Assembly (NCBI GenBank): GCA_041688005.1
Contig: JBDNJA010000183.1
Span: forward strand, 7,952-71,951
Direction: 5' to 3'
Length of the DNA: 64,000 nucleotides
Source: Gammaproteobacteria bacterium
GTDB taxonomy: Bacteria > Pseudomonadota > Gammaproteobacteria > GCA-001735895
In this document: positions 1-64,000 of the stretch, in pieces
Position numbering within the stretch: position 1 is the stretch's first letter
How the letters are laid out: each line of letters opens with the position of its first letter
The notes under the pieces: generated by a model
What the model saw: only the letters and a program-made list of their open reading frames with translations
Told to the model about the DNA's origin: nothing
Databases searched by the model: none
Program-made: the position numbers and the translations under genes

Positions 1-378
1 TTAGGTGATGACTTAGTACTTTGTGCTGGGTTTGAGCGTGGAGAATGGAGAAATGATCAATTAGCAGACCATGTGATGGAGTGGCTGCCAGAGTTTGCTT
101 TGAGTCATTCAGAATTGAACGAGATCAGCCATCATAATGCCTTAAAGATGACAAAAAAGGCGGCTAAAATTGTTTACCAAACTGAAAGATATGGTTCTCG
201 TGGTGAATTTGGTGAAATATTACTTCATATTGCAATACGGCAAGTTTATACAACAATTCCTGCGGTTAGTAAGATTTATTACAAAAGCACGGTAAACGAA
301 ACGGTTAAAGGATTTGATTCAGTACATGTGGTAAGAAAAGATGATGGGCTTGAGTTGTGGATTGGAGAGACTAAATAG
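1..378 (+). CDS. hypothetical protein, 5'-partial (runs off the window start); C-terminus ends in a D...E-T-K arrangement resembling a PD-(D/E)xK nuclease motif
   Basis: Open frame from position 1 to the stop at 376-378; balanced protein-like composition; C-terminal ...DSVHVVRKDDGLELWIGETK. The nuclease motif is inferred by eye only. Confidence 0.4.
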   Translation, partial: LGDDLVLCAGFERGEWRNDQLADHVMEWLPEFALSHSELNEISHHNALKMTKKAAKIVYQTERYGSRGEFGEILLHIAIRQVYTTIPAVSKIYYKSTVNETVKGFDSVHVVRKDDGLELWIGETK

Positions 379-446
379 TAATTTTTTTGTGATCTGTTTT
401 TGTGCTCCTCGACAATAGCTCCTCGATAACTGCTCCTGCGCTATTC

Positions 447-512
447 TAATTAGTTACATCCCTGTAACGATGCATTGTTCTAATTAGTTATATCCATGTA
501 ACGATGCAAAAC
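447..512. repeat. Two tandem ~33-bp direct repeats (ttctaattagtta[c/t]atcc[c/a]tgtaacgatgca), preceded by three ~14-bp GCTCCTCGAyAAyw units (405-446)
   Basis: Read directly in the sequence, between the stop of the first ORF and the IS-like remnant. Confidence 0.7.
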
Positions 513-548
513 AGGCATACATACCATCCATGGTTAATCAATCGGTTA

Positions 549-942
549 ATGCCGAAGGTGGATCGCTTCCACCTGAGAGGGTAAGCGCTTTAGGCAGAAA
601 TACCGGGGTATTGGGGCGCAGGGCGATATCGAATCCCCACCGCCTGATGGGCAACAAAGAAACGGAAAGCGGGGTCGATTGTAGCGAACTAAGTCCAGAG
701 CATTGCTAGAGAGGCTGCGCCTGTTTTTGGATGGCGCTCTCCGCTTTATGGTCGTTGCCGAGGTTCCGTTTACGAATGATCTTGGAGAAAATAATATTCG
801 TATGACCAAAGTTCAACAGAAAATATCAGGTTATTTTCGCTCAATGAAAGGGGCTAAAACCTTTTGTTTGATATGTGGCTATTTATCAACATGCCGAAAA
901 CAGAAAGTTAAGTGCCAGCGAATCCTTAAGGGCGCTTTATGA
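549..942 (+). pseudogene. Degraded ISL3-family (possibly IS66-like) DDE transposase remnant
   Basis: Frame at 549 encodes MPKVDRFHLRG* (the DRFH motif is typical of ISL3 transposases). Frame at 703 encodes ...VPFTNDLGENNIRMTKVQQKISGYFRSMKGAKTFCLICGYL..., resembling the ISL3 C-terminal TNGxxEGxNNKIKxIKRxxYGYRNxxNF...CGGL motif. The pieces lie in different frames with stops, so the element is non-functional. Confidence 0.5.
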
Positions 943-999
943 TGCAAAACTATCTAGCATATTTAGGATGGGTGCTGAATAGTTATCTTATACTTTGAA

Positions 1000-1953
1000 T
1001 TAAAATGGCTGTTTTGCCGACGTAATTAATAATTCTGCGATAGATTCCATTGCTGTATTTTTAAGTCCTTCTTTATTTTCAGCAGCACTATTGTAGTTGG
1101 TATTGGTATTAATATCGTACACCAATAGCTCGCCCTGTGGGTTTTCAATAAACTCAATACCGGCAATATCTATTTTTGTATTATTTAAAAAATACTCTAA
1201 TTTTTCAATAAGTGGATGTTGGTCATAATCGTGAATTATTTCAAATTTACTTTCTGGTTTAGTACTTGAAAAAAGAGGGTCGGGTATTTCACAAACATCT
1301 GCAGGGCACAACTCAAATCCAGATTCAGTATTGACCTTTACTGTGTATAAAAATTTTCCCCCGACAAACTCTGCTCGAGTAATATAGGACTGTTCTGATT
1401 TAATGTATTCCTGTATTAACCAAGTACCATCGAGAGGTTCTTCATATTCTTTGCTATTTAAGAAGTTTTCCAATTCACCAATACTTCGAATTAACTTAAC
1501 CCCTAACCCCTTTCCACCTCTATTAGGCTTGATAATAAAAGGCAATTGATTAAACTTACATGCTGCCATCACAAGCTGAGACTTACCAATAGCAGCTACA
1601 GTTTCTGGTGTTGGTATATTATTTTGATGCAAGCTACAATATTGAGAAAACTTATCTACTTCATAATAAATCGCCCGAGAACCGTTAAACACTTTACGGT
1701 CATGAAGCTCTAACCAATTAATTGTTGCCCTTGTTAATTCTGGAGCAAACCGATTACCACGAGTATGAGAGGATGCGCTCATTCGGTTGTAAAAAATTCC
1801 TTCAGGTGGTTTTTCATTTAAAGCAACCGAACCTTCATTTAAAAACCACTCTTTTGCCGTAACATCTCTGTCTGAGAATGCTTTTCTTAAAGGCACAAGC
1901 CATTCATCATTTTCGTGAATAATATAAATATCTTTCATAGGTAGCCTATTCAA
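1000..1953 (-). CDS. ATP-grasp domain protein (RimK/glutathione-synthetase-like ligase)
   Basis: 317 aa; GGKGLGV glycine-rich loop and ATP-grasp-like layout; gene is about 35% GC, far below its neighbours. Confidence 0.6.
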   Translation of the reverse strand: MNRLPMKDIYIIHENDEWLVPLRKAFSDRDVTAKEWFLNEGSVALNEKPPEGIFYNRMSASSHTRGNRFAPELTRATINWLELHDRKVFNGSRAIYYEVDKFSQYCSLHQNNIPTPETVAAIGKSQLVMAACKFNQLPFIIKPNRGGKGLGVKLIRSIGELENFLNSKEYEEPLDGTWLIQEYIKSEQSYITRAEFVGGKFLYTVKVNTESGFELCPADVCEIPDPLFSSTKPESKFEIIHDYDQHPLIEKLEYFLNNTKIDIAGIEFIENPQGELLVYDINTNTNYNSAAENKEGLKNTAMESIAELLITSAKQPF

Positions 1954-1961
1954 TTTTAGTT

Positions 1962-2670
1962 TTAGTGTATATATTTATATATGACACCTAATTGTACTCT
2001 TTTAAAGGCTATGTTTGACGATGTTGTCGAAACGCGCTGCATAACATGCCCCATGACATGCTGAGAACCGTCTATTGGCAACAACGCAATGTCGATATCC
2101 CCAAGCGCTTTCCATATCTCGTCGGGCGGATTGTGGCGATTGTCACCCCAATGCACGATCCTAAGCCCCCCCTGTCTCGATCACAATAAGACAGTGATCC
2201 CATGATCGTGGATTGTTGGGCGGCTCAATATCGGTATTATGAAAATCTTTGTGAAATTTCTTAAAGTCATAAAGTGCGCAACTGGAGTCAGTTTCGTGCT
2301 TATCGGCCAATCCGTAAATGGTCATATCGCCGAATCGATACATACCAATTAACCGATCGAGAAGTACATGCGCGTCCAGACGATGCAAAGCATCGTGGTC
2401 GAAGTGGGCATGCGTTGAAATACCTATATCGACCTCCGTGATCGGGAAGTCATGAAAATACCAGTCCCAGGCCCGAGAAGGGTGATTACGCCAAGGATCA
2501 ATCATGACACTGACTCCTCCGGGAGATTTAATTCTGAAGGCAGAGCTTCCAAAAAAAGAAACTTCAACCGGGCCGTCTTTAGGGGGAGCCGCATTGGCTT
2601 GCAGTTCGATCATTCGGTTGTGGTTGGACGTCATCTGCCATGCATTCAACCCGGTATCAATATCTGTCAT
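1962..2670 (-). pseudogene. Metallo-beta-lactamase-fold hydrolase, split by a frameshift at a C7 homopolymer (about 2164-2172)
   Basis: ORF 2161..2670 carries the HxHxDH-type motif (ISTHAHFDHD). ORF 1962..2156 carries the matching C-terminal MBL segment (DIDIALLPIDG) in another frame. They are separated only by the poly-C run. Confidence 0.6.
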
Positions 2671-2744
2671 AAATCTGCCTGTCTTCGATGTGATTATCGT
2701 TCAAAGCATGCTCTCGGCCAGAGAGAACTTCCATGATAACGTCT

Positions 2745-3344
2745 TTAGTCTTTTCCTAGGTCTGGATGCTCGGGTAAACTCGCTTCGGTGACGCCGTGGG
2801 CCAGAAGATCCTCTATTACACCATCCTCCATACCGATTTGCATTGCATCGTTGAAACGATTGAAAAACCCACAAAGTGAAATGCGTAGCGTCAACTCCAC
2901 AATTTGTTCTTCACTAAAGTGCGACTTCAAATCATCAAATATCTGATCCCGCATATATTGCGGCTTATTGGTTACTTGAACCGCATAATCCCGAACCAAA
3001 TGATCCAGGGCATCGAACCCCGGAACCTGATCAGCGAGGATATTTTCAACCGACTCGAGCGTCAGGCCCTGATCGACCAGACGTGGAGTATGGTGGGCTA
3101 CACAATAAGTGCATTCATTAATTTTGGAAACCACCACAAGGGCTATTTCTAGGGATCGCTTCGGCAGAATTTGCTCCTCGGCGAGGTCGAGCAACAGTCC
3201 CATGATATTTTTTAATGCTGGTGGTCGATGGGCGAATACCCTTGCCTGATTGATGAACGGACCGTAGTCGCTAGAAAATCGGCGGTAAATATCCCGAGCT
3301 TCGCCGGATACCTCATTAATTTCAACATCTCTTACACGTGCCAT
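2745..3344 (-). CDS. Carboxymuconolactone decarboxylase (CMD/AhpD-like) family protein
   Basis: CxxxH-type motif ECTYCVAHH; start chosen at MARVRDV (cat at 3342-3344) with an AAGAGAG RBS; the longer listed ORF has an implausible N-extension. Confidence 0.65.
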   Translation of the reverse strand: MARVRDVEINEVSGEARDIYRRFSSDYGPFINQARVFAHRPPALKNIMGLLLDLAEEQILPKRSLEIALVVVSKINECTYCVAHHTPRLVDQGLTLESVENILADQVPGFDALDHLVRDYAVQVTNKPQYMRDQIFDDLKSHFSEEQIVELTLRISLCGFFNRFNDAMQIGMEDGVIEDLLAHGVTEASLPEHPDLGKD

Positions 3345-3424
3345 GTTACTTAGCTCTCTTATGGTTAGGATGGCCCAGTGCGGAAATTTCTGCACCGGAA
3401 CATCGATTGAAACAGTTTTATGGG

Positions 3425-4645
3425 TTAGCTTTGAATACGTTCGATAGTGACATCCTGCCCATCTCTGATTTCCCAAAGCTGGAAATGACGAGCCTTGATC
3501 ATGCCTTCGTCATCGAAATCGATTTCCGAACTGGCACCGGTATAATTGATTGCCTTACCGGCACGAAGGAGTTTAATACCTTCCAAAACATCCCAAACTC
3601 GCTCACCATTGGGGTTGGAAACCTTCCATATGTGTTTGGCTGCTTCGTTGGCATCATCAGTGCCCGCCGACTCCATGGCGAGTAGTAGAGTACTGATCTG
3701 ATCCATACCGGCAGTCCCGAAAGGGTGTTGCATGTTGCCAGTATCCTCCAAGCCCTGTAGTTTGAGATAAAATTTGTAAGCTTCGCTTTCCAGTGGGGGC
3801 ACGGGCAGGCCATGCAAAATACCGTTGGCCGCATCACCGATCGCTTTTTTGAACTTCGAACCGGTTGCAATTGAGACAGTGAATACTTTTCCTTCGTAAC
3901 CCGCACGGTATAATTCTTTATAAACAGCCGTAAAGTCAGTCACATAACTAGGAATGAAGACCGCTTTAGGGTCGTCCTCGATCAGTTTCGCCACTTCGGC
4001 ACGATAGCTGGCTTGCCCACCATTGTAGTAAAATGGTTTGTTCACAATTTCGGCACCGCCTGCAGTCACTGTCTCTACGAAACTATTAACCATGGAACTA
4101 GTGAAATCATTATTCAAAGCCATGATCGCGAAGTTTTTATAACCGTTGCTAAGTGCCAGGTCAGCGATCGCCTTACCCCAGCGTGGTGAAAGAGCCTGAA
4201 AGTTGAAGACCAACCCTTTTTTATCTTTGGCAGGAATGTCGGCAGAAGATGACGTACACATCTGGATGACATTAGCTTCCTGACAAAGCGGCATGATACC
4301 CAGAGTGACAGATGATGAAAAGGTGCCGATAATGGCTTTGACCTTGTTTACGTCAACCAGTTTACGAGCCGCGCGAATCGCTGTTTCCGGATTGGTTTCC
4401 GAATTATTCTGAAATAACTCGACTCGACGACCTAGTATGCCACCCGCTGCGTTGACCCGATCAACAATTGATTTATGGGCCGCAGTGATTGTGGGGCCAA
4501 AGGGTCCGCCACCACCGGTGTTCGGTGTCAGGCTGCCGATGTTGATCGGGCCGTTGGCCCAGACCAGATTTGGAATGAAAGCCGTTGTAAATACCGTTGC
4601 TGCGGTTGCCTTCAATATTGTTCTACGCGTATGCTTTATAGTCAT
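3425..4645 (-). CDS. ABC transporter substrate-binding protein, HAAT/LivK family, with a Tat-type signal (RRTILKATAA)
   Basis: 406 aa type-I periplasmic binding fold of the branched-chain amino acid binding family; twin-arginine leader. Confidence 0.75.
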   Translation of the reverse strand: MTIKHTRRTILKATAATVFTTAFIPNLVWANGPINIGSLTPNTGGGGPFGPTITAAHKSIVDRVNAAGGILGRRVELFQNNSETNPETAIRAARKLVDVNKVKAIIGTFSSSVTLGIMPLCQEANVIQMCTSSSADIPAKDKKGLVFNFQALSPRWGKAIADLALSNGYKNFAIMALNNDFTSSMVNSFVETVTAGGAEIVNKPFYYNGGQASYRAEVAKLIEDDPKAVFIPSYVTDFTAVYKELYRAGYEGKVFTVSIATGSKFKKAIGDAANGILHGLPVPPLESEAYKFYLKLQGLEDTGNMQHPFGTAGMDQISTLLLAMESAGTDDANEAAKHIWKVSNPNGERVWDVLEGIKLLRAGKAINYTGASSEIDFDDEGMIKARHFQLWEIRDGQDVTIERIQS

Positions 4646-4687
4646 TTAATACTCCTCGGTTTTGGTGATAAAGTTAAAAAAATATCG

Positions 4688-5611
4688 TTAATTTACTCGG
4701 GTCGTTTTAATGCCTACCGGAGCCTGAAATTTTGGTTCGGGGAGTAGCCCCTGTGGTCGAAAACGAATCACCAAAATCAATAGAACCCCAATGAATATAA
4801 TTCGGATCGCCGAAAGGCTTTCAGCGTCAACAAAGGACACGAAATCTCCAAGAAACCGCGAACCTTCCAGAATCAACATGACAACCCCGGCTCCGATAAG
4901 GAGCCCATTGTTATTGCCTGCTCCGCCAACGATTACCGACATCCATATAAAAATGGCTACCATCGGAACGAAATGATCGGGGCTAATGCTTTGCACGTAG
5001 TGGGCGTAAAGCGCGCCTGCAATACACATAAACATGGAGCCTATGGAGAACACCTGTACACGATAGAAAAAAGCGTTCTTACCCAGCGTTTCTGTAACAA
5101 CATCGTCTTCGCGTATGGCACGCATTACTCGACCGTAAGGTGCCCGACGCATTTTTTCCACAATGAAATAGACGATAAGAACGGTAAGCGCGACAATGCC
5201 CAGATAGAAAATGCCGTATTCGTTTCGATCGAAGGATTCTGACATAGGACGAACATCAATGGACAGACCACGCGGACCACGAGTGAGCCAGTCTTCATTC
5301 AGCAAGAATAAACGTACAATCTCGGCAAACCCCAAAGTAACGATAGCCAGATAATCACCGCGCAAACGAACCGACAGCATTGAAAGGAATGCACCTGCCA
5401 CCAGGCCCATCAGCCCAGCCGACGCTACTCCGGCAAGAAATGGAAAGCCTACATAGACGGTTAACAATCCGCTGGTATAGGCGCCCATGCCAAAAAAACC
5501 GGCAATACCGAAATTCACCATCCCGGTGAGACCCCATTGAAGATTCAATGCGAGGGCAAGAATCATGTAAAAGCCGACAAATGTTGCGATTGAAATCAGA
5601 TAAGCGCTCAT
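4688..5611 (-). CDS. HAAT-family ABC transporter permease (LivM-like)
   Basis: 307 aa polytopic membrane protein in operon position with the LivH/LivG/LivF homologues. Confidence 0.75.
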   Translation of the reverse strand: MSAYLISIATFVGFYMILALALNLQWGLTGMVNFGIAGFFGMGAYTSGLLTVYVGFPFLAGVASAGLMGLVAGAFLSMLSVRLRGDYLAIVTLGFAEIVRLFLLNEDWLTRGPRGLSIDVRPMSESFDRNEYGIFYLGIVALTVLIVYFIVEKMRRAPYGRVMRAIREDDVVTETLGKNAFFYRVQVFSIGSMFMCIAGALYAHYVQSISPDHFVPMVAIFIWMSVIVGGAGNNNGLLIGAGVVMLILEGSRFLGDFVSFVDAESLSAIRIIFIGVLLILVIRFRPQGLLPEPKFQAPVGIKTTRVN

Positions 5612-5620
5612 GATGTTCCG

Positions 5621-6481
5621 TTATTTTTTGATTTCTGGCTGGCCGAACAAGCCATGTGGACGAAAAAATAAGAGCAGGGTGATAATAACGAAGCCGACCC
5701 CCACCTTGTATGAAGGTTCGAAAAAATGTCCGGTCAGCTCTTCAGCAATACCAACGAGAACTGCGCCCACCATAGCTCCATAGGGAGATCCGATACCACC
5801 GAGAATCGCAGCGGCAAATACCGGAATGGTCAGTGACCAGCCCAGTTGTGGCTCGATCACTAAATCGACTCCTGCGAATACCCCGGCAAGTCCAATAAGT
5901 GCGCCGCCCAGCAGCCAAGTCGCACCAATCACGCGATTGGTATTGATGCCACGCACCTCTGCCAGAGCGAAGTTATCGGAAGTTGCTCGCATGGCCTTTC
6001 CCAGGCGGGTGTATTTGAGCAGAGCATGAACCAGAAGCATAGCCACAATCGCGGTGCCGATGATCCACAATTGATCTGGAGTGAACTTGATACCAGCAAA
6101 TTTAATGGGTCTTTCGAGCGGCAATTCAAAGCCACGAACGTCGTTTCCATAAAATAGCCGGATAATATTTTCGACAATCATGCTGAGGGCGATGGATACA
6201 ATCAGTAATGAGATAGAATGGCTTTCCCGCATCGCTTTGAAAATAATCACATCAGACAACCACATTGCCACCGAGGTAAATGCCATAGCTCCAATGGCCG
6301 CTACCCATATGGGAGCACCAAAAGTGACATTGAGTGTTAAAGCGATGAAAGCGCCGACAGTCATGAATGTACCTACGGCAAAATTGGGAAAACGTAATAT
6401 TCCGAACAACATGGTGAAAGCGATGGCTGGCAGAGCGATAATCGCTCCATCCATCAGGCCGTAAAAAAGTATCTGCCCCAT
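5621..6481 (-). CDS. HAAT-family ABC transporter permease (LivH-like)
   Basis: 286 aa; N-terminal resemblance to LivH (MGQILFYGLMDGAIIALPAIAFTMLFGIL). Confidence 0.75.
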   Translation of the reverse strand: MGQILFYGLMDGAIIALPAIAFTMLFGILRFPNFAVGTFMTVGAFIALTLNVTFGAPIWVAAIGAMAFTSVAMWLSDVIIFKAMRESHSISLLIVSIALSMIVENIIRLFYGNDVRGFELPLERPIKFAGIKFTPDQLWIIGTAIVAMLLVHALLKYTRLGKAMRATSDNFALAEVRGINTNRVIGATWLLGGALIGLAGVFAGVDLVIEPQLGWSLTIPVFAAAILGGIGSPYGAMVGAVLVGIAEELTGHFFEPSYKVGVGFVIITLLLFFRPHGLFGQPEIKK

Positions 6482-7194
6482 CAGTCGGTAACCCCAAGAT
6501 AAAGGTGGCGAACCTCAGTATCGTTCAGCAGGGCCTCTGCGGTATCAGCGAGTTTGACTTGCCCACCCGCCAGTACATAACCCCGGTGCGACATTTTGAG
6601 TGCCTGGATAGCGTTTTGCTCAACCATATAGATTGCGACACCGTCAGAATTGACATCGCATATTATCTGAAACATTTCCTCTACCAGTTTGGGTGAAAGC
6701 CCAGCTGAGGGTTCATCGAGTAAAAGTATGTTTGGATCAGCCATTAAAGCCATACCCAAAGCGACCATTTGACGCTGCCCGCCTGAAAGGTTACCCGCAG
6801 TAGCATTACGCCGCTCCTTAAGTGGGGGAAATAGTTCGTAAACTTTTTCCAGTCGCGCTTTCTTGCCAGGTTTGGATATCCAGTCACCCAAATCAAGATT
6901 TTCCTGAACGCTTAACTTGCGAAATACATTTCCCTCCTGAGGTACGTAGGACATGCCCAGATGGGCAACATCAGATGCTCGCAAATCCGCCGTTGGTTTG
7001 TTGTGCAAGTGGATGCTACCTTCACGAACCTTTACCAGCCCAGCGATAGTTTTGATCAGGGTGGACTTCCCTGCGCCGTTCGGTCCGATTACAGTTACGA
7101 TTTCTCCCTCGTCGACATGCATATCGACGCCCTTGATAATGTCATTTCCACCATAGCCAGAAAAGACGCCTTCAACTCTCAGAATACTGCTCAC
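6481..7194 (-). CDS. ABC transporter ATP-binding protein (LivF-like)
   Basis: Walker A GPNGAGKST, signature LSGGQRQ, 237 aa. Confidence 0.8.
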   Translation of the reverse strand: MSSILRVEGVFSGYGGNDIIKGVDMHVDEGEIVTVIGPNGAGKSTLIKTIAGLVKVREGSIHLHNKPTADLRASDVAHLGMSYVPQEGNVFRKLSVQENLDLGDWISKPGKKARLEKVYELFPPLKERRNATAGNLSGGQRQMVALGMALMADPNILLLDEPSAGLSPKLVEEMFQIICDVNSDGVAIYMVEQNAIQALKMSHRGYVLAGGQVKLADTAEALLNDTEVRHLYLGVTD

Positions 7195-7982
7195 GAACTC
7201 ACCCCCAGATAGGCTTCCATCACCTTTGCATCATGAGTAACCTGATGAAAACTGCCTTCAATCAAATGCCGCCCCTGGGCCATTACTACGACGTGGTGGC
7301 ATAGTGCTTTGACCAGTTCCATATCGTGCTCGACAATTAAAAAAGTCTTGCCGGTTTCCTGGTTCAGCTTTGCAATCGTTTCCATCAACAGGCCCATCAA
7401 GGATGGGTTCACTCCGGCTGCAGGTTCATCCAGAAGAATAAGATCAGGATTAATCATCAATGCTCTTGCCAGTTCAAGAAGCTTTTTTTGGCCACCAGAC
7501 AAATTTCCTGCATATTCATCACAAACATGTGTCAGTTTGACCATATCCAGAACTTCACGAGCGCGGGTGAGTATTTCCTGTTCCTGTAACCGAATAGCTG
7601 CAGGTCGAGTAAAAACAGGGATCAGCTTCTCTCCAATTTGGTTTTGCGCTGCCAGCATAATGTTTTCGAGAACTGTCATGCCTGACATCTCCCTCGATAA
7701 CTGAAAGGTGCGAATCATCCCCTTGCGTGCAATTTTATAAGGTTTCAACCTGGTAATGTCTTCTCCGAACAGTAACGCCTCGCCGTGGTCAGCACGGATA
7801 ACACCTGAAACCAAATTAAAAAGTGTCGATTTGCCTGCGCCATTTGGACCGATCAATCCAGTAATAGTACCGCGTTGTACCTTTAACGACATGTCATCGA
7901 CGGCAACTAACCCACCAAATGCTTTACTGAGACCACGGCACTCCAGTACTGAGTCCTTATCATCGGGCCAGGGCTGTGTAGT
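7191..7982 (-). CDS. ABC transporter ATP-binding protein (LivG-like)
   Basis: Walker A GPNGAGKST, signature LSGGQKK. Start reassigned to MTTQPWPDD, because the listed 314-aa ORF would overlap the tetR gene by about 90 bp. Confidence 0.75.
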   Translation of the reverse strand, partial: TTQPWPDDKDSVLECRGLSKAFGGLVAVDDMSLKVQRGTITGLIGPNGAGKSTLFNLVSGVIRADHGEALLFGEDITRLKPYKIARKGMIRTFQLSREMSGMTVLENIMLAAQNQIGEKLIPVFTRPAAIRLQEQEILTRAREVLDMVKLTHVCDEYAGNLSGGQKKLLELARALMINPDLILLDEPAAGVNPSLMGLLMETIAKLNQETGKTFLIVEHDMELVKALCHHVVVMAQGRHLIEGSFHQVTHDAKVMEAYLGVSS

Positions 7983-8046
7983 CATACGCGGGGGCCCTTT
8001 GAAAAAGCAATTCGTCGCCATAAAAACAAAATAAAGTTGAGCACTA

Positions 8047-8676
8047 TCATGCTGCCAGCGTGGATTGTTGCTGAATAAGAATTGATATCGCTTTCTTCCA
8101 GTCCAGAAGTGACTGATTTGTAATGGCTGGGTCACGGGAATAGATCGATTGCACGGCCAGTCCCCGTAAAAAAGACAGCGTCATATTGAGAAGACTGCGG
8201 GAATCTTCCTGGCTCATCCCGGTCGCAGTAAAAATCTTGCCTCCTATCTTTTCGTAGCTGTCAAATAATTGCTGCGCTCGTTTTACTAAAGGATCGTGCA
8301 AAGCAGGATCACCTCGGCTAGCAATAACCATTTCGAGTGAAGAAAATATATTACGATTATTGAAGATGCGGTGCCACATTTCATCCACAACCTCGGTGAC
8401 ATTCAACTGACCATTTTTTGATGATTCGGCAATATTCCTGAGATCTTCTTCAATCTGGCTCCAGATTTGATCGACGACATCCAGTAGGAGATCATTTTTG
8501 CCTTGATAATGGTGGTTCAAGGCGCCTCGGGTCAAGCCGGCTCGTCGGGAAATCTCGGTCAGCGTTGTATGTCCATAGCCTATCGTAGACAGGCACTCCA
8601 AGGCAGCACTACGAAGACGCTGACGGGTGTCACTGCTTCTTTGCGACTGCATGCGACGTGCGATTTGCACCGCCAT
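8047..8676 (-). CDS. TetR family transcriptional regulator
   Basis: N-terminal HTH (...GYGHTTLTEISRRAGLTRGALNHHYQGKNDLL) typical of TetR/AcrR regulators. Confidence 0.8.
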   Translation of the reverse strand: MAVQIARRMQSQRSSDTRQRLRSAALECLSTIGYGHTTLTEISRRAGLTRGALNHHYQGKNDLLLDVVDQIWSQIEEDLRNIAESSKNGQLNVTEVVDEMWHRIFNNRNIFSSLEMVIASRGDPALHDPLVKRAQQLFDSYEKIGGKIFTATGMSQEDSRSLLNMTLSFLRGLAVQSIYSRDPAITNQSLLDWKKAISILIQQQSTLAA

Positions 8677-8718
8677 TTACGTCTCCTGATCCATATCTTA
8701 GATCTCCATGGTTAATTT

Positions 8719-8744
8719 ACATACATACATGGATGTATGTATGT
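8719..8744. promoter_or_regulatory. Perfect 12-bp inverted repeat ACATACATACAT-gg-ATGTATGTATGT; candidate TetR operator
   Basis: Read directly; lies 43 bp upstream of the tetR start, in the divergent region. Confidence 0.5.
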
Positions 8745-9427
8745 TTTATCATAACTTGAAGGTAATTGCAAAATTCTGGAGACGAGCAAATATATTAGCT
8801 AAACAACACCAATAAAAAAGAGTGACTGGCCCACTCACTGGTTAAAATGAGGAGCGAAAAAAACAATCACTCGGGCCGGATTTTAATGAATCAGACACGC
8901 ACCGAAGCGTGCCTACTAAGACTAAGTCAACAATAAAGGACAGGCTCTCAATGTTCTGTCAACGCTTAACCATTACCATTACTGACAACCGTCCATGACT
9001 CGGGGTTCTGGCGGCTTGCTAGACCTTACCTGATAAAGGACTTTCACCTTCAATCTTCTGCCGATTTATCTCGGCGAACTGTCTGTCCCTTTTTTTACTC
9101 TTTATCCTACTATCATTAAAGCAGTGTGATTTTAGATAGGACAATGGTGCGTTAGTAGTTTGAATTATAGTGAAGCAATGCGGGGCGAATCTTCATAAGC
9201 TTCGGGTTGTAGCACTCAATGGGTGATGGACTTGTGTGGTGCAAACCATTATGCAGGAAAATACACACCATGTTTATCGCCTAATGTATCACTTCGCAAA
9301 GCGTGTTATAAGTAACATTCTTATCGTTCAAAAAAGACCAGAAATAGAAGGGGGAGAGAAATCCAAGATTCCCGTGAACCCCTGAAAAGAAGCGGTAATG
9401 TGATTATTTAATCTAAGGAGAAAGGAG

Positions 9428-9853
9428 ATGCAAGACAATCACAATAACGCAGGTGTGATTCGGGTAATGTTAGCTAAGATCGGTCTAGATGGTCATGATC
9501 GAGGCATAAAAGTTGTCGCACGTGCGTTACGGGATGCTGGCATGGACGTGGTCTATACTGGACTGCATCGCACGCCGGAGGAAGTCGTGGATGCCGCCAT
9601 CCAGGAAGATGTAGATATCCTTGGGGTCAGCCTGCTTTCGGGTGCCCACATGCACATTTTTCCTAAAGTACTGGAACTTCTGAAAGCGAGGGAAGCGGAA
9701 GACATGATCGTTGCGGGTGGCGGTGTCATCCCTGACGACGATGTTAAAGAACTGTATCAGATGGGCGTCCAGAAAATTCTTCTCCAGGACACTCCTCCTC
9801 AGGAAATTATTGATTCCTTCCGGCAATTGGTTGCAGACCGTGGTGCGCGATAA
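9428..9853 (+). CDS. Acyl-CoA mutase small subunit, cobalamin (B12)-binding domain protein
   Basis: 141 aa with the DxHxxG B12-binding motif (LDGHDRGIKVV); strong RBS aaggagaaaggag upstream. Confidence 0.8.
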   Translation: MQDNHNNAGVIRVMLAKIGLDGHDRGIKVVARALRDAGMDVVYTGLHRTPEEVVDAAIQEDVDILGVSLLSGAHMHIFPKVLELLKAREAEDMIVAGGGVIPDDDVKELYQMGVQKILLQDTPPQEIIDSFRQLVADRGAR

Positions 9854-9927
9854 GTACGACTACATGGGAAGTCGAGTGTACATGACAGATTTCCTTAGAC
9901 GATAATTAATAATATCAGGAGTCTCCG

Positions 9928-11349
9928 ATGAAAGAGTGGATTTTCCCCCCTACTTACAACAACGACTACTATCCTGAACCGAGTAGCCCCTACTGGTTTC
10001 GGGACCGAGAAACGATGGATCCGGACAAGCGTGATGAGCTAATTGTTGCACGCATCCGGGACGTCATGGCCTATGCTTACGATCACTCACCATTTTACCA
10101 ACGCAAATGGGACGAGGCCGGTATAAAGGCCAATCATATCCGTACTCTTGCTGACTTCGAGCAGGTTCCTGTCGTCACGAAGCAGGAACTGCGTGATTCC
10201 CAGGCGAAAACCCCACCCTTCGGGGACTACCTTTGCTGTCTGGAAAGCGATATACATCATATCCATGGTACTTCCGGCACAACCGGTCGGCCTACCACCT
10301 TCGGTATTTCTCGGAGCGACTGGGACACCATTGCCAATAACCATGCTCGGATTATGTGGGGGATGGGTCTAAGGCCCGGAGATACTGTGTTTGTGGCTGC
10401 CATTCTTAGCCTCTATATGGGGTCCTGGGGTGCTTTGATAGGGGCCGAGAGACTAGGCTGCAAGGCCTTTCCTTTCGGCGCCGGCGCTCCAGGAATGACT
10501 GTGCGAGCAGTGACCTGGCTGGGAATGATGAAACCTGCAGGACTTTACTCCACTCCCTCCTACGCGCTTAGGCTGGCGGAAGTGGCCCGTGCGGAAGGGA
10601 TTGATCCCAAGGAGTTCGGCATCAAGGTGTTATTCTTCTCAGGTGAGCCGGGCGGGTCCATTCCGTCCATACGGGACAAGATTCAGGATATCTACGGTGC
10701 CAAGGTGATTGACTGCGGAACCATGGCTGAGCTGACGCCGTGGATGCACGCTTCCGGAAGCGCCGACACCGAAGGCATGCTGCTGTGGCAGGACATTGTC
10801 TACACCGAAGTAGCGGACCCCGTCACTCATCGACGCGTTCCCTACGGAGAACAAGGAACACCCATTTATACCCACCTCGAACGTACCTCTCAGCCAATGA
10901 TCCGCATGTTTTCCGGCGACCTAACCCATTGGGTGATGGAAGATAACCCCTGCGGCCGCACTTACCCGAGACTTCCAAAAGGCATTTACGGGCGGATCGA
11001 CGACATGTTCCAGATTCGGGGTGAAAACGTCTATCCCAGCGCCATTGCTGAAATTCTGGAAGGCCTGGCCGGTTATGGCGGCGAACACCGAATCATCATT
11101 TCACGTGAGGGCTCAATGGATGAGTTGGCCGTGCAGGCAGAATTTGACCAGCAGACCGCTAGCAAGGGTCCGGATGCAGTCAAGGCCTTCTCAGAACGAG
11201 CGCAGGCTGAGCTGAGACGAGTGCTGGGTGTACGGGCACGGGTTATCATGGTCGAGCCAGACACCTTTCTACGCACGGACTTCAAGGCCCAGCGAGTGGT
11301 TGACGACCGAAATCTTTACCACAGTTTTGACCAGGAACAAGGGGGTTAA
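9928..11349 (+). CDS. Phenylacetate-CoA ligase (PaaK) family adenylate-forming enzyme; candidate 2-hydroxyisobutyrate-CoA ligase
   Basis: 473 aa, PaaK-family size and motifs (GTSGTTGRPT). Position between the mutase subunits mirrors the hcl gene of characterised hcm clusters; that functional link is from the literature. Confidence 0.6.
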   Translation: MKEWIFPPTYNNDYYPEPSSPYWFRDRETMDPDKRDELIVARIRDVMAYAYDHSPFYQRKWDEAGIKANHIRTLADFEQVPVVTKQELRDSQAKTPPFGDYLCCLESDIHHIHGTSGTTGRPTTFGISRSDWDTIANNHARIMWGMGLRPGDTVFVAAILSLYMGSWGALIGAERLGCKAFPFGAGAPGMTVRAVTWLGMMKPAGLYSTPSYALRLAEVARAEGIDPKEFGIKVLFFSGEPGGSIPSIRDKIQDIYGAKVIDCGTMAELTPWMHASGSADTEGMLLWQDIVYTEVADPVTHRRVPYGEQGTPIYTHLERTSQPMIRMFSGDLTHWVMEDNPCGRTYPRLPKGIYGRIDDMFQIRGENVYPSAIAEILEGLAGYGGEHRIIISREGSMDELAVQAEFDQQTASKGPDAVKAFSERAQAELRRVLGVRARVIMVEPDTFLRTDFKAQRVVDDRNLYHSFDQEQGG

Positions 11350-12321
11350 ATGATTAACCGTATACCCTCAATGACTCTGGCTGATAGAGTTCTAAAAGGG
11401 CATATCCGCGCCATTGCTAGGCTTATTACCCGGGTTGAAAGTGGCGACCCGGAAGTGCGACAGGCCCTAGCCAAATTATATAAAAGCACCGGCCGAGCCC
11501 ACGTGGTGGGTATTACCGGTGTGCCGGGGGCAGGAAAGTCGACCCTCGTTGCACAGCTGGTCCATGAATACCGAGCAAGTGGCCGCACGGTGGGTATCGT
11601 TGCCATTGATCCCTCAAGTCCCTTTTCTGGTGGTGCAATCCTCGGTGATCGTATACGTATGGGCGATCTGGTTTCTGACCCGGGAGTTTTCATCCGAAGT
11701 ATGGCCACCCGGGGAACTTTGGGCGGCCTGGCTAGGCCAGCCTTGGATGCAGTCGACCTCCTGGATGCAGGAGGGTTCGACGTGGTTCTGATCGAGACGG
11801 TCGGGGTGGGTCAGGATGAAGTCGATATCGTGCGTGCGGCTCACACCACAGTGGTTGTCAACGCACCTGGTCTGGGCGACGACATTCAGGCCATAAAAGC
11901 AGGTATCTTGGAGATTGCCGATGTGCATGTGGTGAGCAAAGCGGATCGGCCAGATTCCAACAAAACCATACAGGAACTCAAGGGCATGCTGACGATGAGT
12001 CTTGAACCGGGTGAGGGAATCTGGCGAGTGCCGGTGGTGCCAACCAGTTCAGAAAACCACACAGGTTTCGGCGAGTTGATGGCTGCGATTGATCACCACG
12101 CAGAACACTTGGAACGAAGTGGTGAAATCACCGAACGGCGACGCCAGATTACGTTAACCCGGGTGGTGAAAGTTGCCGAAGAAATCGTCCGGGACAATTT
12201 TGTACGTGACAGCAGGTCGCAAACCGAAGAACTGCTTAAAAAGGTGACTCAACGCGAACTGGATCCCCATGGGGCCGCGGTGACCTTGCTAAAAACTATG
12301 AAGGAGACGATTCATGAATGA
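11350..12321 (+). CDS. MeaB/ArgK-type G-protein chaperone of B12-dependent mutases
   Basis: 323 aa, P-loop GVPGAGKST, MeaB-like; 1-bp gap from the ligase gene and 8-bp overlap with the large subunit. Confidence 0.85.
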   Translation: MINRIPSMTLADRVLKGHIRAIARLITRVESGDPEVRQALAKLYKSTGRAHVVGITGVPGAGKSTLVAQLVHEYRASGRTVGIVAIDPSSPFSGGAILGDRIRMGDLVSDPGVFIRSMATRGTLGGLARPALDAVDLLDAGGFDVVLIETVGVGQDEVDIVRAAHTTVVVNAPGLGDDIQAIKAGILEIADVHVVSKADRPDSNKTIQELKGMLTMSLEPGEGIWRVPVVPTSSENHTGFGELMAAIDHHAEHLERSGEITERRRQITLTRVVKVAEEIVRDNFVRDSRSQTEELLKKVTQRELDPHGAAVTLLKTMKETIHE

Positions 12322-14008
12322 CACTGACCAGTATGACCCCGCTGCACTCAAGCACATTGAAAAAGAGTTTGACCAGTGGGAAAAAAACGAAGTTTCATCC
12401 TTTGTAAAACGGACGCCAGAGAGCCAGTCAGAGTATACCACTGCTTCCGGTATGCCGACGAAACGCACGTATACACCACTGGATATCAAAGACACTGCGT
12501 TCAAGGATGTTGGCCTTCCTGGGCAATATCCATTCACCCGGGGACCATACCCCACCATGTACCGGGGCCGAAACTGGACAATGCGCCAAATCGCCGGCTT
12601 CGGTACGGCCAAGGAAACCAACGGGCGTTTCAAGTATCTGATCGCTCAAGGTCAGACTGGCCTGTCGATAGATTTCGACATGCCCACGTTGATGGGATAT
12701 GACTCTAGTCATACCATGTGCCAGGGAGAGGTAGGCCGCGAAGGAGTTGCCATCGACACCCTGGCTGATATGGAGGAATTGTTCGATAACATTGATCTGA
12801 CGAAAATTTCAGTTTCCATGACCATCAATCCGTCAGCATGGATACTCTACGCCATGTACATTGCTCTGGCGCAGAGTCGCGATTATGACCTTAATGACCT
12901 GTCAGGTACCATCCAGAATGACATTCTTAAGGAGTACATTGCCCAGAAGGAATGGATATTCCCGGTGCGTCCCTCGGTTCGCCTAGTCCGTGACTGTATT
13001 CAGTACGGCTCTAAGCACATGAAACGGTATAATGCTATCAATATTTCCGGCTACCACATATCGGAAGCCGGCTCGACCGCTGTGCAGGAGGTGGCATACA
13101 CCATGGCCAACGCCATGGTGTATGTCCGGACAGCAATCGACGCAGGGGTGGATGTCAATGAATTCGGCCCCCGCCTCTCGTTCTTCTTTGTAAGCCAGGC
13201 AGATTTCTTTGAGGAAATTGCCAAGTTCCGTGCGGCCAGGCGGGTATACGCTAAGATCATGCGCGAAAAATTCGGTGCCACAAAACCCGAGGCCAGCCGG
13301 TTGCGCTTCCACGCACAAACCGCGGCAGCGACCCTGACCAAACCACAGTATACAATCAACCCGATTCGCACCGCGCTCCAGGCGTTGTCCGCCGTGTTGG
13401 GTGGGGCGCAGTCGCTACATACCAACGGCATGGATGAGGCTTTTGCCATTCCCACTGAGGAGGCCATGCGGATAGCCCTCCGCACACAGCAAATCATCGC
13501 TTACGAGACCAATATCACACAGGTTGTGGACCCTTTGGGCGGTTCCTACTATGTTGAAAGTCTAACCAACGAGATTGAGCAGGAAGTCTGGAAAATTCTC
13601 AACGAGGTTGAAGAGCTTGGTGGTACCTTGCAGTGTATCGACGATGGTTACTTTCAGAGAGGCATCTCTGATTCCGCTTACGATTTCGCGTTACGCAAGG
13701 CCAGCGGAGAAAGGCCTGTTATCGGCGTGAATATGTTCGTGCAGGAGGAAGATGTCAAAATTGAAACGCATCCCCACGACCCGGAAACAGAGAGCCGGCA
13801 GATTGAACGCCTGAGAAGGGTCAAGAATGGTCGCGATGAGAAAAAAGTTCAGACCATGCTCGGGCAGCTGAAAGAACAGGCTGAAGACGAATCAGTAAAC
13901 CTCATGCCGATCACCATTGAGTTGGTGAAAGAGGGGGCGTCGATGGGCGACATTGTTGAAACGCTTAAAGGCATTTGGGGGACCTATCGTGAAAAACCTG
14001 TAATCTAA
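12314..14008 (+). CDS. Acyl-CoA mutase large (substrate-binding) subunit, with the HcmA-type specificity triad
   Basis: 564 aa mutase catalytic domain with no fused B12 domain. The key sites read RQ-I-AGFGTA, LS-I-D-FD and YIA-Q-KEW, i.e. Ile/Asp/Gln. MCM has Tyr/Ala/Arg and ICM has Phe/Ala/Gln at these sites. Confidence 0.6.
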   Translation: MNDTDQYDPAALKHIEKEFDQWEKNEVSSFVKRTPESQSEYTTASGMPTKRTYTPLDIKDTAFKDVGLPGQYPFTRGPYPTMYRGRNWTMRQIAGFGTAKETNGRFKYLIAQGQTGLSIDFDMPTLMGYDSSHTMCQGEVGREGVAIDTLADMEELFDNIDLTKISVSMTINPSAWILYAMYIALAQSRDYDLNDLSGTIQNDILKEYIAQKEWIFPVRPSVRLVRDCIQYGSKHMKRYNAINISGYHISEAGSTAVQEVAYTMANAMVYVRTAIDAGVDVNEFGPRLSFFFVSQADFFEEIAKFRAARRVYAKIMREKFGATKPEASRLRFHAQTAAATLTKPQYTINPIRTALQALSAVLGGAQSLHTNGMDEAFAIPTEEAMRIALRTQQIIAYETNITQVVDPLGGSYYVESLTNEIEQEVWKILNEVEELGGTLQCIDDGYFQRGISDSAYDFALRKASGERPVIGVNMFVQEEDVKIETHPHDPETESRQIERLRRVKNGRDEKKVQTMLGQLKEQAEDESVNLMPITIELVKEGASMGDIVETLKGIWGTYREKPVI

Positions 14009-14048
14009 TCGCCTTTTTACTGACTAAAGCGGGTCACTACAGGGACAA

Positions 14049-14153
14049 ATGGTTAGACTCACCAAGATATATATCAAAACCGGAGATAAAGGCGATACCG
14101 GCCTGGGCGATGGTAGCCGGGTCGTGAAGTACGACCTGATGCCCGGACTGTGA
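14049..14153 (+). pseudogene. Truncated PduO-type ATP:cob(I)alamin adenosyltransferase remnant (first ~34 codons only)
   Basis: MVRLTKIYIKTGDKGDTGLGDGSRVVKYDLMPGL* closely matches the conserved N-terminus of PduO/MMAB-type ATR (MVKLSKIYTRTGDKGETGLGDGSRVSKDD...). Homology stops at a stop codon and no continuation appears in any frame. Confidence 0.55.
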
Positions 14154-14829
14154 CTCGCCGAGCTGGCCAGGCACTCGCTGGAGCCGTGCCGGCGCCCATA
14201 TTCCAAGGCTTAGCTCCATTATAAAGACGGAACTGTTCGGTACCTAGTCTGGGGGCACAGAATATGTGATTGGCCCTGAAACTAGAGTAAACGTCTCGGC
14301 AATCACACCTAGGAAGAAATTCACTGCAGCCTAAACTGACAGTCCAGTTATTCATTGTGGTTTTAAAGTGAATGAAAATACGCCAACGTCGAAGTCCGGC
14401 AGAATGGCGAGTATTGTTAAACGCGCAATTGAGATAGTCAGTTATGTGTAGTCGACTTTTCTCGTTTGCAAAGCCTGGATACCAAGTACTTTAGTAAACG
14501 TAAACGCGCATTTGAAGCCGATGAAATAACGCCACCTCAAAATAGCGTCGTCAAACTTGGCCGTGGTTTCTCGCTAGCAGCCATCTGTGCCTATTTTTGT
14601 CTGTAAATTGACGCATTGCTAAGCTATGAGCCAGACAACAATAAGGGTCATGAATTACCGATACTGAGGTGACAGTAGCGCACCTTTAAAGCAGGTAATA
14701 CTTTTTCTTTAGATGGTAAAGGGGTTGGGACGTCGATGGGACTGCGTACGCTTGCCTACAACTCGCGTTTCGGCGGAGGTAAGCGGCACAGCAGCGCAGG
14801 AGCACTCGCGCCTGGCACGCAATGTCTCT

Positions 14830-15726
14830 TCAGCTGGCATCTACGCCAGCTGCCTCAAAAAGCCATTCTCGGAAGGCTTTGACTTTTTTGCTCTGCCGCT
14901 CGCTGGCCCGGCAAGAGACAAAATGGGTCTCCTCGGCCAGAGGCAAAAACTGCTCCGGCCCCAGCTCGACCAGTTCGCCGCGCAACAGTTCGCGCTCGGC
15001 CAAGCGGAGGCTTTCCAGCGTCACCCCCATGCCGTCAGCCGCCGCCGAGATGGACAGGGCCGCGCGGTCAAACGAGGGGCGGGGTCGCGCTGGCAGTGTC
15101 AACCCGTTCAGCGCAAACCACTGGGGCCAGGTCACGCCGCTGAGTTGAGAGTCGATCAGCATCAGCTCGAGAATTTGCTGGGTAACTGGTTGGTCTGCCT
15201 TGAGCAGAACCGGAGAACACAGTGGCGCGATGCGTTCCGTGCCCAGCGCCACCGCAACCACACCGGCACGTTTTTGCACCGCCCCATAAGAAATCGCAAT
15301 GTCTACCTCTTGCACCCGGGTCAGGTCTATCAGTTCGGCACCGGAAGTCAGGCGCAGGGTGATGTCCGGGTGGGTCTGCATAAACACGGACAAGCGCGGG
15401 CTCAGCCATTTGGCGGCGAAACTGGGTGAGCAATGTAGCGCCAGTACCTGCGCTTGCGGTGCCAGAGCCACCTCGTCACAGGCCGCCTCGATGACGTCAA
15501 ACACGCGGGACAGGCTCTCGCACAGGCGCCGGCCCTGGGCAGTTAGCTCGACGCGGCGGTTGCCACGGGTAAACAGGGGCAAGGAAAAATACGTTTCCAG
15601 AGCTCGCACCTGGTGGCTGATGGCCGACTGGGTCAGATGCAGCTCCTGTCCGGCTAGGGTGAAACTTTCGAGGCGGGCGGCAGACTCAAATGCTCGCAGC
15701 AAGGCAAAGCTTGGCATGTGCCTCAT
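14830..15726 (-). CDS. LysR family transcriptional regulator
   Basis: N-terminal HTH (SFTLAGQELHLTQSAISHQVRALE); about 62-65% GC, far above the flanks. Confidence 0.8.
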   Translation of the reverse strand: MRHMPSFALLRAFESAARLESFTLAGQELHLTQSAISHQVRALETYFSLPLFTRGNRRVELTAQGRRLCESLSRVFDVIEAACDEVALAPQAQVLALHCSPSFAAKWLSPRLSVFMQTHPDITLRLTSGAELIDLTRVQEVDIAISYGAVQKRAGVVAVALGTERIAPLCSPVLLKADQPVTQQILELMLIDSQLSGVTWPQWFALNGLTLPARPRPSFDRAALSISAAADGMGVTLESLRLAERELLRGELVELGPEQFLPLAEETHFVSCRASERQSKKVKAFREWLFEAAGVDAS

Positions 15727-15842
15727 GTTGTTGGCCTATTCATGAATAGAATTCATTTTTTCATGAATATTCATCGCTTGTCAACGCATTCAAAGCGCGC
15801 ACTATATAATCCTCTGTTCAAACTCAGTCCGAAGGTGGGAAA
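15727..15842. promoter_or_regulatory. Divergent promoter region with TTCATGAATAGAATTCA and TGAATATTCA palindromic LysR-type boxes
   Basis: Overlapping TGAAT..ATTCA inverted repeats read directly between the LysR gene and the aldolase gene. Confidence 0.45.
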
Positions 15843-16703
15843 ATGTCATCCGTATTGGAAACCAGTCTAAAAACCGACAACAGCAACACCATTGATCTGG
15901 GCAAAGACCCGGTGTCTATTTATCAGCCAGAAGACCCGACGCTGATTTTTCCGAATCTTCCCAAGTTTTCCAGTTCGGCCGAAGAGCGTCGGCATCTGAA
16001 AGAACGGCTGGTGGCGTCGTGCCGCGCCTTTGCCCTGCAAAATTTTGACTATGGCTTCGCCGGCCATCTGACGGTGCGCGACCCGGAAAACCCGAGCCTG
16101 TATTGGACCAATCCAATGGCTGTGCATTTCTCGCAGGTCAAGGTATCCAACCTAATTCTAGCCGATCACAGCGGCAAGGTGGTGCAGGGCAAGCACGCCA
16201 TCAACCGTGCTGGATTTGTCTTGCACTCGGCCGTGCATGAGGCACACCCCGACATTGTGGCCATGTGCCACGCCCACACGGTGTACGGCACGGCGTTTGC
16301 GGCATTAGGAAAAAAGCTGGAGCCGATTACGCAGGATGCCTGCGCCTTTTTTGAAGACCATGTGGTCATTGGTGACGACGCCGGCCAGGTCACGGTGGAA
16401 GTCAAGGCCGGACACAAAGTCGCCCAGGCCTTCAAGGGCGTCAAAGCCGCGATTCATCAGAACCACGGCCTGCTCACAGGAAGCCGCCACAGCATTGAGT
16501 CTGCAGCGTTCTGGTTCATCGCGCTGGAACGTTGCTGTCAGCAACAGTTGTTAGTCGAAGCGAGCGGTGTGACACCTCGCTTGGTGTCGCCGGACCGAGC
16601 GCGTTACAGTCGCAAGCATGTGGGTAGCGACTACATCGGCTGGCTGCACTTTCAGTCGATCTGGGAGCAGCTGGTCGAAACCCAGCCGGACATGTTTGAC
16701 TAA
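15843..16703 (+). CDS. Class II aldolase/adducin family protein
   Basis: 286 aa; metal-binding His cluster (CHAHTVYG) typical of the class II aldolase/adducin fold; GC-rich. Confidence 0.7.
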   Translation: MSSVLETSLKTDNSNTIDLGKDPVSIYQPEDPTLIFPNLPKFSSSAEERRHLKERLVASCRAFALQNFDYGFAGHLTVRDPENPSLYWTNPMAVHFSQVKVSNLILADHSGKVVQGKHAINRAGFVLHSAVHEAHPDIVAMCHAHTVYGTAFAALGKKLEPITQDACAFFEDHVVIGDDAGQVTVEVKAGHKVAQAFKGVKAAIHQNHGLLTGSRHSIESAAFWFIALERCCQQQLLVEASGVTPRLVSPDRARYSRKHVGSDYIGWLHFQSIWEQLVETQPDMFD

Positions 16704-16764
16704 GAGAGTTGGGGCGATACCGATGTACTTTTTTCACCACTGCGAGCGAAACGTATGCTGTGAT

Positions 16765-17868
16765 TCAGGTCATGCCAACTGGACTAAAAAACCAATCAAG
16801 TAATTTTTGTTGAACGTCACTAACATGTGAAAAAGCCCAATGAGGGTTTTTGTCTTTATCTACTAATAACGCCCTGACACCTTCGCAAGTTTCAGAATAC
16901 TGACAACAACGAAGGGTTAAGTTTAACTCTGATGCAAAACATTCGCTTAAACTAAGACCTTTAGTCACTTGTAGTTGTTGATATATAATGCAAGCACTAA
17001 GAGGGCTACCCGCCATCAATTTGTTTTTTGCCTGCGCCAGCCATTTATTTTCTGTTTTGAGACTTAGGATAGCGGTGTGTATGTCAACGATATTATCGAA
17101 AGCCAGTAACTTTGCTATATCCGCTTTATTTGCTCTTAATTCAGAATGTAAATAATGTGTGAAATTGTTTGAAAATTTTAACAATAATCGATCTAGTAAT
17201 TCATAATTGCTATCATTTTTTTGCCACTCTATTTCCTGTAAAGACTTATAAATTAAATTTTTTGTTGAACTGTCAATAATATAATGCGTCAGGCCAATAT
17301 ATTTTGCATCTTCAGCATTAAAAAAAGCACCTGTGATCCCTAAAAAAAGCCCCATATCATCTGGCATTTTATTTAAAAACCAACTCGCGCCCACATCAGG
17401 GTATAATCCAATGGATACTTCGGGCATGGCCATCAAAGTGCGTTCGGTTGTGACTCGATGACTGGCACCTGCAAATAAACCTATTCCGCCTCCCATGATA
17501 TAGCCATCACCCCATACCATAATGGGTTTCTTAAATTTATGAATCAATTGATCAAGTCGGTATTCTTGGCTAAAAAACTCATGAGCGAAACCTGTTTTAA
17601 TTATATGGTCATCTATTAAGGCTGGTAGATCATTAAGATAGTGATAAAGGCTAACAACATCACCCCCTGCGCAAAATGCTTTCTCACTTATACTTTGCAT
17701 AACAACGAGAGCTATACTGTCATCTTGTTCCCAACAAGTCAGTTGCCGTATTAAAAGCTTAATCATCGAAAGATTTAATGCATTAAGAGACTTAGGAGCA
17801 TTAAGTTCTGCTATCCCTATTTTTTTATTATTCTTACTGCTTAACTCTTTAAATATCACTTCACTCAT
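16765..17868 (-). CDS. Enoyl-CoA hydratase/isomerase family protein, 3-hydroxyisobutyryl-CoA hydrolase-like (ECH_2)
   Basis: 367 aa; crotonase fold with the HIBCH-like architecture (AFCAGGDV, GGGIGL); about 33% GC. Confidence 0.65.
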   Translation of the reverse strand: MSEVIFKELSSKNNKKIGIAELNAPKSLNALNLSMIKLLIRQLTCWEQDDSIALVVMQSISEKAFCAGGDVVSLYHYLNDLPALIDDHIIKTGFAHEFFSQEYRLDQLIHKFKKPIMVWGDGYIMGGGIGLFAGASHRVTTERTLMAMPEVSIGLYPDVGASWFLNKMPDDMGLFLGITGAFFNAEDAKYIGLTHYIIDSSTKNLIYKSLQEIEWQKNDSNYELLDRLLLKFSNNFTHYLHSELRANKADIAKLLAFDNIVDIHTAILSLKTENKWLAQAKNKLMAGSPLSACIIYQQLQVTKGLSLSECFASELNLTLRCCQYSETCEGVRALLVDKDKNPHWAFSHVSDVQQKLLDWFFSPVGMT

Positions 17869-17982
17869 TCAGTTCAGCTCCCATTATTTCGCTATTTAAT
17901 AAGCTATTATAACGTTACATTAACATGGCTCTGCACTAACTTACTGTTCCACAGGTTCATGTTATGAGCCACCTTCAACTTA

Positions 17983-18270
17983 TAATACTTCCCTATCTAT
18001 TGTGGGCATGATAGCGGCTACTGGACCCAAAAACATCACCGTTATGAATGTACCAAATGCCATCAGCAGACATCCGCCACCGCTGGCACACTGTTTCACG
18101 GCACTAAGCTCCCATTAACCAAGTGGTTCTGGACTGTGTACTTGATCGGTTCCGATAAAAGCGGCATATCTGCATTACGACTATCAAAATTCATCTTGAT
18201 TAGCACTATTGTTCAGCTAACGTTTGTGAAGGGTAAAACTGATCGGGAAATGGGCCCATCGATATAACCA
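17983..18270 (+). mobile_element. IS1595-family (ISXO2-like) transposase N-terminal remnant, with no intact ORF
   Basis: Translation ...IYCGHDSGYWTQNITRYECTKCHQQTSATAGTLFHGTKLPLTKWFWTVYLIGSDKSGISALRLSKF... matches the IS1595 N-terminal zinc-ribbon/HTH region (CxxC...SGTIFHxTKLPLxKWFxAIYLMxxxKKGISALQL); it ends in a stop and no DDE domain follows. Confidence 0.55.
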
Positions 18271-18682
18271 TGGATACAATACTGGGTGTTTCACTGGTTT
18301 TGTGTGGAATCGGTGTTCAGCTTCGCAGGAATACGCACCAGGTATAGCTGCCCGCGAACGCTCGAGCGTTCTCATTATTGGTTGGTTATTGCGAGTCAGG
18401 CAGACTTTTTCAGGGTTCGTGGCTTTTTAGAAAATTGTGAGGCGTAAAGCTTTTCACAATTTAAGAGTGCCTATTCTTGAAACACCCTCTTCTTTATTTT
18501 CATGCGGCGCGGCGCAATACGCTTCACTATCCCCCTACGATGGCGGATGGGCGTGTTTGGTGTGAGGGTAGAGATTTGTGATCAGGTCTTTTCAAGTCTC
18601 ATCAATAATATTGGAATTCGATGTAGAAAGATCTACCCCGTTTTCCCCTGGGCTCTCGATTAGATGTGGTCGGTGCCACACA

Positions 18683-19108
18683 CTACCATACACTTTCTAC
18701 CGATGGATCATCATAACGCTCTAGTTTAGCCAACCATTCAGGCATACCTTTCTTAATAGTAAGCTCCAATTCATTTATTTCCTCAGTACCTACTAATTCT
18801 TTTTCATGCATAAACGTATAGAATTTTTTAAGTGAAACTGCATTGTTCTTAATTGATGATTGACTTGCCCACATTGCTTTTTTAATAAACCAATAACCAA
18901 GAAACATACTAACTTCATTGGCACCATCTTGTGCCTCAGTTGCATCCTCGTAAAGTAAATAGTCGTTGATATAAAAATCGATATTCGAAATATGCTTCTC
19001 AATTACTTTTTTTGATAAATTTGATGCATCAAGCCACGTTCCAAATCCATTTAGTAGGATGCCATTTTCTTTCCTAATTTCATTACAATCTTCTTCGTAG
19101 TTATCCAT
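18683..19108 (-). CDS. hypothetical protein (AT-rich, acidic; no recognisable family)
   Basis: 141 aa ORF with protein-like composition and about 33% GC; immediately downstream of the IS1595 remnant. Confidence 0.45.
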   Translation of the reverse strand: MDNYEEDCNEIRKENGILLNGFGTWLDASNLSKKVIEKHISNIDFYINDYLLYEDATEAQDGANEVSMFLGYWFIKKAMWASQSSIKNNAVSLKKFYTFMHEKELVGTEEINELELTIKKGMPEWLAKLERYDDPSVESVW

Positions 19109-19274
19109 TTATATCTCGTTTTTAAAATTTAATTTGCATCTAATACTTAGTACGACGGCGGAATAAACTGACCGATGTTTTTTGGTTTCTCTGCAAAAAG
19201 CACGACGCATTATGAAGTTCATTGGTGCTACTGGTTCTATTTAAAGACCCATCCCGTTTTTGCGCTAACCACCC

Positions 19275-19733
19275 TCACATTTTGTGAGCACCTATCATCA
19301 GGCGCTCGAATACCGAATACCGTTCCCCTATGCCGTCTTTTGTGGATTCGCGGTTCACGCTAATCCAGACTTCATCCGGAAATCCTGCTGCCAGATCGGC
19401 GGTATAAGCGCATTCGTCATCTGCTGCTTCACGTGCTGCTTTCGGCGATGGTGCACCAAGATCCTCGATAAAATGCCGGATGAGTTCTTTTTGGATACCC
19501 TCGTATTCGTGTGGCTCGATGTGGCAGACTTCTGCAATTGTGCAGCGGCCATACGACTCGACCGAAACAAACGAGGTGCCGCAGTGGCAGGGTGTACTTC
19601 GGTGGCCCGTGGCCAGATCACAGACTGCATAGCCGCCGGAAACCATCCATTCACCATCTTCGGCGGCACCGCCTTCCGCAGCGTAGATATGCGAGTCAGA
19701 GTCATCAAGCCGTACTGCTTTAAGGAATTTCAT
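19275..19733 (-). CDS. hypothetical Cys/His-rich protein
   Basis: 152 aa; the minus frame is protein-like (CHCGTSF...CTIAEVCH), whereas the overlapping plus ORF has an antisense-like composition; about 58% GC. Confidence 0.45.
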   Translation of the reverse strand: MKFLKAVRLDDSDSHIYAAEGGAAEDGEWMVSGGYAVCDLATGHRSTPCHCGTSFVSVESYGRCTIAEVCHIEPHEYEGIQKELIRHFIEDLGAPSPKAAREAADDECAYTADLAAGFPDEVWISVNRESTKDGIGERYSVFERLMIGAHKM

Positions 19734-20059
19734 GTGTAGGATGAAGAAGGAAAATGGCTGCTTATAATAGAACCTGCCCGTACCAAAGTATAGGGGGAGT
19801 CTTCCGGAAAACCAAAGGGGCGACCAATATCGATTGAAATCTACATTTAGTTAGATTCCCTTTTTTCATCTCATCCACATGCACTACTACCAAGGTGCAT
19901 GAGAAGTTTCTCGGACGGGACTTTAGCCCGCTAGCTTGATCGCCGATGACGGCGTGTGGGCGGCCCTTTGCTTCTTGCTCAGCCCAGAGGGGCTCCCTAC
20001 AGCACTCTGTACAAATAGATCTTGCCTTTAGCTTAACGCTACTATACTGTCCTCGCCGC

Positions 20060-20300
20060 AAAGGTGTCCACTCAGGTGGATTAAACGGGAAGTTGGTGCG
20101 AATGTTTTTCAGGTTCAATTCCGACGCTGCCCCCGCAACGGTAAACAGATAATGCAACATGAATACCACTGAGTTAATCCTCGGGAAGGTATGTTGTCAG
20201 ATTCAAATTGAATCAGTTTGTGAGCCCGGAGACCGGCCTTTGCGATAAGTGATATTACGGCGGGTTTTATCCAAGTTTAATGAAATCATTAACCTTTTCC
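20060..20300 (+). ncRNA. Cobalamin (AdoCbl) riboswitch in the btuB leader
   Basis: Conserved blocks present: GGGAAgttGGTGcGAAT ... GCTGCCCCCGCAACGGTAA ... aCCACTG (B12 box) ... GGGAAGG; these match the E. coli btuB leader element by element. It lies directly upstream of a TonB-dependent receptor. Confidence 0.8.
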
Positions 20301-20355
20301 GCTTCGGTATCTTGAATTTTTTATTTCATCGGTACGGGCGGTACCAGGGGTTATT

Positions 20356-22311
20356 ATGATCAAAACGCTCTCAAAAGTATTATTTCCTATTCTATTAGTC
20401 GGATCATCAGGATCGTTTGCAAACGAAGATGATGACGGTCTTTATATTGTTATTACCCCTTCTGGTATCGAACAACCCAGAGAGGCGGCGAACACTAGTA
20501 TTACAGTTATCGACCAGAAGACTATAGACGCATCTAATGCTACTTCTGTGTCTGAATTACTTCGTGGTCAGGCCGGTTTGCATGTCAGTGATATTTTTGG
20601 TGATGGCAGCCAGGCGACTGTCGACTTGCGTGGTTTTGGACCCGCAGCATCCCGTAATACGTTGGTATTGCTCGATGGTCGGCGACTGAATAATTCTGCC
20701 GACAGCGCCTCTCCTGATTTGTCATTAATCGACATAGATGATATCGCTCAGATCGAAATACTACAGGGTAGCGGTGGCGTTTTGTATGGTAACCAGGCCG
20801 TCGGCGGCGTGATTAATATCATCCGTAAAGAAATTCTCGAAGACTCGGCCAGTGCCAGTGTTCGAATGGGTAGTTATAATTCCACGCAGTTGAGTGTGTC
20901 GGGCAAGAAAGTATTGGGTCGCAATAGTATTTCGGCTTCGGTATCGGATCGTAATTCCGATGGCTTTCGCGATCACAACGAATCAGATAACCGTCGCGTA
21001 TCAGTTCGAGCGGAGCGCATCCAAAATGGTTATACGACCTATGTCGAGCTTGAATCTGTTGATGATGAAATCCAAACCCCCGGCGCATTGTTGCTAGCCG
21101 AGTTAAACGCGAATCGAACGCAATCACTTAGTTTTTATCGCAATGATTTCTTCGACACTAAAACCAAGATGTTACGACTGGGCATGGAAAAAAATATCGA
21201 TGATAGTCGAAGCTTTAGCTTTGATTTTTCAGCCCGAGATACCGACCGAGAATTTATCCAAACCTTTCGTCCCTTTGCCGGTAGCTTATCCACGCAGGAT
21301 CGCAAAACGCGAAACTTTTCCACCCGCTATCGTGTCGTTCCTCTTGAGGCTGGAAATCTTATCAACTATGTTGTCGGCTTCGATTACGAAGATACTGACT
21401 ATAAACTAGTCTCGTTGTTCGGGCCTCAGCCAATGGATCAGACCATTCAGGGTTTATTTGTATCGAGCCTATGGTCTGTTGGTGAACATAGCCAGATAGA
21501 TACCGGAATGCGTTATAGCAAGCAGCAGGCAGACAGTGCCGGTGTCAACTTTGATGATTCTGGTATCGTCGTAGCTAACCTGGGTTTCAGCCATCAAATC
21601 GATCAACTCAAGTTATTTGCCCGTGCGGATCAGAACTTTCGCTATGCCACGGTAGAGGAACACACCAATGTACCTTTTGGGTCAGCTCCTGGTCTGAAAA
21701 CCCAGCAAGGCCTATCCATCGAAATCGGTGCCGAACTCAATCGAGGCAATAGTCGCTATCGTGGTACTTTGTACCAAATCGACTTAGACGATGAAATTGC
21801 ATTCGATTCATCTGGTTTCAGCAATCTCAATCTCGACGCAACAAAGCGCAAAGGCATTATTCTCGAAGCATCCAATCAATGGTCAGAACAATTCGGTTCA
21901 CGCATTAGCCTGACCAGCCTCGATGCTGAAATCACCGACGGTAGCTTCAAAGGCAAAAATTTGCCTTTGGTTCCCGAACAAATCCTACGGGTTGATGGAT
22001 CATATCAGTACAACAGAGCGATCCAAATCGGTGTTGAATACATTGCAGTCAGTGATCAAACTCTCGGCGGTGACTTTGCCAACCAGCTTGAAAAGTTATC
22101 TTCCTATGAAGTTATCAATTCACACATCAGCTATCAGCAAAAAAACTGGAGCCTCGGGTTTCGTATTAATAATCTACTCGACAAAAAATACTCAGAGACA
22201 GGCAATCAATTTACCGAATTTCCTGCGCCAAACTTTACCGCAGTCAATCACGTATCATTGTTTCCATCACCGCAACGTAATTTTTGGTTAAACTTCAAAA
22301 TTAAGCTTTAA
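20356..22311 (+). CDS. btuB: TonB-dependent outer-membrane receptor, vitamin B12 transporter BtuB-like
   Basis: 651 aa with signal peptide, plug and beta-barrel; preceded by a cobalamin riboswitch and followed by btuFCD homologues. Confidence 0.75.
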   Translation: MIKTLSKVLFPILLVGSSGSFANEDDDGLYIVITPSGIEQPREAANTSITVIDQKTIDASNATSVSELLRGQAGLHVSDIFGDGSQATVDLRGFGPAASRNTLVLLDGRRLNNSADSASPDLSLIDIDDIAQIEILQGSGGVLYGNQAVGGVINIIRKEILEDSASASVRMGSYNSTQLSVSGKKVLGRNSISASVSDRNSDGFRDHNESDNRRVSVRAERIQNGYTTYVELESVDDEIQTPGALLLAELNANRTQSLSFYRNDFFDTKTKMLRLGMEKNIDDSRSFSFDFSARDTDREFIQTFRPFAGSLSTQDRKTRNFSTRYRVVPLEAGNLINYVVGFDYEDTDYKLVSLFGPQPMDQTIQGLFVSSLWSVGEHSQIDTGMRYSKQQADSAGVNFDDSGIVVANLGFSHQIDQLKLFARADQNFRYATVEEHTNVPFGSAPGLKTQQGLSIEIGAELNRGNSRYRGTLYQIDLDDEIAFDSSGFSNLNLDATKRKGIILEASNQWSEQFGSRISLTSLDAEITDGSFKGKNLPLVPEQILRVDGSYQYNRAIQIGVEYIAVSDQTLGGDFANQLEKLSSYEVINSHISYQQKNWSLGFRINNLLDKKYSETGNQFTEFPAPNFTAVNHVSLFPSPQRNFWLNFKIKL

Positions 22312-22361
22312 CCCAGACAAGGGCCCGTTAGCAGGGCCCTCGGCAATCCTGGAATAGGTAT

Positions 22362-23153
22362 ATGCATCGAAACCCAAAAAATTGGCTAGCTCGCTTAACC
22401 CTGTCTGGGTTGAGTCTGTTGCTGCTCGGGTTTTCGGCCGACGCCTCAATTAAGGGCATTATTTCGCTGGACCTGTGTACCGATTGGATGCTGTTGCGTT
22501 ATGCCGATCAGGCACAGGTTCGTGCCTTTTCCCCATTGCTGTATCGCTATCAAGCTGACTGGGTTCCGGATGGCTTACCGGTTCATGATGGTAGTCTTGA
22601 GCATATTCTGCAGCTTGAGCCGGATCTGCTGATCACCGGTGAATACAATGCAACTCTGTTAAGAAAGCGTTTGGTACAACTGGGTAAAAGGGTAGAGGTT
22701 CTGCCGTTACCTGAAAACTTGCCCGACATAAAAAATTACCAACGTGAGTTTTTGTCAATTATCCAGGCAAAAATAAAAATGGACTCCGTTGAACCTGAAG
22801 TTGAACTTCCGCGTAAACAAAAAAAACTGTTGCTACTGGGTGCAAATGGCATCGGGACCGGGCGTAATACTTTGGAAAACGATTTGCTGGTCAAAGCGGG
22901 TTGGGATAACTACATACAAGCCTCGGGTTATGTCAATTTAGATCTGGAAAAAATTGTTGCCAACCCACCGGATGCGATTTACTGGTCTGCACCAGCATCA
23001 AATTCGCTGGCTAATTTATTTGCAGGTCATCCTGCTATCCGTTCCATCACCAAAGACTCGAGATTATCTTCTGATGAGCATTGGCGCTGGCAATGTCCAG
23101 GACCCTGGAGTTTGGATTTAATCAAAGTATTGGCGGCATGGAAAAATACCTAA
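22362..23153 (+). CDS. Periplasmic binding protein, BtuF/FecB class (cobalamin/siderophore ABC substrate-binding protein)
   Basis: 263 aa with signal peptide; sits between btuB and the FecCD-type permease. Confidence 0.6.
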   Translation: MHRNPKNWLARLTLSGLSLLLLGFSADASIKGIISLDLCTDWMLLRYADQAQVRAFSPLLYRYQADWVPDGLPVHDGSLEHILQLEPDLLITGEYNATLLRKRLVQLGKRVEVLPLPENLPDIKNYQREFLSIIQAKIKMDSVEPEVELPRKQKKLLLLGANGIGTGRNTLENDLLVKAGWDNYIQASGYVNLDLEKIVANPPDAIYWSAPASNSLANLFAGHPAIRSITKDSRLSSDEHWRWQCPGPWSLDLIKVLAAWKNT

Positions 23154-24127
23154 ACCCATTTTTAATAATGACCCTGCTGGTGGTTACCCTGGTATCCATC
23201 AGCTTCGGCACGATTGACCTTAACGCCCTTACCGCGCTGATGGAATGGTTTGCTGCATCCGACTCGCGTGAGGCCTTAATTGTTGGTGAAATCAGGTTAC
23301 CCAGAACACTACTTGCTTTAATTGTCGGCGCTGCGATGGGTTTGTCCGGTGCCGCCCTGCAAGGGCTGTTTCGAAATCCATTGGTTGACCCTGGATTAAT
23401 CGGTGCCAGTCAGGGAGCCGCCCTTGGTGCTGCGCTGGTATTTTATTTTAATCTATTTTCATCGCTCGGCGCATTGGCGACACCGATTGCCGGCTTGATT
23501 GGTGCGGCTATCACGTTGTTCTTGTTAATGGGGCTCTCGGGTTCCATGGCCCGACCTGCGGTCATCATTATGGCTGGTCTGGCGATATCATCGCTAGCCA
23601 GTGCTTTATTAGCAGTCGTGCTGAACTTTGCCCCAAACCCTTATGCGATGCAGGAACTGGTGTTCTGGATGCTCGGATCGGTGTCGAATCGTGGGCTCGA
23701 TAATCTGGCTATTTTGTTACCGGCCTTTGCGCTAGGTAGTATTGTGATTTATCGTCAACGGCAGTTACTACTCGGTTTAAGTCTGGGTGAGCAGGTGGCC
23801 GACAGTATGGGGCTGGAAGTCGTTAAACGTGGTCGATACATCATTTTAGGTACGGCTTTACTGGTTGGCTCATCTGTCGCGATAGCAGGAAACATTGGTT
23901 TTGTCGGGTTGGTGATTCCCCATTTAATTCGACCACTGGTTAAATATCGTCCCGACCGCTTGTTAGTGCCCTCGGCGCTAGCTGGCGCTACAGTCGTTTG
24001 TTCGGCCGATATTCTGGTTCGGCTATTGCCACCAGAACGCGAACTTAAACTCGGTGTTCTGACAGCGCTGGTAGGCGCTCCGTTTTTTGTCTGGTTGATC
24101 TGGAAGGAGCGGCAACGATGGATTTGA
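23138..24127 (+). CDS. btuC: FecCD-family ABC permease, BtuC-like
   Basis: Polytopic permease; start set at MEKYLNPF (atg 23138); overlaps the upstream gene by 16 bp. Confidence 0.75.
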   Translation: MEKYLNPFLIMTLLVVTLVSISFGTIDLNALTALMEWFAASDSREALIVGEIRLPRTLLALIVGAAMGLSGAALQGLFRNPLVDPGLIGASQGAALGAALVFYFNLFSSLGALATPIAGLIGAAITLFLLMGLSGSMARPAVIIMAGLAISSLASALLAVVLNFAPNPYAMQELVFWMLGSVSNRGLDNLAILLPAFALGSIVIYRQRQLLLGLSLGEQVADSMGLEVVKRGRYIILGTALLVGSSVAIAGNIGFVGLVIPHLIRPLVKYRPDRLLVPSALAGATVVCSADILVRLLPPERELKLGVLTALVGAPFFVWLIWKERQRWI

Positions 24128-24846
24128 TGTCGGTACAAAAGCTCAGCGTGGACCAGCGTGTGTCGGATGTTTCGTTAGGGTTACAACAGGGTGAAATACT
24201 GGGATTGATTGGACCGAATGGTGCGGGAAAATCCACCTTATTGAATGCGATTGCCGGACTACTCGATAGTAGCGGCGAGATTGAATTATCAGGCCAGAAG
24301 ATTAATCAGTTAAGACGTGTCGAGAGGGCCCGAAAAGTTGCCTTGCAGCCACAGTTTGTTGAAAGTGTCTGGGCACTTTCGGTGCATGACATTGTGTCGA
24401 TGGGTCGATTACCCTGGGGAGATAGTGATCAGACAATTATTCAACGGGTAATGCAGCAAACCAATATCCAGGACTTTGCTCGACGTCCTGTGAATGAATT
24501 ATCGGGCGGTGAACGCGCGCGAGTCTGGCTAGCACGGGTCCTAGCGAATCAACCCAGGGTGTTACTGGTTGACGAGCCTGTTGCTAATCTTGATATCCAT
24601 TATCAGCAGGAAGTGATGCAAATATTGGTCGATTACGCCAATGAAGGCCATGCCGTGATTATCGCGATTCATGACCTGAGTCTTGCTGCCCGTTACTGCG
24701 ATCGATTGTGCTTATTACATCGAGGGCAACAAATTAAAACAGGCAAGGTCGAGGATGTATTGAATAGCCAAGTGTTATCCCCTGTTTTTGATGTCGATGT
24801 GTATGTTGATTTACAAAATTCACCACCGGTGGTGCTAGCGCAATAG
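24118..24846 (+). CDS. btuD: ABC transporter ATP-binding protein, BtuD-like
   Basis: Walker A GPNGAGKST, signature LSGGERAR; 242 aa. Confidence 0.75.
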   Translation: MDLMSVQKLSVDQRVSDVSLGLQQGEILGLIGPNGAGKSTLLNAIAGLLDSSGEIELSGQKINQLRRVERARKVALQPQFVESVWALSVHDIVSMGRLPWGDSDQTIIQRVMQQTNIQDFARRPVNELSGGERARVWLARVLANQPRVLLVDEPVANLDIHYQQEVMQILVDYANEGHAVIIAIHDLSLAARYCDRLCLLHRGQQIKTGKVEDVLNSQVLSPVFDVDVYVDLQNSPPVVLAQ

Positions 24847-25338
24847 CGGGTGATCGTAAGCGCACTGATATAGCTGAATTGGGTAGACATTAAATTTAAT
24901 CGAAGGGAATGTAAACTCGAATTGTAGACTTTACGAGCTGACATCCTCACGTACACTGTGTTGGTTAAGGGATTGATCGTGGTAATACACTACGATTTAT
25001 TAGAAGACCGCCATCAATAAGGTGTATGCAAATATCGGATTAACTTTTCGAAAAAATGGTTCCTTCCTGGTAAATCTAGAAATAGAGTTTTTTAATCTAG
25101 TTTTAACGCCAAAAATCTAATTTTCGTTGTGTCCTTAGAGTAATGAGCCGAAAGACGTAAGCACCCTCGACCATCAATAGCTCTGCATGGTGCGATCTCC
25201 AGCAGAGGATTGCGATGAGGGTTTGGTAGTGCGTTTGATGTGAGAAATGAAACATGGGGCCACTCCTACAATTATTCCGCTTTACACCAGCCCACTTGAG
25301 CTAGCGCTGTCAAAATATGAACCTTTAAGGCTAACTAA

Positions 25339-25366
25339 CAGCTGTAAACAAACATGTTTTTACAGC
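25339..25366. terminator. 9-bp stem hairpin AGCTGTAAA-N10-TTTACAGCT at the 3' end of the attH-like gene
   Basis: Perfect inverted repeat read directly; no strong U-run. Confidence 0.3.
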
Positions 25367-26520
25367 TCAGTTTGATAACCAGTCAATTCCATATAACCTT
25401 TGCCGATGTTTTTCCCCTTATCATCACTTACTAAAACAACACCCTCCCAGTAGGGAAAACTCGTGGATAGCCATTGTTCGTCATAAAGTGGTTTTATAGT
25501 CAGGCTGCGGTTTAGGGTTGGTAGATTTTTTTTTGATAGGTTAATGGTCCAGCCTAAAGGCAGCGTTATGGAGGTATTATTCTTTGTTGTGATTTGGCGC
25601 TCTGAACTCGGGTTGAGTTCGATGTCATCCTTGTCTAAAGGGGTTACTTCGCCATGTTCATTAATCCAACTGCCGCTAATCCAGTCATCTCCGCTATCGT
25701 GACGAAGTTGGTACACCATCAGTTTATTGCCATCGTCTAGGTGTAGTGAAAACCAGTCCCAGCCTTTTTGATTTTGCGCTAATGCCTGGGAACTCCATTC
25801 TCGATCTAACCAGGCATTGCCAGATAACGAGATTGTTTTACGATTAGTTTTGACAGTGCCCTTGACGGTGATATTGGGTTGGCTGTAATAGTAGCTGGCT
25901 TGACCTTGTGCCGATTTTTGACTGAAACCAGCATCACCATTCAATACCCAGTTGTCTTTACTATTGAGCTCTAAACTGACTTTGTGACCACCGACATTAA
26001 ACTCTAATGTCGATGGAAATAGTGTGTCGCTAGGCGACTGCCAACGCCAGTCGTCTATCCAGGCGTCAAACCCACTAGCATTGCTAGCACCGGACTTGCT
26101 AACATTGGCCTGGCCAATACCACCCCGCGCAAATCGTTGCTCAAAAATATGCTGCTCTGGTGTTGTGATCGCTGCATGTGCCATCCACATTTGATTGCTA
26201 TCCCATCCTTCTAAGTTGGCATCCGGGCTTAACGATTGACGAAATAGTGTCCATTGCAAACCCCAGTCCTGCCCTTGTTGGTCTTTCAAATTGGCGGTGA
26301 TATACCACCACTCGATACGAAAGTCGGGATGAGGAAAATGGTCTTGCGGGAAGATTAAAGGCACATCCCGTTTCACTTCGGCATAGCCGTCAACATTGTC
26401 ACGTAAGACCCGAAAAGCATCTTGAGCGAAAACAGCCTGGCCGATAACAAATGAGGCGAAAAAAAATAGGAGTCGAGAAGAAAAGAGTAATGCCAGTATC
26501 CTTTTTAGAACCTGCCTCAC
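25360..26520 (-). CDS. Lipocalin-like/CrtC-domain secreted protein (AttH-like)
   Basis: 386 aa with signal peptide; the hydroxyneurosporene-synthase-like fold is typically encoded with FtsX-type ABC systems (attFGH-like). Confidence 0.6.
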   Translation of the reverse strand: MRQVLKRILALLFSSRLLFFFASFVIGQAVFAQDAFRVLRDNVDGYAEVKRDVPLIFPQDHFPHPDFRIEWWYITANLKDQQGQDWGLQWTLFRQSLSPDANLEGWDSNQMWMAHAAITTPEQHIFEQRFARGGIGQANVSKSGASNASGFDAWIDDWRWQSPSDTLFPSTLEFNVGGHKVSLELNSKDNWVLNGDAGFSQKSAQGQASYYYSQPNITVKGTVKTNRKTISLSGNAWLDREWSSQALAQNQKGWDWFSLHLDDGNKLMVYQLRHDSGDDWISGSWINEHGEVTPLDKDDIELNPSSERQITTKNNTSITLPLGWTINLSKKNLPTLNRSLTIKPLYDEQWLSTSFPYWEGVVLVSDDKGKNIGKGYMELTGYQTEL

Positions 26521-29063
26521 GATAGCTCTCCTAATTCAGCCAGCGCATCAGGCAACCGTCGGCGCAGTTGCAGCAATGACAACAGCAAGGTGGCGATAAC
26601 AATCACCAAAACCAGACCGCCGAGTTGCCAGGCAGGGGTCATGTTCCACAACATCGGCATGCTCCAGCCAAAGCTGACAATGTTCAACTTGTGAATTAAT
26701 AGCCAGCTCAGTACTGCGCCGAGAGGAATCGCCAGCAGCCAGGCGGTAACCACAAAGATTAAGAGCGGGCAGCAAATGATTAAAAACTGTTCCCGTGTAT
26801 TCACCCCAAGTGCGCGCCATTGGGCAAACTCGGGTAAACGTTCCTGCATTATGGCGAGCAGTGAGGCGAGTAAGGCGATGGCAGCAACCATCAGCGTGAG
26901 TGAATTCATCGCGGCGGTAATCGCAAAAGTACGCTCAAATATATTCACCGACAAGGTTCGTATGTCGTCTTGCGAAATCCAGTCCGCTCGGTTGATACCG
27001 GCGGCTAACAGGCTTTTTTTTACCTGCTGCCAACTCTTTGTGTCATTGTTAATGGGGTCGGGCTTTAGCCAGAGCGCCGTGCCGCGTGAATAATGATATT
27101 GCCAGCGTTTGGCGACTTCCTCAGAAGACAGGTAAAACTGGAATTTTGGATTGCCATAGTCATAAAAAAATCCGACGACTCGATAATCAACAGCCCCCTG
27201 GTCGGTATCAAGCTGTATGGTTTGACCCAGTTGTAAACCACCAAGGTAATGTAACTGCTCGTTTGCGAGTATGGCATTCGAATGGTTGCGCCATAGGCTT
27301 AAGGCATCGTCCGGCGTATCGCCTAGCCATTGGGCGAGCGGAAACATTAGACTATCGGGTGCGCGTGTATCGGCACCTCGGACTAAGGTGGGTTGATCTT
27401 GCCATCGGGTGGTAACACCGATTCGACGATGGCTATCTTGCAGCCATGATGACGTCTCCCCTGCGACCTGCTCGGCTTGTAACAACTGCTCGATTTTTGA
27501 TCCAGACGAGCGCACATAAATATCGGCACTCTGACGGACGTCCAACCAACCGATGAAGGCACTGCGGAAACTATCGACCAGCGTACCAACACCTAAATTT
27601 GCCGTCATCGCTAATAACAACGCCATCATCGCACTGCGAAAAGCCGGCATTTGCGACCAACCATCGCTCACCATCCACCGGCCAATCAAACGCTGTTTTG
27701 GTACACAGGCTTGCGCTAGCCTTAGCCCAAACGCTAGTAGGGTGGGTAATAGCCATGCGGCGGCAAATAGTAATAACCCCAGCAAAATAAACCCCTCGAC
27801 CGCAGTTTCCATCGTGTGAAATAAAAAGAAGGCGGTAATAATGAGTGGCAGAGCCAAAAAAGCGAGTTGACGGCGCGAAGCTCTTTCGGCCTGGTATCGT
27901 AAAGTTGGCGAATTGGCATCCAACACATCATGTTTTAATTGTAGATACATCGGCCAGGTGAGCGCCCACAATAGACCAACCAGTGTAATGCCCCAGGCCA
28001 AAAGCAAGGTTTCAAACTTTAATGTAATAACGGCGTCGATAGTCGCGCCATACAGGTTAAACAAGCTCTGGCTTAAGCCCGGCAATAACCAGTGGCCAAT
28101 GGTCAATCCACAGATCATCCCCGACAGTGTTCCAATCAGGCTCCAGATGAGTGTTTCGAACAAAATGGCTGCAATTAATTTCTTTACGCCCACACCCATC
28201 AGACGCAGGTTCATCATGGTTTCGCGCCGATGCCATAACGAAAATCGAACGGCATTAAACACAATGAATAATCCCACCGCAAATGACAGCAGGCTCATCG
28301 CGCTAAGATGCGTATGCAAACTTTGCGTGAGCTGAGACAGATCGAGTTGTTGTTGATTTTCAACCAGAGCCAAGGTATCAGGCAGAAATGACCTGAGCCG
28401 TTGGAACTGTTTGGGTGTGAGCTGGCCGACCGTTATATAGGTAAATTGATCGGTATCAAACAAGGTGAAGGCCGCGCTAATATCCATAAAAATTCGTCGC
28501 CCTTGTTGTGCTTGAGCCTGTATCAAAGCGGGCGGTAATTGACGGCCATCTCTGAGCCGTAACTGATCTCCCTTAATTAACCCCAGTTCGTCGGCGAGCT
28601 GTTGCGGCACCCAGGCGCGATAGGGCTTTTGTACTAGTCGAAGCCAGTTTTCGACACCGTCGAATGTCTGGTCGAACATATTGTCTGGTAATGAGGCTGA
28701 TAGAGATGCCGACAGTGATTGCCTGAGTGCCAGCAAGTCAGTAGCAATGATACTGACGGGTTGCCCATCGGGGGTGCTCACCTGACCTTCGATGACCGGG
28801 AAAATCTGTCTAAAACCGGCACGCCGAAGTTTAATGTAGTCAGCTTGCGCAATACCCTGCTCGGAACGATGCCGAATCCAGTAGCTTGCCTGCACGCCAA
28901 GTAACGAGTCAGCTTGCGCATAACTCTGCTCGGCATGGTGATTGATGATTTGCACCGCCGACCAAAGACCCACGCCTGCTGTGAGCCCTAAAAGCAAAAA
29001 CAGTGCTTGCCATGGATGCCGCCAATAGTGGCTGAGTAATGCCTTTAAAATGGCTTGGTTCAA
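26517..29063 (-). CDS. FtsX-like ABC transporter permease (YbbP/MacB-type, two FtsX domains)
   Basis: 848 aa with two blocks of four TM helices and large periplasmic loops. Confidence 0.75.
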   Translation of the reverse strand: MNQAILKALLSHYWRHPWQALFLLLGLTAGVGLWSAVQIINHHAEQSYAQADSLLGVQASYWIRHRSEQGIAQADYIKLRRAGFRQIFPVIEGQVSTPDGQPVSIIATDLLALRQSLSASLSASLPDNMFDQTFDGVENWLRLVQKPYRAWVPQQLADELGLIKGDQLRLRDGRQLPPALIQAQAQQGRRIFMDISAAFTLFDTDQFTYITVGQLTPKQFQRLRSFLPDTLALVENQQQLDLSQLTQSLHTHLSAMSLLSFAVGLFIVFNAVRFSLWHRRETMMNLRLMGVGVKKLIAAILFETLIWSLIGTLSGMICGLTIGHWLLPGLSQSLFNLYGATIDAVITLKFETLLLAWGITLVGLLWALTWPMYLQLKHDVLDANSPTLRYQAERASRRQLAFLALPLIITAFFLFHTMETAVEGFILLGLLLFAAAWLLPTLLAFGLRLAQACVPKQRLIGRWMVSDGWSQMPAFRSAMMALLLAMTANLGVGTLVDSFRSAFIGWLDVRQSADIYVRSSGSKIEQLLQAEQVAGETSSWLQDSHRRIGVTTRWQDQPTLVRGADTRAPDSLMFPLAQWLGDTPDDALSLWRNHSNAILANEQLHYLGGLQLGQTIQLDTDQGAVDYRVVGFFYDYGNPKFQFYLSSEEVAKRWQYHYSRGTALWLKPDPINNDTKSWQQVKKSLLAAGINRADWISQDDIRTLSVNIFERTFAITAAMNSLTLMVAAIALLASLLAIMQERLPEFAQWRALGVNTREQFLIICCPLLIFVVTAWLLAIPLGAVLSWLLIHKLNIVSFGWSMPMLWNMTPAWQLGGLVLVIVIATLLLSLLQLRRRLPDALAELGELS

Positions 29064-29086
29064 AACAATGAGTCTCTAAATATCAC

Positions 29087-29749
29087 TCATTCGACCATTG
29101 TTAGTCGGCCATTGTGCAATAACACCGATCTATGCATAAATGTCGCCATTTCCTTGCTGTGTGTCACCATCAGTAAACTACTGCCTGCTGATTTGACTAG
29201 ATCAGTAAAAACCGCCATCACTTCGAGGCTAGATTGTTCATCCAGATTGCCGGTTGGCTCATCCGCTAAAACAAGCTCAGGCTTGTGCAGTAACGCTCGA
29301 GCAATGGCAACGCGCTGCTGCTGGCCGCGAGATAACTGATGAGGTGTTTTCTTGAGCAGGCTGGATAGACCTAAGCGATCAATTAACTGAGTCTCAAACG
29401 CATCATCAAACCTTTGGCACAATGCGGCTTGAAATCGAATATTGTCGAGTACCGAGAGCGTCGATATCAAATGAAACTGTTGGAATACCAGGCTAACCTG
29501 ATGACGCCGCATTCTTGCCAGGGCCGACTCACTTAAAGTGCTGAGTCGTTGGCCTGCGAATTCTATGTCACCACTTTGCGCCTTGTCGAGGCCAGCAATC
29601 AAATGCAGCAAGGTGCTCTTGCCACTGCCACTTTCACCGAGAAGCGCGACAGAGCTAGCGGATTGCATTTCGAAACTGATCGAGTCTAAAACACAGACTT
29701 CCCCCCCAGGTTGACCAAATGACTTGCGTAAATTTTTAATCGATAGCAT
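29087..29749 (-). CDS. ABC transporter ATP-binding protein (LolD/YbbA-like)
   Basis: Walker A GESGSGKST, signature LSRGQQQR; 220 aa. Confidence 0.8.
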   Translation of the reverse strand: MLSIKNLRKSFGQPGGEVCVLDSISFEMQSASSVALLGESGSGKSTLLHLIAGLDKAQSGDIEFAGQRLSTLSESALARMRRHQVSLVFQQFHLISTLSVLDNIRFQAALCQRFDDAFETQLIDRLGLSSLLKKTPHQLSRGQQQRVAIARALLHKPELVLADEPTGNLDEQSSLEVMAVFTDLVKSAGSSLLMVTHSKEMATFMHRSVLLHNGRLTMVE

Positions 29750-30249
29750 GACGCGCTATTCTCGTAGCGAAAGCGTACAAGTGCAACTAACTTAAGCTAA
29801 AAAGCCAGACGAGCTATTGGTGATATAATCAATGCTGATTAGAAAGAAAGTTCAGCAACCTATCATTCCAGCTGAATATTGTGTTGATGCGGAGGTGAGT
29901 GCTTAGCCTCGCACCTAAAATTCTTTAGCGACGTAGGCCTAATAAGCCACGGCGCCATCAGGCGTTCTCAACTTACCAATACCATTACACAGACGAATGA
30001 GACAATAATCGCAACAATCGACTTCATGAACTGTTGTGGGGTGCTTGCCGGAAGGCGCTTCGCTTTTCCGGCCTACGCAGCTTAATTTTTGAGGATTATG
30101 CGCTCGTACTAGTCAACCGGTAAGCCTACTGAGCATTCTTGCTAAGCAATTGCCGAATCGGCCAGGCAGCTAAATCCGAGTGTCTTTAGATTGAGGGATA
30201 AGATAACCTAGTTGCCTAACGACTGATTAACACTATTGGGTGCTATGTA

Positions 30250-31386
30250 ATGACAGTAATTTGTGATATCAAGGACTTACAAAAACTAGCGCAAGCCAGA
30301 GTGCCACGCATGTTTTACGATTATGCTGATTCAGGATCGTGGACAGAAAGCACTTACAAAGCCAATCAAAGTGATTTCGGGAAAATAAAACTACGCCAAA
30401 GAGTCGCCGTTGATATTACCAATCGTTCAATCGAAACAAATATAATCGGACAACCGTCAACCATGCCAGTGGCATTAGCACCGGTCGGTTTAACTGGCAT
30501 GCAACATGCGGATGGTGAAATTAAAGCCGCCAAAGCAGCCGAGAAATTTGGGGTGCCTTTCACTTTATCGACGATGAGCATTTGCTCTATCGAAGATGTC
30601 GCTGAAAACACCAGCAAGCCATTCTGGTTTCAATTATACGTCATGCGCGACCGCGACTTTATCGGCCGACTTATTGATCGAGCGAAGGCGGCTAATTGTA
30701 GTGCTTTAATGCTCACACTCGATCTACAAATTCTTGGGCAACGTCACAAGGACATTCGAAACGGACTGGGTGCCCCGCCTAAGCCATCGTTGAATAGTGC
30801 CATTCAAATTCTAAGCCGGCCGCGCTGGTGCCTGAACATGCTAACCACTCGGCGGCACAGTTTTGGCAATATTATTGGTCATGCGACTGGTGTCGGTGAT
30901 TTATCGTCATTGTCATCTTGGACCGCAGAGCAGTTCGACCCTAAGTTATCCTGGGATGACATCGAATGGATTAGAAAGCGTTGGGGTGGCAAACTTATTT
31001 TGAAAGGCATACTTGACCCAGAGGATGCCAAAATGGCCGCAAAAACCGGTGCTGATGCGATTATTGTTTCTAACCACGGTGGTCGACAACTCGATGGCGC
31101 GCAATCATCTATCGCTGCTTTACCTGCCATAGTAGACGCGGTAGGCAGTGACATCGAAGTTCATTTCGATGGCGGTATCCGTTCCGGTCAAGATGTCCTA
31201 AAGGCATTGTGTTTGGGTGCAAAAAGCACCTATATTGGGCGTGCGTTTATTTATGGCCTGGGTGCCAAAGGGGAGGCTGGTGTCAGCGATGCGCTCAATA
31301 TCATTCACTCGGAGCTAGACACAACGATGGCCTTATGTGGAGAACGGTTGGCGTCGAATTTGGGTGGTCATAACTTGCTCACTTAA
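30250..31386 (+). CDS. FMN-dependent alpha-hydroxy-acid dehydrogenase (L-lactate dehydrogenase LldD/glycolate oxidase family)
   Basis: 378 aa TIM-barrel FMN enzyme with family motifs (SNHGGRQLD). Confidence 0.8.
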   Translation: MTVICDIKDLQKLAQARVPRMFYDYADSGSWTESTYKANQSDFGKIKLRQRVAVDITNRSIETNIIGQPSTMPVALAPVGLTGMQHADGEIKAAKAAEKFGVPFTLSTMSICSIEDVAENTSKPFWFQLYVMRDRDFIGRLIDRAKAANCSALMLTLDLQILGQRHKDIRNGLGAPPKPSLNSAIQILSRPRWCLNMLTTRRHSFGNIIGHATGVGDLSSLSSWTAEQFDPKLSWDDIEWIRKRWGGKLILKGILDPEDAKMAAKTGADAIIVSNHGGRQLDGAQSSIAALPAIVDAVGSDIEVHFDGGIRSGQDVLKALCLGAKSTYIGRAFIYGLGAKGEAGVSDALNIIHSELDTTMALCGERLASNLGGHNLLT

Positions 31387-31646
31387 GGGGAAATATTTTA
31401 AAAGATGGCCAATAGTAGCGGTAACGAAATGCTTCATTGTAACCTAGCTGGTTTGTTATCGGCAGCCACTCGATTAATGAGGTGGCCCTGCTTTTATTTT
31501 TAGGCATTGGCTGGTTTTGGTGTATTGGCAGTTGGGCGCCGAAGCTAAAGTAATTTAAACGCATCGTAATTGATATAGGTCATTAACCGATGAGGCATTA
31601 AGGGGAAGATTATCCTCACTAAACTGATGGATGAAAGGAGAGAGTT

Positions 31647-32480
31647 ATGAATATAAAAGACATACTGGTTTACGCCGACGGCAGCGATGCTTTCGAGTCA
31701 CGTTTAAATTACAGCATTGCGCTGGCGCAAAGTAGCAGCGCACACCTGACGGCCCTTTACATCGTTCCGAGGTATACCGTACATGCCTATGTTGGTATGT
31801 CGATGGACCCGGGCATTATTCAGCAAACGAATGAGCGAGAGTGGGACGAGGCTCGCGCGACCCAGCAAAAATTTGAAAACATGACGAAGACCTCGGATAT
31901 TGATGTCGAGTGGCGCGTTGAGGAAGGAGACGCTGCTTACTATCTTAATAGTCACGGTCGTTACTTCGATCTAGTGGTGCTTGGTCAGACTAACCCTGAA
32001 TGGGACGATGCTCTGTTTACTGGTCTGGCTGACGATCTGGTCATCAGTCTGGGCCGACCGGCATTGGTGGTGCCTTATGTTGGCGCACTCGCTAAACCTG
32101 CGAATCGTATACTGGTAGCCTGGGATGGTAGTCATTCAGCAGCACGCGCGGTAAACGACGCGATGCCTTTTCTGAAAGCGGCAGATCAGGTCGAAGTGAT
32201 GACGATAAATTCGAGTAAATCGACCCTCGATAAAGGGGATATCCCTGCTATCGATATTAGCTTGCATCTCGCTCGACATGGCGTTAAAGCAACCGCGAAG
32301 AGCCTGCATGCTGAGGACATCAGCGCTGGCGATTTAATTTTATCTCACGCCTGTGATTTTGGGGCCGACTTACTCGTCATGGGTGCTTACGGGCATTCAC
32401 GGTTTAGGGAGTTGATCCTTGGCGGCGTAACGCGCAATTTATTACAGCACATGACATTACCCGTATTGATGTCACACTAA
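31647..32480 (+). CDS. Universal stress protein, tandem UspA domains
   Basis: 277 aa; two Usp domains with C-terminal GxxGHS..GSV-like motifs. Confidence 0.75.
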   Translation: MNIKDILVYADGSDAFESRLNYSIALAQSSSAHLTALYIVPRYTVHAYVGMSMDPGIIQQTNEREWDEARATQQKFENMTKTSDIDVEWRVEEGDAAYYLNSHGRYFDLVVLGQTNPEWDDALFTGLADDLVISLGRPALVVPYVGALAKPANRILVAWDGSHSAARAVNDAMPFLKAADQVEVMTINSSKSTLDKGDIPAIDISLHLARHGVKATAKSLHAEDISAGDLILSHACDFGADLLVMGAYGHSRFRELILGGVTRNLLQHMTLPVLMSH

Positions 32481-32495
32481 TTCAGGAGCAATGAG

Positions 32496-33356
32496 ATGTT
32501 GGGTGCCCAGAAAAAACTTTTTGTTATTGTCGACCCCACGGCTACTCAACAACTGGCGCTGGAAAAAGCAATACTGATTGCCAGCACGATCAATTGTGAA
32601 ATCCATGCCTACGTTTGCGTATACGCAGAGTTATCTCAATATCCCGAATATTCATCCCGCCAGGATTTAAAGTTTCATACCCTGGAGCTGACTCGAGAAA
32701 ATTTGGATGGATGGATGCAGCGATGTCGCGACAATGATATTCCATTCTCAACCGAAGTTTCGTGGAATCAAAACTGGGTCGAAATGGCCACGCAAGCGGT
32801 AGCCCGTTCAGGTTGCGATCTGGTGATTAAGTCGAGTTTTTACCATGATAAAGTGAAGCGATTTCTTTACAAAACCTCAGACTTTTACCTCATGCGATAT
32901 TGTTCAAGTCCGGTATTGTTCACCCATCTTCCACAGCAATGGCAATCTAGTCACATGGTCGCCTGTGTTGACCTTGAGTCGAGTGATGTCGAGCATAAAA
33001 GGCTAAACAATAGCATCATTAAAAATGCGAAAGCTCTGTCGACTACTCTGGGAATGGAACTGTACATTGCCGCCGCCTATGACAAGGGTATCAATGACAG
33101 CGTATTGCAACTGGGTGTCGAATCTTCGGGTGGCACCCGAGAAAGTCTGGCTGAAATTTTTGGGGTCGATGTTGACCACCTATTATTACGCCAGGGTGCT
33201 ACGGTAGAAACTCTCCATAATATTAGCGAAGAAATAGAAGCTAGCATTATGGTCATTGGCTCACTCGCTCGCACTGGCATTAATGGCAAGCTTATTGGAA
33301 ATACAGCAGAAAAACTTCTGGATTCAGTGAATGCGGATATCGTAACGATTAGCTAG
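32496..33356 (+). CDS. Universal stress protein, tandem UspA domains
   Basis: 286 aa; second Usp paralogue, 15 bp after the first. Confidence 0.7.
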   Translation: MLGAQKKLFVIVDPTATQQLALEKAILIASTINCEIHAYVCVYAELSQYPEYSSRQDLKFHTLELTRENLDGWMQRCRDNDIPFSTEVSWNQNWVEMATQAVARSGCDLVIKSSFYHDKVKRFLYKTSDFYLMRYCSSPVLFTHLPQQWQSSHMVACVDLESSDVEHKRLNNSIIKNAKALSTTLGMELYIAAAYDKGINDSVLQLGVESSGGTRESLAEIFGVDVDHLLLRQGATVETLHNISEEIEASIMVIGSLARTGINGKLIGNTAEKLLDSVNADIVTIS

Positions 33357-33475
33357 AGGGTATCTCAAAAATACCTGAATGATGTGCAATAGGGCTAGTC
33401 GTCAAGACGATGCCTGCTTTTCTCGGCTACTTGCCATTTTATGAAGGTAATCTATAACCCTGTTTAGGTGTAATC

Positions 33476-34288
33476 ATGCAAGACAGAAGTGAGGCAAAAA
33501 TGCAGCGGCCTATCGACGCCTATGCGCCTGCCGAAATAGCAACACGGGTCAATAACTCGGGCATCAGAAAAGCTGGTATGCCTTTGCTGCCATTGGCAAC
33601 ACTGGGATTGCTCGCGGGAATTTTTATCGCGTTTGGCGCGATGTTTTACACCATCGTCATTACTGGTAGCTCGCTTGGTTTTGGGCCAACTAGGCTGGTT
33701 GGCGGTGTCGTTTTTAGTCTCGGACTTATACTGGTTGTGGTGGCTGGCGCCGAACTCTTTACGGGCAATAATTTAATTGTAATAGCCTGGGCACAGGGAG
33801 ATGTTTCCAGCAAACAATTGTTACGTAATTGGACCATTGTTTATCTCACAAATTTCATCGGTGCAAGCCTGACTGCCTATGTTGTGACTTTTTCGGGGAC
33901 ACTTGACCTTGCAGATGGCGCGGTTCGTGCCAACGCACTGGCTATTGTAAACCATAAGGTAGGCCTTGATTTTGTTCAGGCATTTTTCAGTGCGATGTTG
34001 TGTAACTCTCTGGTTTGTCTGGCTATTTGGCTGAGTATGGCGGCACATACAGTATCGGGAAAAATAATAGCGATTATCTTTCCCATTTCGGCCTTTGTGA
34101 CACTCGGCTTTGAGCATTCGGTGGCTAATATGTATTTTTTCGGTCTGTTCATTTTCCAGCCGGGTAGTGGTATCGGGTTACTTGATCTATTGAAAAATTT
34201 ATTACCCGTTACGCTTGGTAACATTGTTGGCGGGAGCGGACTGGTTGCTTTGGTGTACTGGATTTGTTATCTGCGACAGGCGAGATAG
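33476..34288 (+). CDS. Formate/nitrite transporter (FNT) family channel
   Basis: 270 aa; FNT hallmarks (conserved His within GFEHSVANMYF); six TM segments. Confidence 0.75.
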   Translation: MQDRSEAKMQRPIDAYAPAEIATRVNNSGIRKAGMPLLPLATLGLLAGIFIAFGAMFYTIVITGSSLGFGPTRLVGGVVFSLGLILVVVAGAELFTGNNLIVIAWAQGDVSSKQLLRNWTIVYLTNFIGASLTAYVVTFSGTLDLADGAVRANALAIVNHKVGLDFVQAFFSAMLCNSLVCLAIWLSMAAHTVSGKIIAIIFPISAFVTLGFEHSVANMYFFGLFIFQPGSGIGLLDLLKNLLPVTLGNIVGGSGLVALVYWICYLRQAR

Positions 34289-34327
34289 TGGCTGGATGAA
34301 TCGACCCTTTCGATAACCTGCAAACGT

Positions 34328-35533
34328 ATGGATACGCCAACCATCATTATGCACATCGCAATCATGTTAATTGCGGCGCGTGTATTGGGTGAGCTAGCCG
34401 CGCAGCTAAACGTGCCATCGGTGATTGGTGAGCTTGTCGCTGGTGTTTTGTTAGGTCCTACATTGTTTGGGCTAATTGAGCCAGATGGAATGGTACGTAT
34501 CCTGGCTGAAATTGGCATCATTTTGCTGCTGTTTCAAATCGGATTAGAAACTGATATTGGCGATCTGGTTAACGCAGGTGCTAAATCTACAGTCGTCGCG
34601 ATTGGCGGTTTTATATTGCCTTTTAGCTTTTGCTTCATTCTTAGTCGCTACTGGTTTGAGTTAGATATGCTGGTATCACTTTTGGTAGCAGGCACTATGA
34701 CCGCAACCAGTATCGGCATCACCATGCGATCGTTAGCCGACCTGGGGCGGGCAAGGAGTAAAGAGGGTCAGATCGTTCTGGGAGCGGCCGTAATAGATGA
34801 TGTTCTTGGAGTTTTGTTACTGGCTTTTCTATTCGATTTTGCAACTAACGGAAGGGTCGATTTACAAAGCGCCGCTCAAATACTTCTGTTTATACTGATA
34901 TTTTTTCTTATCGCCCCGACCCTGGCGAAGGCGATTAGTTTCCTTATCCTGCGTTTCGAACATCGAAGCCTGATTCCAGGCATCGTACCAACCACGATCG
35001 TATCACTGGTTTTGTTTCTAGCCTGGTTATCGCACGCCATCGGCGTGCCCGAATTGCTCGGTGGCTTCGCCACAGGCCTAGCATTGTCGCGACGTTTCTT
35101 TATTCCATTTGGCGTTGCTTTAAGAGCAGAGCCGGAATTCTCTAATCATGTGCATGATCAAATGAAACCGATTATTCAGTTGTTCACACCGATGTTTTTT
35201 GTTTCCGTGGGCCTCACGCTAGACCTAAGTTCGATAGACTGGGGGTCGCAATTTTTCTGGTATTTTTCGATCTCATTAACAGTGCTCGCTGTTCTGTCGA
35301 AGGTTGGTGCTGCTTTACTCATTAGTGAAAAATTAGTCCGAAAAATAGCGATTGGTATGGCAATGGTGCCGAGAGGAGAAGTTGGTTTGATATTTGCTGA
35401 ACTGGGACGTTCCTCGGGCGTATTTAACAATGAAATTTACGCAACCCTTGTGATTGTGATTGCCTACACAACATTGTTCACGCCATTCTGGCTTCGAATG
35501 TTTTATAAAAGGTTTGGTAACCAACTGGATTAA
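34328..35533 (+). CDS. Cation:proton antiporter (CPA1/CPA2 Na+/H+ exchanger family)
   Basis: 401 aa polytopic Na_H_exchanger-like protein. Confidence 0.7.
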   Translation: MDTPTIIMHIAIMLIAARVLGELAAQLNVPSVIGELVAGVLLGPTLFGLIEPDGMVRILAEIGIILLLFQIGLETDIGDLVNAGAKSTVVAIGGFILPFSFCFILSRYWFELDMLVSLLVAGTMTATSIGITMRSLADLGRARSKEGQIVLGAAVIDDVLGVLLLAFLFDFATNGRVDLQSAAQILLFILIFFLIAPTLAKAISFLILRFEHRSLIPGIVPTTIVSLVLFLAWLSHAIGVPELLGGFATGLALSRRFFIPFGVALRAEPEFSNHVHDQMKPIIQLFTPMFFVSVGLTLDLSSIDWGSQFFWYFSISLTVLAVLSKVGAALLISEKLVRKIAIGMAMVPRGEVGLIFAELGRSSGVFNNEIYATLVIVIAYTTLFTPFWLRMFYKRFGNQLD

Positions 35534-35737
35534 AACCGATTGGACTTACAAAAATGGGATTCTAAGGAAAAGCTGGCATACAGATGTCAACATCTGTGTT
35601 TTCGATCTGCTGCCTGATTTCGTGCAGAACAAAGTAGCGGTTATATTGGCTAAACCCTTTGTGAATATTATAGGTTAGCACTTTAAGCATAATGCAGATC
35701 CGTGATGTAGATCGATCAACATATTACCTCTAAGACC

Positions 35738-35778
35738 CCACATAAAATCGCTTATCAGTTGAGATTTTATGTGGGATC
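35738..35778. terminator. 13-bp perfect inverted repeat CCCACATAAAATC-N14-GATTTTATGTGGG between convergent genes
   Basis: Read directly; lies between the antiporter (+) and a Usp gene (-). Confidence 0.45.
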
Positions 35779-35820
35779 ATATAGGCTGATAACTAAATAA
35801 TCGAGCCTGCAAGCTGCTGG

Positions 35821-36636
35821 TTAGTGAGAAAACAAAACAGGTAAATTAGCATGACCCAGCATGTATTCTGTCGCCCCACCGAGTACTTGTTCGCGAAATC
35901 GAGAATGGCCGTAGGCACCCATGACGATCATTTCGCTTTTTAATGTCATGGCTTGATTGAGCAAGGTTTTGCCAGCATTAAAACTACTGCCTTCAACCGG
36001 ATGTACATTCACTTTGATACCGTGGTGGGTAATATGTTTAGCGATATCGTTCGCCTCTGTTTCATTAGATGCAACAGATACCAGGTCAACCTGCTCTGCC
36101 TGACTCATTATGGGCAGGGCTAATCTCAATGCGCGCGCACTCTCATGGCTGCCATTCCAGGCGACTAGTACCCGCTTTGGTAACCGGGTCGGTGCTGGTA
36201 GATCCTCGGGTAATGCCAGTACTGGGCAGGCCGAGATTGGCAATATCTCTGCTAACTGAAAATCGTGATTGAGGTCCGTTTTTTTACCGTATCGGCCAGG
36301 GACAACGAGTAAATCGGCGTATCGACTTTGTATACTTAATGCGTTCGACAGTAAATCATTAACAATTCGAAATTCTCCTGAAATGCCCTTTGCAGCCGAA
36401 TTTTCCTTGAATAGTGCTTCTACCTCCCCTTTCTGCTGCCTTGCATTTTCATCCATTGTCTCGAATGCGGAGCTTGGTAAATAGGCATATGGGTATGGGT
36501 GAACCTTAAGCACTCTATGGCAATATAGCCCCGCCAGATGAGCGCCAAGCTGGTTACATAATTTAGCAGTAGCAGTAATGCGATCAGCACAGTTTGTATC
36601 GTTATCGAGATATATTAAAATGTCCTTGATAGTCAT
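35821..36636 (-). CDS. Universal stress protein, tandem UspA domains
   Basis: 271 aa; third tandem-Usp paralogue in the locus. Confidence 0.7.
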   Translation of the reverse strand: MTIKDILIYLDNDTNCADRITATAKLCNQLGAHLAGLYCHRVLKVHPYPYAYLPSSAFETMDENARQQKGEVEALFKENSAAKGISGEFRIVNDLLSNALSIQSRYADLLVVPGRYGKKTDLNHDFQLAEILPISACPVLALPEDLPAPTRLPKRVLVAWNGSHESARALRLALPIMSQAEQVDLVSVASNETEANDIAKHITHHGIKVNVHPVEGSSFNAGKTLLNQAMTLKSEMIVMGAYGHSRFREQVLGGATEYMLGHANLPVLFSH

Positions 36637-36807
36637 GTTGAGCCTCGCGGTTTCTGTTAATGTTATATTTAGCCTGCCCTTTCAATAATAAAGCCTCTTG
36701 ATTTAAGTCAAGTCAGCGCAGTATTTTTTGGTGTCGAAATGAGATGTTTAGATGCTAGAATCCGTCTCTGAATTTACCGCTGATTTTACCTTGGGCAGAA
36801 CACTCGC

Positions 36808-38763
36808 ATGAATCAATCGACACCACTTTGGCAGCCTGGCAAACAACTGATTAATGATGCTTTGATCACGAAATTTATCGAAAATGTAAATCGCGAATTT
36901 AAGCTTTCGCTGGCATCTTTCGATGAACTGTACGATTGGTCTATCGAGGAAAAAGAAAACTTCTGGTCAATCCTGTGGGATTTTGCCGAAGTCGTTGGCG
37001 ACAAGGGCGAACGAATCTTAATCGATGGGGATGATATCGAGAAAGCCGAGTGGTTCCCCGATGCCAAGCTCAACTTTGCCGAAAATTTGTTACGCGCACC
37101 TTCGAGTGACAAGCGTGATGATATTGCGATTTATTTTCGGGCCGAAAATCAGGTCGAGTATTACTTAACTTATCGGCAACTACATGATCAGATAGCCAGC
37201 GTTGCCGAGTGGCTGCGTGCCAATGGGCTTCAGGCGGGAGACCGGGTTGCCGCGTATATGCCAAACATGCCTGAAACGGTCGTCGCGATGCTGGCCGCGA
37301 CCAGCATCGGCGCGATATGGACTTCGACCTCCCCAGATTTTGGTGAAGAAAGTGTCATCGATCGCTTTGGTCAAACTGAGCCCCAATTTTTATTTACGGT
37401 GGATGGATACTTTTACAATGGTAAAAAAATAGACCTGTCAGGCAAGGTCAAAAAAATTACAGCGGCTTTGCCGAGCCTTGAAGGCACGATTCTGGTCAAC
37501 CTCGCTGGATTAGGCAGCGATTTGTCGGTCACTCACTGGGATGACATTATCGCTAATCCTGTCGATACCATCGATTTTCATCCCAGTAATTTTAACGACC
37601 CTCTGTATGTGTTGTATTCCTCCGGCACGACTGGAAAACCCAAGTGCATTACCCACCGGGTAGGTGGTGTGTTGCTGCAACATTTAAAAGAACAGATGCT
37701 ACACGGCGATATTCGACCGGGTGATCGTGTGTTTTATTTCACTACCTGTGGCTGGATGATGTGGAATTGGCTGGTGAGTGTACTGGCTTGCAAAGCATCA
37801 TTGGTGTTGTACGACGGATCACCCTTTTATCCCGATGGTAATATCCTTTGGGATTATGCCGAGTCGGTTAAGCTAACTCAATTTGGTACGTCGGCGAAGT
37901 ATATCGATGCACTTAAAAAGGGTTATTTGGTGCCAGGATCAAATTACGACTTGAGTTCGCTTCGAACCATTTGGTCTACTGGATCGGTGTTAGCGCCTGA
38001 AAGCTTCGATTATGTTTACGACAGTATTAAGCAGGATGTTTGCCTATCGTCAATTTCAGGCGGCACGGATATCGTTTCGTGCTTTGTGCTGGGTTGCCCG
38101 ATACTGCCAGTCTATCGGGGAGAGAGTCAATGCCGTGGTTTAGGTTTAGCGGTCGATGTGTTTGATGATGAAGGCGTATCGATCAAGAACCAAAAAGGTG
38201 AGCTAGTCTGCACCCAAACCTTTCCCTGCCAACCGGTGTATTTTTGGGGCGATGCCGACGGACAGAAATATCATAACGCCTATTTTGCGCATTTTGAAAA
38301 TGTATGGCACCACGGCGATTATGTGATGCTGAATGATCATGGCGGCGTCACTATATACGGGCGTTCAGACGCGACCTTAAATCCGGGTGGCGTGCGTATC
38401 GGCACGGCTGAAATCTATCGTCATGTCGAGCAAATAGAAGAAGTGGTCGAAAGCATTGTGATCGGTCAGGACTGGGACTCTGATGTGCGCGTCGTATTGT
38501 TTGTCGTGCTGCGACCCGGTTTAACATTAAATGATGCATTAATAGCAAGAATCAGGTTAACGATTAGAGAGAAGTGTACGCCTCGGCACATGCCCGCCAA
38601 GGTGATTCAGGTGTCGGAAATTCCTCGCACCAAGTCGGGCAAAATAGTGGAGCTGGCAGTACGGGAAGTAGTGCATAATCGCGTGGTGAAAAATATTCAC
38701 TCTCTTGCGAATCCGCAAGCCCTAGAGCTTTATCGTGATATAGCTGAACTGCAAATCGATTAG
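36808..38763 (+). CDS. Acetoacetyl-CoA synthetase (acetoacetate-CoA ligase)
   Basis: 651 aa; N-terminal region and AMP-binding core typical of acetoacetyl-CoA synthetases (YSSGTTGKPK). Confidence 0.75.
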   Translation: MNQSTPLWQPGKQLINDALITKFIENVNREFKLSLASFDELYDWSIEEKENFWSILWDFAEVVGDKGERILIDGDDIEKAEWFPDAKLNFAENLLRAPSSDKRDDIAIYFRAENQVEYYLTYRQLHDQIASVAEWLRANGLQAGDRVAAYMPNMPETVVAMLAATSIGAIWTSTSPDFGEESVIDRFGQTEPQFLFTVDGYFYNGKKIDLSGKVKKITAALPSLEGTILVNLAGLGSDLSVTHWDDIIANPVDTIDFHPSNFNDPLYVLYSSGTTGKPKCITHRVGGVLLQHLKEQMLHGDIRPGDRVFYFTTCGWMMWNWLVSVLACKASLVLYDGSPFYPDGNILWDYAESVKLTQFGTSAKYIDALKKGYLVPGSNYDLSSLRTIWSTGSVLAPESFDYVYDSIKQDVCLSSISGGTDIVSCFVLGCPILPVYRGESQCRGLGLAVDVFDDEGVSIKNQKGELVCTQTFPCQPVYFWGDADGQKYHNAYFAHFENVWHHGDYVMLNDHGGVTIYGRSDATLNPGGVRIGTAEIYRHVEQIEEVVESIVIGQDWDSDVRVVLFVVLRPGLTLNDALIARIRLTIREKCTPRHMPAKVIQVSEIPRTKSGKIVELAVREVVHNRVVKNIHSLANPQALELYRDIAELQID

Positions 38764-38803
38764 CTCAGTCTTCACTGGCTGTCCACCACAGGAAGTCCAC
38801 TAA

Positions 38804-39688
38804 ATGTCCAATAGAACAACGCTAATCAATTGGCTGTTGTTGATGTGCCTCGTTTTTCTCTGGGGCACTTCATTCATGTTTATCTCGATCTCGATCGAGA
38901 GCCAGCATCCTCTAACAACCGTTTTTTACCGAGTATTAATTGGTGCTTTGATATTGGGCGTTGTGGTTTATGCTAAAGGATTGAGGCTACCCTTTACGGT
39001 CAGCGCCTGGCTGGCTTTTCTGGTGATGGGAATCGTTGGCTATGTACTACCTTTCTTCCTCATTTCCTGGGGACAGTTGTCGGTCAACTCAGGTATTGCA
39101 GGAATGATCATGGCGACCATGCCACTGATCACGATGATACTGGCGCATTATCTGGTCGACGGTGAAAACCTAAATCGCTACAAAATACTAGGGTTCATGT
39201 TTGGCATTGGTGGTATTACGGTATTACTCGGCCCGGTATTCGAAGGCGGTGGTCAGGCTGTGTTTGGCGGCCTGTCTATTTTTATCGCGGCTAGCAGTTA
39301 TGCGGCGAATTCAATACTGGTACGACGCTTACCAAAGTTTAATCCCTTCATCAGTGCTCTGGGCGTATTGATTGCCGCAACTCTAGTCGTTTTTCCGATC
39401 TGGTTGTTTATCGTGCCTGCCAGCAATACGGAGGTTTCGACCTTGGCATTAAGCTCGACAATTTGGTTGGGCATTGGGCCAACGGCTTTAGCAACGTTAT
39501 TGCTGTTCGCGGTGATTGATCGGACAGGGCCGACCTTTCTGTCGACTATTAATTACATGATTCCGGTAGTTGCATTTTTTACCGGGGCTTACGTATTGTC
39601 AGAGCCAGTCGAGCCATCGAGTATTGTTGCTTTGGTTATTATTCTCAGTGGTATTGCATTGACTCGTTTTCGCGCTAACCAATTATGA
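38804..39688 (+). CDS. EamA/DMT-family transporter
   Basis: 294 aa, ten TM helices, duplicated EamA domains. Confidence 0.7.
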   Translation: MSNRTTLINWLLLMCLVFLWGTSFMFISISIESQHPLTTVFYRVLIGALILGVVVYAKGLRLPFTVSAWLAFLVMGIVGYVLPFFLISWGQLSVNSGIAGMIMATMPLITMILAHYLVDGENLNRYKILGFMFGIGGITVLLGPVFEGGGQAVFGGLSIFIAASSYAANSILVRRLPKFNPFISALGVLIAATLVVFPIWLFIVPASNTEVSTLALSSTIWLGIGPTALATLLLFAVIDRTGPTFLSTINYMIPVVAFFTGAYVLSEPVEPSSIVALVIILSGIALTRFRANQL

Positions 39689-39698
39689 GATGCCGCCA

Positions 39699-39730
39699 TA
39701 AAAAAAGCGCAGCTCAGAAGCTGCGCTTTA
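39699..39730. terminator. Bidirectional rho-independent terminator AAAAAAAGCGCAGC-tcagaa-GCTGCGCTTT
   Basis: GC stem flanked by an A-run and a T-run, between convergent eamA-like and mdh genes. Confidence 0.6.
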
Positions 39731-39792
39731 AATGTCTAAATTACCCTAAAATTACTAAAGTAATCTAAAAGGTATTTTTAAAGTAGGGATAT

Positions 39793-40728
39793 TTATGCTT
39801 TGGCAAACTCGATTCCTTTAGCAATATTGCCATCTAAAACTGGTTTCAGTTCAGTCAATAGCTTTTGCTCATAATCACTCAGTGCGGGTAGTGCAGGAAT
39901 AGATTCAACACCATTTTTACCCAGCTTTACCGGTTGGGCATGGAAGCTATCGGTATCTTCGCCTGTTTGGACATAGCAGCATTCAGTGACATCGTCACCA
40001 TTCATGGCAGCCACCAACGACATGGTAAAACGTGCCGCAGCCTGAGCCATAGACAAAGTCGCAGAACCCGCGCCAGCTTTCGCTTCGACGACTTCTGTGC
40101 CGGCTTCCTGAATACGCGGCGTTAGTGCTTCGATTTCAGCATCGCTTAATTCAACACCTTCAATACTAGACAGCAATGGCAAAATAGTAACGCCACTGTG
40201 TCCGCCAATGACGCTGACATTCACATCATCACAGCTCTTTCCCTTTAGTTCGGCAACGAAGGTCTTTGAACGAATAACGTCGAGTGTTGTTACACCAAAC
40301 AGCTTACGCTTGTCGTAAACACCGGCGGCCTTTAGAATTTCAGCCGCAATAGGTACGGTTGAGTTGACTGGATTGGTGACGATGGCATAACAGGCATTCG
40401 GGCAAACTTTGGTGCCAGCCGTGATTAGTTTTTTGACGATGCCAGCATTCATGTTGAATAGATCATCCCGAGTCATGCCTGGCTTGCGCGGAACACCCGC
40501 GGGAATGACAACAATATCAGCATCTGCCATGGCGGCTTCGACATCATCGCCAACAAATCCGGCAACAGACACATCAGTCGGGATGTGGCTAAGATCGACT
40601 GCAACACCGGGCGTAAATGGCGCGACATCATAAAGTGCTAATTCACTACCAGCCGGTAGTTGTAATTTCAATAGCAGAGATAGCGGTTGCCCGATTCCAC
40701 CTGCTGCACCTAGTACACAAACTTTCAT
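39793..40728 (-). CDS. mdh: Malate dehydrogenase (NAD-dependent, E. coli type)
   Basis: [21 protein letters not shown]... is near-identical in pattern to E. coli Mdh; start moved to the internal Met with an AAGAGG RBS. Confidence 0.9.
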
Positions 40729-40989
40729 AATGAGCCTCTTTTGCGATGGGTATATTTTACTGATAGTAGAGCTTACTGACAATAGAATCTAAATTTTGAT
40801 AGCCGATACATCATATCGGCGCATCAGGATATTGACAAGAGATTGGCCGATGAGTGCCTAACTATTAATACACAGTATTGATTGTAGCCTTAATGTCGGC
40901 CATCGGCGGTAGACGTTTTTGGAATAACGATAGACAAAAATAAGCACTGCTTTATGCTGCCTAAAGCTTTTCTCAGCATTGACCCAAAA

Positions 40990-41463
40990 ATGAAAAAAAT
41001 TGCCCTCTTTGTTGATGTCCAGAACATCTATTACACAACCCGCCAGGCCTATGGACGTCAGTTCAACTATCGTGAGCTTTGGCAACGCGTTAGCTCAGAA
41101 GGCGATATAGTGTTAGCCAATGCCTATGCGATTGATCGGCATGACCAAAAGCAAGTTCAATTCCAGAACGTATTAAAAAACATTGGATTCACAATAAAGC
41201 TTAAACCCTATATCCAACGCAGCGATGGTACGTCTAAAGGCGACTGGGATGTGGGTATTACCATCGACATCATGCAAGCAGCGAAAGATGTCGATAGAGT
41301 TGTATTACTGTCGGGGGATGGTGATTTTGATTTGTTATTGCTGGAAATACGGCGATGTTTCGATGTCAGTACCGAAGTGTATGGCGTGCCGGCGCTCACT
41401 GCTCAGTCGCTAGTCAATGTAGCCAATATTTTTAACCCAATAAAAACTGATTTATTGCTATAG
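40990..41463 (+). CDS. NYN-domain (LabA-like) protein
   Basis: About 158 aa from MKKIALFVDVQN; NYN/LabA motifs (VLLSGDGDF). Confidence 0.65.
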   Translation: MKKIALFVDVQNIYYTTRQAYGRQFNYRELWQRVSSEGDIVLANAYAIDRHDQKQVQFQNVLKNIGFTIKLKPYIQRSDGTSKGDWDVGITIDIMQAAKDVDRVVLLSGDGDFDLLLLEIRRCFDVSTEVYGVPALTAQSLVNVANIFNPIKTDLLL

Positions 41464-41543
41464 GCTATCGCTGTATTTTATGGCCCATTTGATCGGAAAT
41501 TATTAACGTTACTTTTCATCCAAATAAAAGTGAAGGAAAACCA

Positions 41544-42506
41544 ATGAACTTACCCGTATTTAAATGCCTCGATGACATTCTAAAAGCAATGCCTGTTTAC
41601 AATGCCCAGGATGGCTATCATGCGATGTATTCCAGTATTTTTTCAGGCATTACTACAAACCCACAGCTAATGATGATCCCGGTGGATGATCATTTGGTTC
41701 ATCGTGGTGATGGTGTGTTTGAGGCTTTTCAAATGCTAGATGGCAGGGTTTACCTGCTCGATGATCATTTGAATCGGCTCGAAAGATCCGCTAAGGCTAT
41801 CGAGCTCGATCTTAGGCACAGCCAAGATGAAATCAAAGAAATATGCCAACAATTGATTGATAATTGTGGCCTCAGGAATGCTTTATTCAGGCTATATGCC
41901 TCTCGTGGCCCGGGTGGGTTTACCCCAAACCCCTACGATTCGATTGGCCCGCAAATGTACATTATTGTAACTAGCCTTCACCATCCTGATGAAAGTCGCT
42001 ATCAACAAGGCGTGAAAATTGGGTTTAGTAAAGTTGCAGTTAAAAGCGGTGGCCTGGCAAAAGTTAAAACATGTAATTACATTTCCAATGTTCAGATGAC
42101 AAAAGAGGCCATAGATAACGGTTATGACTTTGTGATTAATATTACCGATGACGGCTATTTGGGCGAGGGAGCAACTGAGAATATTGTTTTTCTAACACCC
42201 GAAAACGATTTGATTTTCTCCAGCTTTGATCACACATTGCGGGGCACGACGCTGCTACGTTTACAGGAATTATCAGGTGAATTAGTGAATCGCGGACTCA
42301 TTAGAGAAATGAAGGAGTCAAAGCAAAAAGTGGCTCAGTTAATGGACGCTAAAGAAGCCTTCATGATTGGAACCAGTCTCGATGCTTTGCCAATATCAGA
42401 AGTCGCCGGAAAACTTATCGGTGATGGTAAACCTGGGAAGGTAACCATCGCGGCTAGAAACTTACTTCATGAAGATCAAAAAGTAGGCGGGCATTGCCTG
42501 ATCTAA
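41544..42506 (+). CDS. Class IV (fold type IV) aminotransferase (BCAT/D-amino-acid aminotransferase/ADC lyase family)
   Basis: 320 aa with fold-IV PLP enzyme layout. Confidence 0.65.
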   Translation: MNLPVFKCLDDILKAMPVYNAQDGYHAMYSSIFSGITTNPQLMMIPVDDHLVHRGDGVFEAFQMLDGRVYLLDDHLNRLERSAKAIELDLRHSQDEIKEICQQLIDNCGLRNALFRLYASRGPGGFTPNPYDSIGPQMYIIVTSLHHPDESRYQQGVKIGFSKVAVKSGGLAKVKTCNYISNVQMTKEAIDNGYDFVINITDDGYLGEGATENIVFLTPENDLIFSSFDHTLRGTTLLRLQELSGELVNRGLIREMKESKQKVAQLMDAKEAFMIGTSLDALPISEVAGKLIGDGKPGKVTIAARNLLHEDQKVGGHCLI

Positions 42507-42599
42507 AAGAGGGTATTTGTTGTTGTAAACTGACGGATTCATTTAACGCCGCATGTTATCTGCTATCATGCGCGCCTTGCATCTTTGGCGATATAAACC

Positions 42600-43979
42600 G
42601 TGACCAACCAATTCTCATCTCTCTCGATCAAACCTGAATTACTCGCCAATATTGAGTTATTGGGCTACAAAGAAATGACGCCGATTCAGGCTCAGGGATT
42701 ACCTGTTTTATTACAGGGTGACGACCTGCTTGCTCAGGCCAAAACGGGCAGTGGTAAAACGGCTGCATTTGGTATCGGATTACTGAATAAGCTTGAGGCA
42801 CGCACTTATCAAACCCAGTCATTGGTACTTTGTCCGACCCGTGAGCTGGCGGATCAGGTGAGCAACGAAATTCGTCGAATCGCCCGCGCCGTTCCAAATA
42901 CTAAGATACTCACTTTGTGTGGTGGCAAACCGATGGGTGCGCAAGTCGCATCGCTAGAACGAGATCCGCATATTGTGGTTGGCACGCCGGGTCGAATTTT
43001 AAAGCATTTGCTCAAGGGCACCTTAAATCTCGATAATCTCAACACGTTAGTATTAGATGAAGCTGATCGCATGCTCGACATGGGTTTTTTAGAAGACATC
43101 ATGCTCATTACCGACAAGATGCCGCGTAAGCGACAAACCCTACTGTTCTCAGCTACTTACCCCGATGAAATTCGGAACATCAGTGGCATGGTGCAAAGAA
43201 ACCCAGTCGAGGTTCGAGTCGAAACTTCGCATCACAATCAACAAATCAAACAAGCCTTCTACGAAGTTCAGCGCGGTGAAAAAACAGCCGTATTAGTCGC
43301 ATTATTAGAGCATCACAGTCCTGAGTCGACGCTGGTATTCTGTAATCAGAAACAAACCTGCAAAGACCTGTGTGATGAACTGTGGAAGCATGGCTTTCAT
43401 GCCTGCACCTTGCATGGCGACTTAGAGCAGTTCGATCGTGACCAGGTATTGGTGCAATTTGCCAACAGGAGTAGCTCGGTTTTAATCGCAACCGATGTGG
43501 CCGCGCGCGGGCTGGATATTAAAGAGCTAGCAGCAGTCGTGAATTATGAATTAACACCAGATCCCGAGATACACGTACATCGGATAGGTCGCACAGGCCG
43601 AGCTGGTAAAGATGGATTAGCGCTGAGTTTATTTTACGCTGGTGAGCAATTTCGGGTGGATGCCATTGCGAAATATCAAGATAGTCCCGCGAATATCGAA
43701 AATCTCTCTTCTCTCAGCACAAGAGAGAATTTCAAGCTCAGCCCGCCCATGACCACACTGTTTATCAATGCTGGCCGTAAAGATAAAATACGCGCTGGTG
43801 ACATATTGGGCGCACTCACGGCTAACACCGATTTGCCGGGTAAGCGCATTGGTAAGATAGATATCTTCGATAAAATAGCCTATGTTGCAGTCGAACGTCA
43901 GGTAGCGAAGCAGGCGTTGAGCATTTTGACTGAAGGTAAAATAAAAGGCCGTAGTTTTAGAGCCAGAGCGTTACGTTAA
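42600..43979 (+). CDS. dbpA: ATP-dependent DEAD-box RNA helicase DbpA
   Basis: Q motif, Walker A AKTGSGKT, DEAD, SAT, HRIGRTGR, plus a C-terminal DbpA RNA-binding domain closely matching E. coli DbpA. Confidence 0.85.
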   Translation: MTNQFSSLSIKPELLANIELLGYKEMTPIQAQGLPVLLQGDDLLAQAKTGSGKTAAFGIGLLNKLEARTYQTQSLVLCPTRELADQVSNEIRRIARAVPNTKILTLCGGKPMGAQVASLERDPHIVVGTPGRILKHLLKGTLNLDNLNTLVLDEADRMLDMGFLEDIMLITDKMPRKRQTLLFSATYPDEIRNISGMVQRNPVEVRVETSHHNQQIKQAFYEVQRGEKTAVLVALLEHHSPESTLVFCNQKQTCKDLCDELWKHGFHACTLHGDLEQFDRDQVLVQFANRSSSVLIATDVAARGLDIKELAAVVNYELTPDPEIHVHRIGRTGRAGKDGLALSLFYAGEQFRVDAIAKYQDSPANIENLSSLSTRENFKLSPPMTTLFINAGRKDKIRAGDILGALTANTDLPGKRIGKIDIFDKIAYVAVERQVAKQALSILTEGKIKGRSFRARALR

Positions 43980-44041
43980 AAAGATAGGATTATCCGCTTT
44001 ACCTATTTGTTGCCGGGGCTTTAGTCCCGGATACCCACAGC

Positions 44042-44743
44042 CTATAAATCCTTTTGTCCACCGCCCAAACTATAGGGCAAATAATGCTCGATCAATCGAT
44101 TGGCATAGTCTTCGTGATCGGTAGCGGTTGCCTTAAATGTGGGGTGTTCCAAAACCGCTTTGTACCACTGATGGTAACGTCGCCAAACAGCAGTATCGGT
44201 CGGCACTTTGAAGTTTCGGCACTCGCCGAGTAGCGTTTCTATTCGAAACGCAAAGGGGAAAAATGCGATATCGACAGCTGACAATTCAGGACCATCAAAA
44301 AAGGGCCCTTTGTGATCCATTGCTTCAGCAATCGTGACAATCCCTTCTAACAGGTTCTCTCGCGATTGCGCCTGCTTTTGATCCACCTCGACCGCTTTTA
44401 AAAATTGATAAAAGTAAGGCACGATTTTATTGCCGATGTGATCCATCCAGTATTTTTGTTCTGCACGTTGATTTGGTTGGTCGGCAAATATTGGGTTTTG
44501 GGGTTGCAAATCCTCTAGATATTCGACTACCCGGTTTGATTCGACTATCGTCGTTTCACTGCCATCATCATTCGCTTGAATCACAACAGGCACCATTGCG
44601 GCACCGCGTGATATTGCCAACCAGGATTCAGTCTTATCGTAAGGATCAACTTCGATATAGTCGAAATCGATGTTCTTGTGCGCTAACGTCATCCACGCGC
44701 GTTGTGCGAAAGGGCAGTACCAAGCGGTATAAAATTTCATCAA
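44042..44743 (-). CDS. Glutathione S-transferase family protein
   Basis: 233 aa; N-terminal thioredoxin-like domain with a CPF active-site motif. Confidence 0.7.
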   Translation of the reverse strand: MMKFYTAWYCPFAQRAWMTLAHKNIDFDYIEVDPYDKTESWLAISRGAAMVPVVIQANDDGSETTIVESNRVVEYLEDLQPQNPIFADQPNQRAEQKYWMDHIGNKIVPYFYQFLKAVEVDQKQAQSRENLLEGIVTIAEAMDHKGPFFDGPELSAVDIAFFPFAFRIETLLGECRNFKVPTDTAVWRRYHQWYKAVLEHPTFKATATDHEDYANRLIEHYLPYSLGGGQKDL

Positions 44744-44781
44744 CCTTCCTTAATCAACCTATCAGGCTGGTGTTATCGAAA

Positions 44782-45285
44782 TTATTCACTAGCCAAAAGC
44801 CTAGACATGAACCCTTCGAAAAGGCTTTCAACTGCTTCGACTACGTCATTCAATGCATGGTCGCCGGCAATCAGATGCAACGTGCTATTAGCCTGCTGGG
44901 CAAATTTAATTGGATGTTCGACAGGAATAATGTCGTCAGACCATCCGTGAACAATTTCTATCCAGGGTGACAATGAATTATGTTGCTGCTGTTTAAAGCT
45001 GGGGATATAAAGCGCAGGCGCCATCAAAAATAGCGCCTTTGTCGCAACGAATTCGGATGCAACCAGGGAGACATACCCACCCATACTAGAGCCGACTAGT
45101 ATGGCAGGTTCGGTTTGAGTTTCTAAAACGGTTAGCAAGCGCTCGACTCGCGAGTCTGGGTTCATCAGGCTGGTGTAGTCGATGCTTTCAACGCTACAGC
45201 CCATTTGCTCTGCGATTGCTGCTAAACGCTTTATCTTAAATCCCCAGGGGCCGCTTTCCTTGCCATGCGAGAAGATAACTTTCAT
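44782..45285 (-). CDS. YqiA-like alpha/beta hydrolase (esterase, UPF0227)
   Basis: 167 aa with GSSMGG nucleophile elbow. Confidence 0.6.
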   Translation of the reverse strand: MKVIFSHGKESGPWGFKIKRLAAIAEQMGCSVESIDYTSLMNPDSRVERLLTVLETQTEPAILVGSSMGGYVSLVASEFVATKALFLMAPALYIPSFKQQQHNSLSPWIEIVHGWSDDIIPVEHPIKFAQQANSTLHLIAGDHALNDVVEAVESLFEGFMSRLLASE

Positions 45286-45324
45286 TGGAGAGCCCAGGGA
45301 ACGTGTTATTAAGTCCGATTGAAT

Positions 45325-45558
45325 TTAGGCGTTCAACATCATCAATAATGACTGTGCGTGTTCCTCTGCCTCTGCTCCGAGTGGAGTCAAATATCCGCCA
45401 TCAACCTGAGTAATAAAGCCAGCATCAAATAAACGCTGTGCAGCCGCAATGACGGAAGGATCAGCCGTTTTATGAATTTTGATACCCTCCAGACTAGCGG
45501 ATGACTTATAGCGTATCAGCAAATTAATTTCGGCGAGATTTTCTGTGGAATAAGACAT
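45325..45558 (-). CDS. hypothetical small protein
   Basis: 77-aa ORF with protein-like composition. Confidence 0.4.
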   Translation of the reverse strand: MSYSTENLAEINLLIRYKSSASLEGIKIHKTADPSVIAAAQRLFDAGFITQVDGGYLTPLGAEAEEHAQSLLMMLNA

Positions 45559-45776
45559 TTAAACTCCTCAATGTTTATGATGCGTCGGTAATCCGAGCGG
45601 TTACCAAATCTTACATTAAAACAGACTTTTGAATAGGCAAGATTGTGATTGATCTTGATCATAGATGATAACTCAGCATTCGCGGAACAACGCATTTTTA
45701 GATCTGCCCTTAGGATTACTCAGGACATTAATTACCAGATATACTGCAAGCCTCTCAATTCACCAATGGAACAACC

Positions 45777-46079
45777 ATGAATGTACTCATCGATATTTGC
45801 ATTATTCCTTTAGGCGTTGGTGTCTCGGTCTCTCAATACGTCGTAGCATGTGAAAAGATATTTCAGGCTGCTGGGCTAAGCCACCAAATGCATTCCTATG
45901 GTACCAATGTCGAAGGTGAATGGGACGATGTGATGGCTGCAGTAAAACAATGCCATGAAAAACTACATGATATGGGCGCACCGCGAATTAGTAGCTCTAT
46001 GAAGGTTGGCACTCGAACGGATCGTGTTCAGACCATGCAGGATAAAATCGATAGTGTTCGCTCGAAGATGGAGGACTGA
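45777..46079 (+). CDS. MTH1187/YkoF-family protein
   Basis: 100 aa, characteristic size and N-terminus. Confidence 0.6.
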   Translation: MNVLIDICIIPLGVGVSVSQYVVACEKIFQAAGLSHQMHSYGTNVEGEWDDVMAAVKQCHEKLHDMGAPRISSSMKVGTRTDRVQTMQDKIDSVRSKMED

Positions 46080-46199
46080 AATACTTCACTATCATAGGTA
46101 TGCCTTCATATTAGCAGTATCTATCACACCCAAGCGTGATCTGCGGTGAATGCCCTGCTTTCGCTTTCGATTACTATTTTTATATCACTTGAACGTGGG

Positions 46200-46787
46200 T
46201 TAACGATAATTCTCGGGGAAAAATTCGCGCTCGACTAACTCAATCAGGGTATGAATCACTTTGATGTGAATCTCCTGCACACGATCAGCAAAGTCACTGG
46301 GTCCTGCATGGATATCGCAGTCGACCAGCTTACCGGCGGCTGTATTGGCAGGACCAGTGAGACTGATGACGTGAATGTTATTTTGTTTGGCGTACTCGAT
46401 AGCCTTGATAACATTTTTACTTGTGCCACTGGTGCTGATGGCAAGTAAGCAATCCCCGGTATTGGCATTAGCCTCAAGGTATCGAGAGAAAATATGCTCA
46501 TAGCCAAAGTCGTTAGCGACGCAAGTAATATGGCCGGGATCACTGATTGCGGTTGCCGATAATCCGCCCCGATTTTTGCGGTATCTGCCTGATAACTCTT
46601 CGGCGAAGTGCATCGCATCGCTCATCGAACCGCCATTACCACAGCTATAAATCGAACCACGATTCTTGAGTGTTTCGATTAAAAGACGAGCGCCATTTTC
46701 GATATTAGTCATATTGTCAGCATTGGAAAGAAACGCGGTCAGCATGTTCTGGCTTTGATTTAAAGAATTTAAAATATGCGTTTTCAC
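46200..46787 (-). CDS. SIS-domain protein, phosphoheptose isomerase GmhA/DiaA family
   Basis: 195 aa; SIS motifs (GNGGS...AISTSG). Confidence 0.7.
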   Translation of the reverse strand: MKTHILNSLNQSQNMLTAFLSNADNMTNIENGARLLIETLKNRGSIYSCGNGGSMSDAMHFAEELSGRYRKNRGGLSATAISDPGHITCVANDFGYEHIFSRYLEANANTGDCLLAISTSGTSKNVIKAIEYAKQNNIHVISLTGPANTAAGKLVDCDIHAGPSDFADRVQEIHIKVIHTLIELVEREFFPENYR

Positions 46788-46912
46788 AGAGTTCCCTCAA
46801 TTGGCAGTGGTCATTATCGGTTCGCTTTAAACTAGTGTAGCGGGGAAGTCATAAACAATCTAATGACAATTGTTCGATGACCGACTCTTCCCTTCCATCC
46901 GCGGTTTAACTC

Positions 46913-47785
46913 ATGTATAAGGCCGATATGAAAATTCCCAAACGAATACGCCCACTGGTCGAAAACGGTTTAGTCGACGAAGTGATCCGACCTTTGATGA
47001 GCGGGAAAGAAGCTGATGTTTTTATCGTACGCTGTGGCTCAGAGATCCGTTGTGCGAAAATATACAAGGAAGCCGAAAAACGAGCGTTCAAGCAAGCCGT
47101 AACCTACCAGGAAGGCCGAAAAGTTCGCAACAGCCGTCGCGCCCGCGCAATGGAAAAAGGCTCAAGATTCGGTCGCGAACAACAAGAAGAAGTCTGGCAA
47201 TCCGCAGAGGTATCTGCGCTCTACAAACTAGCCGAAATCGGCGTTCGCGTACCTAAACCATACGGTTGTTTCGATGGCGTATTATTAATGGAGCTAATCA
47301 CCTATGGCGGTGAAGAAGTTGCACCTCGCCTAAACGATGTCTCCATGACAGAGGAACAAGCGCTGGTGGATCATAAAACGCTCATGCACGACGTCATGCG
47401 TATGCTCTGCGCCGGTTTAGTTCATGGTGACCTGTCGGAGTTTAATGTGCTCATTGACGATAATGGCCCCGTCATTATCGACCTGCCGCAAGCCGTTGAT
47501 GCCGCCGCAAATAATAATGCCGAAAGCATGCACCGCCGCGATGTCGAAAACATTACCAACTACTACGCGCAATACGCACCCGAACTAAGCAACAGTCACT
47601 ATGCCCAAGAAATGTGGGCGCTATTTGAAGCGGGTGACTTACACCCCAACACCGAACTCACTGGACAGTTTGAAGAAAGCACCGAGTCAGCCGATGTCGA
47701 TACCGTTCTGGAAGAAATCAAACAGGCGTTTATTGAAGAGCAAAATCGATTGGAGAGAATTCGAGAATCGGAGGCAGTGGGTTAG
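46913..47785 (+). CDS. RIO1-like serine/threonine protein kinase (PA4780 family)
   Basis: 290 aa; RIO-type kinase motifs (LVHGDLSEFNVL, IDLPQAV). Confidence 0.65.
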   Translation: MYKADMKIPKRIRPLVENGLVDEVIRPLMSGKEADVFIVRCGSEIRCAKIYKEAEKRAFKQAVTYQEGRKVRNSRRARAMEKGSRFGREQQEEVWQSAEVSALYKLAEIGVRVPKPYGCFDGVLLMELITYGGEEVAPRLNDVSMTEEQALVDHKTLMHDVMRMLCAGLVHGDLSEFNVLIDDNGPVIIDLPQAVDAAANNNAESMHRRDVENITNYYAQYAPELSNSHYAQEMWALFEAGDLHPNTELTGQFEESTESADVDTVLEEIKQAFIEEQNRLERIRESEAVG

Positions 47786-48163
47786 GCTGGGGTTTGAGGT
47801 ATTGCATTAACTGTAGTGGCTCAGGCTTAATCGGACAGGGTTGTTAATAGGTCGTGATTTGAGCAGGCTATGTCTATTTTATACAAAGCAGTCATTCCTG
47901 ACGGATCGTCGTCAATGCCAGATTTGGTCAAATAAGTGGACGTTCCCGATAGTGCCTGAAACAGGTTCTTCGCGGCACGCAGTGGAGTATCATCTTCGTA
48001 CGAAAATATTATCAAATAAGAATTAAGTTAACTGCCACCTTAGTTTTCATCGATTATTTGGAATAGTGGTTATTACAATATTTGGTCGTGAGATATTCAC
48101 TGGTGCCTTCTGATAGCATGCTGTCAGTTTCATGTAGTAAAAAAACCAGGCAACAACCAGAGA

Positions 48164-49387
48164 CTACTCCGTTACCAATCGACGCACCGGTGCTTCTTTG
48201 ATCGGCCAGTGAACAATGGCGGCAAAAATCCCAAGTGCAACGCCTAACCACCAAACGGTATCGTAGGTCCCGGTTATATCGTAAAGAACTCCTCCTAACC
48301 AGACTCCAAGAAATGATCCTAGTTGATGCGAAAAGAATATGATCCCACCCAGCGTGCCCAAATAGCGGGTGCCGAACATAACAGCTACCAACGCATTAGT
48401 TGGTGGAACCGTTGAGAGCCACAATATCCCCATAATAATCGAGAATATGACCACGCTGACCGCGGTCTGAGGCAGCAATAAAAATAATGCCACCAGTATT
48501 GATCGAGCCAGATAAATCCATGACAATAAAATGGGCTTTGAATATTTCTGCCCGAGCACACCAGAAGCAAGCGATCCGATAATATTAAAAAAACCGATCA
48601 GGCTGATAGCGATGACAGCCCATTTTGCTTCAATACCAATATCGCTAATATAGGCTGGGAAATGGGCGGTAATAAACGCCACCTGAAACCCACATACAAA
48701 AAAGCCGGCCGCCAGTAAAACATAACCTCGAGTAGCAAATGCTTCTGAAATAACCTCAGAAAATGTTTGTTGGATTTCCTGGTTCGACACTTTTGAAGTT
48801 GATGCGTTTCCACGTAATGGTATGGCAAGTAGCGGTATCAGTCCCATAAACATTGCAACGTAAATCAGACTGTCCCCCCAACCATAAGCATCGATCAATC
48901 CCTGTGAAATCGGAGCGAACAGAAACATTCCAGCAGAACCAGCCGCGGTGCCCAGACCAAACGCCAGAGACCGTTTATCGGCACTGACCATACGGGCAAG
49001 TGAAGCCAGGATAACACCGAAAGAACAGGCTGCTACCCCCAGACCAACCAGGAGACCACCTCCGATATGCAACCAGAGTGGAGATGGAGCAATTGACATG
49101 CACACCAAACCGGAGGCATAGAGGACAGTTCCGACTGCTAAAACTCGCCAGGTGCCAAAACGATCGGAAATAGCGCCAAAAAAGGGCTGACCTAATCCCC
49201 AGCACAAATTTTGCAGTGCCATGGCCATCGCAAAAGTCGTTCGATCCCAACCCGTGTCCTGAAGCATCGGCAGTTGATAAAAACCCATTGCCGATCTTGG
49301 CCCAAAAGCCAACAAAGAAATAATACAGGCGCAAGTTATCGCGAGGAAAGGAATTGATACGGGAGAAGCAGTTTTGGTATGCGACAT
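48164..49387 (-). CDS. MFS transporter
   Basis: 407 aa, 12 TM, MFS signature loops. Confidence 0.75.
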   Translation of the reverse strand: MSHTKTASPVSIPFLAITCACIISLLAFGPRSAMGFYQLPMLQDTGWDRTTFAMAMALQNLCWGLGQPFFGAISDRFGTWRVLAVGTVLYASGLVCMSIAPSPLWLHIGGGLLVGLGVAACSFGVILASLARMVSADKRSLAFGLGTAAGSAGMFLFAPISQGLIDAYGWGDSLIYVAMFMGLIPLLAIPLRGNASTSKVSNQEIQQTFSEVISEAFATRGYVLLAAGFFVCGFQVAFITAHFPAYISDIGIEAKWAVIAISLIGFFNIIGSLASGVLGQKYSKPILLSWIYLARSILVALFLLLPQTAVSVVIFSIIMGILWLSTVPPTNALVAVMFGTRYLGTLGGIIFFSHQLGSFLGVWLGGVLYDITGTYDTVWWLGVALGIFAAIVHWPIKEAPVRRLVTE

Positions 49388-49638
49388 ACAGTACAGAAAT
49401 TATAAAGCCCTAACCATAGATGTCAATATTCACAATCATCTCCTTTATCCTAGATTACTCAGTTAAAAAAAGAGTTACACATAGATATGACGCCATCTCA
49501 ATTTGCCGAACGCGGTCGAATAATGTTGTCACCGCCGCTTTATGATTGGTATTAATGTCAGGCACTATCGAAATCTATTTAGATTTCTGACATGTCAAGT
49601 CTGGGCTACTACACATTAACATTGCCTCATAGCGATTT

Positions 49639-50712
49639 TCAAATAACCCCACCCGATAATTGATACAGCCAGGCTGTAGAAATAGAGCCCACTAGCCCAA
49701 GCAAAATATACAGTGCAAAAACAGGTTTCTTAACCAAGGCAAACACCGCAATGGCTGCGGGAATTGATGACACTGCGCCTGCTGTTATAAATGCCATGGC
49801 AGCGCCAGGTGTCATGCCAATTTCGAGTAAACCTGAGATGAGCGGTATTGCGGCGTAACCATTTAAATACGACGGCGCACCCACGATGGCGGCTAGTGGA
49901 ATGGCGAAAAAATTGTCTTCACCAACATATTGCACAATCCAGTCTGACGATACATAGGCTAGCATCAGGCTTTCGAGAAAGAATGCCAGCGCTAGCCATT
50001 TACCGAGAAATCGAGCGATTGAGAAAGACTCATCAAAGAAAACTTTTTTGCGATCAGCATCCTGCCAAAATCTCCATTTTACTACTGGATTTTTATCAGG
50101 CCCACAAGACGTGGCGCATGCATTAGCTACCTGAGTTTGCAATGGGTTTGATAGAAAGCCGTAACGTTGAATTAATAAAACAGTGAAACCTGCAAATAGC
50201 CCCATCATTATAGTCGCGATAGTTTTGGCGACCGCAAAATTGAATCCAATACCAGCTGCGGTAAGGATAAACATTTCAGGGTCCATAATGGGAGAGGCTA
50301 TCCAGAATGCCATCACTGGTGCCAGTGGTACGCCGGCGCCGAGCATTGCGGCTATGAGCGGAATGACACCGCAGGAGCAAAATGGAGATAAAGCACCAAC
50401 AAATGCAGCCAAAATAGTGGCTCTGACTGGGTTGCCGGTAAAAACCTGAGCAATGAGTGAGCTGGCATTGGTGCCGGTTGCATAGGCAGCGAATAGGATA
50501 GCTAAGAGAAAGAAGGGCAGCATCTCCCAAAGCGAACTTGCGGTGAATACCAAACTTTGAAAAATTTGGGACTGATCAGCAAACACAAGAATTAGCATGG
50601 TAAGCAGAATACCTATGAACACCTTGTCTCTAAATAATCCGAGTGAAACACTGGTTATGATGGCTAAAATACTGCGTTCAGGATTTTTAGACGGTCTAAT
50701 TGATTTTTCCAT
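49639..50712 (-). CDS. arsP: DUF318 permease, ArsP-like organoarsenical efflux permease
   Basis: Membrane protein with the conserved SPFCSCGVIPL CxC motif of ArsP/DUF318 permeases; start probably at MEKSIRPS, avoiding overlap with the upstream ArsR gene. Confidence 0.55.
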   Translation of the reverse strand: MEKSIRPSKNPERSILAIITSVSLGLFRDKVFIGILLTMLILVFADQSQIFQSLVFTASSLWEMLPFFLLAILFAAYATGTNASSLIAQVFTGNPVRATILAAFVGALSPFCSCGVIPLIAAMLGAGVPLAPVMAFWIASPIMDPEMFILTAAGIGFNFAVAKTIATIMMGLFAGFTVLLIQRYGFLSNPLQTQVANACATSCGPDKNPVVKWRFWQDADRKKVFFDESFSIARFLGKWLALAFFLESLMLAYVSSDWIVQYVGEDNFFAIPLAAIVGAPSYLNGYAAIPLISGLLEIGMTPGAAMAFITAGAVSSIPAAIAVFALVKKPVFALYILLGLVGSISTAWLYQLSGGVI

Positions 50713-50749
50713 ATTACTAGAAACCTCGTAATAAAGTGATAAAAAAATA

Positions 50750-51064
50750 TTAGCTCTTTTCGGGGCGAGCTTTCTGACTTTCATCGATGCAACATTCTTC
50801 AGTCAGGTACTTTACTAGTTCGTCTAATACCTGGTATTGCATTTTACAAAACAAGGTCGCTTGATCTCTCTCCTGACATATCACCTCAGCGTTCTTTAAA
50901 TGGGCAATGTGGTGAGTCAGGGTCGAGCCTGGAATCCCCAATGTTTTTTGAATGCTGCCCACTGGGAGTCCATTCGATCCGGCTCGAACCAGTAAGCGGA
51001 CAATTCTTAATCGCGTTGGATTTCCGATTTTACTTAGGATGAGGGCGGCGGTTTCTAGTTGCAT
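50750..51064 (-). CDS. arsR: ArsR/SmtB-family metalloregulatory transcriptional repressor
   Basis: 104 aa winged HTH (GNPTRLRIVRLL...VGSIQ) immediately upstream of arsP. Confidence 0.75.
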   Translation of the reverse strand: MQLETAALILSKIGNPTRLRIVRLLVRAGSNGLPVGSIQKTLGIPGSTLTHHIAHLKNAEVICQERDQATLFCKMQYQVLDELVKYLTEECCIDESQKARPEKS

Positions 51065-51373
51065 GGTTACAAAATAGCAGGCGTAAAATATTTGTCAAAC
51101 TATATTACTAGTTTAATCGAAATAAAAAAACCTTGCGCAATACACGAGATATTTGCCGTTTTGCTTAATAACGGGTTCAGTATTTCAGGATATGCAAGCG
51201 ACTAGTCAACTAGCAACTTTCAACGTCACTGGATCCCGGATCAAGCCCGGGATGACGATCAAAGTAAGTACCATTCCGTCTTGATCGTTTTAATTCGCAG
51301 GTAGCTTGACTGAGCCAGCTTGTTAATCACGTTGCTTCGTTTCCAGCCCTAAGCAGACTTAATCAGTGGCTTC

Positions 51374-51721
51374 CTAAAGCTGTTGTCGGCTTAATAATTT
51401 TTGACCCTGCTCATCTACTATTTGTTTTGCTTTAGCGATGGAGTGATCAATGGCTAACTGTTGATCGCCATTTTGATCTGCTCGGATGAATTGAATGCGT
51501 TTGGTCTCACCATCTAACTCACCACTAATATAGCCTGCGGTGCGAAACTTGCCATCGTTAACGATGGGCGCTGGTTCAATTTTAAAGCCGTTGTATTCGA
51601 GTGCATCGCATTGTAATTCTTTCGGTTCGGATGGTTTCGATTCACCACCGAACAAAGATTTGAAAATTTTACCGATAGCCATTGTCTCGCCCAAAAGGAA
51701 TGTAGGGCAGGATAATATCAC
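51374..51721 (-). CDS. hypothetical protein
   Basis: 115 aa ORF upstream of the acyl-CoA synthetase gene; no recognisable family. Confidence 0.35.
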   Translation of the reverse strand: MILSCPTFLLGETMAIGKIFKSLFGGESKPSEPKELQCDALEYNGFKIEPAPIVNDGKFRTAGYISGELDGETKRIQFIRADQNGDQQLAIDHSIAKAKQIVDEQGQKLLSRQQL

Positions 51722-53262
51722 GCACTGGCGATGGCAGCTTCCGAGAGTTTCAAACGTTGGATTTTTCCGGAGGGTCCCTTTGGTAGTTCATCCATAAAAG
51801 TAATCGTCTTTGGTGCTTTAAATTCCCCCAGCTTTTCAATGCAAAGTTCGCGCAGTTCTTCTGGTGTGCACTGGGCGCCTGGTTTTAAACTCACGCAGGC
51901 AAAAACTTCTTGTCCGTATCGTTTGTCAGGTATAGCAAAGGCGGCGGCCTCTAGCACGGCGCTATGTTGATACAGTGCTTCGTCAATTTCCCTTGGAGCT
52001 ATCTTTTCACCACCTTTAATAATGATTTCTTTCAAGCGACCAGTGATGAAATAATACCCATCGTCGTCAACGTAGGCTAAATCTCCGGTGTGTAGCCAGC
52101 CATCTGCTCGAAGGGTGCTGGCGGTGGTTGCGGGGTTTTTGTAATACTCTTTCATGACATTATCGCCACGGATCATGAGTTCTCCGGATAGGCCTGTTTC
52201 TTGTTCATTTCCCTGTTTGTCAATGATCATAGCCTCGTTGCCAATGGCAACCCCGGGCGAGCCATATTTGGGGGAAGCGGGTGGCATTGGGTTCGACAAA
52301 ATTTGTGCTGCGGTTTCACTGAGGCCCATGGTTTCGACAAGAGGGACGGCAAATTGCTGCTCGAATTGCCGGTGCATTTCAGGAGAAAGCGGTGCCGAAG
52401 CAGAGCGGCCAAAGCGTAACTTAGGTCGATCGGAAGACAGGCAAGTGGGTTCTTTGAGGCGCTCGGCTTGCTCTAGCAGATAGGCAATAATAGTGGGTAC
52501 AACGCTAAACCAGCTGCATTGCCATTGATCGATCAGCGACCAGAAGTCAGTGATGCTGAATTTATTCGGCATCACCACGCTGCTGCCGCTAACCAGTGGT
52601 CCCATGACGGTCACCATCTCGCCGTTGATGTGATAAAGTTGGAGCACACACAGCGCACGATCATCGGTCGTCAGCTGATGTGAGAGCGCTGTATTCATGC
52701 CACCCGCTACGACTGACTTATGGGTTAGCAGTACGCCTTTTGGCCGACCTGTGGTGCCTGACGTGTAAATTAGTAAGGCGTCGTTCGCTGGCTCTATATG
52801 AGTTTGATGATTGGTTTTAGTTGATTCGACTAGTGTATCAATTGGCCATACTGGCCCATTGTTTCTGCAGGCATGAATAACGTTGATATCATCCGCTAAA
52901 CTATCAAAAACGTTCTTATATTTTTGCTCGAGATCGGCTTCAACAAATAATACCTTTGCATTACAATGATCAATCACATATTGCAGTTGATCACTACCAC
53001 AAACCGCATTGAGCGGCACAACGACTCGACCGCTGTACATGGCGCCAAGAAATAGCGTCGTTGTCCAGAGCCCATTGGTCATCAAGAAAGCAACCTTGTC
53101 CCCTTTATTGATGCCTAATGCGGCTAGATGAAGCTCAATATGAGATATGCTTTTCTGGAGATCACCAAAACTAAGCTCAGATCCAATTTCAGGAGAGACT
53201 AAAAAACAGGCATCGCCCTGAGTTCTAGCGCGGTCATCGATATGGGCTTTGACAGTATTCAT
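51718..53262 (-). CDS. AMP-dependent acyl-CoA synthetase/ligase
   Basis: 514 aa with AMP-binding motifs (YTSGTTGRPKG, GWLHTGD). Confidence 0.8.
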   Translation of the reverse strand: MNTVKAHIDDRARTQGDACFLVSPEIGSELSFGDLQKSISHIELHLAALGINKGDKVAFLMTNGLWTTTLFLGAMYSGRVVVPLNAVCGSDQLQYVIDHCNAKVLFVEADLEQKYKNVFDSLADDINVIHACRNNGPVWPIDTLVESTKTNHQTHIEPANDALLIYTSGTTGRPKGVLLTHKSVVAGGMNTALSHQLTTDDRALCVLQLYHINGEMVTVMGPLVSGSSVVMPNKFSITDFWSLIDQWQCSWFSVVPTIIAYLLEQAERLKEPTCLSSDRPKLRFGRSASAPLSPEMHRQFEQQFAVPLVETMGLSETAAQILSNPMPPASPKYGSPGVAIGNEAMIIDKQGNEQETGLSGELMIRGDNVMKEYYKNPATTASTLRADGWLHTGDLAYVDDDGYYFITGRLKEIIIKGGEKIAPREIDEALYQHSAVLEAAAFAIPDKRYGQEVFACVSLKPGAQCTPEELRELCIEKLGEFKAPKTITFMDELPKGPSGKIQRLKLSEAAIASA

Positions 53263-53264
53263 TT

Positions 53265-54692
53265 TTAAGACGTCGCCTCGATATTATGCTTACTCCAAAA
53301 TTCACCAAAGATATCAGCATCAGATGGCTGGTTCTTGGGTATCGTTCGAGCAATTCGAGTCGTATTGAGATAGTGAGTGTAATTCAAGTTATCTGGAATG
53401 CTATTGCTACCCCAGGAGCCACAGCCCATCGATAGCGAAAACGGTAGGCCATTATCAAAACTACCACCCGTTGCAAAGCAATGAGCCTGATTCACTATGA
53501 CTCGACAAGTTGGCAATTCTAAACCAAGTTTTAAAACATGCTCATCATTGTTGGTATGAATACCAACAGAATGTCCTTTGCCTTTGTAGTTCAAAATTTC
53601 ATTCACGATTGCAAATGCATGATCAAAATGTCGGGCTCGGTAAACGGTGAGTACTGGACTCAGTTTTTCATCAGAAAAAGGATAATCTGGCCCGATACCT
53701 GTCTCTTCAACCAGTAACATACTGGCTTGTTTTAGTGCCGGTCGATTGAGGCCTGTTACCTGACTAATCCTGGCTGCACTCTGGGCAATAACATCCCTGC
53801 TCAAATGACCATTCTGCCAAAGGCCCTCTTGTAATGTTTGTTTTTCCTCGGCATCGAGCATGCAGGCGCCTTGTTCACTCAATGCTTTAATCATAAGGTC
53901 ATAGACGCTATCGACAATAACGATACTGTTTTCAGAAGAACAACTAGTGGCATTATCGAAGGTTTTTGATGCTTTTATTTTAGCGGCCGCATCATTTAAG
54001 TCAGCACTATCATCAATAATTACGGATACGTTGCCAGCACCAACGCCCAGTGCCGGTGTCCCACTTTCATAGCAGGCTTTAACGTTGTTGCCAGAGCCTG
54101 TCGCGACGATTAGATCGACTTGACGCATGAGCTCATAGGCGTCTGCTTTGTTGACGGGTAATGACAAATGCTGAATAAGGTCAGTCGGCGCGCCCACGCG
54201 TTTTAACTCAACGTGCATCAGTTCGACCAACTTTTCACATACTTTCTGGCCCTTAGGAGAGGGCGCCAGAATAATGGCATTGCGCCCCTTCAGTGCATTG
54301 ATGGTTTTATTGACGGGCGTGGCAACCGGATTAGTGGAGGGTACGACAGCACCAACAACGCCTACGGGTCGTGCAATTTCTACTAATCCTTTTTCTGGGT
54401 ACTCAGCAATAACGCCGACTGATTTTGCGCCTTGTAGGTCGCGCAATAGCCCCAGTGTTTTTCGATAATTTTTAATTACTTTATCTTCATATTTACCAAT
54501 GCCTGTGTCTGCAATAGCCATCGATGTTAGCAGATAATTATTGTCTGGATTAATAATCGTCCAGCCAATGGCAGTGACAACTTCATCGACCTGAGCCTGG
54601 TTATATTCATTGTAAATTTGTTGCGCCGCACGTGCTTTCACAATTAGTGAAGCCACACTATTTTTCACCTGTGAATTTTCATCCGAGGGCAT
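53265..54692 (-). CDS. CoA-acylating aldehyde dehydrogenase (EutE/PduP/SucD-like)
   Basis: 475 aa; ALDH-superfamily fold of the acylating subgroup, with catalytic Cys in NATSCSSEN. Confidence 0.7.
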   Translation of the reverse strand: MPSDENSQVKNSVASLIVKARAAQQIYNEYNQAQVDEVVTAIGWTIINPDNNYLLTSMAIADTGIGKYEDKVIKNYRKTLGLLRDLQGAKSVGVIAEYPEKGLVEIARPVGVVGAVVPSTNPVATPVNKTINALKGRNAIILAPSPKGQKVCEKLVELMHVELKRVGAPTDLIQHLSLPVNKADAYELMRQVDLIVATGSGNNVKACYESGTPALGVGAGNVSVIIDDSADLNDAAAKIKASKTFDNATSCSSENSIVIVDSVYDLMIKALSEQGACMLDAEEKQTLQEGLWQNGHLSRDVIAQSAARISQVTGLNRPALKQASMLLVEETGIGPDYPFSDEKLSPVLTVYRARHFDHAFAIVNEILNYKGKGHSVGIHTNNDEHVLKLGLELPTCRVIVNQAHCFATGGSFDNGLPFSLSMGCGSWGSNSIPDNLNYTHYLNTTRIARTIPKNQPSDADIFGEFWSKHNIEATS

Positions 54693-54806
54693 TTTTCTGA
54701 TCTCCAGGTACTTTATTCTTCGTTGTAGCTTTGAAGGTTAACCGGGAGCATTAGTCTCCCGGTTAAACGGTTGTTGTCTTACTTATGAAGGACTACTTGT
54801 GAAAGA

Positions 54807-55802
54807 TTACTTAAGGTCTTTCAGTAACTCAGTCAGTGCTGCCTGGCGCTCTTTCCACATAGCGATTACTTCGTTGCGGGTCATAATGCGGACAGGCGAG
54901 TTAGTTTGCTTCATTTTCCCCAACGTCTTTTTATCATTAAACATAACGGGCACTGTTTTTTCGAGATAACTGATAACATCGGCCGGCGTTCCTTTTGGTA
55001 CCATTAATCCACGAAAATTGACGCTGGAATTATCAACCGCAATTCCAAGTTCCTTGAAAGTGGGGACATCGGGCAGGAAGGCATGGCGTTCAAGATCGGC
55101 AACAGCCAGGATCTTGATATCACCTTGTGCACGTGCCGCGTCAGACAGGTTATTAAAACCAGCTTTAACCTGTCCCCCTTTAACTAACTTCATTGCGCCA
55201 ACGCCACCTCTACCTGGCACATATGTTAAGTCGATGCCAGCCGCTTTTTCGAATTGCAAATGAGCAATATGATGACCAACAAATTTACCGGCACCACTAA
55301 CAGTGACTTTACCAGGGTTCTTCTTGGCGAATGCGACCAGCTCCTGCGCGGTATTAAATTGACTATCCTTGCCAACAATCAAAACCGCTGGATCAGCGCC
55401 CCAGTTTCCCACTGGTTCAAGATTATTAATATTATATTTGGTATCAAATACTATCGATTGCGCAATGAAATGAGGCACATTGTAGGCTGCTAGCATATAA
55501 CCATCAGCAGGTGCTTTATCGGCAAACCAGTTCCAGCCCTTGCGGCCACCGGCCCCTGGCTTGTTGGTTACATAAATTGGTTGGCCAACTGAAAGCGCCT
55601 TGCCATCTTTTTCTTTGGCTGAAGCCAGGGTTGCGATACGGGCCTGGAAGTCAGTTGCACCACCTGGATTGTAAGCAACCATAACGCCAATGGGTCGGTC
55701 AGGGTAATCCGCATAACTGGCACCGGCGGCGCCAAGCAGTAGTGCCGTTGAAGCGATAGTGATCGCGGTTTTTCTAAACAGTCTACTATTTTTCATGTTC
55801 AT
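54807..55802 (-). CDS. tctC: Tripartite tricarboxylate transporter substrate-binding protein TctC (Bug family)
   Basis: 331 aa with signal peptide; Bug/TctC family. Confidence 0.75.
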   Translation of the reverse strand: MNMKNSRLFRKTAITIASTALLLGAAGASYADYPDRPIGVMVAYNPGGATDFQARIATLASAKEKDGKALSVGQPIYVTNKPGAGGRKGWNWFADKAPADGYMLAAYNVPHFIAQSIVFDTKYNINNLEPVGNWGADPAVLIVGKDSQFNTAQELVAFAKKNPGKVTVSGAGKFVGHHIAHLQFEKAAGIDLTYVPGRGGVGAMKLVKGGQVKAGFNNLSDAARAQGDIKILAVADLERHAFLPDVPTFKELGIAVDNSSVNFRGLMVPKGTPADVISYLEKTVPVMFNDKKTLGKMKQTNSPVRIMTRNEVIAMWKERQAALTELLKDLK

Positions 55803-55919
55803 TTCTCTTCCTCTTCGTTGTAAATTTTTGATTTTACGTGCTTAAACTATATTAATAAATCCGCATTCACGTTATGAGGATTTACTTCCAAACCTATCAC
55901 CCGATTAATAAGGTTCCTA

Positions 55920-56390
55920 CTAAAAAATCCAACCGGTTGGTGTTCTTACATGCAATCCTTGCCAAAACAATAAGTAGAGTACGAATACAAAACTAATCGA
56001 TACAGTCACCTTTTTAAAAAAAGCTTTTGGATCAGTCATTTCACGTTTTCCATACAGCATTAAAAAAGCGAGAAATACAAAAAAAGAACTGGTATAAAAT
56101 CCAACCGTGTCCATTAGAGTCAGATATATAAATCCGATGGCCAGGCCCGGTAAAATTTTCATGAAATTGCTTTCTTTATTCTGGTCTGCGGTGCTTTTCT
56201 CTGAGACTTTACTGGCTTGCAAGCTTGAAATAAGCAAAACAATTGAAAAGCTTAGTAAGGCCAGCGCAATAATTCGTGGGAATAAATAGATATCAGAATC
56301 AGTGCCATAGAAAGCAAGGAAACTAAATAATCCTGCAATAGCGAGCGAATAAAATGCAGTAGTCAGTTCTGGGTTTCTTAAATTACTCAT
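55920..56390 (-). CDS. tctB: Tripartite tricarboxylate transporter small membrane subunit TctB
   Basis: 156 aa, four TM; adjacent to tctA. Confidence 0.65.
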   Translation of the reverse strand: MSNLRNPELTTAFYSLAIAGLFSFLAFYGTDSDIYLFPRIIALALLSFSIVLLISSLQASKVSEKSTADQNKESNFMKILPGLAIGFIYLTLMDTVGFYTSSFFVFLAFLMLYGKREMTDPKAFFKKVTVSISFVFVLYLLFWQGLHVRTPTGWIF

Positions 56391-57883
56391 TATTGCATCA
56401 CCTTCTTTTTCATTTTCTGGCTGGCATATACGCTGTAAGCAACAGAGCCTAATGTGGCCGCGATTAACGTCATATTAATAGGGCCTGATACAAAGTAATT
56501 GAGTGCGCCGTCACCGGCTTCACCGATGAGCTTACCCATCAAAAAATTGTCTTCGGCTATAGGGCCCAAAATAACGCCAAGCACCATTGGCGCTGGGCCA
56601 AATCCGAGCTTGCTGGCGAAATACATGGTGACACCCAGGACGCCCATCAAAAGCACATCGGAATAACTCGACTGAATACTATAGGTGCCAAACACGGCTA
56701 ACACGAGGATAGATGCAGCCATGTAATGTGGGGGTACTTTCATAATCCAGCCGCTATGTCTGCTTAAAAAGAGGCCTATTACGAGCATAAAAACCTGAGC
56801 AACAATGAGCGAGTCAATAAACGTCCAGATGACCTCAGCATGCACAGTAAACAGGTCTGGGCCGGGGAACAGCCCATGAATGAGTAGACCGCCCAATAAC
56901 ACAGCTGCGGTAGGGCTACCTGGAATACTCAAAGTGAGTAGTGGCACCAACGAAGGCCCTACCATTGCATTGTTAGCGGATTCAGCTGCGATAATGCCAT
57001 CTGGCTCTCCTTGACCAAATTTTTCGGGGTTCTTGCTGGTCTTTTTAATTTGATCATAGGCAACTAGTCCGGCTATTTGGCCACCAGCACCAGGTATGAC
57101 CCCGACTATCGCACCGATAATCGATCCCATCGCGAGTGCTTTTATACGCGTTACATTGTATTTAAACGAAGTAACCCACCTTGCTTCACTCAATGCAAAC
57201 ATACCCGCTTCCGATTTGCCGGATTCTTCCAGTAACGTCAGTATTTGGGGTAATGCGAATAGGCCGATCAATGCGACGACAATGTGAATGCCACTTTCCA
57301 TGTGCTCGCTGTAAACGAATCGCTGCTCGCCAAGCATTGGGTTGTCACCGATAGTCGATACCGCTAGCCCGAATAGCCCGGCCATCAAACCCTTTATGAC
57401 CGATTTACTGCCAATCGTGCCAATGACGGTTATGCCTAAAATGGCTATCCAGAAGAGTTCAGTAGGGCCAAACTTTAGGGCAAGTTCTGCCAGTGGTGGG
57501 GTGAAAAATATCAGGATGATGATGCCGGAAATACCACCGACGAAGGAACTCAGAAAGCAATAGTGCAGGGCTTCAGAGGCACGACCCTGACGCGCCATTT
57601 GATGACCATCGAGTGCGGTAGCGATATTAGCTGGCGCGCCGGGCACATTAACTAAAATAGCACTGATGGCGCCACCAGCAACCGTTGCGGTATACATTGC
57701 GCCCAGTAAAATCAGACCGCTAGCGGGTTCCATGTGGAAGGTAAACGGAATAATTAAAGCGACAGCCATAGTTGGACTTAAACCAGGCAATGCGCCTAAA
57801 ATTAAGCCAGCTGTTGTGCCACCAAATAAAAGTAATAGATGGTAGGGCGTGAAAACATTACCGAAATAGTTAAGAAAGTCCAT
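56390..57883 (-). CDS. tctA: Tripartite tricarboxylate transporter large permease TctA
   Basis: 497 aa polytopic TctA-family permease. Confidence 0.8.
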   Translation of the reverse strand: MDFLNYFGNVFTPYHLLLLFGGTTAGLILGALPGLSPTMAVALIIPFTFHMEPASGLILLGAMYTATVAGGAISAILVNVPGAPANIATALDGHQMARQGRASEALHYCFLSSFVGGISGIIILIFFTPPLAELALKFGPTELFWIAILGITVIGTIGSKSVIKGLMAGLFGLAVSTIGDNPMLGEQRFVYSEHMESGIHIVVALIGLFALPQILTLLEESGKSEAGMFALSEARWVTSFKYNVTRIKALAMGSIIGAIVGVIPGAGGQIAGLVAYDQIKKTSKNPEKFGQGEPDGIIAAESANNAMVGPSLVPLLTLSIPGSPTAAVLLGGLLIHGLFPGPDLFTVHAEVIWTFIDSLIVAQVFMLVIGLFLSRHSGWIMKVPPHYMAASILVLAVFGTYSIQSSYSDVLLMGVLGVTMYFASKLGFGPAPMVLGVILGPIAEDNFLMGKLIGEAGDGALNYFVSGPINMTLIAATLGSVAYSVYASQKMKKKVMQ

Positions 57884-57928
57884 GCTCTCTATTGTCTCCT
57901 CATTTATTGGGTTTTTCTTATAGTTATT

Positions 57929-57948
57929 TAACTCATATACATGAGTTA
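57929..57948. promoter_or_regulatory. 8-bp inverted repeat TAACTCAT-atac-ATGAGTTA upstream of tctA; candidate GntR-type operator
   Basis: Read directly in the tctA-gntR intergenic region. Confidence 0.4.
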
Positions 57949-58159
57949 GTTGTATCGATTCTTGCAGCAGTTTACAATCAAGTCAATTAATTTTTAGAGA
58001 TGCCCTTATTGTGGCGAAATGCCTTATTAGGCGATTAAGCCACTCGATTTGAATTGGCAATTAGGATTTAATAGCTGAATAGATACCTATATTAGTCAAA
58101 CCCTAAACATGAACTCTGAATAACTCGATAACTCAATTATTTGGAAATAAAGGACGTCA

Positions 58160-58879
58160 ATGAACCATCGAGCACGTAAACCACTCTATCGAGTCGTCGA
58201 AGACTACTTAGTTGCCTTTATCGATTCAGGTGAATTAGTGTCGGGTGACTTGATACCTTCCGAGCTCCAGCTAGCAGCAACACTGGGAGTTAGTCAGGGT
58301 ACCGTAAAAAAAGCGATCGATAATCTGGTATGGGAGAAAAAACTTTATCGTCATCAGGGTAAAGGTACCTACGTGTCGCGAATCGACTTCAATAACAGCC
58401 TGTTTAAATACTTCTCGTACGGTGGTGCAGAAGGTGAAGATGTTCGTATCGACAAAAAGACATCCGAGCGCCATATAGAAAAGGGTAATCGTATCAATTG
58501 CCAGAAAATGGCGATACCCACCCATTCCGAGTTACTTTATATCGAGAGAATTGGCTATATCGACAAAAAACCGGTGATGGTTGAGTATTCACGCTGGCGA
58601 GCCGATCTATTGCCTGGCCTTGAAAATGAAGATATTCATATCCCCGATCTGTTTTATGCGGTTGTTGTTGATAAATACAACATTCCCATTATCAAGGCGG
58701 CTGAAACCTTAATCGCCGAAGGTGCAACAGAAAAAACTGCGGCCATTTTAGACATCGAAGTAAACGCGCCTGTATTGGTATTAAATCGAACGACGTATAC
58801 TCGCGATAATCAAGTAATTGAAATTAGAACCACCAAAGGGCGTGGTGATATGTTTAGTTACAAAACCGAAATTAATTAG
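58160..58879 (+). CDS. GntR-family transcriptional regulator (HutC subfamily, UTRA effector domain)
   Basis: 239 aa; N-terminal GntR HTH and C-terminal UTRA domain. Confidence 0.8.
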   Translation: MNHRARKPLYRVVEDYLVAFIDSGELVSGDLIPSELQLAATLGVSQGTVKKAIDNLVWEKKLYRHQGKGTYVSRIDFNNSLFKYFSYGGAEGEDVRIDKKTSERHIEKGNRINCQKMAIPTHSELLYIERIGYIDKKPVMVEYSRWRADLLPGLENEDIHIPDLFYAVVVDKYNIPIIKAAETLIAEGATEKTAAILDIEVNAPVLVLNRTTYTRDNQVIEIRTTKGRGDMFSYKTEIN

Positions 58880-58896
58880 CATTTTTTTTAAAACTC

Positions 58897-58936
58897 AAGG
58901 GCGCCTCTAAAAAAGTGCATTTTTAGAGGTGCCCTT
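58897..58936 (+). terminator. Long hairpin AAGGGCGCCTCTAAAAA-N5-ATTTTTAGAGGTGCCCTT after the gntR gene
   Basis: 17-bp stem with one G:U pair; read directly. Confidence 0.45.
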
Positions 58937-58955
58937 AAATCAAGAGGTTATATCC

Positions 58956-59399
58956 ATGGAATACACCGTCTACCTATCGGGTGAAATACACACTGACTGG
59001 CGTGAAAAAATTAAGCAAGGTGCCGAGGCATTGGCTCTGCCCATTATTTTTATTTCAGCTGTTACCAATCATGAAGCAAGTGATGCGGCGGGTGATGTGC
59101 TCGGTGCCGAGACCAATAGCTTTTGGCGCGATCACAAATCTGCCAAAGTGAATGCGATTCGCACTAAAAATATGCTAGAACAATGTGATATCGCCATCAT
59201 CCGTTTTGGCGATAAATACAAACAATGGAATGCCGCTTTCGATGCAGGATATTGCGCCGCACTCGGCACGCCTTATATTACTTTGCATGGTGAGGATATT
59301 ATTCACCCGCTGAAAGAAGTAGACGGTGCCGCCATGGCCTGGGCTCAAACACCGGAGCAGGTGGTTGAGGTTTTGAAGCATGTGGCTAGTAAGCCTTAA
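58956..59399 (+). CDS. YtoQ-family protein (nucleoside 2-deoxyribosyltransferase-like fold)
   Basis: About 147 aa from MEYTVYLSGEIH with an AAGAGG RBS. Confidence 0.6.
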   Translation: MEYTVYLSGEIHTDWREKIKQGAEALALPIIFISAVTNHEASDAAGDVLGAETNSFWRDHKSAKVNAIRTKNMLEQCDIAIIRFGDKYKQWNAAFDAGYCAALGTPYITLHGEDIIHPLKEVDGAAMAWAQTPEQVVEVLKHVASKP

Positions 59400-59448
59400 A
59401 CATATTTCTCAGTAGATTCATCCTAAGTCCGATAGACTCTAGCCACCT

Positions 59449-59850
59449 CTAGTTAATGGCTTTACTCGCTTCACTAGCGTATGAACTTTCGACATTAGAC
59501 GAATTATAGGCGGTGATCAAAAAATACCAGGTAGCTGCAGCAAGCTCTTCTATTAAGTAGCTGCTAAGGGCTGTACCGACTAAAGTGACGGAATTACTAT
59601 AACTTCCGGGTGCTGTACCGTAATAGATCTTATATCCAGCAAGGTCGGTTAATGCAGAGTTATCAGTATTCTGCGTTGGTGGCGTCCACGATAATAGCGC
59701 AGTACCGATACCATCTTGCACGGTTATATCAACGGTATCACTTACCGTACCTGAGGTTCCTGTGCAACTTAAGACATAATTGCTATCGGCAGTCAGTGAG
59801 TCCATGGTTTGCGAACCCGACACGCCTTTACTACCAGTCCAATCGAGACA
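59449..59850 (-). CDS. Fibronectin type III domain protein fragment, 5' end replaced by an IS30 remnant
   Basis: Fn3-like C-terminal part (LSWTPPTQNTD...GYKIYYGTAPGSY). The N-terminal ~25 codons of the listed ORF are encoded antisense to IS30-homologous sequence. Confidence 0.45.
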   Translation of the reverse strand, partial: CLDWTGSKGVSGSQTMDSLTADSNYVLSCTGTSGTVSDTVDITVQDGIGTALLSWTPPTQNTDNSALTDLAGYKIYYGTAPGSYSNSVTLVGTALSSYLIEELAAATWYFLITAYNSSNVESSYASEASKAIN

Positions 59851-59851
59851 A

Positions 59852-60712
59852 GGACACTCTTCAATTATCGCAGCGGCTGTTGGTACTAGCCAGCCAACCA
59901 TCAGCAGGGAGCTTCGACGCAATAAAGATTCTTGTGGTTATCGGTATAAGCAGGCGCAGAACTTAAGTGAAAACAGACGCTTAATCGCCACTAGGCCGAT
60001 AAAAATGTCGCCTCAGATAACGAACTTAATCGATTCGAAGTTACTCCTAAAATGGAGTCCGGACCAAATTTCAGGTTGGTTACGAAGAGAGAAAGATACG
60101 TTAATCAGCTATGAAACTATCTATCAATATATTTGGCGTGACAAGCAATCAGGCGGCCTGTTATATCAAGACCTACGACGTCAAGGAAAGCGCTATCAGT
60201 CACGCCGCAAGAGCTATGCTGGGCGAGGCCACATCAAGAATCGAGTCAGTATTGATGAGCGCCCAGCCATAGTTGAGGAGAAATCTCGTGTTGGGGATTG
60301 GGAAATTGACCTGGTGATTGGCAAGGGTCACAGTGGTGCACTCGTCACGATTGTCGATAGGGCAACGAGCTTTACCGTTTCCAAGCAAGTCAATAGTAAG
60401 TCAGCCGATGTCGTTACCGCCGCAACGATCACGGCCGATAATGGGAAAGAGTTTGCGTACCATGAACAAATCACCAAAGCGCTAGGCGCTGCGGTCATTT
60501 TGCAGATCCGTACAGTTCATGGCAACGAGGATTGAATGAGAATACGAATGGGCTACTTAGACAGTATTGGCCAAAGCATACTGATTTCAAGCTGGTGACG
60601 CAAAGAACAGTGGCATCTGTGATAGCCTCCCTTAACAATAGACCGAGAAAGAAGCTCAACTATCACACCGGCTAATAAAATGGCCGAACACATGGCAGCA
60701 CTAGCTGCTTAA
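59852..60712 (+). pseudogene. IS30-family transposase, 5'-truncated and carrying at least two frameshifts
   Basis: ...GTSQPTISRELRRN (HTH), WSPDQISGWL, DDE core GDWEIDLVIG...TITADNGKEFAYH. Homology then continues in another frame (NENTNGLLRQY...LNNRPRKKLNYHT) and a third (TPANKMAEHMAALAA*). Confidence 0.75.
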
Positions 60713-61111
60713 TTGGTTATGCACTTCAAGGTTGAATCTGCCTCACAAATTGTTATTTATTTTCTGAAACCGACGGTTATTTCCGGTTGTAGATTAGGTT
60801 ATTTTTAAGAGTTCCTGTCCCTTATTGTTGAAAATATTTCCTCACTTTTCCTACGGTTTAATACTCAATGCATTCAGCAAAAAAAAGAATGATAATGAAG
60901 CCGCTGAACAATTAAATTCGGCACGAGATACTCTTTTTAAACAGCTACATGAACGACATGATTTAAGGGCCTAATTCAATTTTGGATTAACCCTGTTTCA
61001 GGCTCATTCCCGGATTGGGAAATACTTGGACAAGGAATCACTCTCTTTTTTCAGGGACGCCTCTGGGTATAGCGGGGTTATTTTGTTAGTAGGTCTTTTT
61101 TTCAGCCCTAT

Positions 61112-61450
61112 TTATTTGGGCAATTGAACCAATACCCAGGGTTTCACAACCGCTGTCCACAACAGGCTGTCTTGTTCAAACCATGCTTTTGCTTGGTCAG
61201 TGCTGACAGCTGCCACCAATGACTGGTCGAGCCATGGCTTTACCTGATCGGCAAGATCTCGCTGGAATGCAAAAGCAACATCGATTAAATCTAGTTCGGG
61301 TGAAACATACAAAGTACTGCCGTTAGCGAAGAAACGCTGTAATTCGGTCCAGGGAATTTTTGCTGTTTCAGATACCAGTTTGCCCCGAATCAGTTCAAGG
61401 TCTTGCTCGTGTTCCTGCTGAAGGATGCTTGCGAGGCCTGGGTTGTTCAT
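61112..61450 (-). CDS. DUF2288-family protein
   Basis: 112 aa, downstream of oxyR on the same strand. Confidence 0.5.
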   Translation of the reverse strand: MNNPGLASILQQEHEQDLELIRGKLVSETAKIPWTELQRFFANGSTLYVSPELDLIDVAFAFQRDLADQVKPWLDQSLVAAVSTDQAKAWFEQDSLLWTAVVKPWVLVQLPK

Positions 61451-61475
61451 AGCTGGTTATTCATGGTTGAGATTT

Positions 61476-62396
61476 TCACTGAAGTATTTCAACCCCGTTA
61501 AGGGGAGTGGTTTGAATAGTCTCTCGTATAGTCGCAATCGTGTCTTTACGTGGATAATGCTTGCGCCAGGCAATTGCGACAGTGCGGCTCGGGGCAGGTG
61601 CCTTAAATGGTTTGAAATCAATCAACCGCTCATCATGATGGCTGTGCAAAATACTGGTATGTGGTAATACCGTAATACCAGTGCCAGCAGCCACCATATG
61701 GCGAATCGTTTCAAGTGATCCACCTTCCAGGCTACGCGTTATTTCGCTATTACCCACCATGCAGTTAGGGCAGGCTTTAATCACCTGATCACGAAAGCAA
61801 TGCCCTGCACCTAGTAACATCAAGTCCTGTTGAGCGAGGTCTTCGGGTAGAATCTCTTTGCGTTTGTTCCAGGCGTGATCACGAGGCAGTGCGACGACGA
61901 AAGGTTCTTCATACAAAGCCGAGGTTTCGATGCCTGGCTCTGCAAAGGGATAGGAAATGATAATGGCATCCAATGTCCCTTGTTTGAGCCACTGATACAG
62001 GTTCGCGGTAAAGTTTTCTTCGATGATCAGTTTCAAATTCGGTGCGCGTTGTTTTAGCTTTGGGATAAGGCTTGGCAGCAGGTAGGGGCCAATCGTGTAA
62101 ATAACCCCCAGTTTAAACGTGCCTGACAAAGGGTCTTTACCCTGTTGTGCTATTTCGCTTAGAATCCGTGCCTCTTGCAGCACAATATGCGCTTGATCGA
62201 TGACTTGCTGGCCAATTTCTGTGATCCGTATTTCGTTTTTCGAGCTACGTTCAAATAGGCGGACACCAAGTTCACCCTCTAATTTTTTGATCGCAATGCT
62301 GAGTGTCGGCTGGCTCACAAAGCAGGCCTGAGCCGCCAGACCAAAGTGATTTTTTTGAGAGACGGCAACGATATAGCGTAATTCTGTTAAAGTCAT
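61476..62396 (-). CDS. oxyR: LysR-family redox regulator OxyR
   Basis: Blockwise similarity to E. coli OxyR (VSQPTLS..KLE.ELGV, GPYLLP, GHCFRDQ with a second Cys in ACPNC matching the C199/C208 spacing, MVAAGTGITVLP). Confidence 0.75.
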   Translation of the reverse strand: MTLTELRYIVAVSQKNHFGLAAQACFVSQPTLSIAIKKLEGELGVRLFERSSKNEIRITEIGQQVIDQAHIVLQEARILSEIAQQGKDPLSGTFKLGVIYTIGPYLLPSLIPKLKQRAPNLKLIIEENFTANLYQWLKQGTLDAIIISYPFAEPGIETSALYEEPFVVALPRDHAWNKRKEILPEDLAQQDLMLLGAGHCFRDQVIKACPNCMVGNSEITRSLEGGSLETIRHMVAAGTGITVLPHTSILHSHHDERLIDFKPFKAPAPSRTVAIAWRKHYPRKDTIATIRETIQTTPLNGVEILQ

Positions 62397-62583
62397 TGGA
62401 TTCAAATTAAGAAAGACGATTCGATTTTGCATACTCTTGAAGAATATGCAATTAAAGGATAACTTGTGATGAATAAAAGCTATGAATTAATTGCCGCACT
62501 AATAGACGAATTAATGATCAAATCGTGGCTGTTAGGCAGTCAAAACAAATAAACACGCAAATAAATAAAACGAGTCGTAAAAG

Positions 62584-63033
62584 ATGAAATCACTATTAAA
62601 GAAGCTATTCCAACCGAATCAATCACCAGAAAAACAGCAAGATGGCGAGCATGCTCTGCGGGTCTCGACTGCTGCACTGTTGATTGAAGCCAGTCGAGCC
62701 GACTTTGAGCAAGATGCTTCTGAGCTTGCGCACATGCGCCAGTTGTTAGCACAGCAGTTTTCGCTGGATGATGGCGCACTGGACGAGTTAATGGATCAAG
62801 CCCATCAAGAGGCTGATGATCTAGTGTCCATACAACACATCACCCGGGTGCTCAATGAGCAGTTCGATCAACCCATGAAAAAACGCGTCATTGAAATGAT
62901 GTGGCAGGTGGTGTTCGCCGACGGTGTTAAATGTCATTATGAAGAGCATTTAATCCGCCAGGTTGCTGAGTTACTCTATGTGCCTCATTCAGACTTTATT
63001 CGCGCTCGGCATAAAGCGGAACCAGCAGACTAG
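62584..63033 (+). CDS. TerB-like (tellurite resistance TerB family) protein
   Basis: 149 aa; TerB-like helical fold suggested by ALLIEASRAD...RQVAELLYV. Confidence 0.5.
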   Translation: MKSLLKKLFQPNQSPEKQQDGEHALRVSTAALLIEASRADFEQDASELAHMRQLLAQQFSLDDGALDELMDQAHQEADDLVSIQHITRVLNEQFDQPMKKRVIEMMWQVVFADGVKCHYEEHLIRQVAELLYVPHSDFIRARHKAEPAD

Positions 63034-63096
63034 ATTAAACGACACTAGACCGCCACTTTTCAGGCATTATTTAAAACCAAGTTAATTGGAATTCCC

Positions 63097-64000
63097 ATGT
63101 TTAGTCCATTCCATATCCAGCCGCCTGTACAGTACATTCAGCCTCTATTCCGACCACCCAGTGAAGGCAATTCGCTGATTTTTCAGGTCACTAATGGTTG
63201 TAGCTGGAACCGCTGCACTTATTGCGAAATGTACACCGACGAGCAAAAGAAATTTCGCCCGCGAGACGAAACCGAGCTGCTAAATGAAATTCAGCGCTGT
63301 GGTGAATCAGGTCTGCAACCTCGACGTGTCTTCCTCGCCGATGGTGATGCTTTGGTGTTATCGATGCGGCGGTTGAAAATGATTCTGCAGGCGATTAAAA
63401 CCTGGCTCCCTTCGGTGTCACGTGTGTCGTCTTATTGTTTGCCCGCTAACCTGAAAAATAAAACGGTCGATGACCTGGTCGAACTCGAAGTGCTTGGTTT
63501 AAAGCTGATCTATGTCGGTGCCGAAAGTGGCGATAACGAAATATTACGCCGTATCGATAAAGGCGAAACATTCGATTCCACCGCTAGTGCGATCATGAAG
63601 GCGCATGAGGCGGGTATTAAATCATCGGTCATGGTGATTAATGGTATTGGCGGTAAAGCTTATAGTGAACAACATGCGATGGAATCTGCGCGCCTGGTTA
63701 ACTTGGTACAGCCGCATTATCTGGCGACGCTAGTACTGACTTTTGATCGTGGCAAAGAAAAAGTGATTGATGGTTATAGTGGGCAATTTAGCGAATTATC
63801 AACGCTTGAGCTATGCACCGAAATGGAACAGTTTATTCAAGCGACTCATCTCGAAAAAACAATTTTCCGTAGTGATCATGTATCCAATCATTTGGTTTTG
63901 AAGGGTGTGCTGGGGAAAGACAAAACGCAAATGCTCAGCAGCATTCAACAAGCGAGTGACTACTTTAGGGTGCATCCAAACTACCAACATCACGCCACTG
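63097..64000 (+). CDS. Radical SAM protein, 3'-partial (runs off the window end)
   Basis: CSWNRCTYC = CxxxCxxC radical SAM cluster motif at the N-terminus; open to the window end. Confidence 0.7.
   Translation, partial: MFSPFHIQPPVQYIQPLFRPPSEGNSLIFQVTNGCSWNRCTYCEMYTDEQKKFRPRDETELLNEIQRCGESGLQPRRVFLADGDALVLSMRRLKMILQAIKTWLPSVSRVSSYCLPANLKNKTVDDLVELEVLGLKLIYVGAESGDNEILRRIDKGETFDSTASAIMKAHEAGIKSSVMVINGIGGKAYSEQHAMESARLVNLVQPHYLATLVLTFDRGKEKVIDGYSGQFSELSTLELCTEMEQFIQATHLEKTIFRSDHVSNHLVLKGVLGKDKTQMLSSIQQASDYFRVHPNYQHHAT

Follow-up and report, generated by a model that had tools for sequence, protein, structure and literature searches.

Positions 9428–14008 of the window, by which we mean the whole 64-kb stretch of DNA that was analysed (64,000 nucleotides), are occupied by four genes, assigned as follows:

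9428..9853, plus strand: hcmB, small B12-binding mutase subunit, 141 aa (HcmB homology, PF02310)
9928..11349, plus strand: hcl, 2-hydroxyisobutyrate-CoA ligase, PaaK-like ANL family, 473 aa (HCL homology)
11350..12321, plus strand: meaH, MeaB-type G-protein chaperone of the mutase, 323 aa (TIGR00750, PF03308)
12314..14008, plus strand: hcmA, large substrate-binding mutase subunit, 564 aa (HcmA homology, Ile93/Asp120/Gln211)

When the ORFs were rechecked, these four tightly packed, co-directional genes had the coordinates and lengths given for them in an earlier sequence-only reading of the same DNA; the hcmB–hcl gap is 74 nt, the hcl stop directly abuts the meaH start, and meaH and hcmA overlap by 8 nt. 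An intact Shine-Dalgarno sequence (AAGGAGAAAGGAGATG) precedes hcmB, and no convincing promoter was found upstream of this gene, the promoter-like sites there being no commoner than chance.

The reference for comparison was the cluster of Aquincola tertiaricarbonis L108 and Methylibium petroleiphilum PM1 (plasmid RPME01, NC_008826.1 487996–492536), with the structures 4R3U and 6HDW. The window shares with it the order hcmB-hcl-meaH-hcmA, protein identities of 70/60/52/68%, and, as had been proposed, near-equal subunit sizes (141/473/323/564 aa here versus 136/477/327/562 aa in PM1), together with the Ile/Asp/Gln triad, the HCL residues Tyr164/Ser239, the DxHxxG motif and the P-loop. Among solved structures, the large subunit is matched best by HcmA (4r3u_A; 861.7 bits, 68% identity), compared with 437.8 bits for the paralogous methylmalonyl-CoA mutase (MCM) and 262.1 bits for IcmF, and it scores 695 bits on PF01642. 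The small subunit matches HcmB (4r3u_C) with 196.9 bits and 70% identity, gives 91.5 bits on PF02310, and carries the DxHxxG motif as DGHDRG (D21–G26). The ligase matches HCL (6hdw) with 687.3 bits and 60% identity, compared with 229.8 bits for PaaK among solved structures, and its 256.9 bits on the PaaK equivalog fall under the cut-off of 646.3; the residues Tyr164 and Ser239, named as belonging to the small, polar acyl pocket of HCL (PMC8388817), are conserved as Y163 and S238. MeaH, 52% identical to its PM1 counterpart, scores 340.4 bits on TIGR00750 (cut-off 240.75) and 305.3 bits on PF03308, with the P-loop GVPGAGKS and an SKAD motif present.

The three motifs on which the sequence-only reading had based substrate specificity, RQ-I93-AGFGTA, LSI-D120-FD and YIA-Q211-KEW, lie exactly at the positions given, and alignment places I93/D120/Q211 in the columns that hold I/D/Q in crystallised HcmA (4r3u_A) and Y/A/R in human MCM. 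The quoted HcmA numbering (Ile90/Asp117/Gln208) and the 27-residue spacing are also right, because residues 90/117/208 are I/D/Q in native PM1 HcmA, a protein of 562 aa that is 99.6% identical to the crystal sequence. Identity as a methylmalonyl-CoA mutase was rejected on the triad, which is Ile/Asp/Gln and not Tyr/Ala/Arg, and on a score of 585.8 bits on NF006944, below the cut-off of 876. An isobutyryl-CoA mutase (IcmA/IcmF) was likewise rejected, since only the Gln is common with Phe/Ala/Gln, the protein falls in a separate clade, and the IcmF equivalog gives 325.8 bits, below 1500.

In a survey of 80 public genomes with mutase relatives, scored for the triad and for hcl linkage, the 20 relatives with at least 63% identity all have Ile/Asp/Gln, and hcl is adjacent in 18 of these, whereas the 60 with about 50% identity all have Phe/Ala/Gln, with hcl in none; triad type and hcl linkage thus separate perfectly across the 80 genomes. 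The Icm-type and IcmF systems share with the window the MM_CoA_mutase fold, a separate or fused B12 domain, a MeaB-type G-protein and the third-position Gln, but they differ in having Phe/Ala where the window has Ile/Asp, in their identity of about 50%, and in the absence of hcl near any of the 60 Icm-type loci. The gene order is common to the PM1 plasmid cluster and 18 other genomes. The phylogeny that had been suggested as a check on the large subunit, carried out as an NJ tree without named Ecm, Pcm and RcmA sequences, places the protein in the Ile/Asp/Gln clade with crystallised A. tertiaricarbonis HcmA, beside Marinobacter. RcmAB of Kyrpidia tusciae resembles the window system in its overall reaction and in its operon partners hcl and meaH, but is described as no more than a distant relative of HcmAB and as preferring (R)-3-hydroxybutyryl-CoA (PMC7176365); the large subunit in the window has 68% identity to HcmA and retains the Asp, RcmAB being set apart here by its published description.

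The four core genes are intact and under strong purifying selection, with a dN/dS of 0.03–0.05 at a dS of 0.7–1.0. Across the cassette, 454 of 456 clade-invariant residues are kept (HcmB, 49 of 49; MeaH, 72 of 72; HcmA, 205 of 206), and the cofactor and nucleotide motifs are intact. The exception in HcmA is G190D, at a position that is Gly in all 21 relatives and also in human MCM.

The closest relative of the cassette is the operon of Marinobacter (locus L003 of M. metalliresistant CP101118; also M. algicola, M. salarius and others), which has the same gene order and spacing and proteins 95/90/94/93% identical; against it, the window has the exchanges G190D in HcmA and R228K in HCL. Over 4.8 kb, the DNA is 84% identical to that of Marinobacter, a similarity confined to window positions 9357–14134. 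From these comparisons, the cassette is read as part of an operon of the Marinobacter type, gntR-hcmB-hcl-meaH-hcmA-adenosyltransferase, that arrived by horizontal transfer, and the ends of the acquired part are marked by two gene remnants:

9287..9400, plus strand: 3'-end remnant of a GntR/FCD regulator gene, upstream end of the acquired segment
14049..14164, plus strand: what is left of a PduO-type ATP:cob(I)alamin adenosyltransferase gene, marking where the acquired segment ends downstream

A GntR-family regulator usually adjoins the operon (PMC7176365), and an intact one is found in L003 (6350–7084, preceding hcmB in Marinobacter), in PM1 and in 9 of 20 loci with the Ile/Asp/Gln triad. Beside the window cassette this regulator is represented by a C-terminal remnant only: homology to L003 DNA begins at 9357, and tblastn with the L003 GntR recovers aa 227–240 at 93% identity and a weak collinear patch at aa 171–186. 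At the other end, where Marinobacter, Arhodomonas and PM1 have an adenosyltransferase gene 3' of hcmA (L003 ORF 11741–12298, PF01923 222 bits), all that the window retains is a run of 29 N-terminal codons plus a single patch of 8 codons, and a stop codon occurs at 14151. Translated, this remnant (MVRLTKIYIKTGDKGDTGLGDGSRVVKYD...) matches the opening 29 aa of the L003 enzyme at 93% identity, the patch ARTVTRRA matches as well, and Marinobacter homology stops near 14137. The window has lost both of the flanking genes that Marinobacter retains, there with gntR co-directional, and that PM1 carries as a divergent upstream gntR and a downstream adenosyltransferase gene. With only decayed vestiges of gntR and the adenosyltransferase gene left, the host must provide both regulation and cobalamin adenosylation; no other adenosyltransferase copy was seen within the 64-kb window. 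The GC3 of the cassette lies between those of donor and host, 0.07–0.15 below Marinobacter, and among synonymous changes those from G/C to A/T predominate (275 versus 136), a lean toward the host composition that suggests long residence with intact reading frames.

The host, a marine gammaproteobacterium that is uncultured, has a GC content of about 45%, and the cassette is apparently chromosomal in it, whereas the PM1 cluster is carried by a conjugative megaplasmid in a betaproteobacterium that degrades MTBE. The cassette lies in a mosaic variable region (1–19268) that is absent from the host's closest relatives, these being syntenic only from 19269 on. The following features surround it:

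8047..8676, minus strand: TetR-family regulator, divergent from the cassette, context only (PF00440, 43.3 bits)
8943..9044, minus strand: group II intron fragment (RF02005, 66.7 bits, gathering 49, E = 1.8e-16)
14830–15726, minus strand: LysR regulator, between the cassette and the HIBCH-like gene
15843–16703, plus strand: class II aldolase, between the cassette and the HIBCH-like gene
16765–17868, minus strand: HIBCH-like gene, GC3 0.29, unlike the cassette
20045..24846, plus strand: cobalamin riboswitch (RF00174, 108.8 bits), then TonB-dependent receptor and BtuF/BtuC/BtuD-like ABC genes (TonB-B12, BtuC and BtuD-like matches)

The TetR regulator and HAAT ABC importer described as lying directly upstream are indeed present, the importer with Peripla_BP_6, two BPD_transp_2 and two ABC_tran domains, but on the opposite strand; the TetR gene is host-like in composition (GC3 0.48) and missing from other hcm loci. 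The intron fragment, which lies in the spacer just beyond the upstream junction, matches the D1–D4 domain model with a large internal deletion and has no reverse-transcriptase ORF. The HIBCH-like gene does not directly follow the cassette, as had been stated, an 820-nt spacer, the LysR regulator and the aldolase gene intervening, and a functional link of this gene or of the importer to the cassette finds no support, neither being conserved beside the cassette elsewhere. The B12 uptake operon, with the riboswitch proper at 20045–20255, is 6 kb from the cassette, shows synteny with cassette-free relatives and belongs to the host core; it is a plausible cofactor source.

On the grounds of homology, specificity residues, operon architecture, clade membership and purifying selection, positions 9428–14008 very probably represent a horizontally acquired and complete catalytic core for the 2-hydroxyisobutyrate (2-HIBA) mutase pathway, itself already known; activity, stereochemistry and downstream steps are predicted. 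In particular, the original assignment to an HcmAB mutase, an HCL-type ligase and a MeaB-like chaperone is strongly supported by the structure matches, the triad, the HCL pocket, the PM1 gene order and the hcl linkage. In the proposed pathway, HCL would convert 2-HIBA with ATP to 2-hydroxyisobutyryl-CoA, and the adenosylcobalamin-dependent HcmAB would rearrange the carbon skeleton of the latter to give 3-hydroxybutyryl-CoA. The (S)-enantiomer is predicted from the Asp that aligns with HcmA Asp117, a residue that we take to be tied to (S)-specificity. MeaH, as a MeaB-type GTPase, would serve in cofactor loading and protection. β-Oxidation enzymes encoded elsewhere would then lead via acetoacetyl-CoA to two molecules of acetyl-CoA; neither a 3-hydroxybutyryl-CoA dehydrogenase nor a thiolase gene was seen within the 64-kb window.

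That the cassette is instead a silent or decaying transfer relic, unexpressed or unloadable with adenosylcobalamin, would fit the reduction of gntR and the adenosyltransferase gene to mere remnants, the want of a clear promoter upstream of hcmB, the G190D exchange at an invariant HcmA glycine, the intron fragment in the upstream spacer and the mosaic variable surroundings. We consider this quite unlikely, however, given four full-length ORFs with the low dN/dS and the 454 invariant residues kept, the host-ward synonymous bias in intact frames, decay that is limited to the flanks, and the intact Shine-Dalgarno sequence before hcmB. Slightly less probable again is that the enzymes are active but serve another marine substrate (e.g., 2-hydroxy-2-methylbutyrate) or run in reverse from 3-hydroxybutyryl-CoA. 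The mutase reaction is reversible (PMC7176365) and identity to the characterised enzymes is just 60–70%, whereas the known specificity determinants of both enzymes are all conserved, and the ligase in the operon argues for catabolism from the free acid.

An assembly or binning chimera, with Marinobacter-like DNA joined into another gammaproteobacterial contig, is more improbable still, even though, for the host genes, close homologues that carry a name occur only among MAG proteins and the cassette protein forms a singleton cluster on one 82.5-kb contig. Exact 26–28-nt patterns across both junctions had no match in JGI metagenome contigs, so that the junctions are without independent confirmation there, a point in favour of a chimera. 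Against it, the segment is internal and flanked at either end by DNA unlike that of Marinobacter, diverges by 16% from the sole Marinobacter DNA compared, and has closest database proteins at most 94% identical; its junctions lie inside eroded gene remnants, with an internal deletion in the adenosyltransferase gene, and its codon composition is partly host-shifted. The eroded junctions, the divergence and the host-shifted codons therefore speak for evolutionary decay and not for a mis-join at a shared repeat. As for a misread isobutyryl-CoA, methylmalonyl-CoA, ethylmalonyl-CoA or pivalyl-CoA mutase, PF01642 and TIGR00641 are generic, and the names of NCBI homologues say only 'methylmalonyl-CoA mutase family'; but the triad is I/D/Q and neither Y/A/R nor F/A/Q, the scores are below the MCM and IcmF equivalog cut-offs, the HcmA score is double the MCM score, the protein forms a clade with crystallised HcmA, and an HCL-type ligase is linked, so that at the sequence level this reading is already refuted.

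The identification of the cassette as a 2-HIBA pathway core is correct, as far as its sequence tells, but the system is already well known in bacteria. The gammaproteobacterial host suggested in the sequence-only reading stands, whereas its view of the setting as an unusual one does not: the nearest proteins comprise more than 100 clusters, 91–94% identical and mostly from Marinobacter, some of them already bearing the label '2-hydroxyisobutanoyl-CoA mutase large subunit', the same cassette occurs in Arhodomonas and in another gammaproteobacterial MAG, and mutase–HCL clusters are known in many strains, one of them from marine dinoflagellates (PMC7176365). What is new here is the context alone, namely a Marinobacter-like cassette transferred into an uncultured marine gammaproteobacterium. 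The gain for enzymology is small, as the system is structurally and biochemically characterised and near-identical copies abound in Marinobacter. For annotation, the NCBI labels read 'methylmalonyl-CoA mutase family' and 'AMP-binding protein', and the sequence supports the specific call of a 2-HIBA pathway. In evolutionary terms, the locus offers a clean case of a catabolic core that persists while the regulator and the cofactor-activating gene belonging to it decay, and in ecological terms the spread of the cassette in marine gammaproteobacteria, with a transfer into an uncultured lineage among the cases, strengthens the question of a natural source of 2-HIBA at sea.

It is conceivable, albeit doubtful, that the cassette, kept under selection after shedding its GntR regulator and adenosyltransferase in the new host, has by now been wired to that host through a TetR-controlled promoter region, the HAAT importer for 2-HIBA uptake and the riboswitch-controlled B12 operon. 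In that case, marine dissolved organic matter would offer 2-HIBA, or an acid closely analogous to it, as a real substrate, and the cassette would be a metabolic module exchanged between marine gammaproteobacterial lineages. In the divergent TetR region, a perfect 12-nt palindrome at 8719–8744 overlaps a plus-strand promoter-like site.

The window carries four co-directional, tightly packed genes, and the coordinates and lengths assigned to them in a sequence-only reading of this DNA were reproduced by an ORF listing:

9428–9853, plus strand: hcmB, small mutase subunit, 141 aa
9928–11349, plus strand: hcl, 2-hydroxyisobutyrate-CoA ligase (HCL), 473 aa
11350–12321, plus strand: meaH, MeaB-type GTPase chaperone, 323 aa
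12314–14008, plus strand: hcmA, large mutase subunit, 564 aa

A gap of 74 nt separates hcmB from hcl, the hcl stop abuts the meaH start, and meaH and hcmA overlap by 8 nt. When compared with all solved structures, HcmA matched best 4r3u_A, the large subunit of 2-hydroxyisobutyryl-CoA mutase (861.7 bits, E = 1.7e-258), as against 395–438 bits for methylmalonyl-CoA mutases (MCM) and 262 bits for IcmF; the best match of the small subunit was 4r3u_C (196.9 bits), and that of the ligase was 6hdw, 2-hydroxyisobutyryl-CoA synthetase (687.3 bits; PaaK, 229.8 bits). By BLASTP, the large subunit, the small subunit, and the ligase are 68%, 70%, and 60% identical, respectively, to their crystallised counterparts. 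The GTPase passes the MeaB equivalog TIGR00750 (340.4 bits; cut-off 240.75), the ligase falls below the PaaK equivalog cut-off, and the mutase falls below those for MCM and IcmF. The plasmid cluster of Methylibium petroleiphilum PM1, whose proteins match the crystal sequences from A. tertiaricarbonis at 97.5–99.6% identity, shares the gene order hcmB, hcl, meaB/meaH, hcmA, and its products (136, 477, 327, and 562 aa) are 70, 60, 52, and 68% identical, respectively, to those of the window.

In HMMER alignments, I93, D120, and Q211 of the large subunit, found within the quoted motifs at the positions claimed, align with I, D, and Q of HcmA and with Y, A, and R of human MCM, confirming the Ile/Asp/Gln columns. 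Residue numbering was verified on the native-length PM1 HcmA, and the HcmA numbering and Ile-to-Asp spacing quoted earlier are correct, since residues 90, 117, and 208 of that protein are I, D, and Q. We take Asp117 of HcmA to be tied to (S)-specificity. Tyr164 and Ser239, to which the small size and polarity of the acyl pocket of HCL have been attributed (PMC8388817), are retained in the window ligase as Y163 and S238, and the motifs DGHDRG in HcmB, GVPGAGKS in MeaH, and TSGTTG in HCL are intact. Assignments of the mutase to Icm, MCM, and similar enzymes are refuted at the sequence level. The proposed function, an HcmAB-type mutase with an HCL ligase and a MeaB-like chaperone, is upheld by the sequence: the ligase has the HCL pocket, the mutase is a two-subunit B12 enzyme of the base-off/His-on kind carrying the Hcm specificity residues, the chaperone is of MeaB type, and the genes are translationally coupled.

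A scan of species-representative genomes returned at least 80 loci with a gene for a large-subunit relative. Among the matches listed, the 20 loci with 63% identity or above all have Ile/Asp/Gln, and in 18 of these an hcl homologue sits at the same offset; the 60 loci with about 50% identity all have Phe/Ala/Gln, and none has hcl. One of the two Ile/Asp/Gln loci without a full hcl match lies on a 3.5-kb contig ending upstream; the other, from an uncultured betaproteobacterium (L007), gave a partial match only: this Ile/Asp/Gln-type hcm locus at 7040–11632 has hcmB, meaH, and hcmA but no hcl match covering at least 60% of the ligase, so that its hcl may be a pseudogene or the ligase may have diverged. 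The Ile/Asp/Gln loci listed belong to Gamma-, Beta-, and Alphaproteobacteria, Methylomirabilota/Rokuibacteriota, and Conexibacter, and plasmid-borne copies include those of Xanthobacter autotrophicus Py2, PM1, Mycobacterium sp. ELW1, and Sinorhizobium medicae. The large-subunit phylogeny, a neighbor-joining tree from which named Ecm, Pcm, and RcmA sequences are absent, places the window protein in the HcmA clade: it adjoins Marinobacter, with Arhodomonas and a gammaproteobacterial MAG branching next, all within the clade of the crystallised HcmA and apart from the Phe/Ala/Gln clade.

The gammaproteobacterial setting, regarded as unusual in the sequence-only reading, is not so. A protein search returned more than 100 clusters at 91–94% identity, by far the most of them from Marinobacter (M. 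algicola, M. salarius, M. orientalis, and M. guineae among them) and marine metagenomes including Tara, and several are already named '2-hydroxyisobutanoyl-CoA mutase large subunit' by JGI. The earlier observation and functional reading are correct, but the argument for novelty is not. The genes hcl, hcmAB (or rcmAB), and meaH have been described as operon-like 'in many other bacterial strains', from pristine environments with 'marine dinoflagellates' among the sources, and usually with a GntR regulator upstream (PMC7176365). The system is already known and structurally characterised, and the window cassette adds another copy, of mild interest as a horizontally acquired one trimmed to core genes in an uncultured marine lineage and as one more data point on a natural marine source of 2-hydroxyisobutyrate (2-HIBA). 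The dinoflagellate isolate is presumably Marinobacter algicola.

Within the window, only 9357–14134 resembles Marinobacter at the DNA level (84%). The genes of the Marinobacter hcm locus (NZ_CP101118) were annotated in this analysis with Pfam. The features surrounding the cassette are as follows:

73–378: ORF of 101 aa similar to the Hachiman defence protein HamA, but to the N-terminal part of it only (105.4 bits)
1000–1953: RimK-like ATP-grasp gene, a low-GC piece (GC3 0.26)
8943–9044, minus strand: group II intron fragment (RF02005 D1-D4-6, 66.7 bits)
Upstream junction: GntR/FCD remnant, the last ~14 codons of the Marinobacter gene that precedes hcmB, with a weak collinear patch farther upstream
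Downstream junction: PduO-type adenosyltransferase remnant, 29 N-terminal codons (93% identical) plus one 8-codon patch
14830–15726, minus strand: LysR regulator, GcvA-like, divergent from the class II aldolase gene
15843–16703, plus strand: class II aldolase/adducin-family protein (PRK06208, 382.6 bits)
16765–17868, minus strand: HIBCH-like gene (HIBCH/DspII-like crotonase; GC3 0.29)
20045–24846: B12 uptake operon with a cobalamin riboswitch (RF00174, 108.8 bits), a TonB-dependent receptor gene, and BtuF-like (Peripla_BP_2), BtuC-like, and BtuD-like genes

The adenosyltransferase remnant lacks an internal part and has a stop at 14151; in Marinobacter, a PduO-type adenosyltransferase gene follows hcmA, and one is likewise present downstream in Arhodomonas and PM1, whereas the window retains the remnant only. 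A GntR regulator lies near the cassette in 9 of the 20 Ile/Asp/Gln loci among the matches listed. The intron fragment, which has a large deletion inside it and contains no reverse-transcriptase ORF, is located in the 750-nt TetR–hcmB spacer, ~310 nt outside the upstream junction. Four metagenome contigs from close host relatives (80–89% DNA identity) are syntenic with the window only from 19269 onward, carrying nitrile hydratase and other genes instead upstream of the equivalent point; positions 1–19268 are therefore a variable region, marked as a mosaic island by the low-GC pieces (73–378, 1000–1953, and 16765–17868) and other blocks. GC3 is host-like in the ABC importer, TetR, and CMD genes (0.46–0.50), 0.49–0.61 in the cassette, and 0.68–0.71, well above cassette or host, in the LysR and aldolase genes, a pair (14830–16703) that by its composition looks like a separate acquired block. 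That the cassette was joined to its surroundings by chimeric assembly is unlikely, since gene remnants are eroded at both junctions and the cassette diverges from known Marinobacter sequences; exact patterns spanning each junction found no match in JGI metagenome contigs (one scan per junction), which thus give the junctions no independent confirmation.

The TetR gene and HAAT-type ABC importer claimed upstream are present, the importer comprising five genes with its SBP at 3425–4645, but both lie on the strand opposite to the cassette; they were rejected as functional partners, being missing from all other hcm loci compared. The HIBCH-like gene is not directly downstream as had been claimed, since an 820-nt spacer, the LysR regulator, and the class II aldolase intervene, and it was rejected as a partner on its GC3, opposite strand, and non-adjacency; likewise the LysR/aldolase block (GC3 about 0.7, unlike the cassette, and not conserved). 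An Rfam search of the downstream spacer (14000–14900) gave no match.

All four genes show dN/dS of 0.03–0.05 against the Marinobacter copy at dS 0.7–1.0, and clade-invariant residues are kept at 49/49 (HcmB), 128/129 (HCL), 72/72 (MeaH), and 205/206 (HcmA) positions. A silent relic is possible but disfavoured, the ORFs being intact and constrained; on the other side, scans of 8600–14900 gave promoter and terminator sites no commoner than in shuffled sequence, and no promoter could be called upstream of hcmB, which has a good Shine-Dalgarno sequence ahead of its start codon. The two exceptional residues, Asp at HcmA G190D (12881–12883; Gly invariant in 21 relatives) and Lys at HCL R228K (10609–10611; Arg in 19 relatives), may be sequencing errors; the former is a caveat because Gly190 is also Gly in human MCM. 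A physiological substrate other than 2-HIBA is conceivable but improbable. Cassette GC3 is 0.07–0.15 below that of the Marinobacter copy, and synonymous third-position differences from Marinobacter to the window number 275 for G/C to A/T and 136 for the reverse, a bias consistent either with partial amelioration toward the host or with a lower-GC donor. A perfect 12-nt inverted repeat lies at 8719–8744 (ACATACATACAT GG ATGTATGTATGT), 43 nt ahead of the start codon of TetR. It overlaps a site resembling a promoter on the plus strand (TTTACA-18-TATGTT, 8716–8745) and could serve as operator for TetR, within a divergent promoter region that faces the cassette.

By analogy to the characterised Aquincola system (PMC7176365), HCL would convert 2-HIBA into 2-hydroxyisobutyryl-CoA, and HcmAB would isomerise the latter to (S)-3-hydroxybutyryl-CoA through an adenosylcobalamin radical 1,2-rearrangement, with MeaH gating cofactor loading and protecting the mutase; the product would then enter general metabolism to acetyl-CoA. 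The cofactor plausibly comes through the host B12 uptake operon (20045–24846), and, no intact adenosyltransferase gene having been found within the 64-kb window, cobalamin would have to be adenosylated by an enzyme encoded beyond it. The uptake operon is kept in related metagenome contigs without the hcm cassette and is part of the conserved host core.

The window DbpA is 91–95% identical only to metagenome or 'Gammaproteobacteria bacterium' MAG proteins, with other homologues, including those of SAR86, Aestuariibacter, and Kaarinaea, at 71–75%; the malate dehydrogenase is of the gammaproteobacterial type, and background GC is about 45%. The DbpA homologues point to an uncultured gammaproteobacterium, not Marinobacter, as the host. 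A block at 31388–36794 encodes two Usp proteins, UspE, a FocA-type formate channel, and a CPA2 antiporter, and is absent from a related contig (L081), in which the FMN-dependent dehydrogenase gene is directly followed by the acetoacetate-CoA ligase gene. A separate catabolic cluster at 51718–58879 contains genes for an acyl-CoA ligase, a TctC and TctA tripartite transporter, a GntR/UTRA regulator, and a SauS-type acylating sulfoacetaldehyde dehydrogenase protein (736.4 bits; cut-off 600).

Follow-up and report, generated by a model that had tools for sequence, protein, structure and literature searches.

The 34-codon open reading frame (ORF) that follows the mutase genes in the window, by which we mean the whole 64-kb stretch of DNA analysed, is indeed the remnant of a gene, though one of an ordinary kind, and the mosaic island in which it lies shows here an unremarkable scar of recombination. 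It corresponds to the 5′ end of a gene for a PduO-type cob(I)alamin adenosyltransferase (ATR), and we consider it likely (probability about 0.7) that its truncation lies at the breakpoint where recombination ended a ~4.8-kb Marinobacter-like block on the right-hand side, within a mosaic stretch. The uncultured host, a gammaproteobacterium of ~46% GC, would then carry ~10 kb of mosaic DNA (about 9.3–19.8 kb), in which the Marinobacter-like block (nt 9298–14135) brings a complete 2-hydroxyisobutyrate-degradation operon and is followed on its right by 675 bp of other DNA, a LysR/aldolase block, a Colwellia-like ECH_2 gene and IS-element remnants. The illegitimate recombination or deletion that built this patchwork, and not a clean insertion of a module into a resident operon, would have truncated pduO. 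The features are listed in Table 1.

Table 1. Features of the mosaic stretch and of the adjoining cobalamin uptake locus (window coordinates).
Feature	Position (nt)	Strand	Evidence or remarks
gntR remnant (GntR-family regulator of the hcm cluster)	9298–9396	+	BLASTn against L003; tBLASTn
hcmB, small B12-binding subunit, 141 aa, DGHDRG motif	9428–9853	+	PF02310, E = 4.6e-26; TIGR00640, 150 bits
hcl, 2-hydroxyisobutyrate-CoA ligase, 473 aa	9928–11349	+	best PDB match 6hdw, 687 bits
meaH, MeaB-type G-protein chaperone, 323 aa	11350–12321	+	PF03308, E = 4e-91; TIGR00750, 340 bits
hcmA, 2-hydroxyisobutyryl-CoA mutase large subunit, 564 aa	12314–14008	+	best PDB match 4r3u_A (HcmA), 862 bits
pduO′ stub, PduO-type ATR	14049–14153	+	homology over 14049–14135/8, then 4–5 unrelated codons and TGA
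Spacer C, 675 bp, 48.7% GC	14136–14810	.	gene, RNA-family and repeat searches negative
LysR/aldolase block, separately acquired module	14811–16778	.	92.6% nt identity to L087–L090; Pfam and NCBIfam matches
LysR (GcvA-like)	14830–15726	-
Class II aldolase	15843–16703	+
ECH_2 (3-hydroxyisobutyryl-CoA-hydrolase-like) gene	16765–17868	-	PF16113, E = 2.4e-103
IS1595-family transposase N-terminus, short remnant	17986–18264 (core 18103–18195)	+	NCBIfam NF033547 positions 2–32, E = 5.4e-5, far under the family cut-off
Cobalamin riboswitch	20045–20255	+	RF00174, 108.8 bits
btuB-btuFCD-like uptake genes, after the riboswitch	20356–24846		Pfam matches

Identity and Extent of the ATR Remnant

The stub begins 40 nt past the hcmA stop codon (nt 14006–14008) and its similarity to PduO-type ATRs is well above chance, as had been predicted. 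It matched the Pfam family Cob_adeno_trans (PF01923) over profile positions 1–24 of 171 (E = 5.5e-5, with a score of 23.7 bits that lies under the Pfam cut-off of 24) and TIGR00636 (PduO_Nterm) over positions 1–22 (E = 0.014; 15.1 bits, far under the cut-off of 108). Residues 2–30 matched the ATR structures 2zhy, 2g2d and 6wgs (E about 4e-5), and in tBLASTn searches residues 1–29 were identical to the syntenic ATR of Marinobacter metalliresistant at 27 of 29 positions (93%, E = 2e-12). What the stub retains is the N-terminal ATP-binding segment, the KIYTKTGDKGDTG-type stretch that it has in common with PduO-type ATRs (PF01923; PDB 2G2D/6WGS, 3CI1 and human MMAB 2IDX). These enzymes have a helical-bundle core whereas the stub, which does not contain the complete domain of ~170–190 residues, has none, and it is therefore a piece of a gene rather than an enzyme of this family.

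The original prediction placed the end of the homology at the stop codon. The position of the stop was correct (TGA at nt 14151–14153) but the limit of homology was not, as it lies at codon 29/30 rather than 34; BLASTn against two independent DNA references put it at nt 14134 (L003, see below) and nt 14138 (L103). No continuation was found in any frame, in agreement with the prediction: tBLASTn of the 64-kb window with two full-length ATRs (E ≤ 10) returned the stub as the sole match, with nothing of residues ~30–185, and Pfam searches of essentially all window ORFs of at least 100 aa found no other ATR family.

It is extremely improbable that the ORF specifies a functional small protein, or is a leader or regulatory ORF under selection, even though it still opens with the start codon at the original distance from hcmA and retains the conserved ATP-loop motif of the N-terminus, and 7 of the 9 substitutions relative to Marinobacter fall at third codon positions. 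Such a bias is expected from an intact gene in the other lineage together with constraint before truncation; it shows past constraint and does not date the truncation. The helical-bundle core (residues ~29–175, with trimer and active site) is wholly missing, the structural core of ATRs beginning at about residue 29, from which ATR-derived designed scaffolds also align. Moreover, the tail past codon 30 is unrelated sequence and the next gene on the same strand is 1.7 kb away. We infer that the stub is dead and non-functional because only the ATP-loop segment preceding the core has been kept, and a peptide of 34 residues would not be expected to have adenosyltransferase activity. In annotations, the ORF should be described as a pduO pseudogene fragment and not as a gene.

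The Mutase Operon

By its predicted products, the mutase operon is a 2-hydroxyisobutyryl-CoA mutase operon, hcmB-hcl-meaH-hcmA, complete for the degradation of 2-hydroxyisobutyrate. The HcmAB/HCL/MeaH system of Aquincola tertiaricarbonis L108 (PDB 4R3U and 6HDW) provided by far the best structure matches of the window HcmA and Hcl: methylmalonyl-CoA mutase and IcmF scored only 438 and 262 bits against HcmA, and phenylacetate-CoA ligases 230 bits against Hcl, the best match of which is a 2-hydroxyisobutyryl-CoA synthetase. HcmB forms a small B12-binding subunit of its own, in which the DxHxxG motif is present, and the gene order is common to 20+ loci. At the aligned motif positions HcmA is the same as 4R3U, and carries MRQIAGFGT and SIDFDMPT. 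Kurteva-Yaneva et al. reportedly described, in 2015, the Ile of the RQ-I-AGF motif and the Asp of the S-x-D-FD motif as the substrate determinants of HcmA. All of the hcm genes are intact, with dN/dS values against Marinobacter of 0.03–0.05 (hcmB 0.03), and what would be annotated as a neighbouring 'methylmalonyl-CoA mutase' is better named as a 2-hydroxyisobutyryl-CoA mutase with its ligase and chaperone.

The published A. tertiaricarbonis L108 cluster consists of hcmA, hcmB, hcl and meaH with an upstream GntR gene (PMC7176365), and the window locus has the same predicted content, although its GntR gene has been destroyed. A second difference concerns the ATR, since the canonical cluster (gntR, hcmAB, hcl and meaH) is described without one (PMC7176365) while the source lineage of the window block had one. 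Among 40 HcmA-type loci having downstream sequence, an ATR gene adjoins hcmA (≤2 kb) in only four, and in none does it lie elsewhere in the locus. An hcm operon does not, therefore, normally end with an ATR gene, contrary to the expectation that had been voiced for this one. The loci closest to that of the window do have the gene: at exactly the same site, a full ATR of 185–189 aa is present in M. metalliresistant CuT 6 (NZ_CP101118.1; L003), in a Marinobacter-like metagenome contig (OJBO01000064.1; L103) and in an Arhodomonas locus (L001), as the proposed comparison of syntenic loci was meant to reveal.

Origin of the hcm Block

L003 (gntR-hcmB-hcl-meaH-hcmA-pduO) and L103 have a gene order identical to that of the window, proteins that are 90–95% identical to its proteins (HcmB 95% and HcmA 93% for L003) and a matching hcmA-to-ATR spacing (40 versus 42 nt). 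Collinear DNA of 82–84% identity extends over nt 9298/9354–14135/8; BLASTn aligned nt 9357–14134 to L003 nt 7030–11826 (84%) and nt 9354–14138 to L103 (81.6%). In both references gntR (244 aa) and pduO (185 aa) are complete whereas both are truncated in the window, and the window block is flanked by unrelated DNA.

The left end of the block mirrors the right. No intact GntR regulator gene accompanies the operon, and all that survives is a 3′ remnant of ~100 bp in two collinear pieces, nt 9298–9355 (codons ~175–193) and nt 9357–9396 (codons 227–244), which are set apart by an internal deletion of 102 bp; the first ~174 codons are gone. The first piece aligns with L003 nt 6871–6927 (79%, E = 1.7e-9), the second, within nt 9357–9422, with L003 nt 7030–7095 (83%), and tBLASTn showed 13 of 14 residues to be identical over GntR residues 227–240. 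On these comparisons the hcm block is a horizontally acquired fragment that was cut inside genes at both ends (gntR on the left, pduO on the right). The original prediction, that a resident mutase operon had been hit, was mistaken on this point, as the operon itself is the acquired block. The cuts may predate the arrival of the fragment, or a deletion may have made them afterwards.

It is composition and discordant identities that suggest the direction of transfer. Third-position GC is 0.49–0.60 in the hcm genes and 0.41–0.50 in host genes, and while HcmA is 93% identical to that of Marinobacter, the window BtuB shares only 24–32% identity with the BtuB of the Marinobacter-like contig. The latter value also rules out a joint transfer of the btu genes with hcm, an idea prompted by L103, in which a cobD-like aminotransferase gene, a cobalamin riboswitch and btuB come after pduO. 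Because dS between the hcm genes and those of Marinobacter is 0.7–1.0, the transfer would be old or from an unsampled lineage. Scans of GTDB genomes and JGI metagenomes for carriers of the block gave closest HcmA matches of 92–93%, and neither these scans nor the BtuB-based relatives yielded a close relative of the host with or without it. For evolutionary studies, the locus is a clean case of a catabolic operon moved among marine gammaproteobacteria and cut inside both of its flanking genes.

The LysR/Aldolase Block and Its Neighbours

The steps in base composition that first drew attention to the region are real. The GC content is 62.0% in the LysR gene and 56.4% in the aldolase gene, compared to about 46–47% in the surrounding genome, and falls to 36.0% in the ECH_2 gene; the LysR/aldolase pair is supported as foreign by its composition and phylogeny. 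Besides the match to metagenome contigs L087–L090 along its whole length, parts of the block (nt 14813–15085 and 15651–16703) are 89–93% identical to contigs L098–L102, and its left end (nt 14811–14813) agrees between these two independent contig sets, the flanks of which differ. The module is present in three or more genomic contexts, and its end on the LysR side is identical in them. No transposase lies inside it, and an IS5-like transposase adjoins it solely in the unrelated contigs L087 and L088.

The original prediction had this module inserted at the point of truncation, so that a resident operon with an intact ATR gene would have lost codons ~31–185 by the insertion, possibly together with a deletion. 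A truncated ATR gene with a foreign, high-GC module downstream is what such an event would leave, and a version in which insertion was followed by loss of the distal part of the gene is formally conceivable, but we regard this course of events as unlikely. By both contig comparisons, 675 bp of unrelated DNA separate the start of the module from the ATR breakpoint. The 64-kb window contains no distal ATR fragment, either past the module or at any other place, and the position where the gene should resume is occupied instead by the Colwellia-like ECH_2 block. Repeat searches found neither terminal inverted repeats nor a target-site duplication at nt 14811 and 16778, and the hcm operon itself is a block cut at both ends.

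The ECH_2 gene is, by its alignments, a third, Colwellia-like block (nt 16781–17888, 77.7% nucleotide identity to Colwellia hornerae, L097), fused inside the last codons; comparison of C-termini indicates that its last ~4 codons and stop derive from the LysR/aldolase block.

The DNA between the stub and the LysR gene, put at about 500 bp in the original prediction, measures 676 bp of non-coding sequence (nt 14154–14829). The spacer (nt 14136–14810) gave no matches with its open stretches against Pfam and NCBIfam, against Rfam (E ≤ 1), in BLAST searches of plasmids and phages, in BLASTn and tBLASTx comparisons with the flanking DNA of all loci of donor-like or host-relative type, or in repeat searches, and an exhaustive phmmer search with its 129-aa open stretch returned 0 matches among 1.8 billion representatives.

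Cobalamin Supply

Six kilobases downstream of the hcm operon lie a cobalamin riboswitch and btuB-FCD, and the btu locus is kept in host relatives from nt 19799 onward. These relatives, found via BtuB, have only the btu operon in common with the window, their upstream genes being different. Given the intact hcm genes and this uptake locus, the mutase is most likely served by an ATR from elsewhere: the BtuB-FCD system, under riboswitch control, would import cobalamin, and an ATR plausibly encoded outside the 64-kb window would adenosylate it, supplying AdoCbl to the mutase. An Hcm with its MeaB chaperone is functional in Escherichia coli, and a co-expressed ATR was not reported (PMC11599936). 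We infer that the mutase still works, and the organism probably degrades 2-hydroxyisobutyrate with imported cobalamin. With gntR and the upstream promoter lost, the operon would now have to use a new promoter; as both the cluster regulator and the linked ATR are gone, the 2-hydroxyisobutyrate pathway would depend on functions encoded in trans. None of these findings challenges current understanding.

Junctions and Mosaic Structure

An assembly or binning chimera, in which a mixed sample led to artefactual joins between the DNA of several organisms at the junctions, could produce sharp GC shifts between blocks with differing nearest relatives, and Logan contigs do break at nt 9047–9070, 12210/13343 and 18374–18394. 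All five junctions (nt 9298, 14135, 14811, 16778 and 17888), however, fall within contigs that were obtained in independent assemblies of runs SRR9199119/20 and are 100% identical to the window, although the two runs may share a culture or sample, and no junction has a repeated sequence that might have led to a wrong join. Such an artefact is very improbable. Exact-protein look-ups returned contigs from these two runs alone.

Searches for repeats, att sites and target duplications found none at any junction, and the region as a whole matched no known plasmid. A hitherto unrecognised gene-capture or cassette-like recombination mechanism may be imagined to act at the site, perhaps in connection with orf141, which weakly resembles an integrase N-terminus, and with the remnants of an intron and of IS elements; we consider this quite improbable, the alternative being ordinary sequential illegitimate recombination and deletion. 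As an integrase remnant, orf141 was rejected, since it gave weak NCBIfam matches only (E = 7e-4) and no PHROG match, and its single-sequence AlphaFold model (pLDDT 52) was too poor for a fold search.

The hcm fragment sits in a hotspot that gathers pieces of several lineages. From the TetR/ABC operon to the btu locus there are at least four such pieces, namely the Marinobacter-like hcm block, the 60%-GC LysR/aldolase module, the Colwellia-like ECH_2 gene and the DNA of the spacer. They measure 0.7–4.8 kb, differ in lineage and meet one another at the ends of genes or just inside them, without detectable repeats.

The adenosyltransferase remnant and the hcm operon

Forty nucleotides after the stop codon of the gene for the 564-aa mutase large subunit lies a short ORF with the translated product MVRLTKIYIKTGDKGDTGLGDGSRVVKYDLMPGL, which corresponds to the start of a PduO-type cob(I)alamin adenosyltransferase (ATR). 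The Pfam profile Cob_adeno_trans matched it over the first 24 of 171 positions (E 5.5e-5; 23.7 bits, slightly below the cut-off of 24 bits), TIGR00636 (PduO_Nterm) over the first 22 positions, and the PduO-type ATR structures 2zhy, 2g2d and 6wgs over residues 2–30 (E about 4e-5). The 185-aa ATR that occupies this position in Marinobacter metalliresistant matched the window (tBLASTn) over residues 1–29, with 27 identities (E 2e-12), and two full-length ATRs gave no other credible match in any reading frame across the 64 kb. These four matches, together with the lack of a second tBLASTn match, show that the stub is genuine and not a chance similarity, and bear out the original prediction of a truncated ATR gene that has no continuation in any frame. 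In protein alignments, identity extends through codon 29/30 and is followed by unrelated sequence. As engineered trimer scaffolds derived from ATR proteins align from residue ~29, and only the segment N-terminal to the helical-bundle core is retained, the stub cannot be an enzyme; it is confirmed as an ordinary gene remnant.

The preceding operon (hcmB-hcl-meaH-hcmA) includes a 141-aa B12-binding subunit and a MeaB-type chaperone. The mutase large subunit scored 862 bits to the HcmA structure 4R3U compared with 438 bits to methylmalonyl-CoA mutases, and the 473-aa 'phenylacetate-CoA-ligase-like' protein scored 687 bits to 2-hydroxyisobutyrate-CoA ligase (6HDW) compared with about 230 bits to phenylacetate-CoA ligases; these best matches rule out a generic methylmalonyl-CoA mutase system. 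The gene content agrees with that of the published 2-hydroxyisobutyrate degradation cluster, which comprises hcl, hcmAB and meaH, in most cases preceded by a gene for a GntR regulator, and has no ATR among its members (PMC7176365). Compared with Marinobacter, the four hcm genes show dN/dS values of 0.03–0.05 (dS 0.7–1.0); they are intact, and their evolution has been constrained.

The expectation of an ATR gene at the operon's end proved to be a weak premise. Of 40 HcmA-type loci compared (identity of at least 60%, with at least 700 nt of downstream sequence), only four carry an ATR within 2 kb of hcmA (Marinobacter, a Marinobacter-like contig, Arhodomonas and Bosea), and no ATR lies in any other part of the 40 loci. 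On the Marinobacter-like metagenome contig OJBO01000064.1 (L103, nt 7741–11562), pduO comes next after hcmA, and then a gene for a cobD-like aminotransferase, a cobalamin riboswitch (99 bits) and btuB. Given the three elements that come after it, this ATR may belong as much to the cobalamin locus as to hcm, and in the L103 lineage it bridges the two. For Hcm of the window, the BtuB-FCD system 6 kb downstream, which is under riboswitch control, would import cobalamin, and an ATR encoded outside the window would adenosylate it; we infer that the hcm operon could still be used in this way. The 64 kb contain no other ATR family member. In E. coli, an Hcm works together with its MeaB chaperone, and co-expression of an ATR is not reported (PMC11599936).

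Limits and origin of the hcm block

Among the genomes scanned, one per species, the closest locus was that of M. metalliresistant CuT 6 (L003; HcmA 93% identical), with the order gntR-hcmB-hcl-meaH-hcmA and then, 42 nt after hcmA, a complete ATR gene where the window has the stub. Window nt 9357–14134 form a single collinear match to L003 nt 7030–11826 (BLASTn, 84% identity), and the second, independent reference, L103 (HcmA 92%), matches nt 9354–14138 at 81.6% and also carries the full ATR. From the gntR remnant on the left and the end of ATR homology on the right, the Marinobacter-like block is placed at nt 9298–14135, cut within the flanking genes at both ends. A 102-bp internal deletion separates the two gntR pieces, and the first ~174 codons of gntR are wholly absent. 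Losing gntR together with the promoter in front of it, a point absent from the original prediction, is probably a greater regulatory lesion than the ATR truncation.

The GC3 of the hcm block is 0.49–0.60 compared with 0.41–0.50 for host-type genes of the window (btuB, lldD, mdh, acs, TetR); that of the Marinobacter orthologues is 0.57–0.70. Relatives of the window BtuB on long contigs reach at most 73% identity (Aestuariibacter, 59%), and BtuB of the Marinobacter-like contig only 24–32%, against 93% for HcmA to Marinobacter. Either the true source of hcm has yet to be sampled, or the transfer took place long ago.

A mosaic of imported pieces

The composition steps noted originally are real: GC content is 62.0% in the LysR gene, 56.4% in the aldolase gene and 36.0% in the ECH_2 gene, compared with about 46–47% in the rest of the window. 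The foreign character of the LysR/aldolase pair was likewise upheld. A relative of the aldolase is 97% identical, and its contigs (L087–L090) match nt 14811–16778 at 92.6% nucleotide identity with sharp ends on both sides; remoter relatives are from Burkholderiales. The pair forms a distinct module. In L087–L090 it is followed after the aldolase by dctPQM TRAP-transporter genes and has an IS5-like transposase beside LysR, while contigs L098–L102 (organisms of ~60% GC) match nt 14813–15085 and 15651–16703, with LysR internally deleted, the same LysR-side end and again different flanks. The module recurs, at 89–93% nucleotide identity and with this common end, in three or more unrelated genomic contexts. 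Its left end and the ATR breakpoint are 675 bp apart, and in the spacer between them (nt 14136–14810; 48.7% GC) neither a homologue nor an RNA family nor a repeat could be detected.

To the right, nt 16781–17888 match Colwellia hornerae at 77.7% nucleotide identity, the last ~4 codons and stop of the ECH_2 gene being supplied by the LysR/aldolase block. The Colwellia gene lies in a cluster (araC / icmF-like fused mutase - ADH - ECH - SDR), whereas the window keeps the ECH gene alone. Two pieces from B12-mutase neighbourhoods (hcm and ECH_2) thus lie 3 kb apart, possibly by coincidence.

The blocks are joined tightly at gene ends. Separately assembled contigs from runs SRR9199119 and SRR9199120 cover nt 956–9070, 9047–12210, 13343–18394 and 18374–29861 at 100% identity and contain all five block junctions, at which no repeats able to cause mis-joins were found. 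At least four sources contributed pieces to this patchwork region. Of the rearrangement first proposed, the truncation of the ATR gene and the foreign module stand; insertion of that module into a resident operon is not supported, since the hcm operon is also imported, as a fragment with cuts at both ends, the module lies 675 bp away and no distal ATR piece is present. The stub is most simply explained as the breakpoint left by illegitimate recombination or a deletion, which would have occurred either on arrival of the hcm fragment or in later turnover of the hotspot. The locus adds a further case of what is already known, an hcm operon that moved horizontally and whose flanking genes became pseudogenes, here in a mosaic island.

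Flanking and other elements

Features of the region and of the wider window (window positions)
Feature	Position	Strand	Details
Group II intron D1-D4 fragment	8943–9044	-	RF02005, 66.7 bits; 125-position internal deletion
gntR remnant	9298–9355 and 9357–9396	+	gntR codons ~175–193 and 227–244
pduO stub ORF	14049–14153	+	ATG start, 34 codons, TGA at 14151–14153
ECH_2 hydrolase gene	16765–17868	-	Colwellia-like, 73% aa; third block
IS1595-family transposase N-terminus remnant, short	17986–18264	+	NF033547 positions 2–32, E 5.4e-5
141-aa ORF, 33% GC	18683–19108	-	Weak XerA/XerD-type tyrosine recombinase N-terminal similarity, E 7e-4 and 6e-3
DUF6505 gene			Right of ECH_2 block
Cobalamin riboswitch	20045–20255	+	RF00174, 108.8 bits
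TonB-dependent receptor and BtuF/C/D-like ABC genes (btuB-btuFCD)	20356–24846		Directly downstream of riboswitch
IS30-family transposase ORF	59780–60535	+	NF033563, 184 bits; 251 aa, possibly truncated

Homology to a host relative (L091, 90% identical) begins only at nt 19799, just upstream of the cobalamin riboswitch. From this point on, host relatives share the B12 uptake locus, which in the window lies 6 kb from the B12-dependent mutase, and everything upstream of the point differs among them. The read assemblies branch at nt 18374–18394, near the IS1595 remnant. The 141-aa ORF had no match in Pfam and PHROG searches, and its AlphaFold model (single-sequence) is all-helical and of low confidence (pLDDT 52).

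On the left, the group II intron fragment sits between a TetR-family gene and what is left of gntR; breaks in the independent read assemblies at nt 9047–9070 suggest that it is a multi-copy element. The TetR-family gene (nt 8047–8676, minus strand) heads a Liv-type ABC transporter operon, and 43 nt upstream of it is a 26-nt palindrome, ACATACATACATGGATGTATGTATGT (nt 8719–8744), a possible operator.
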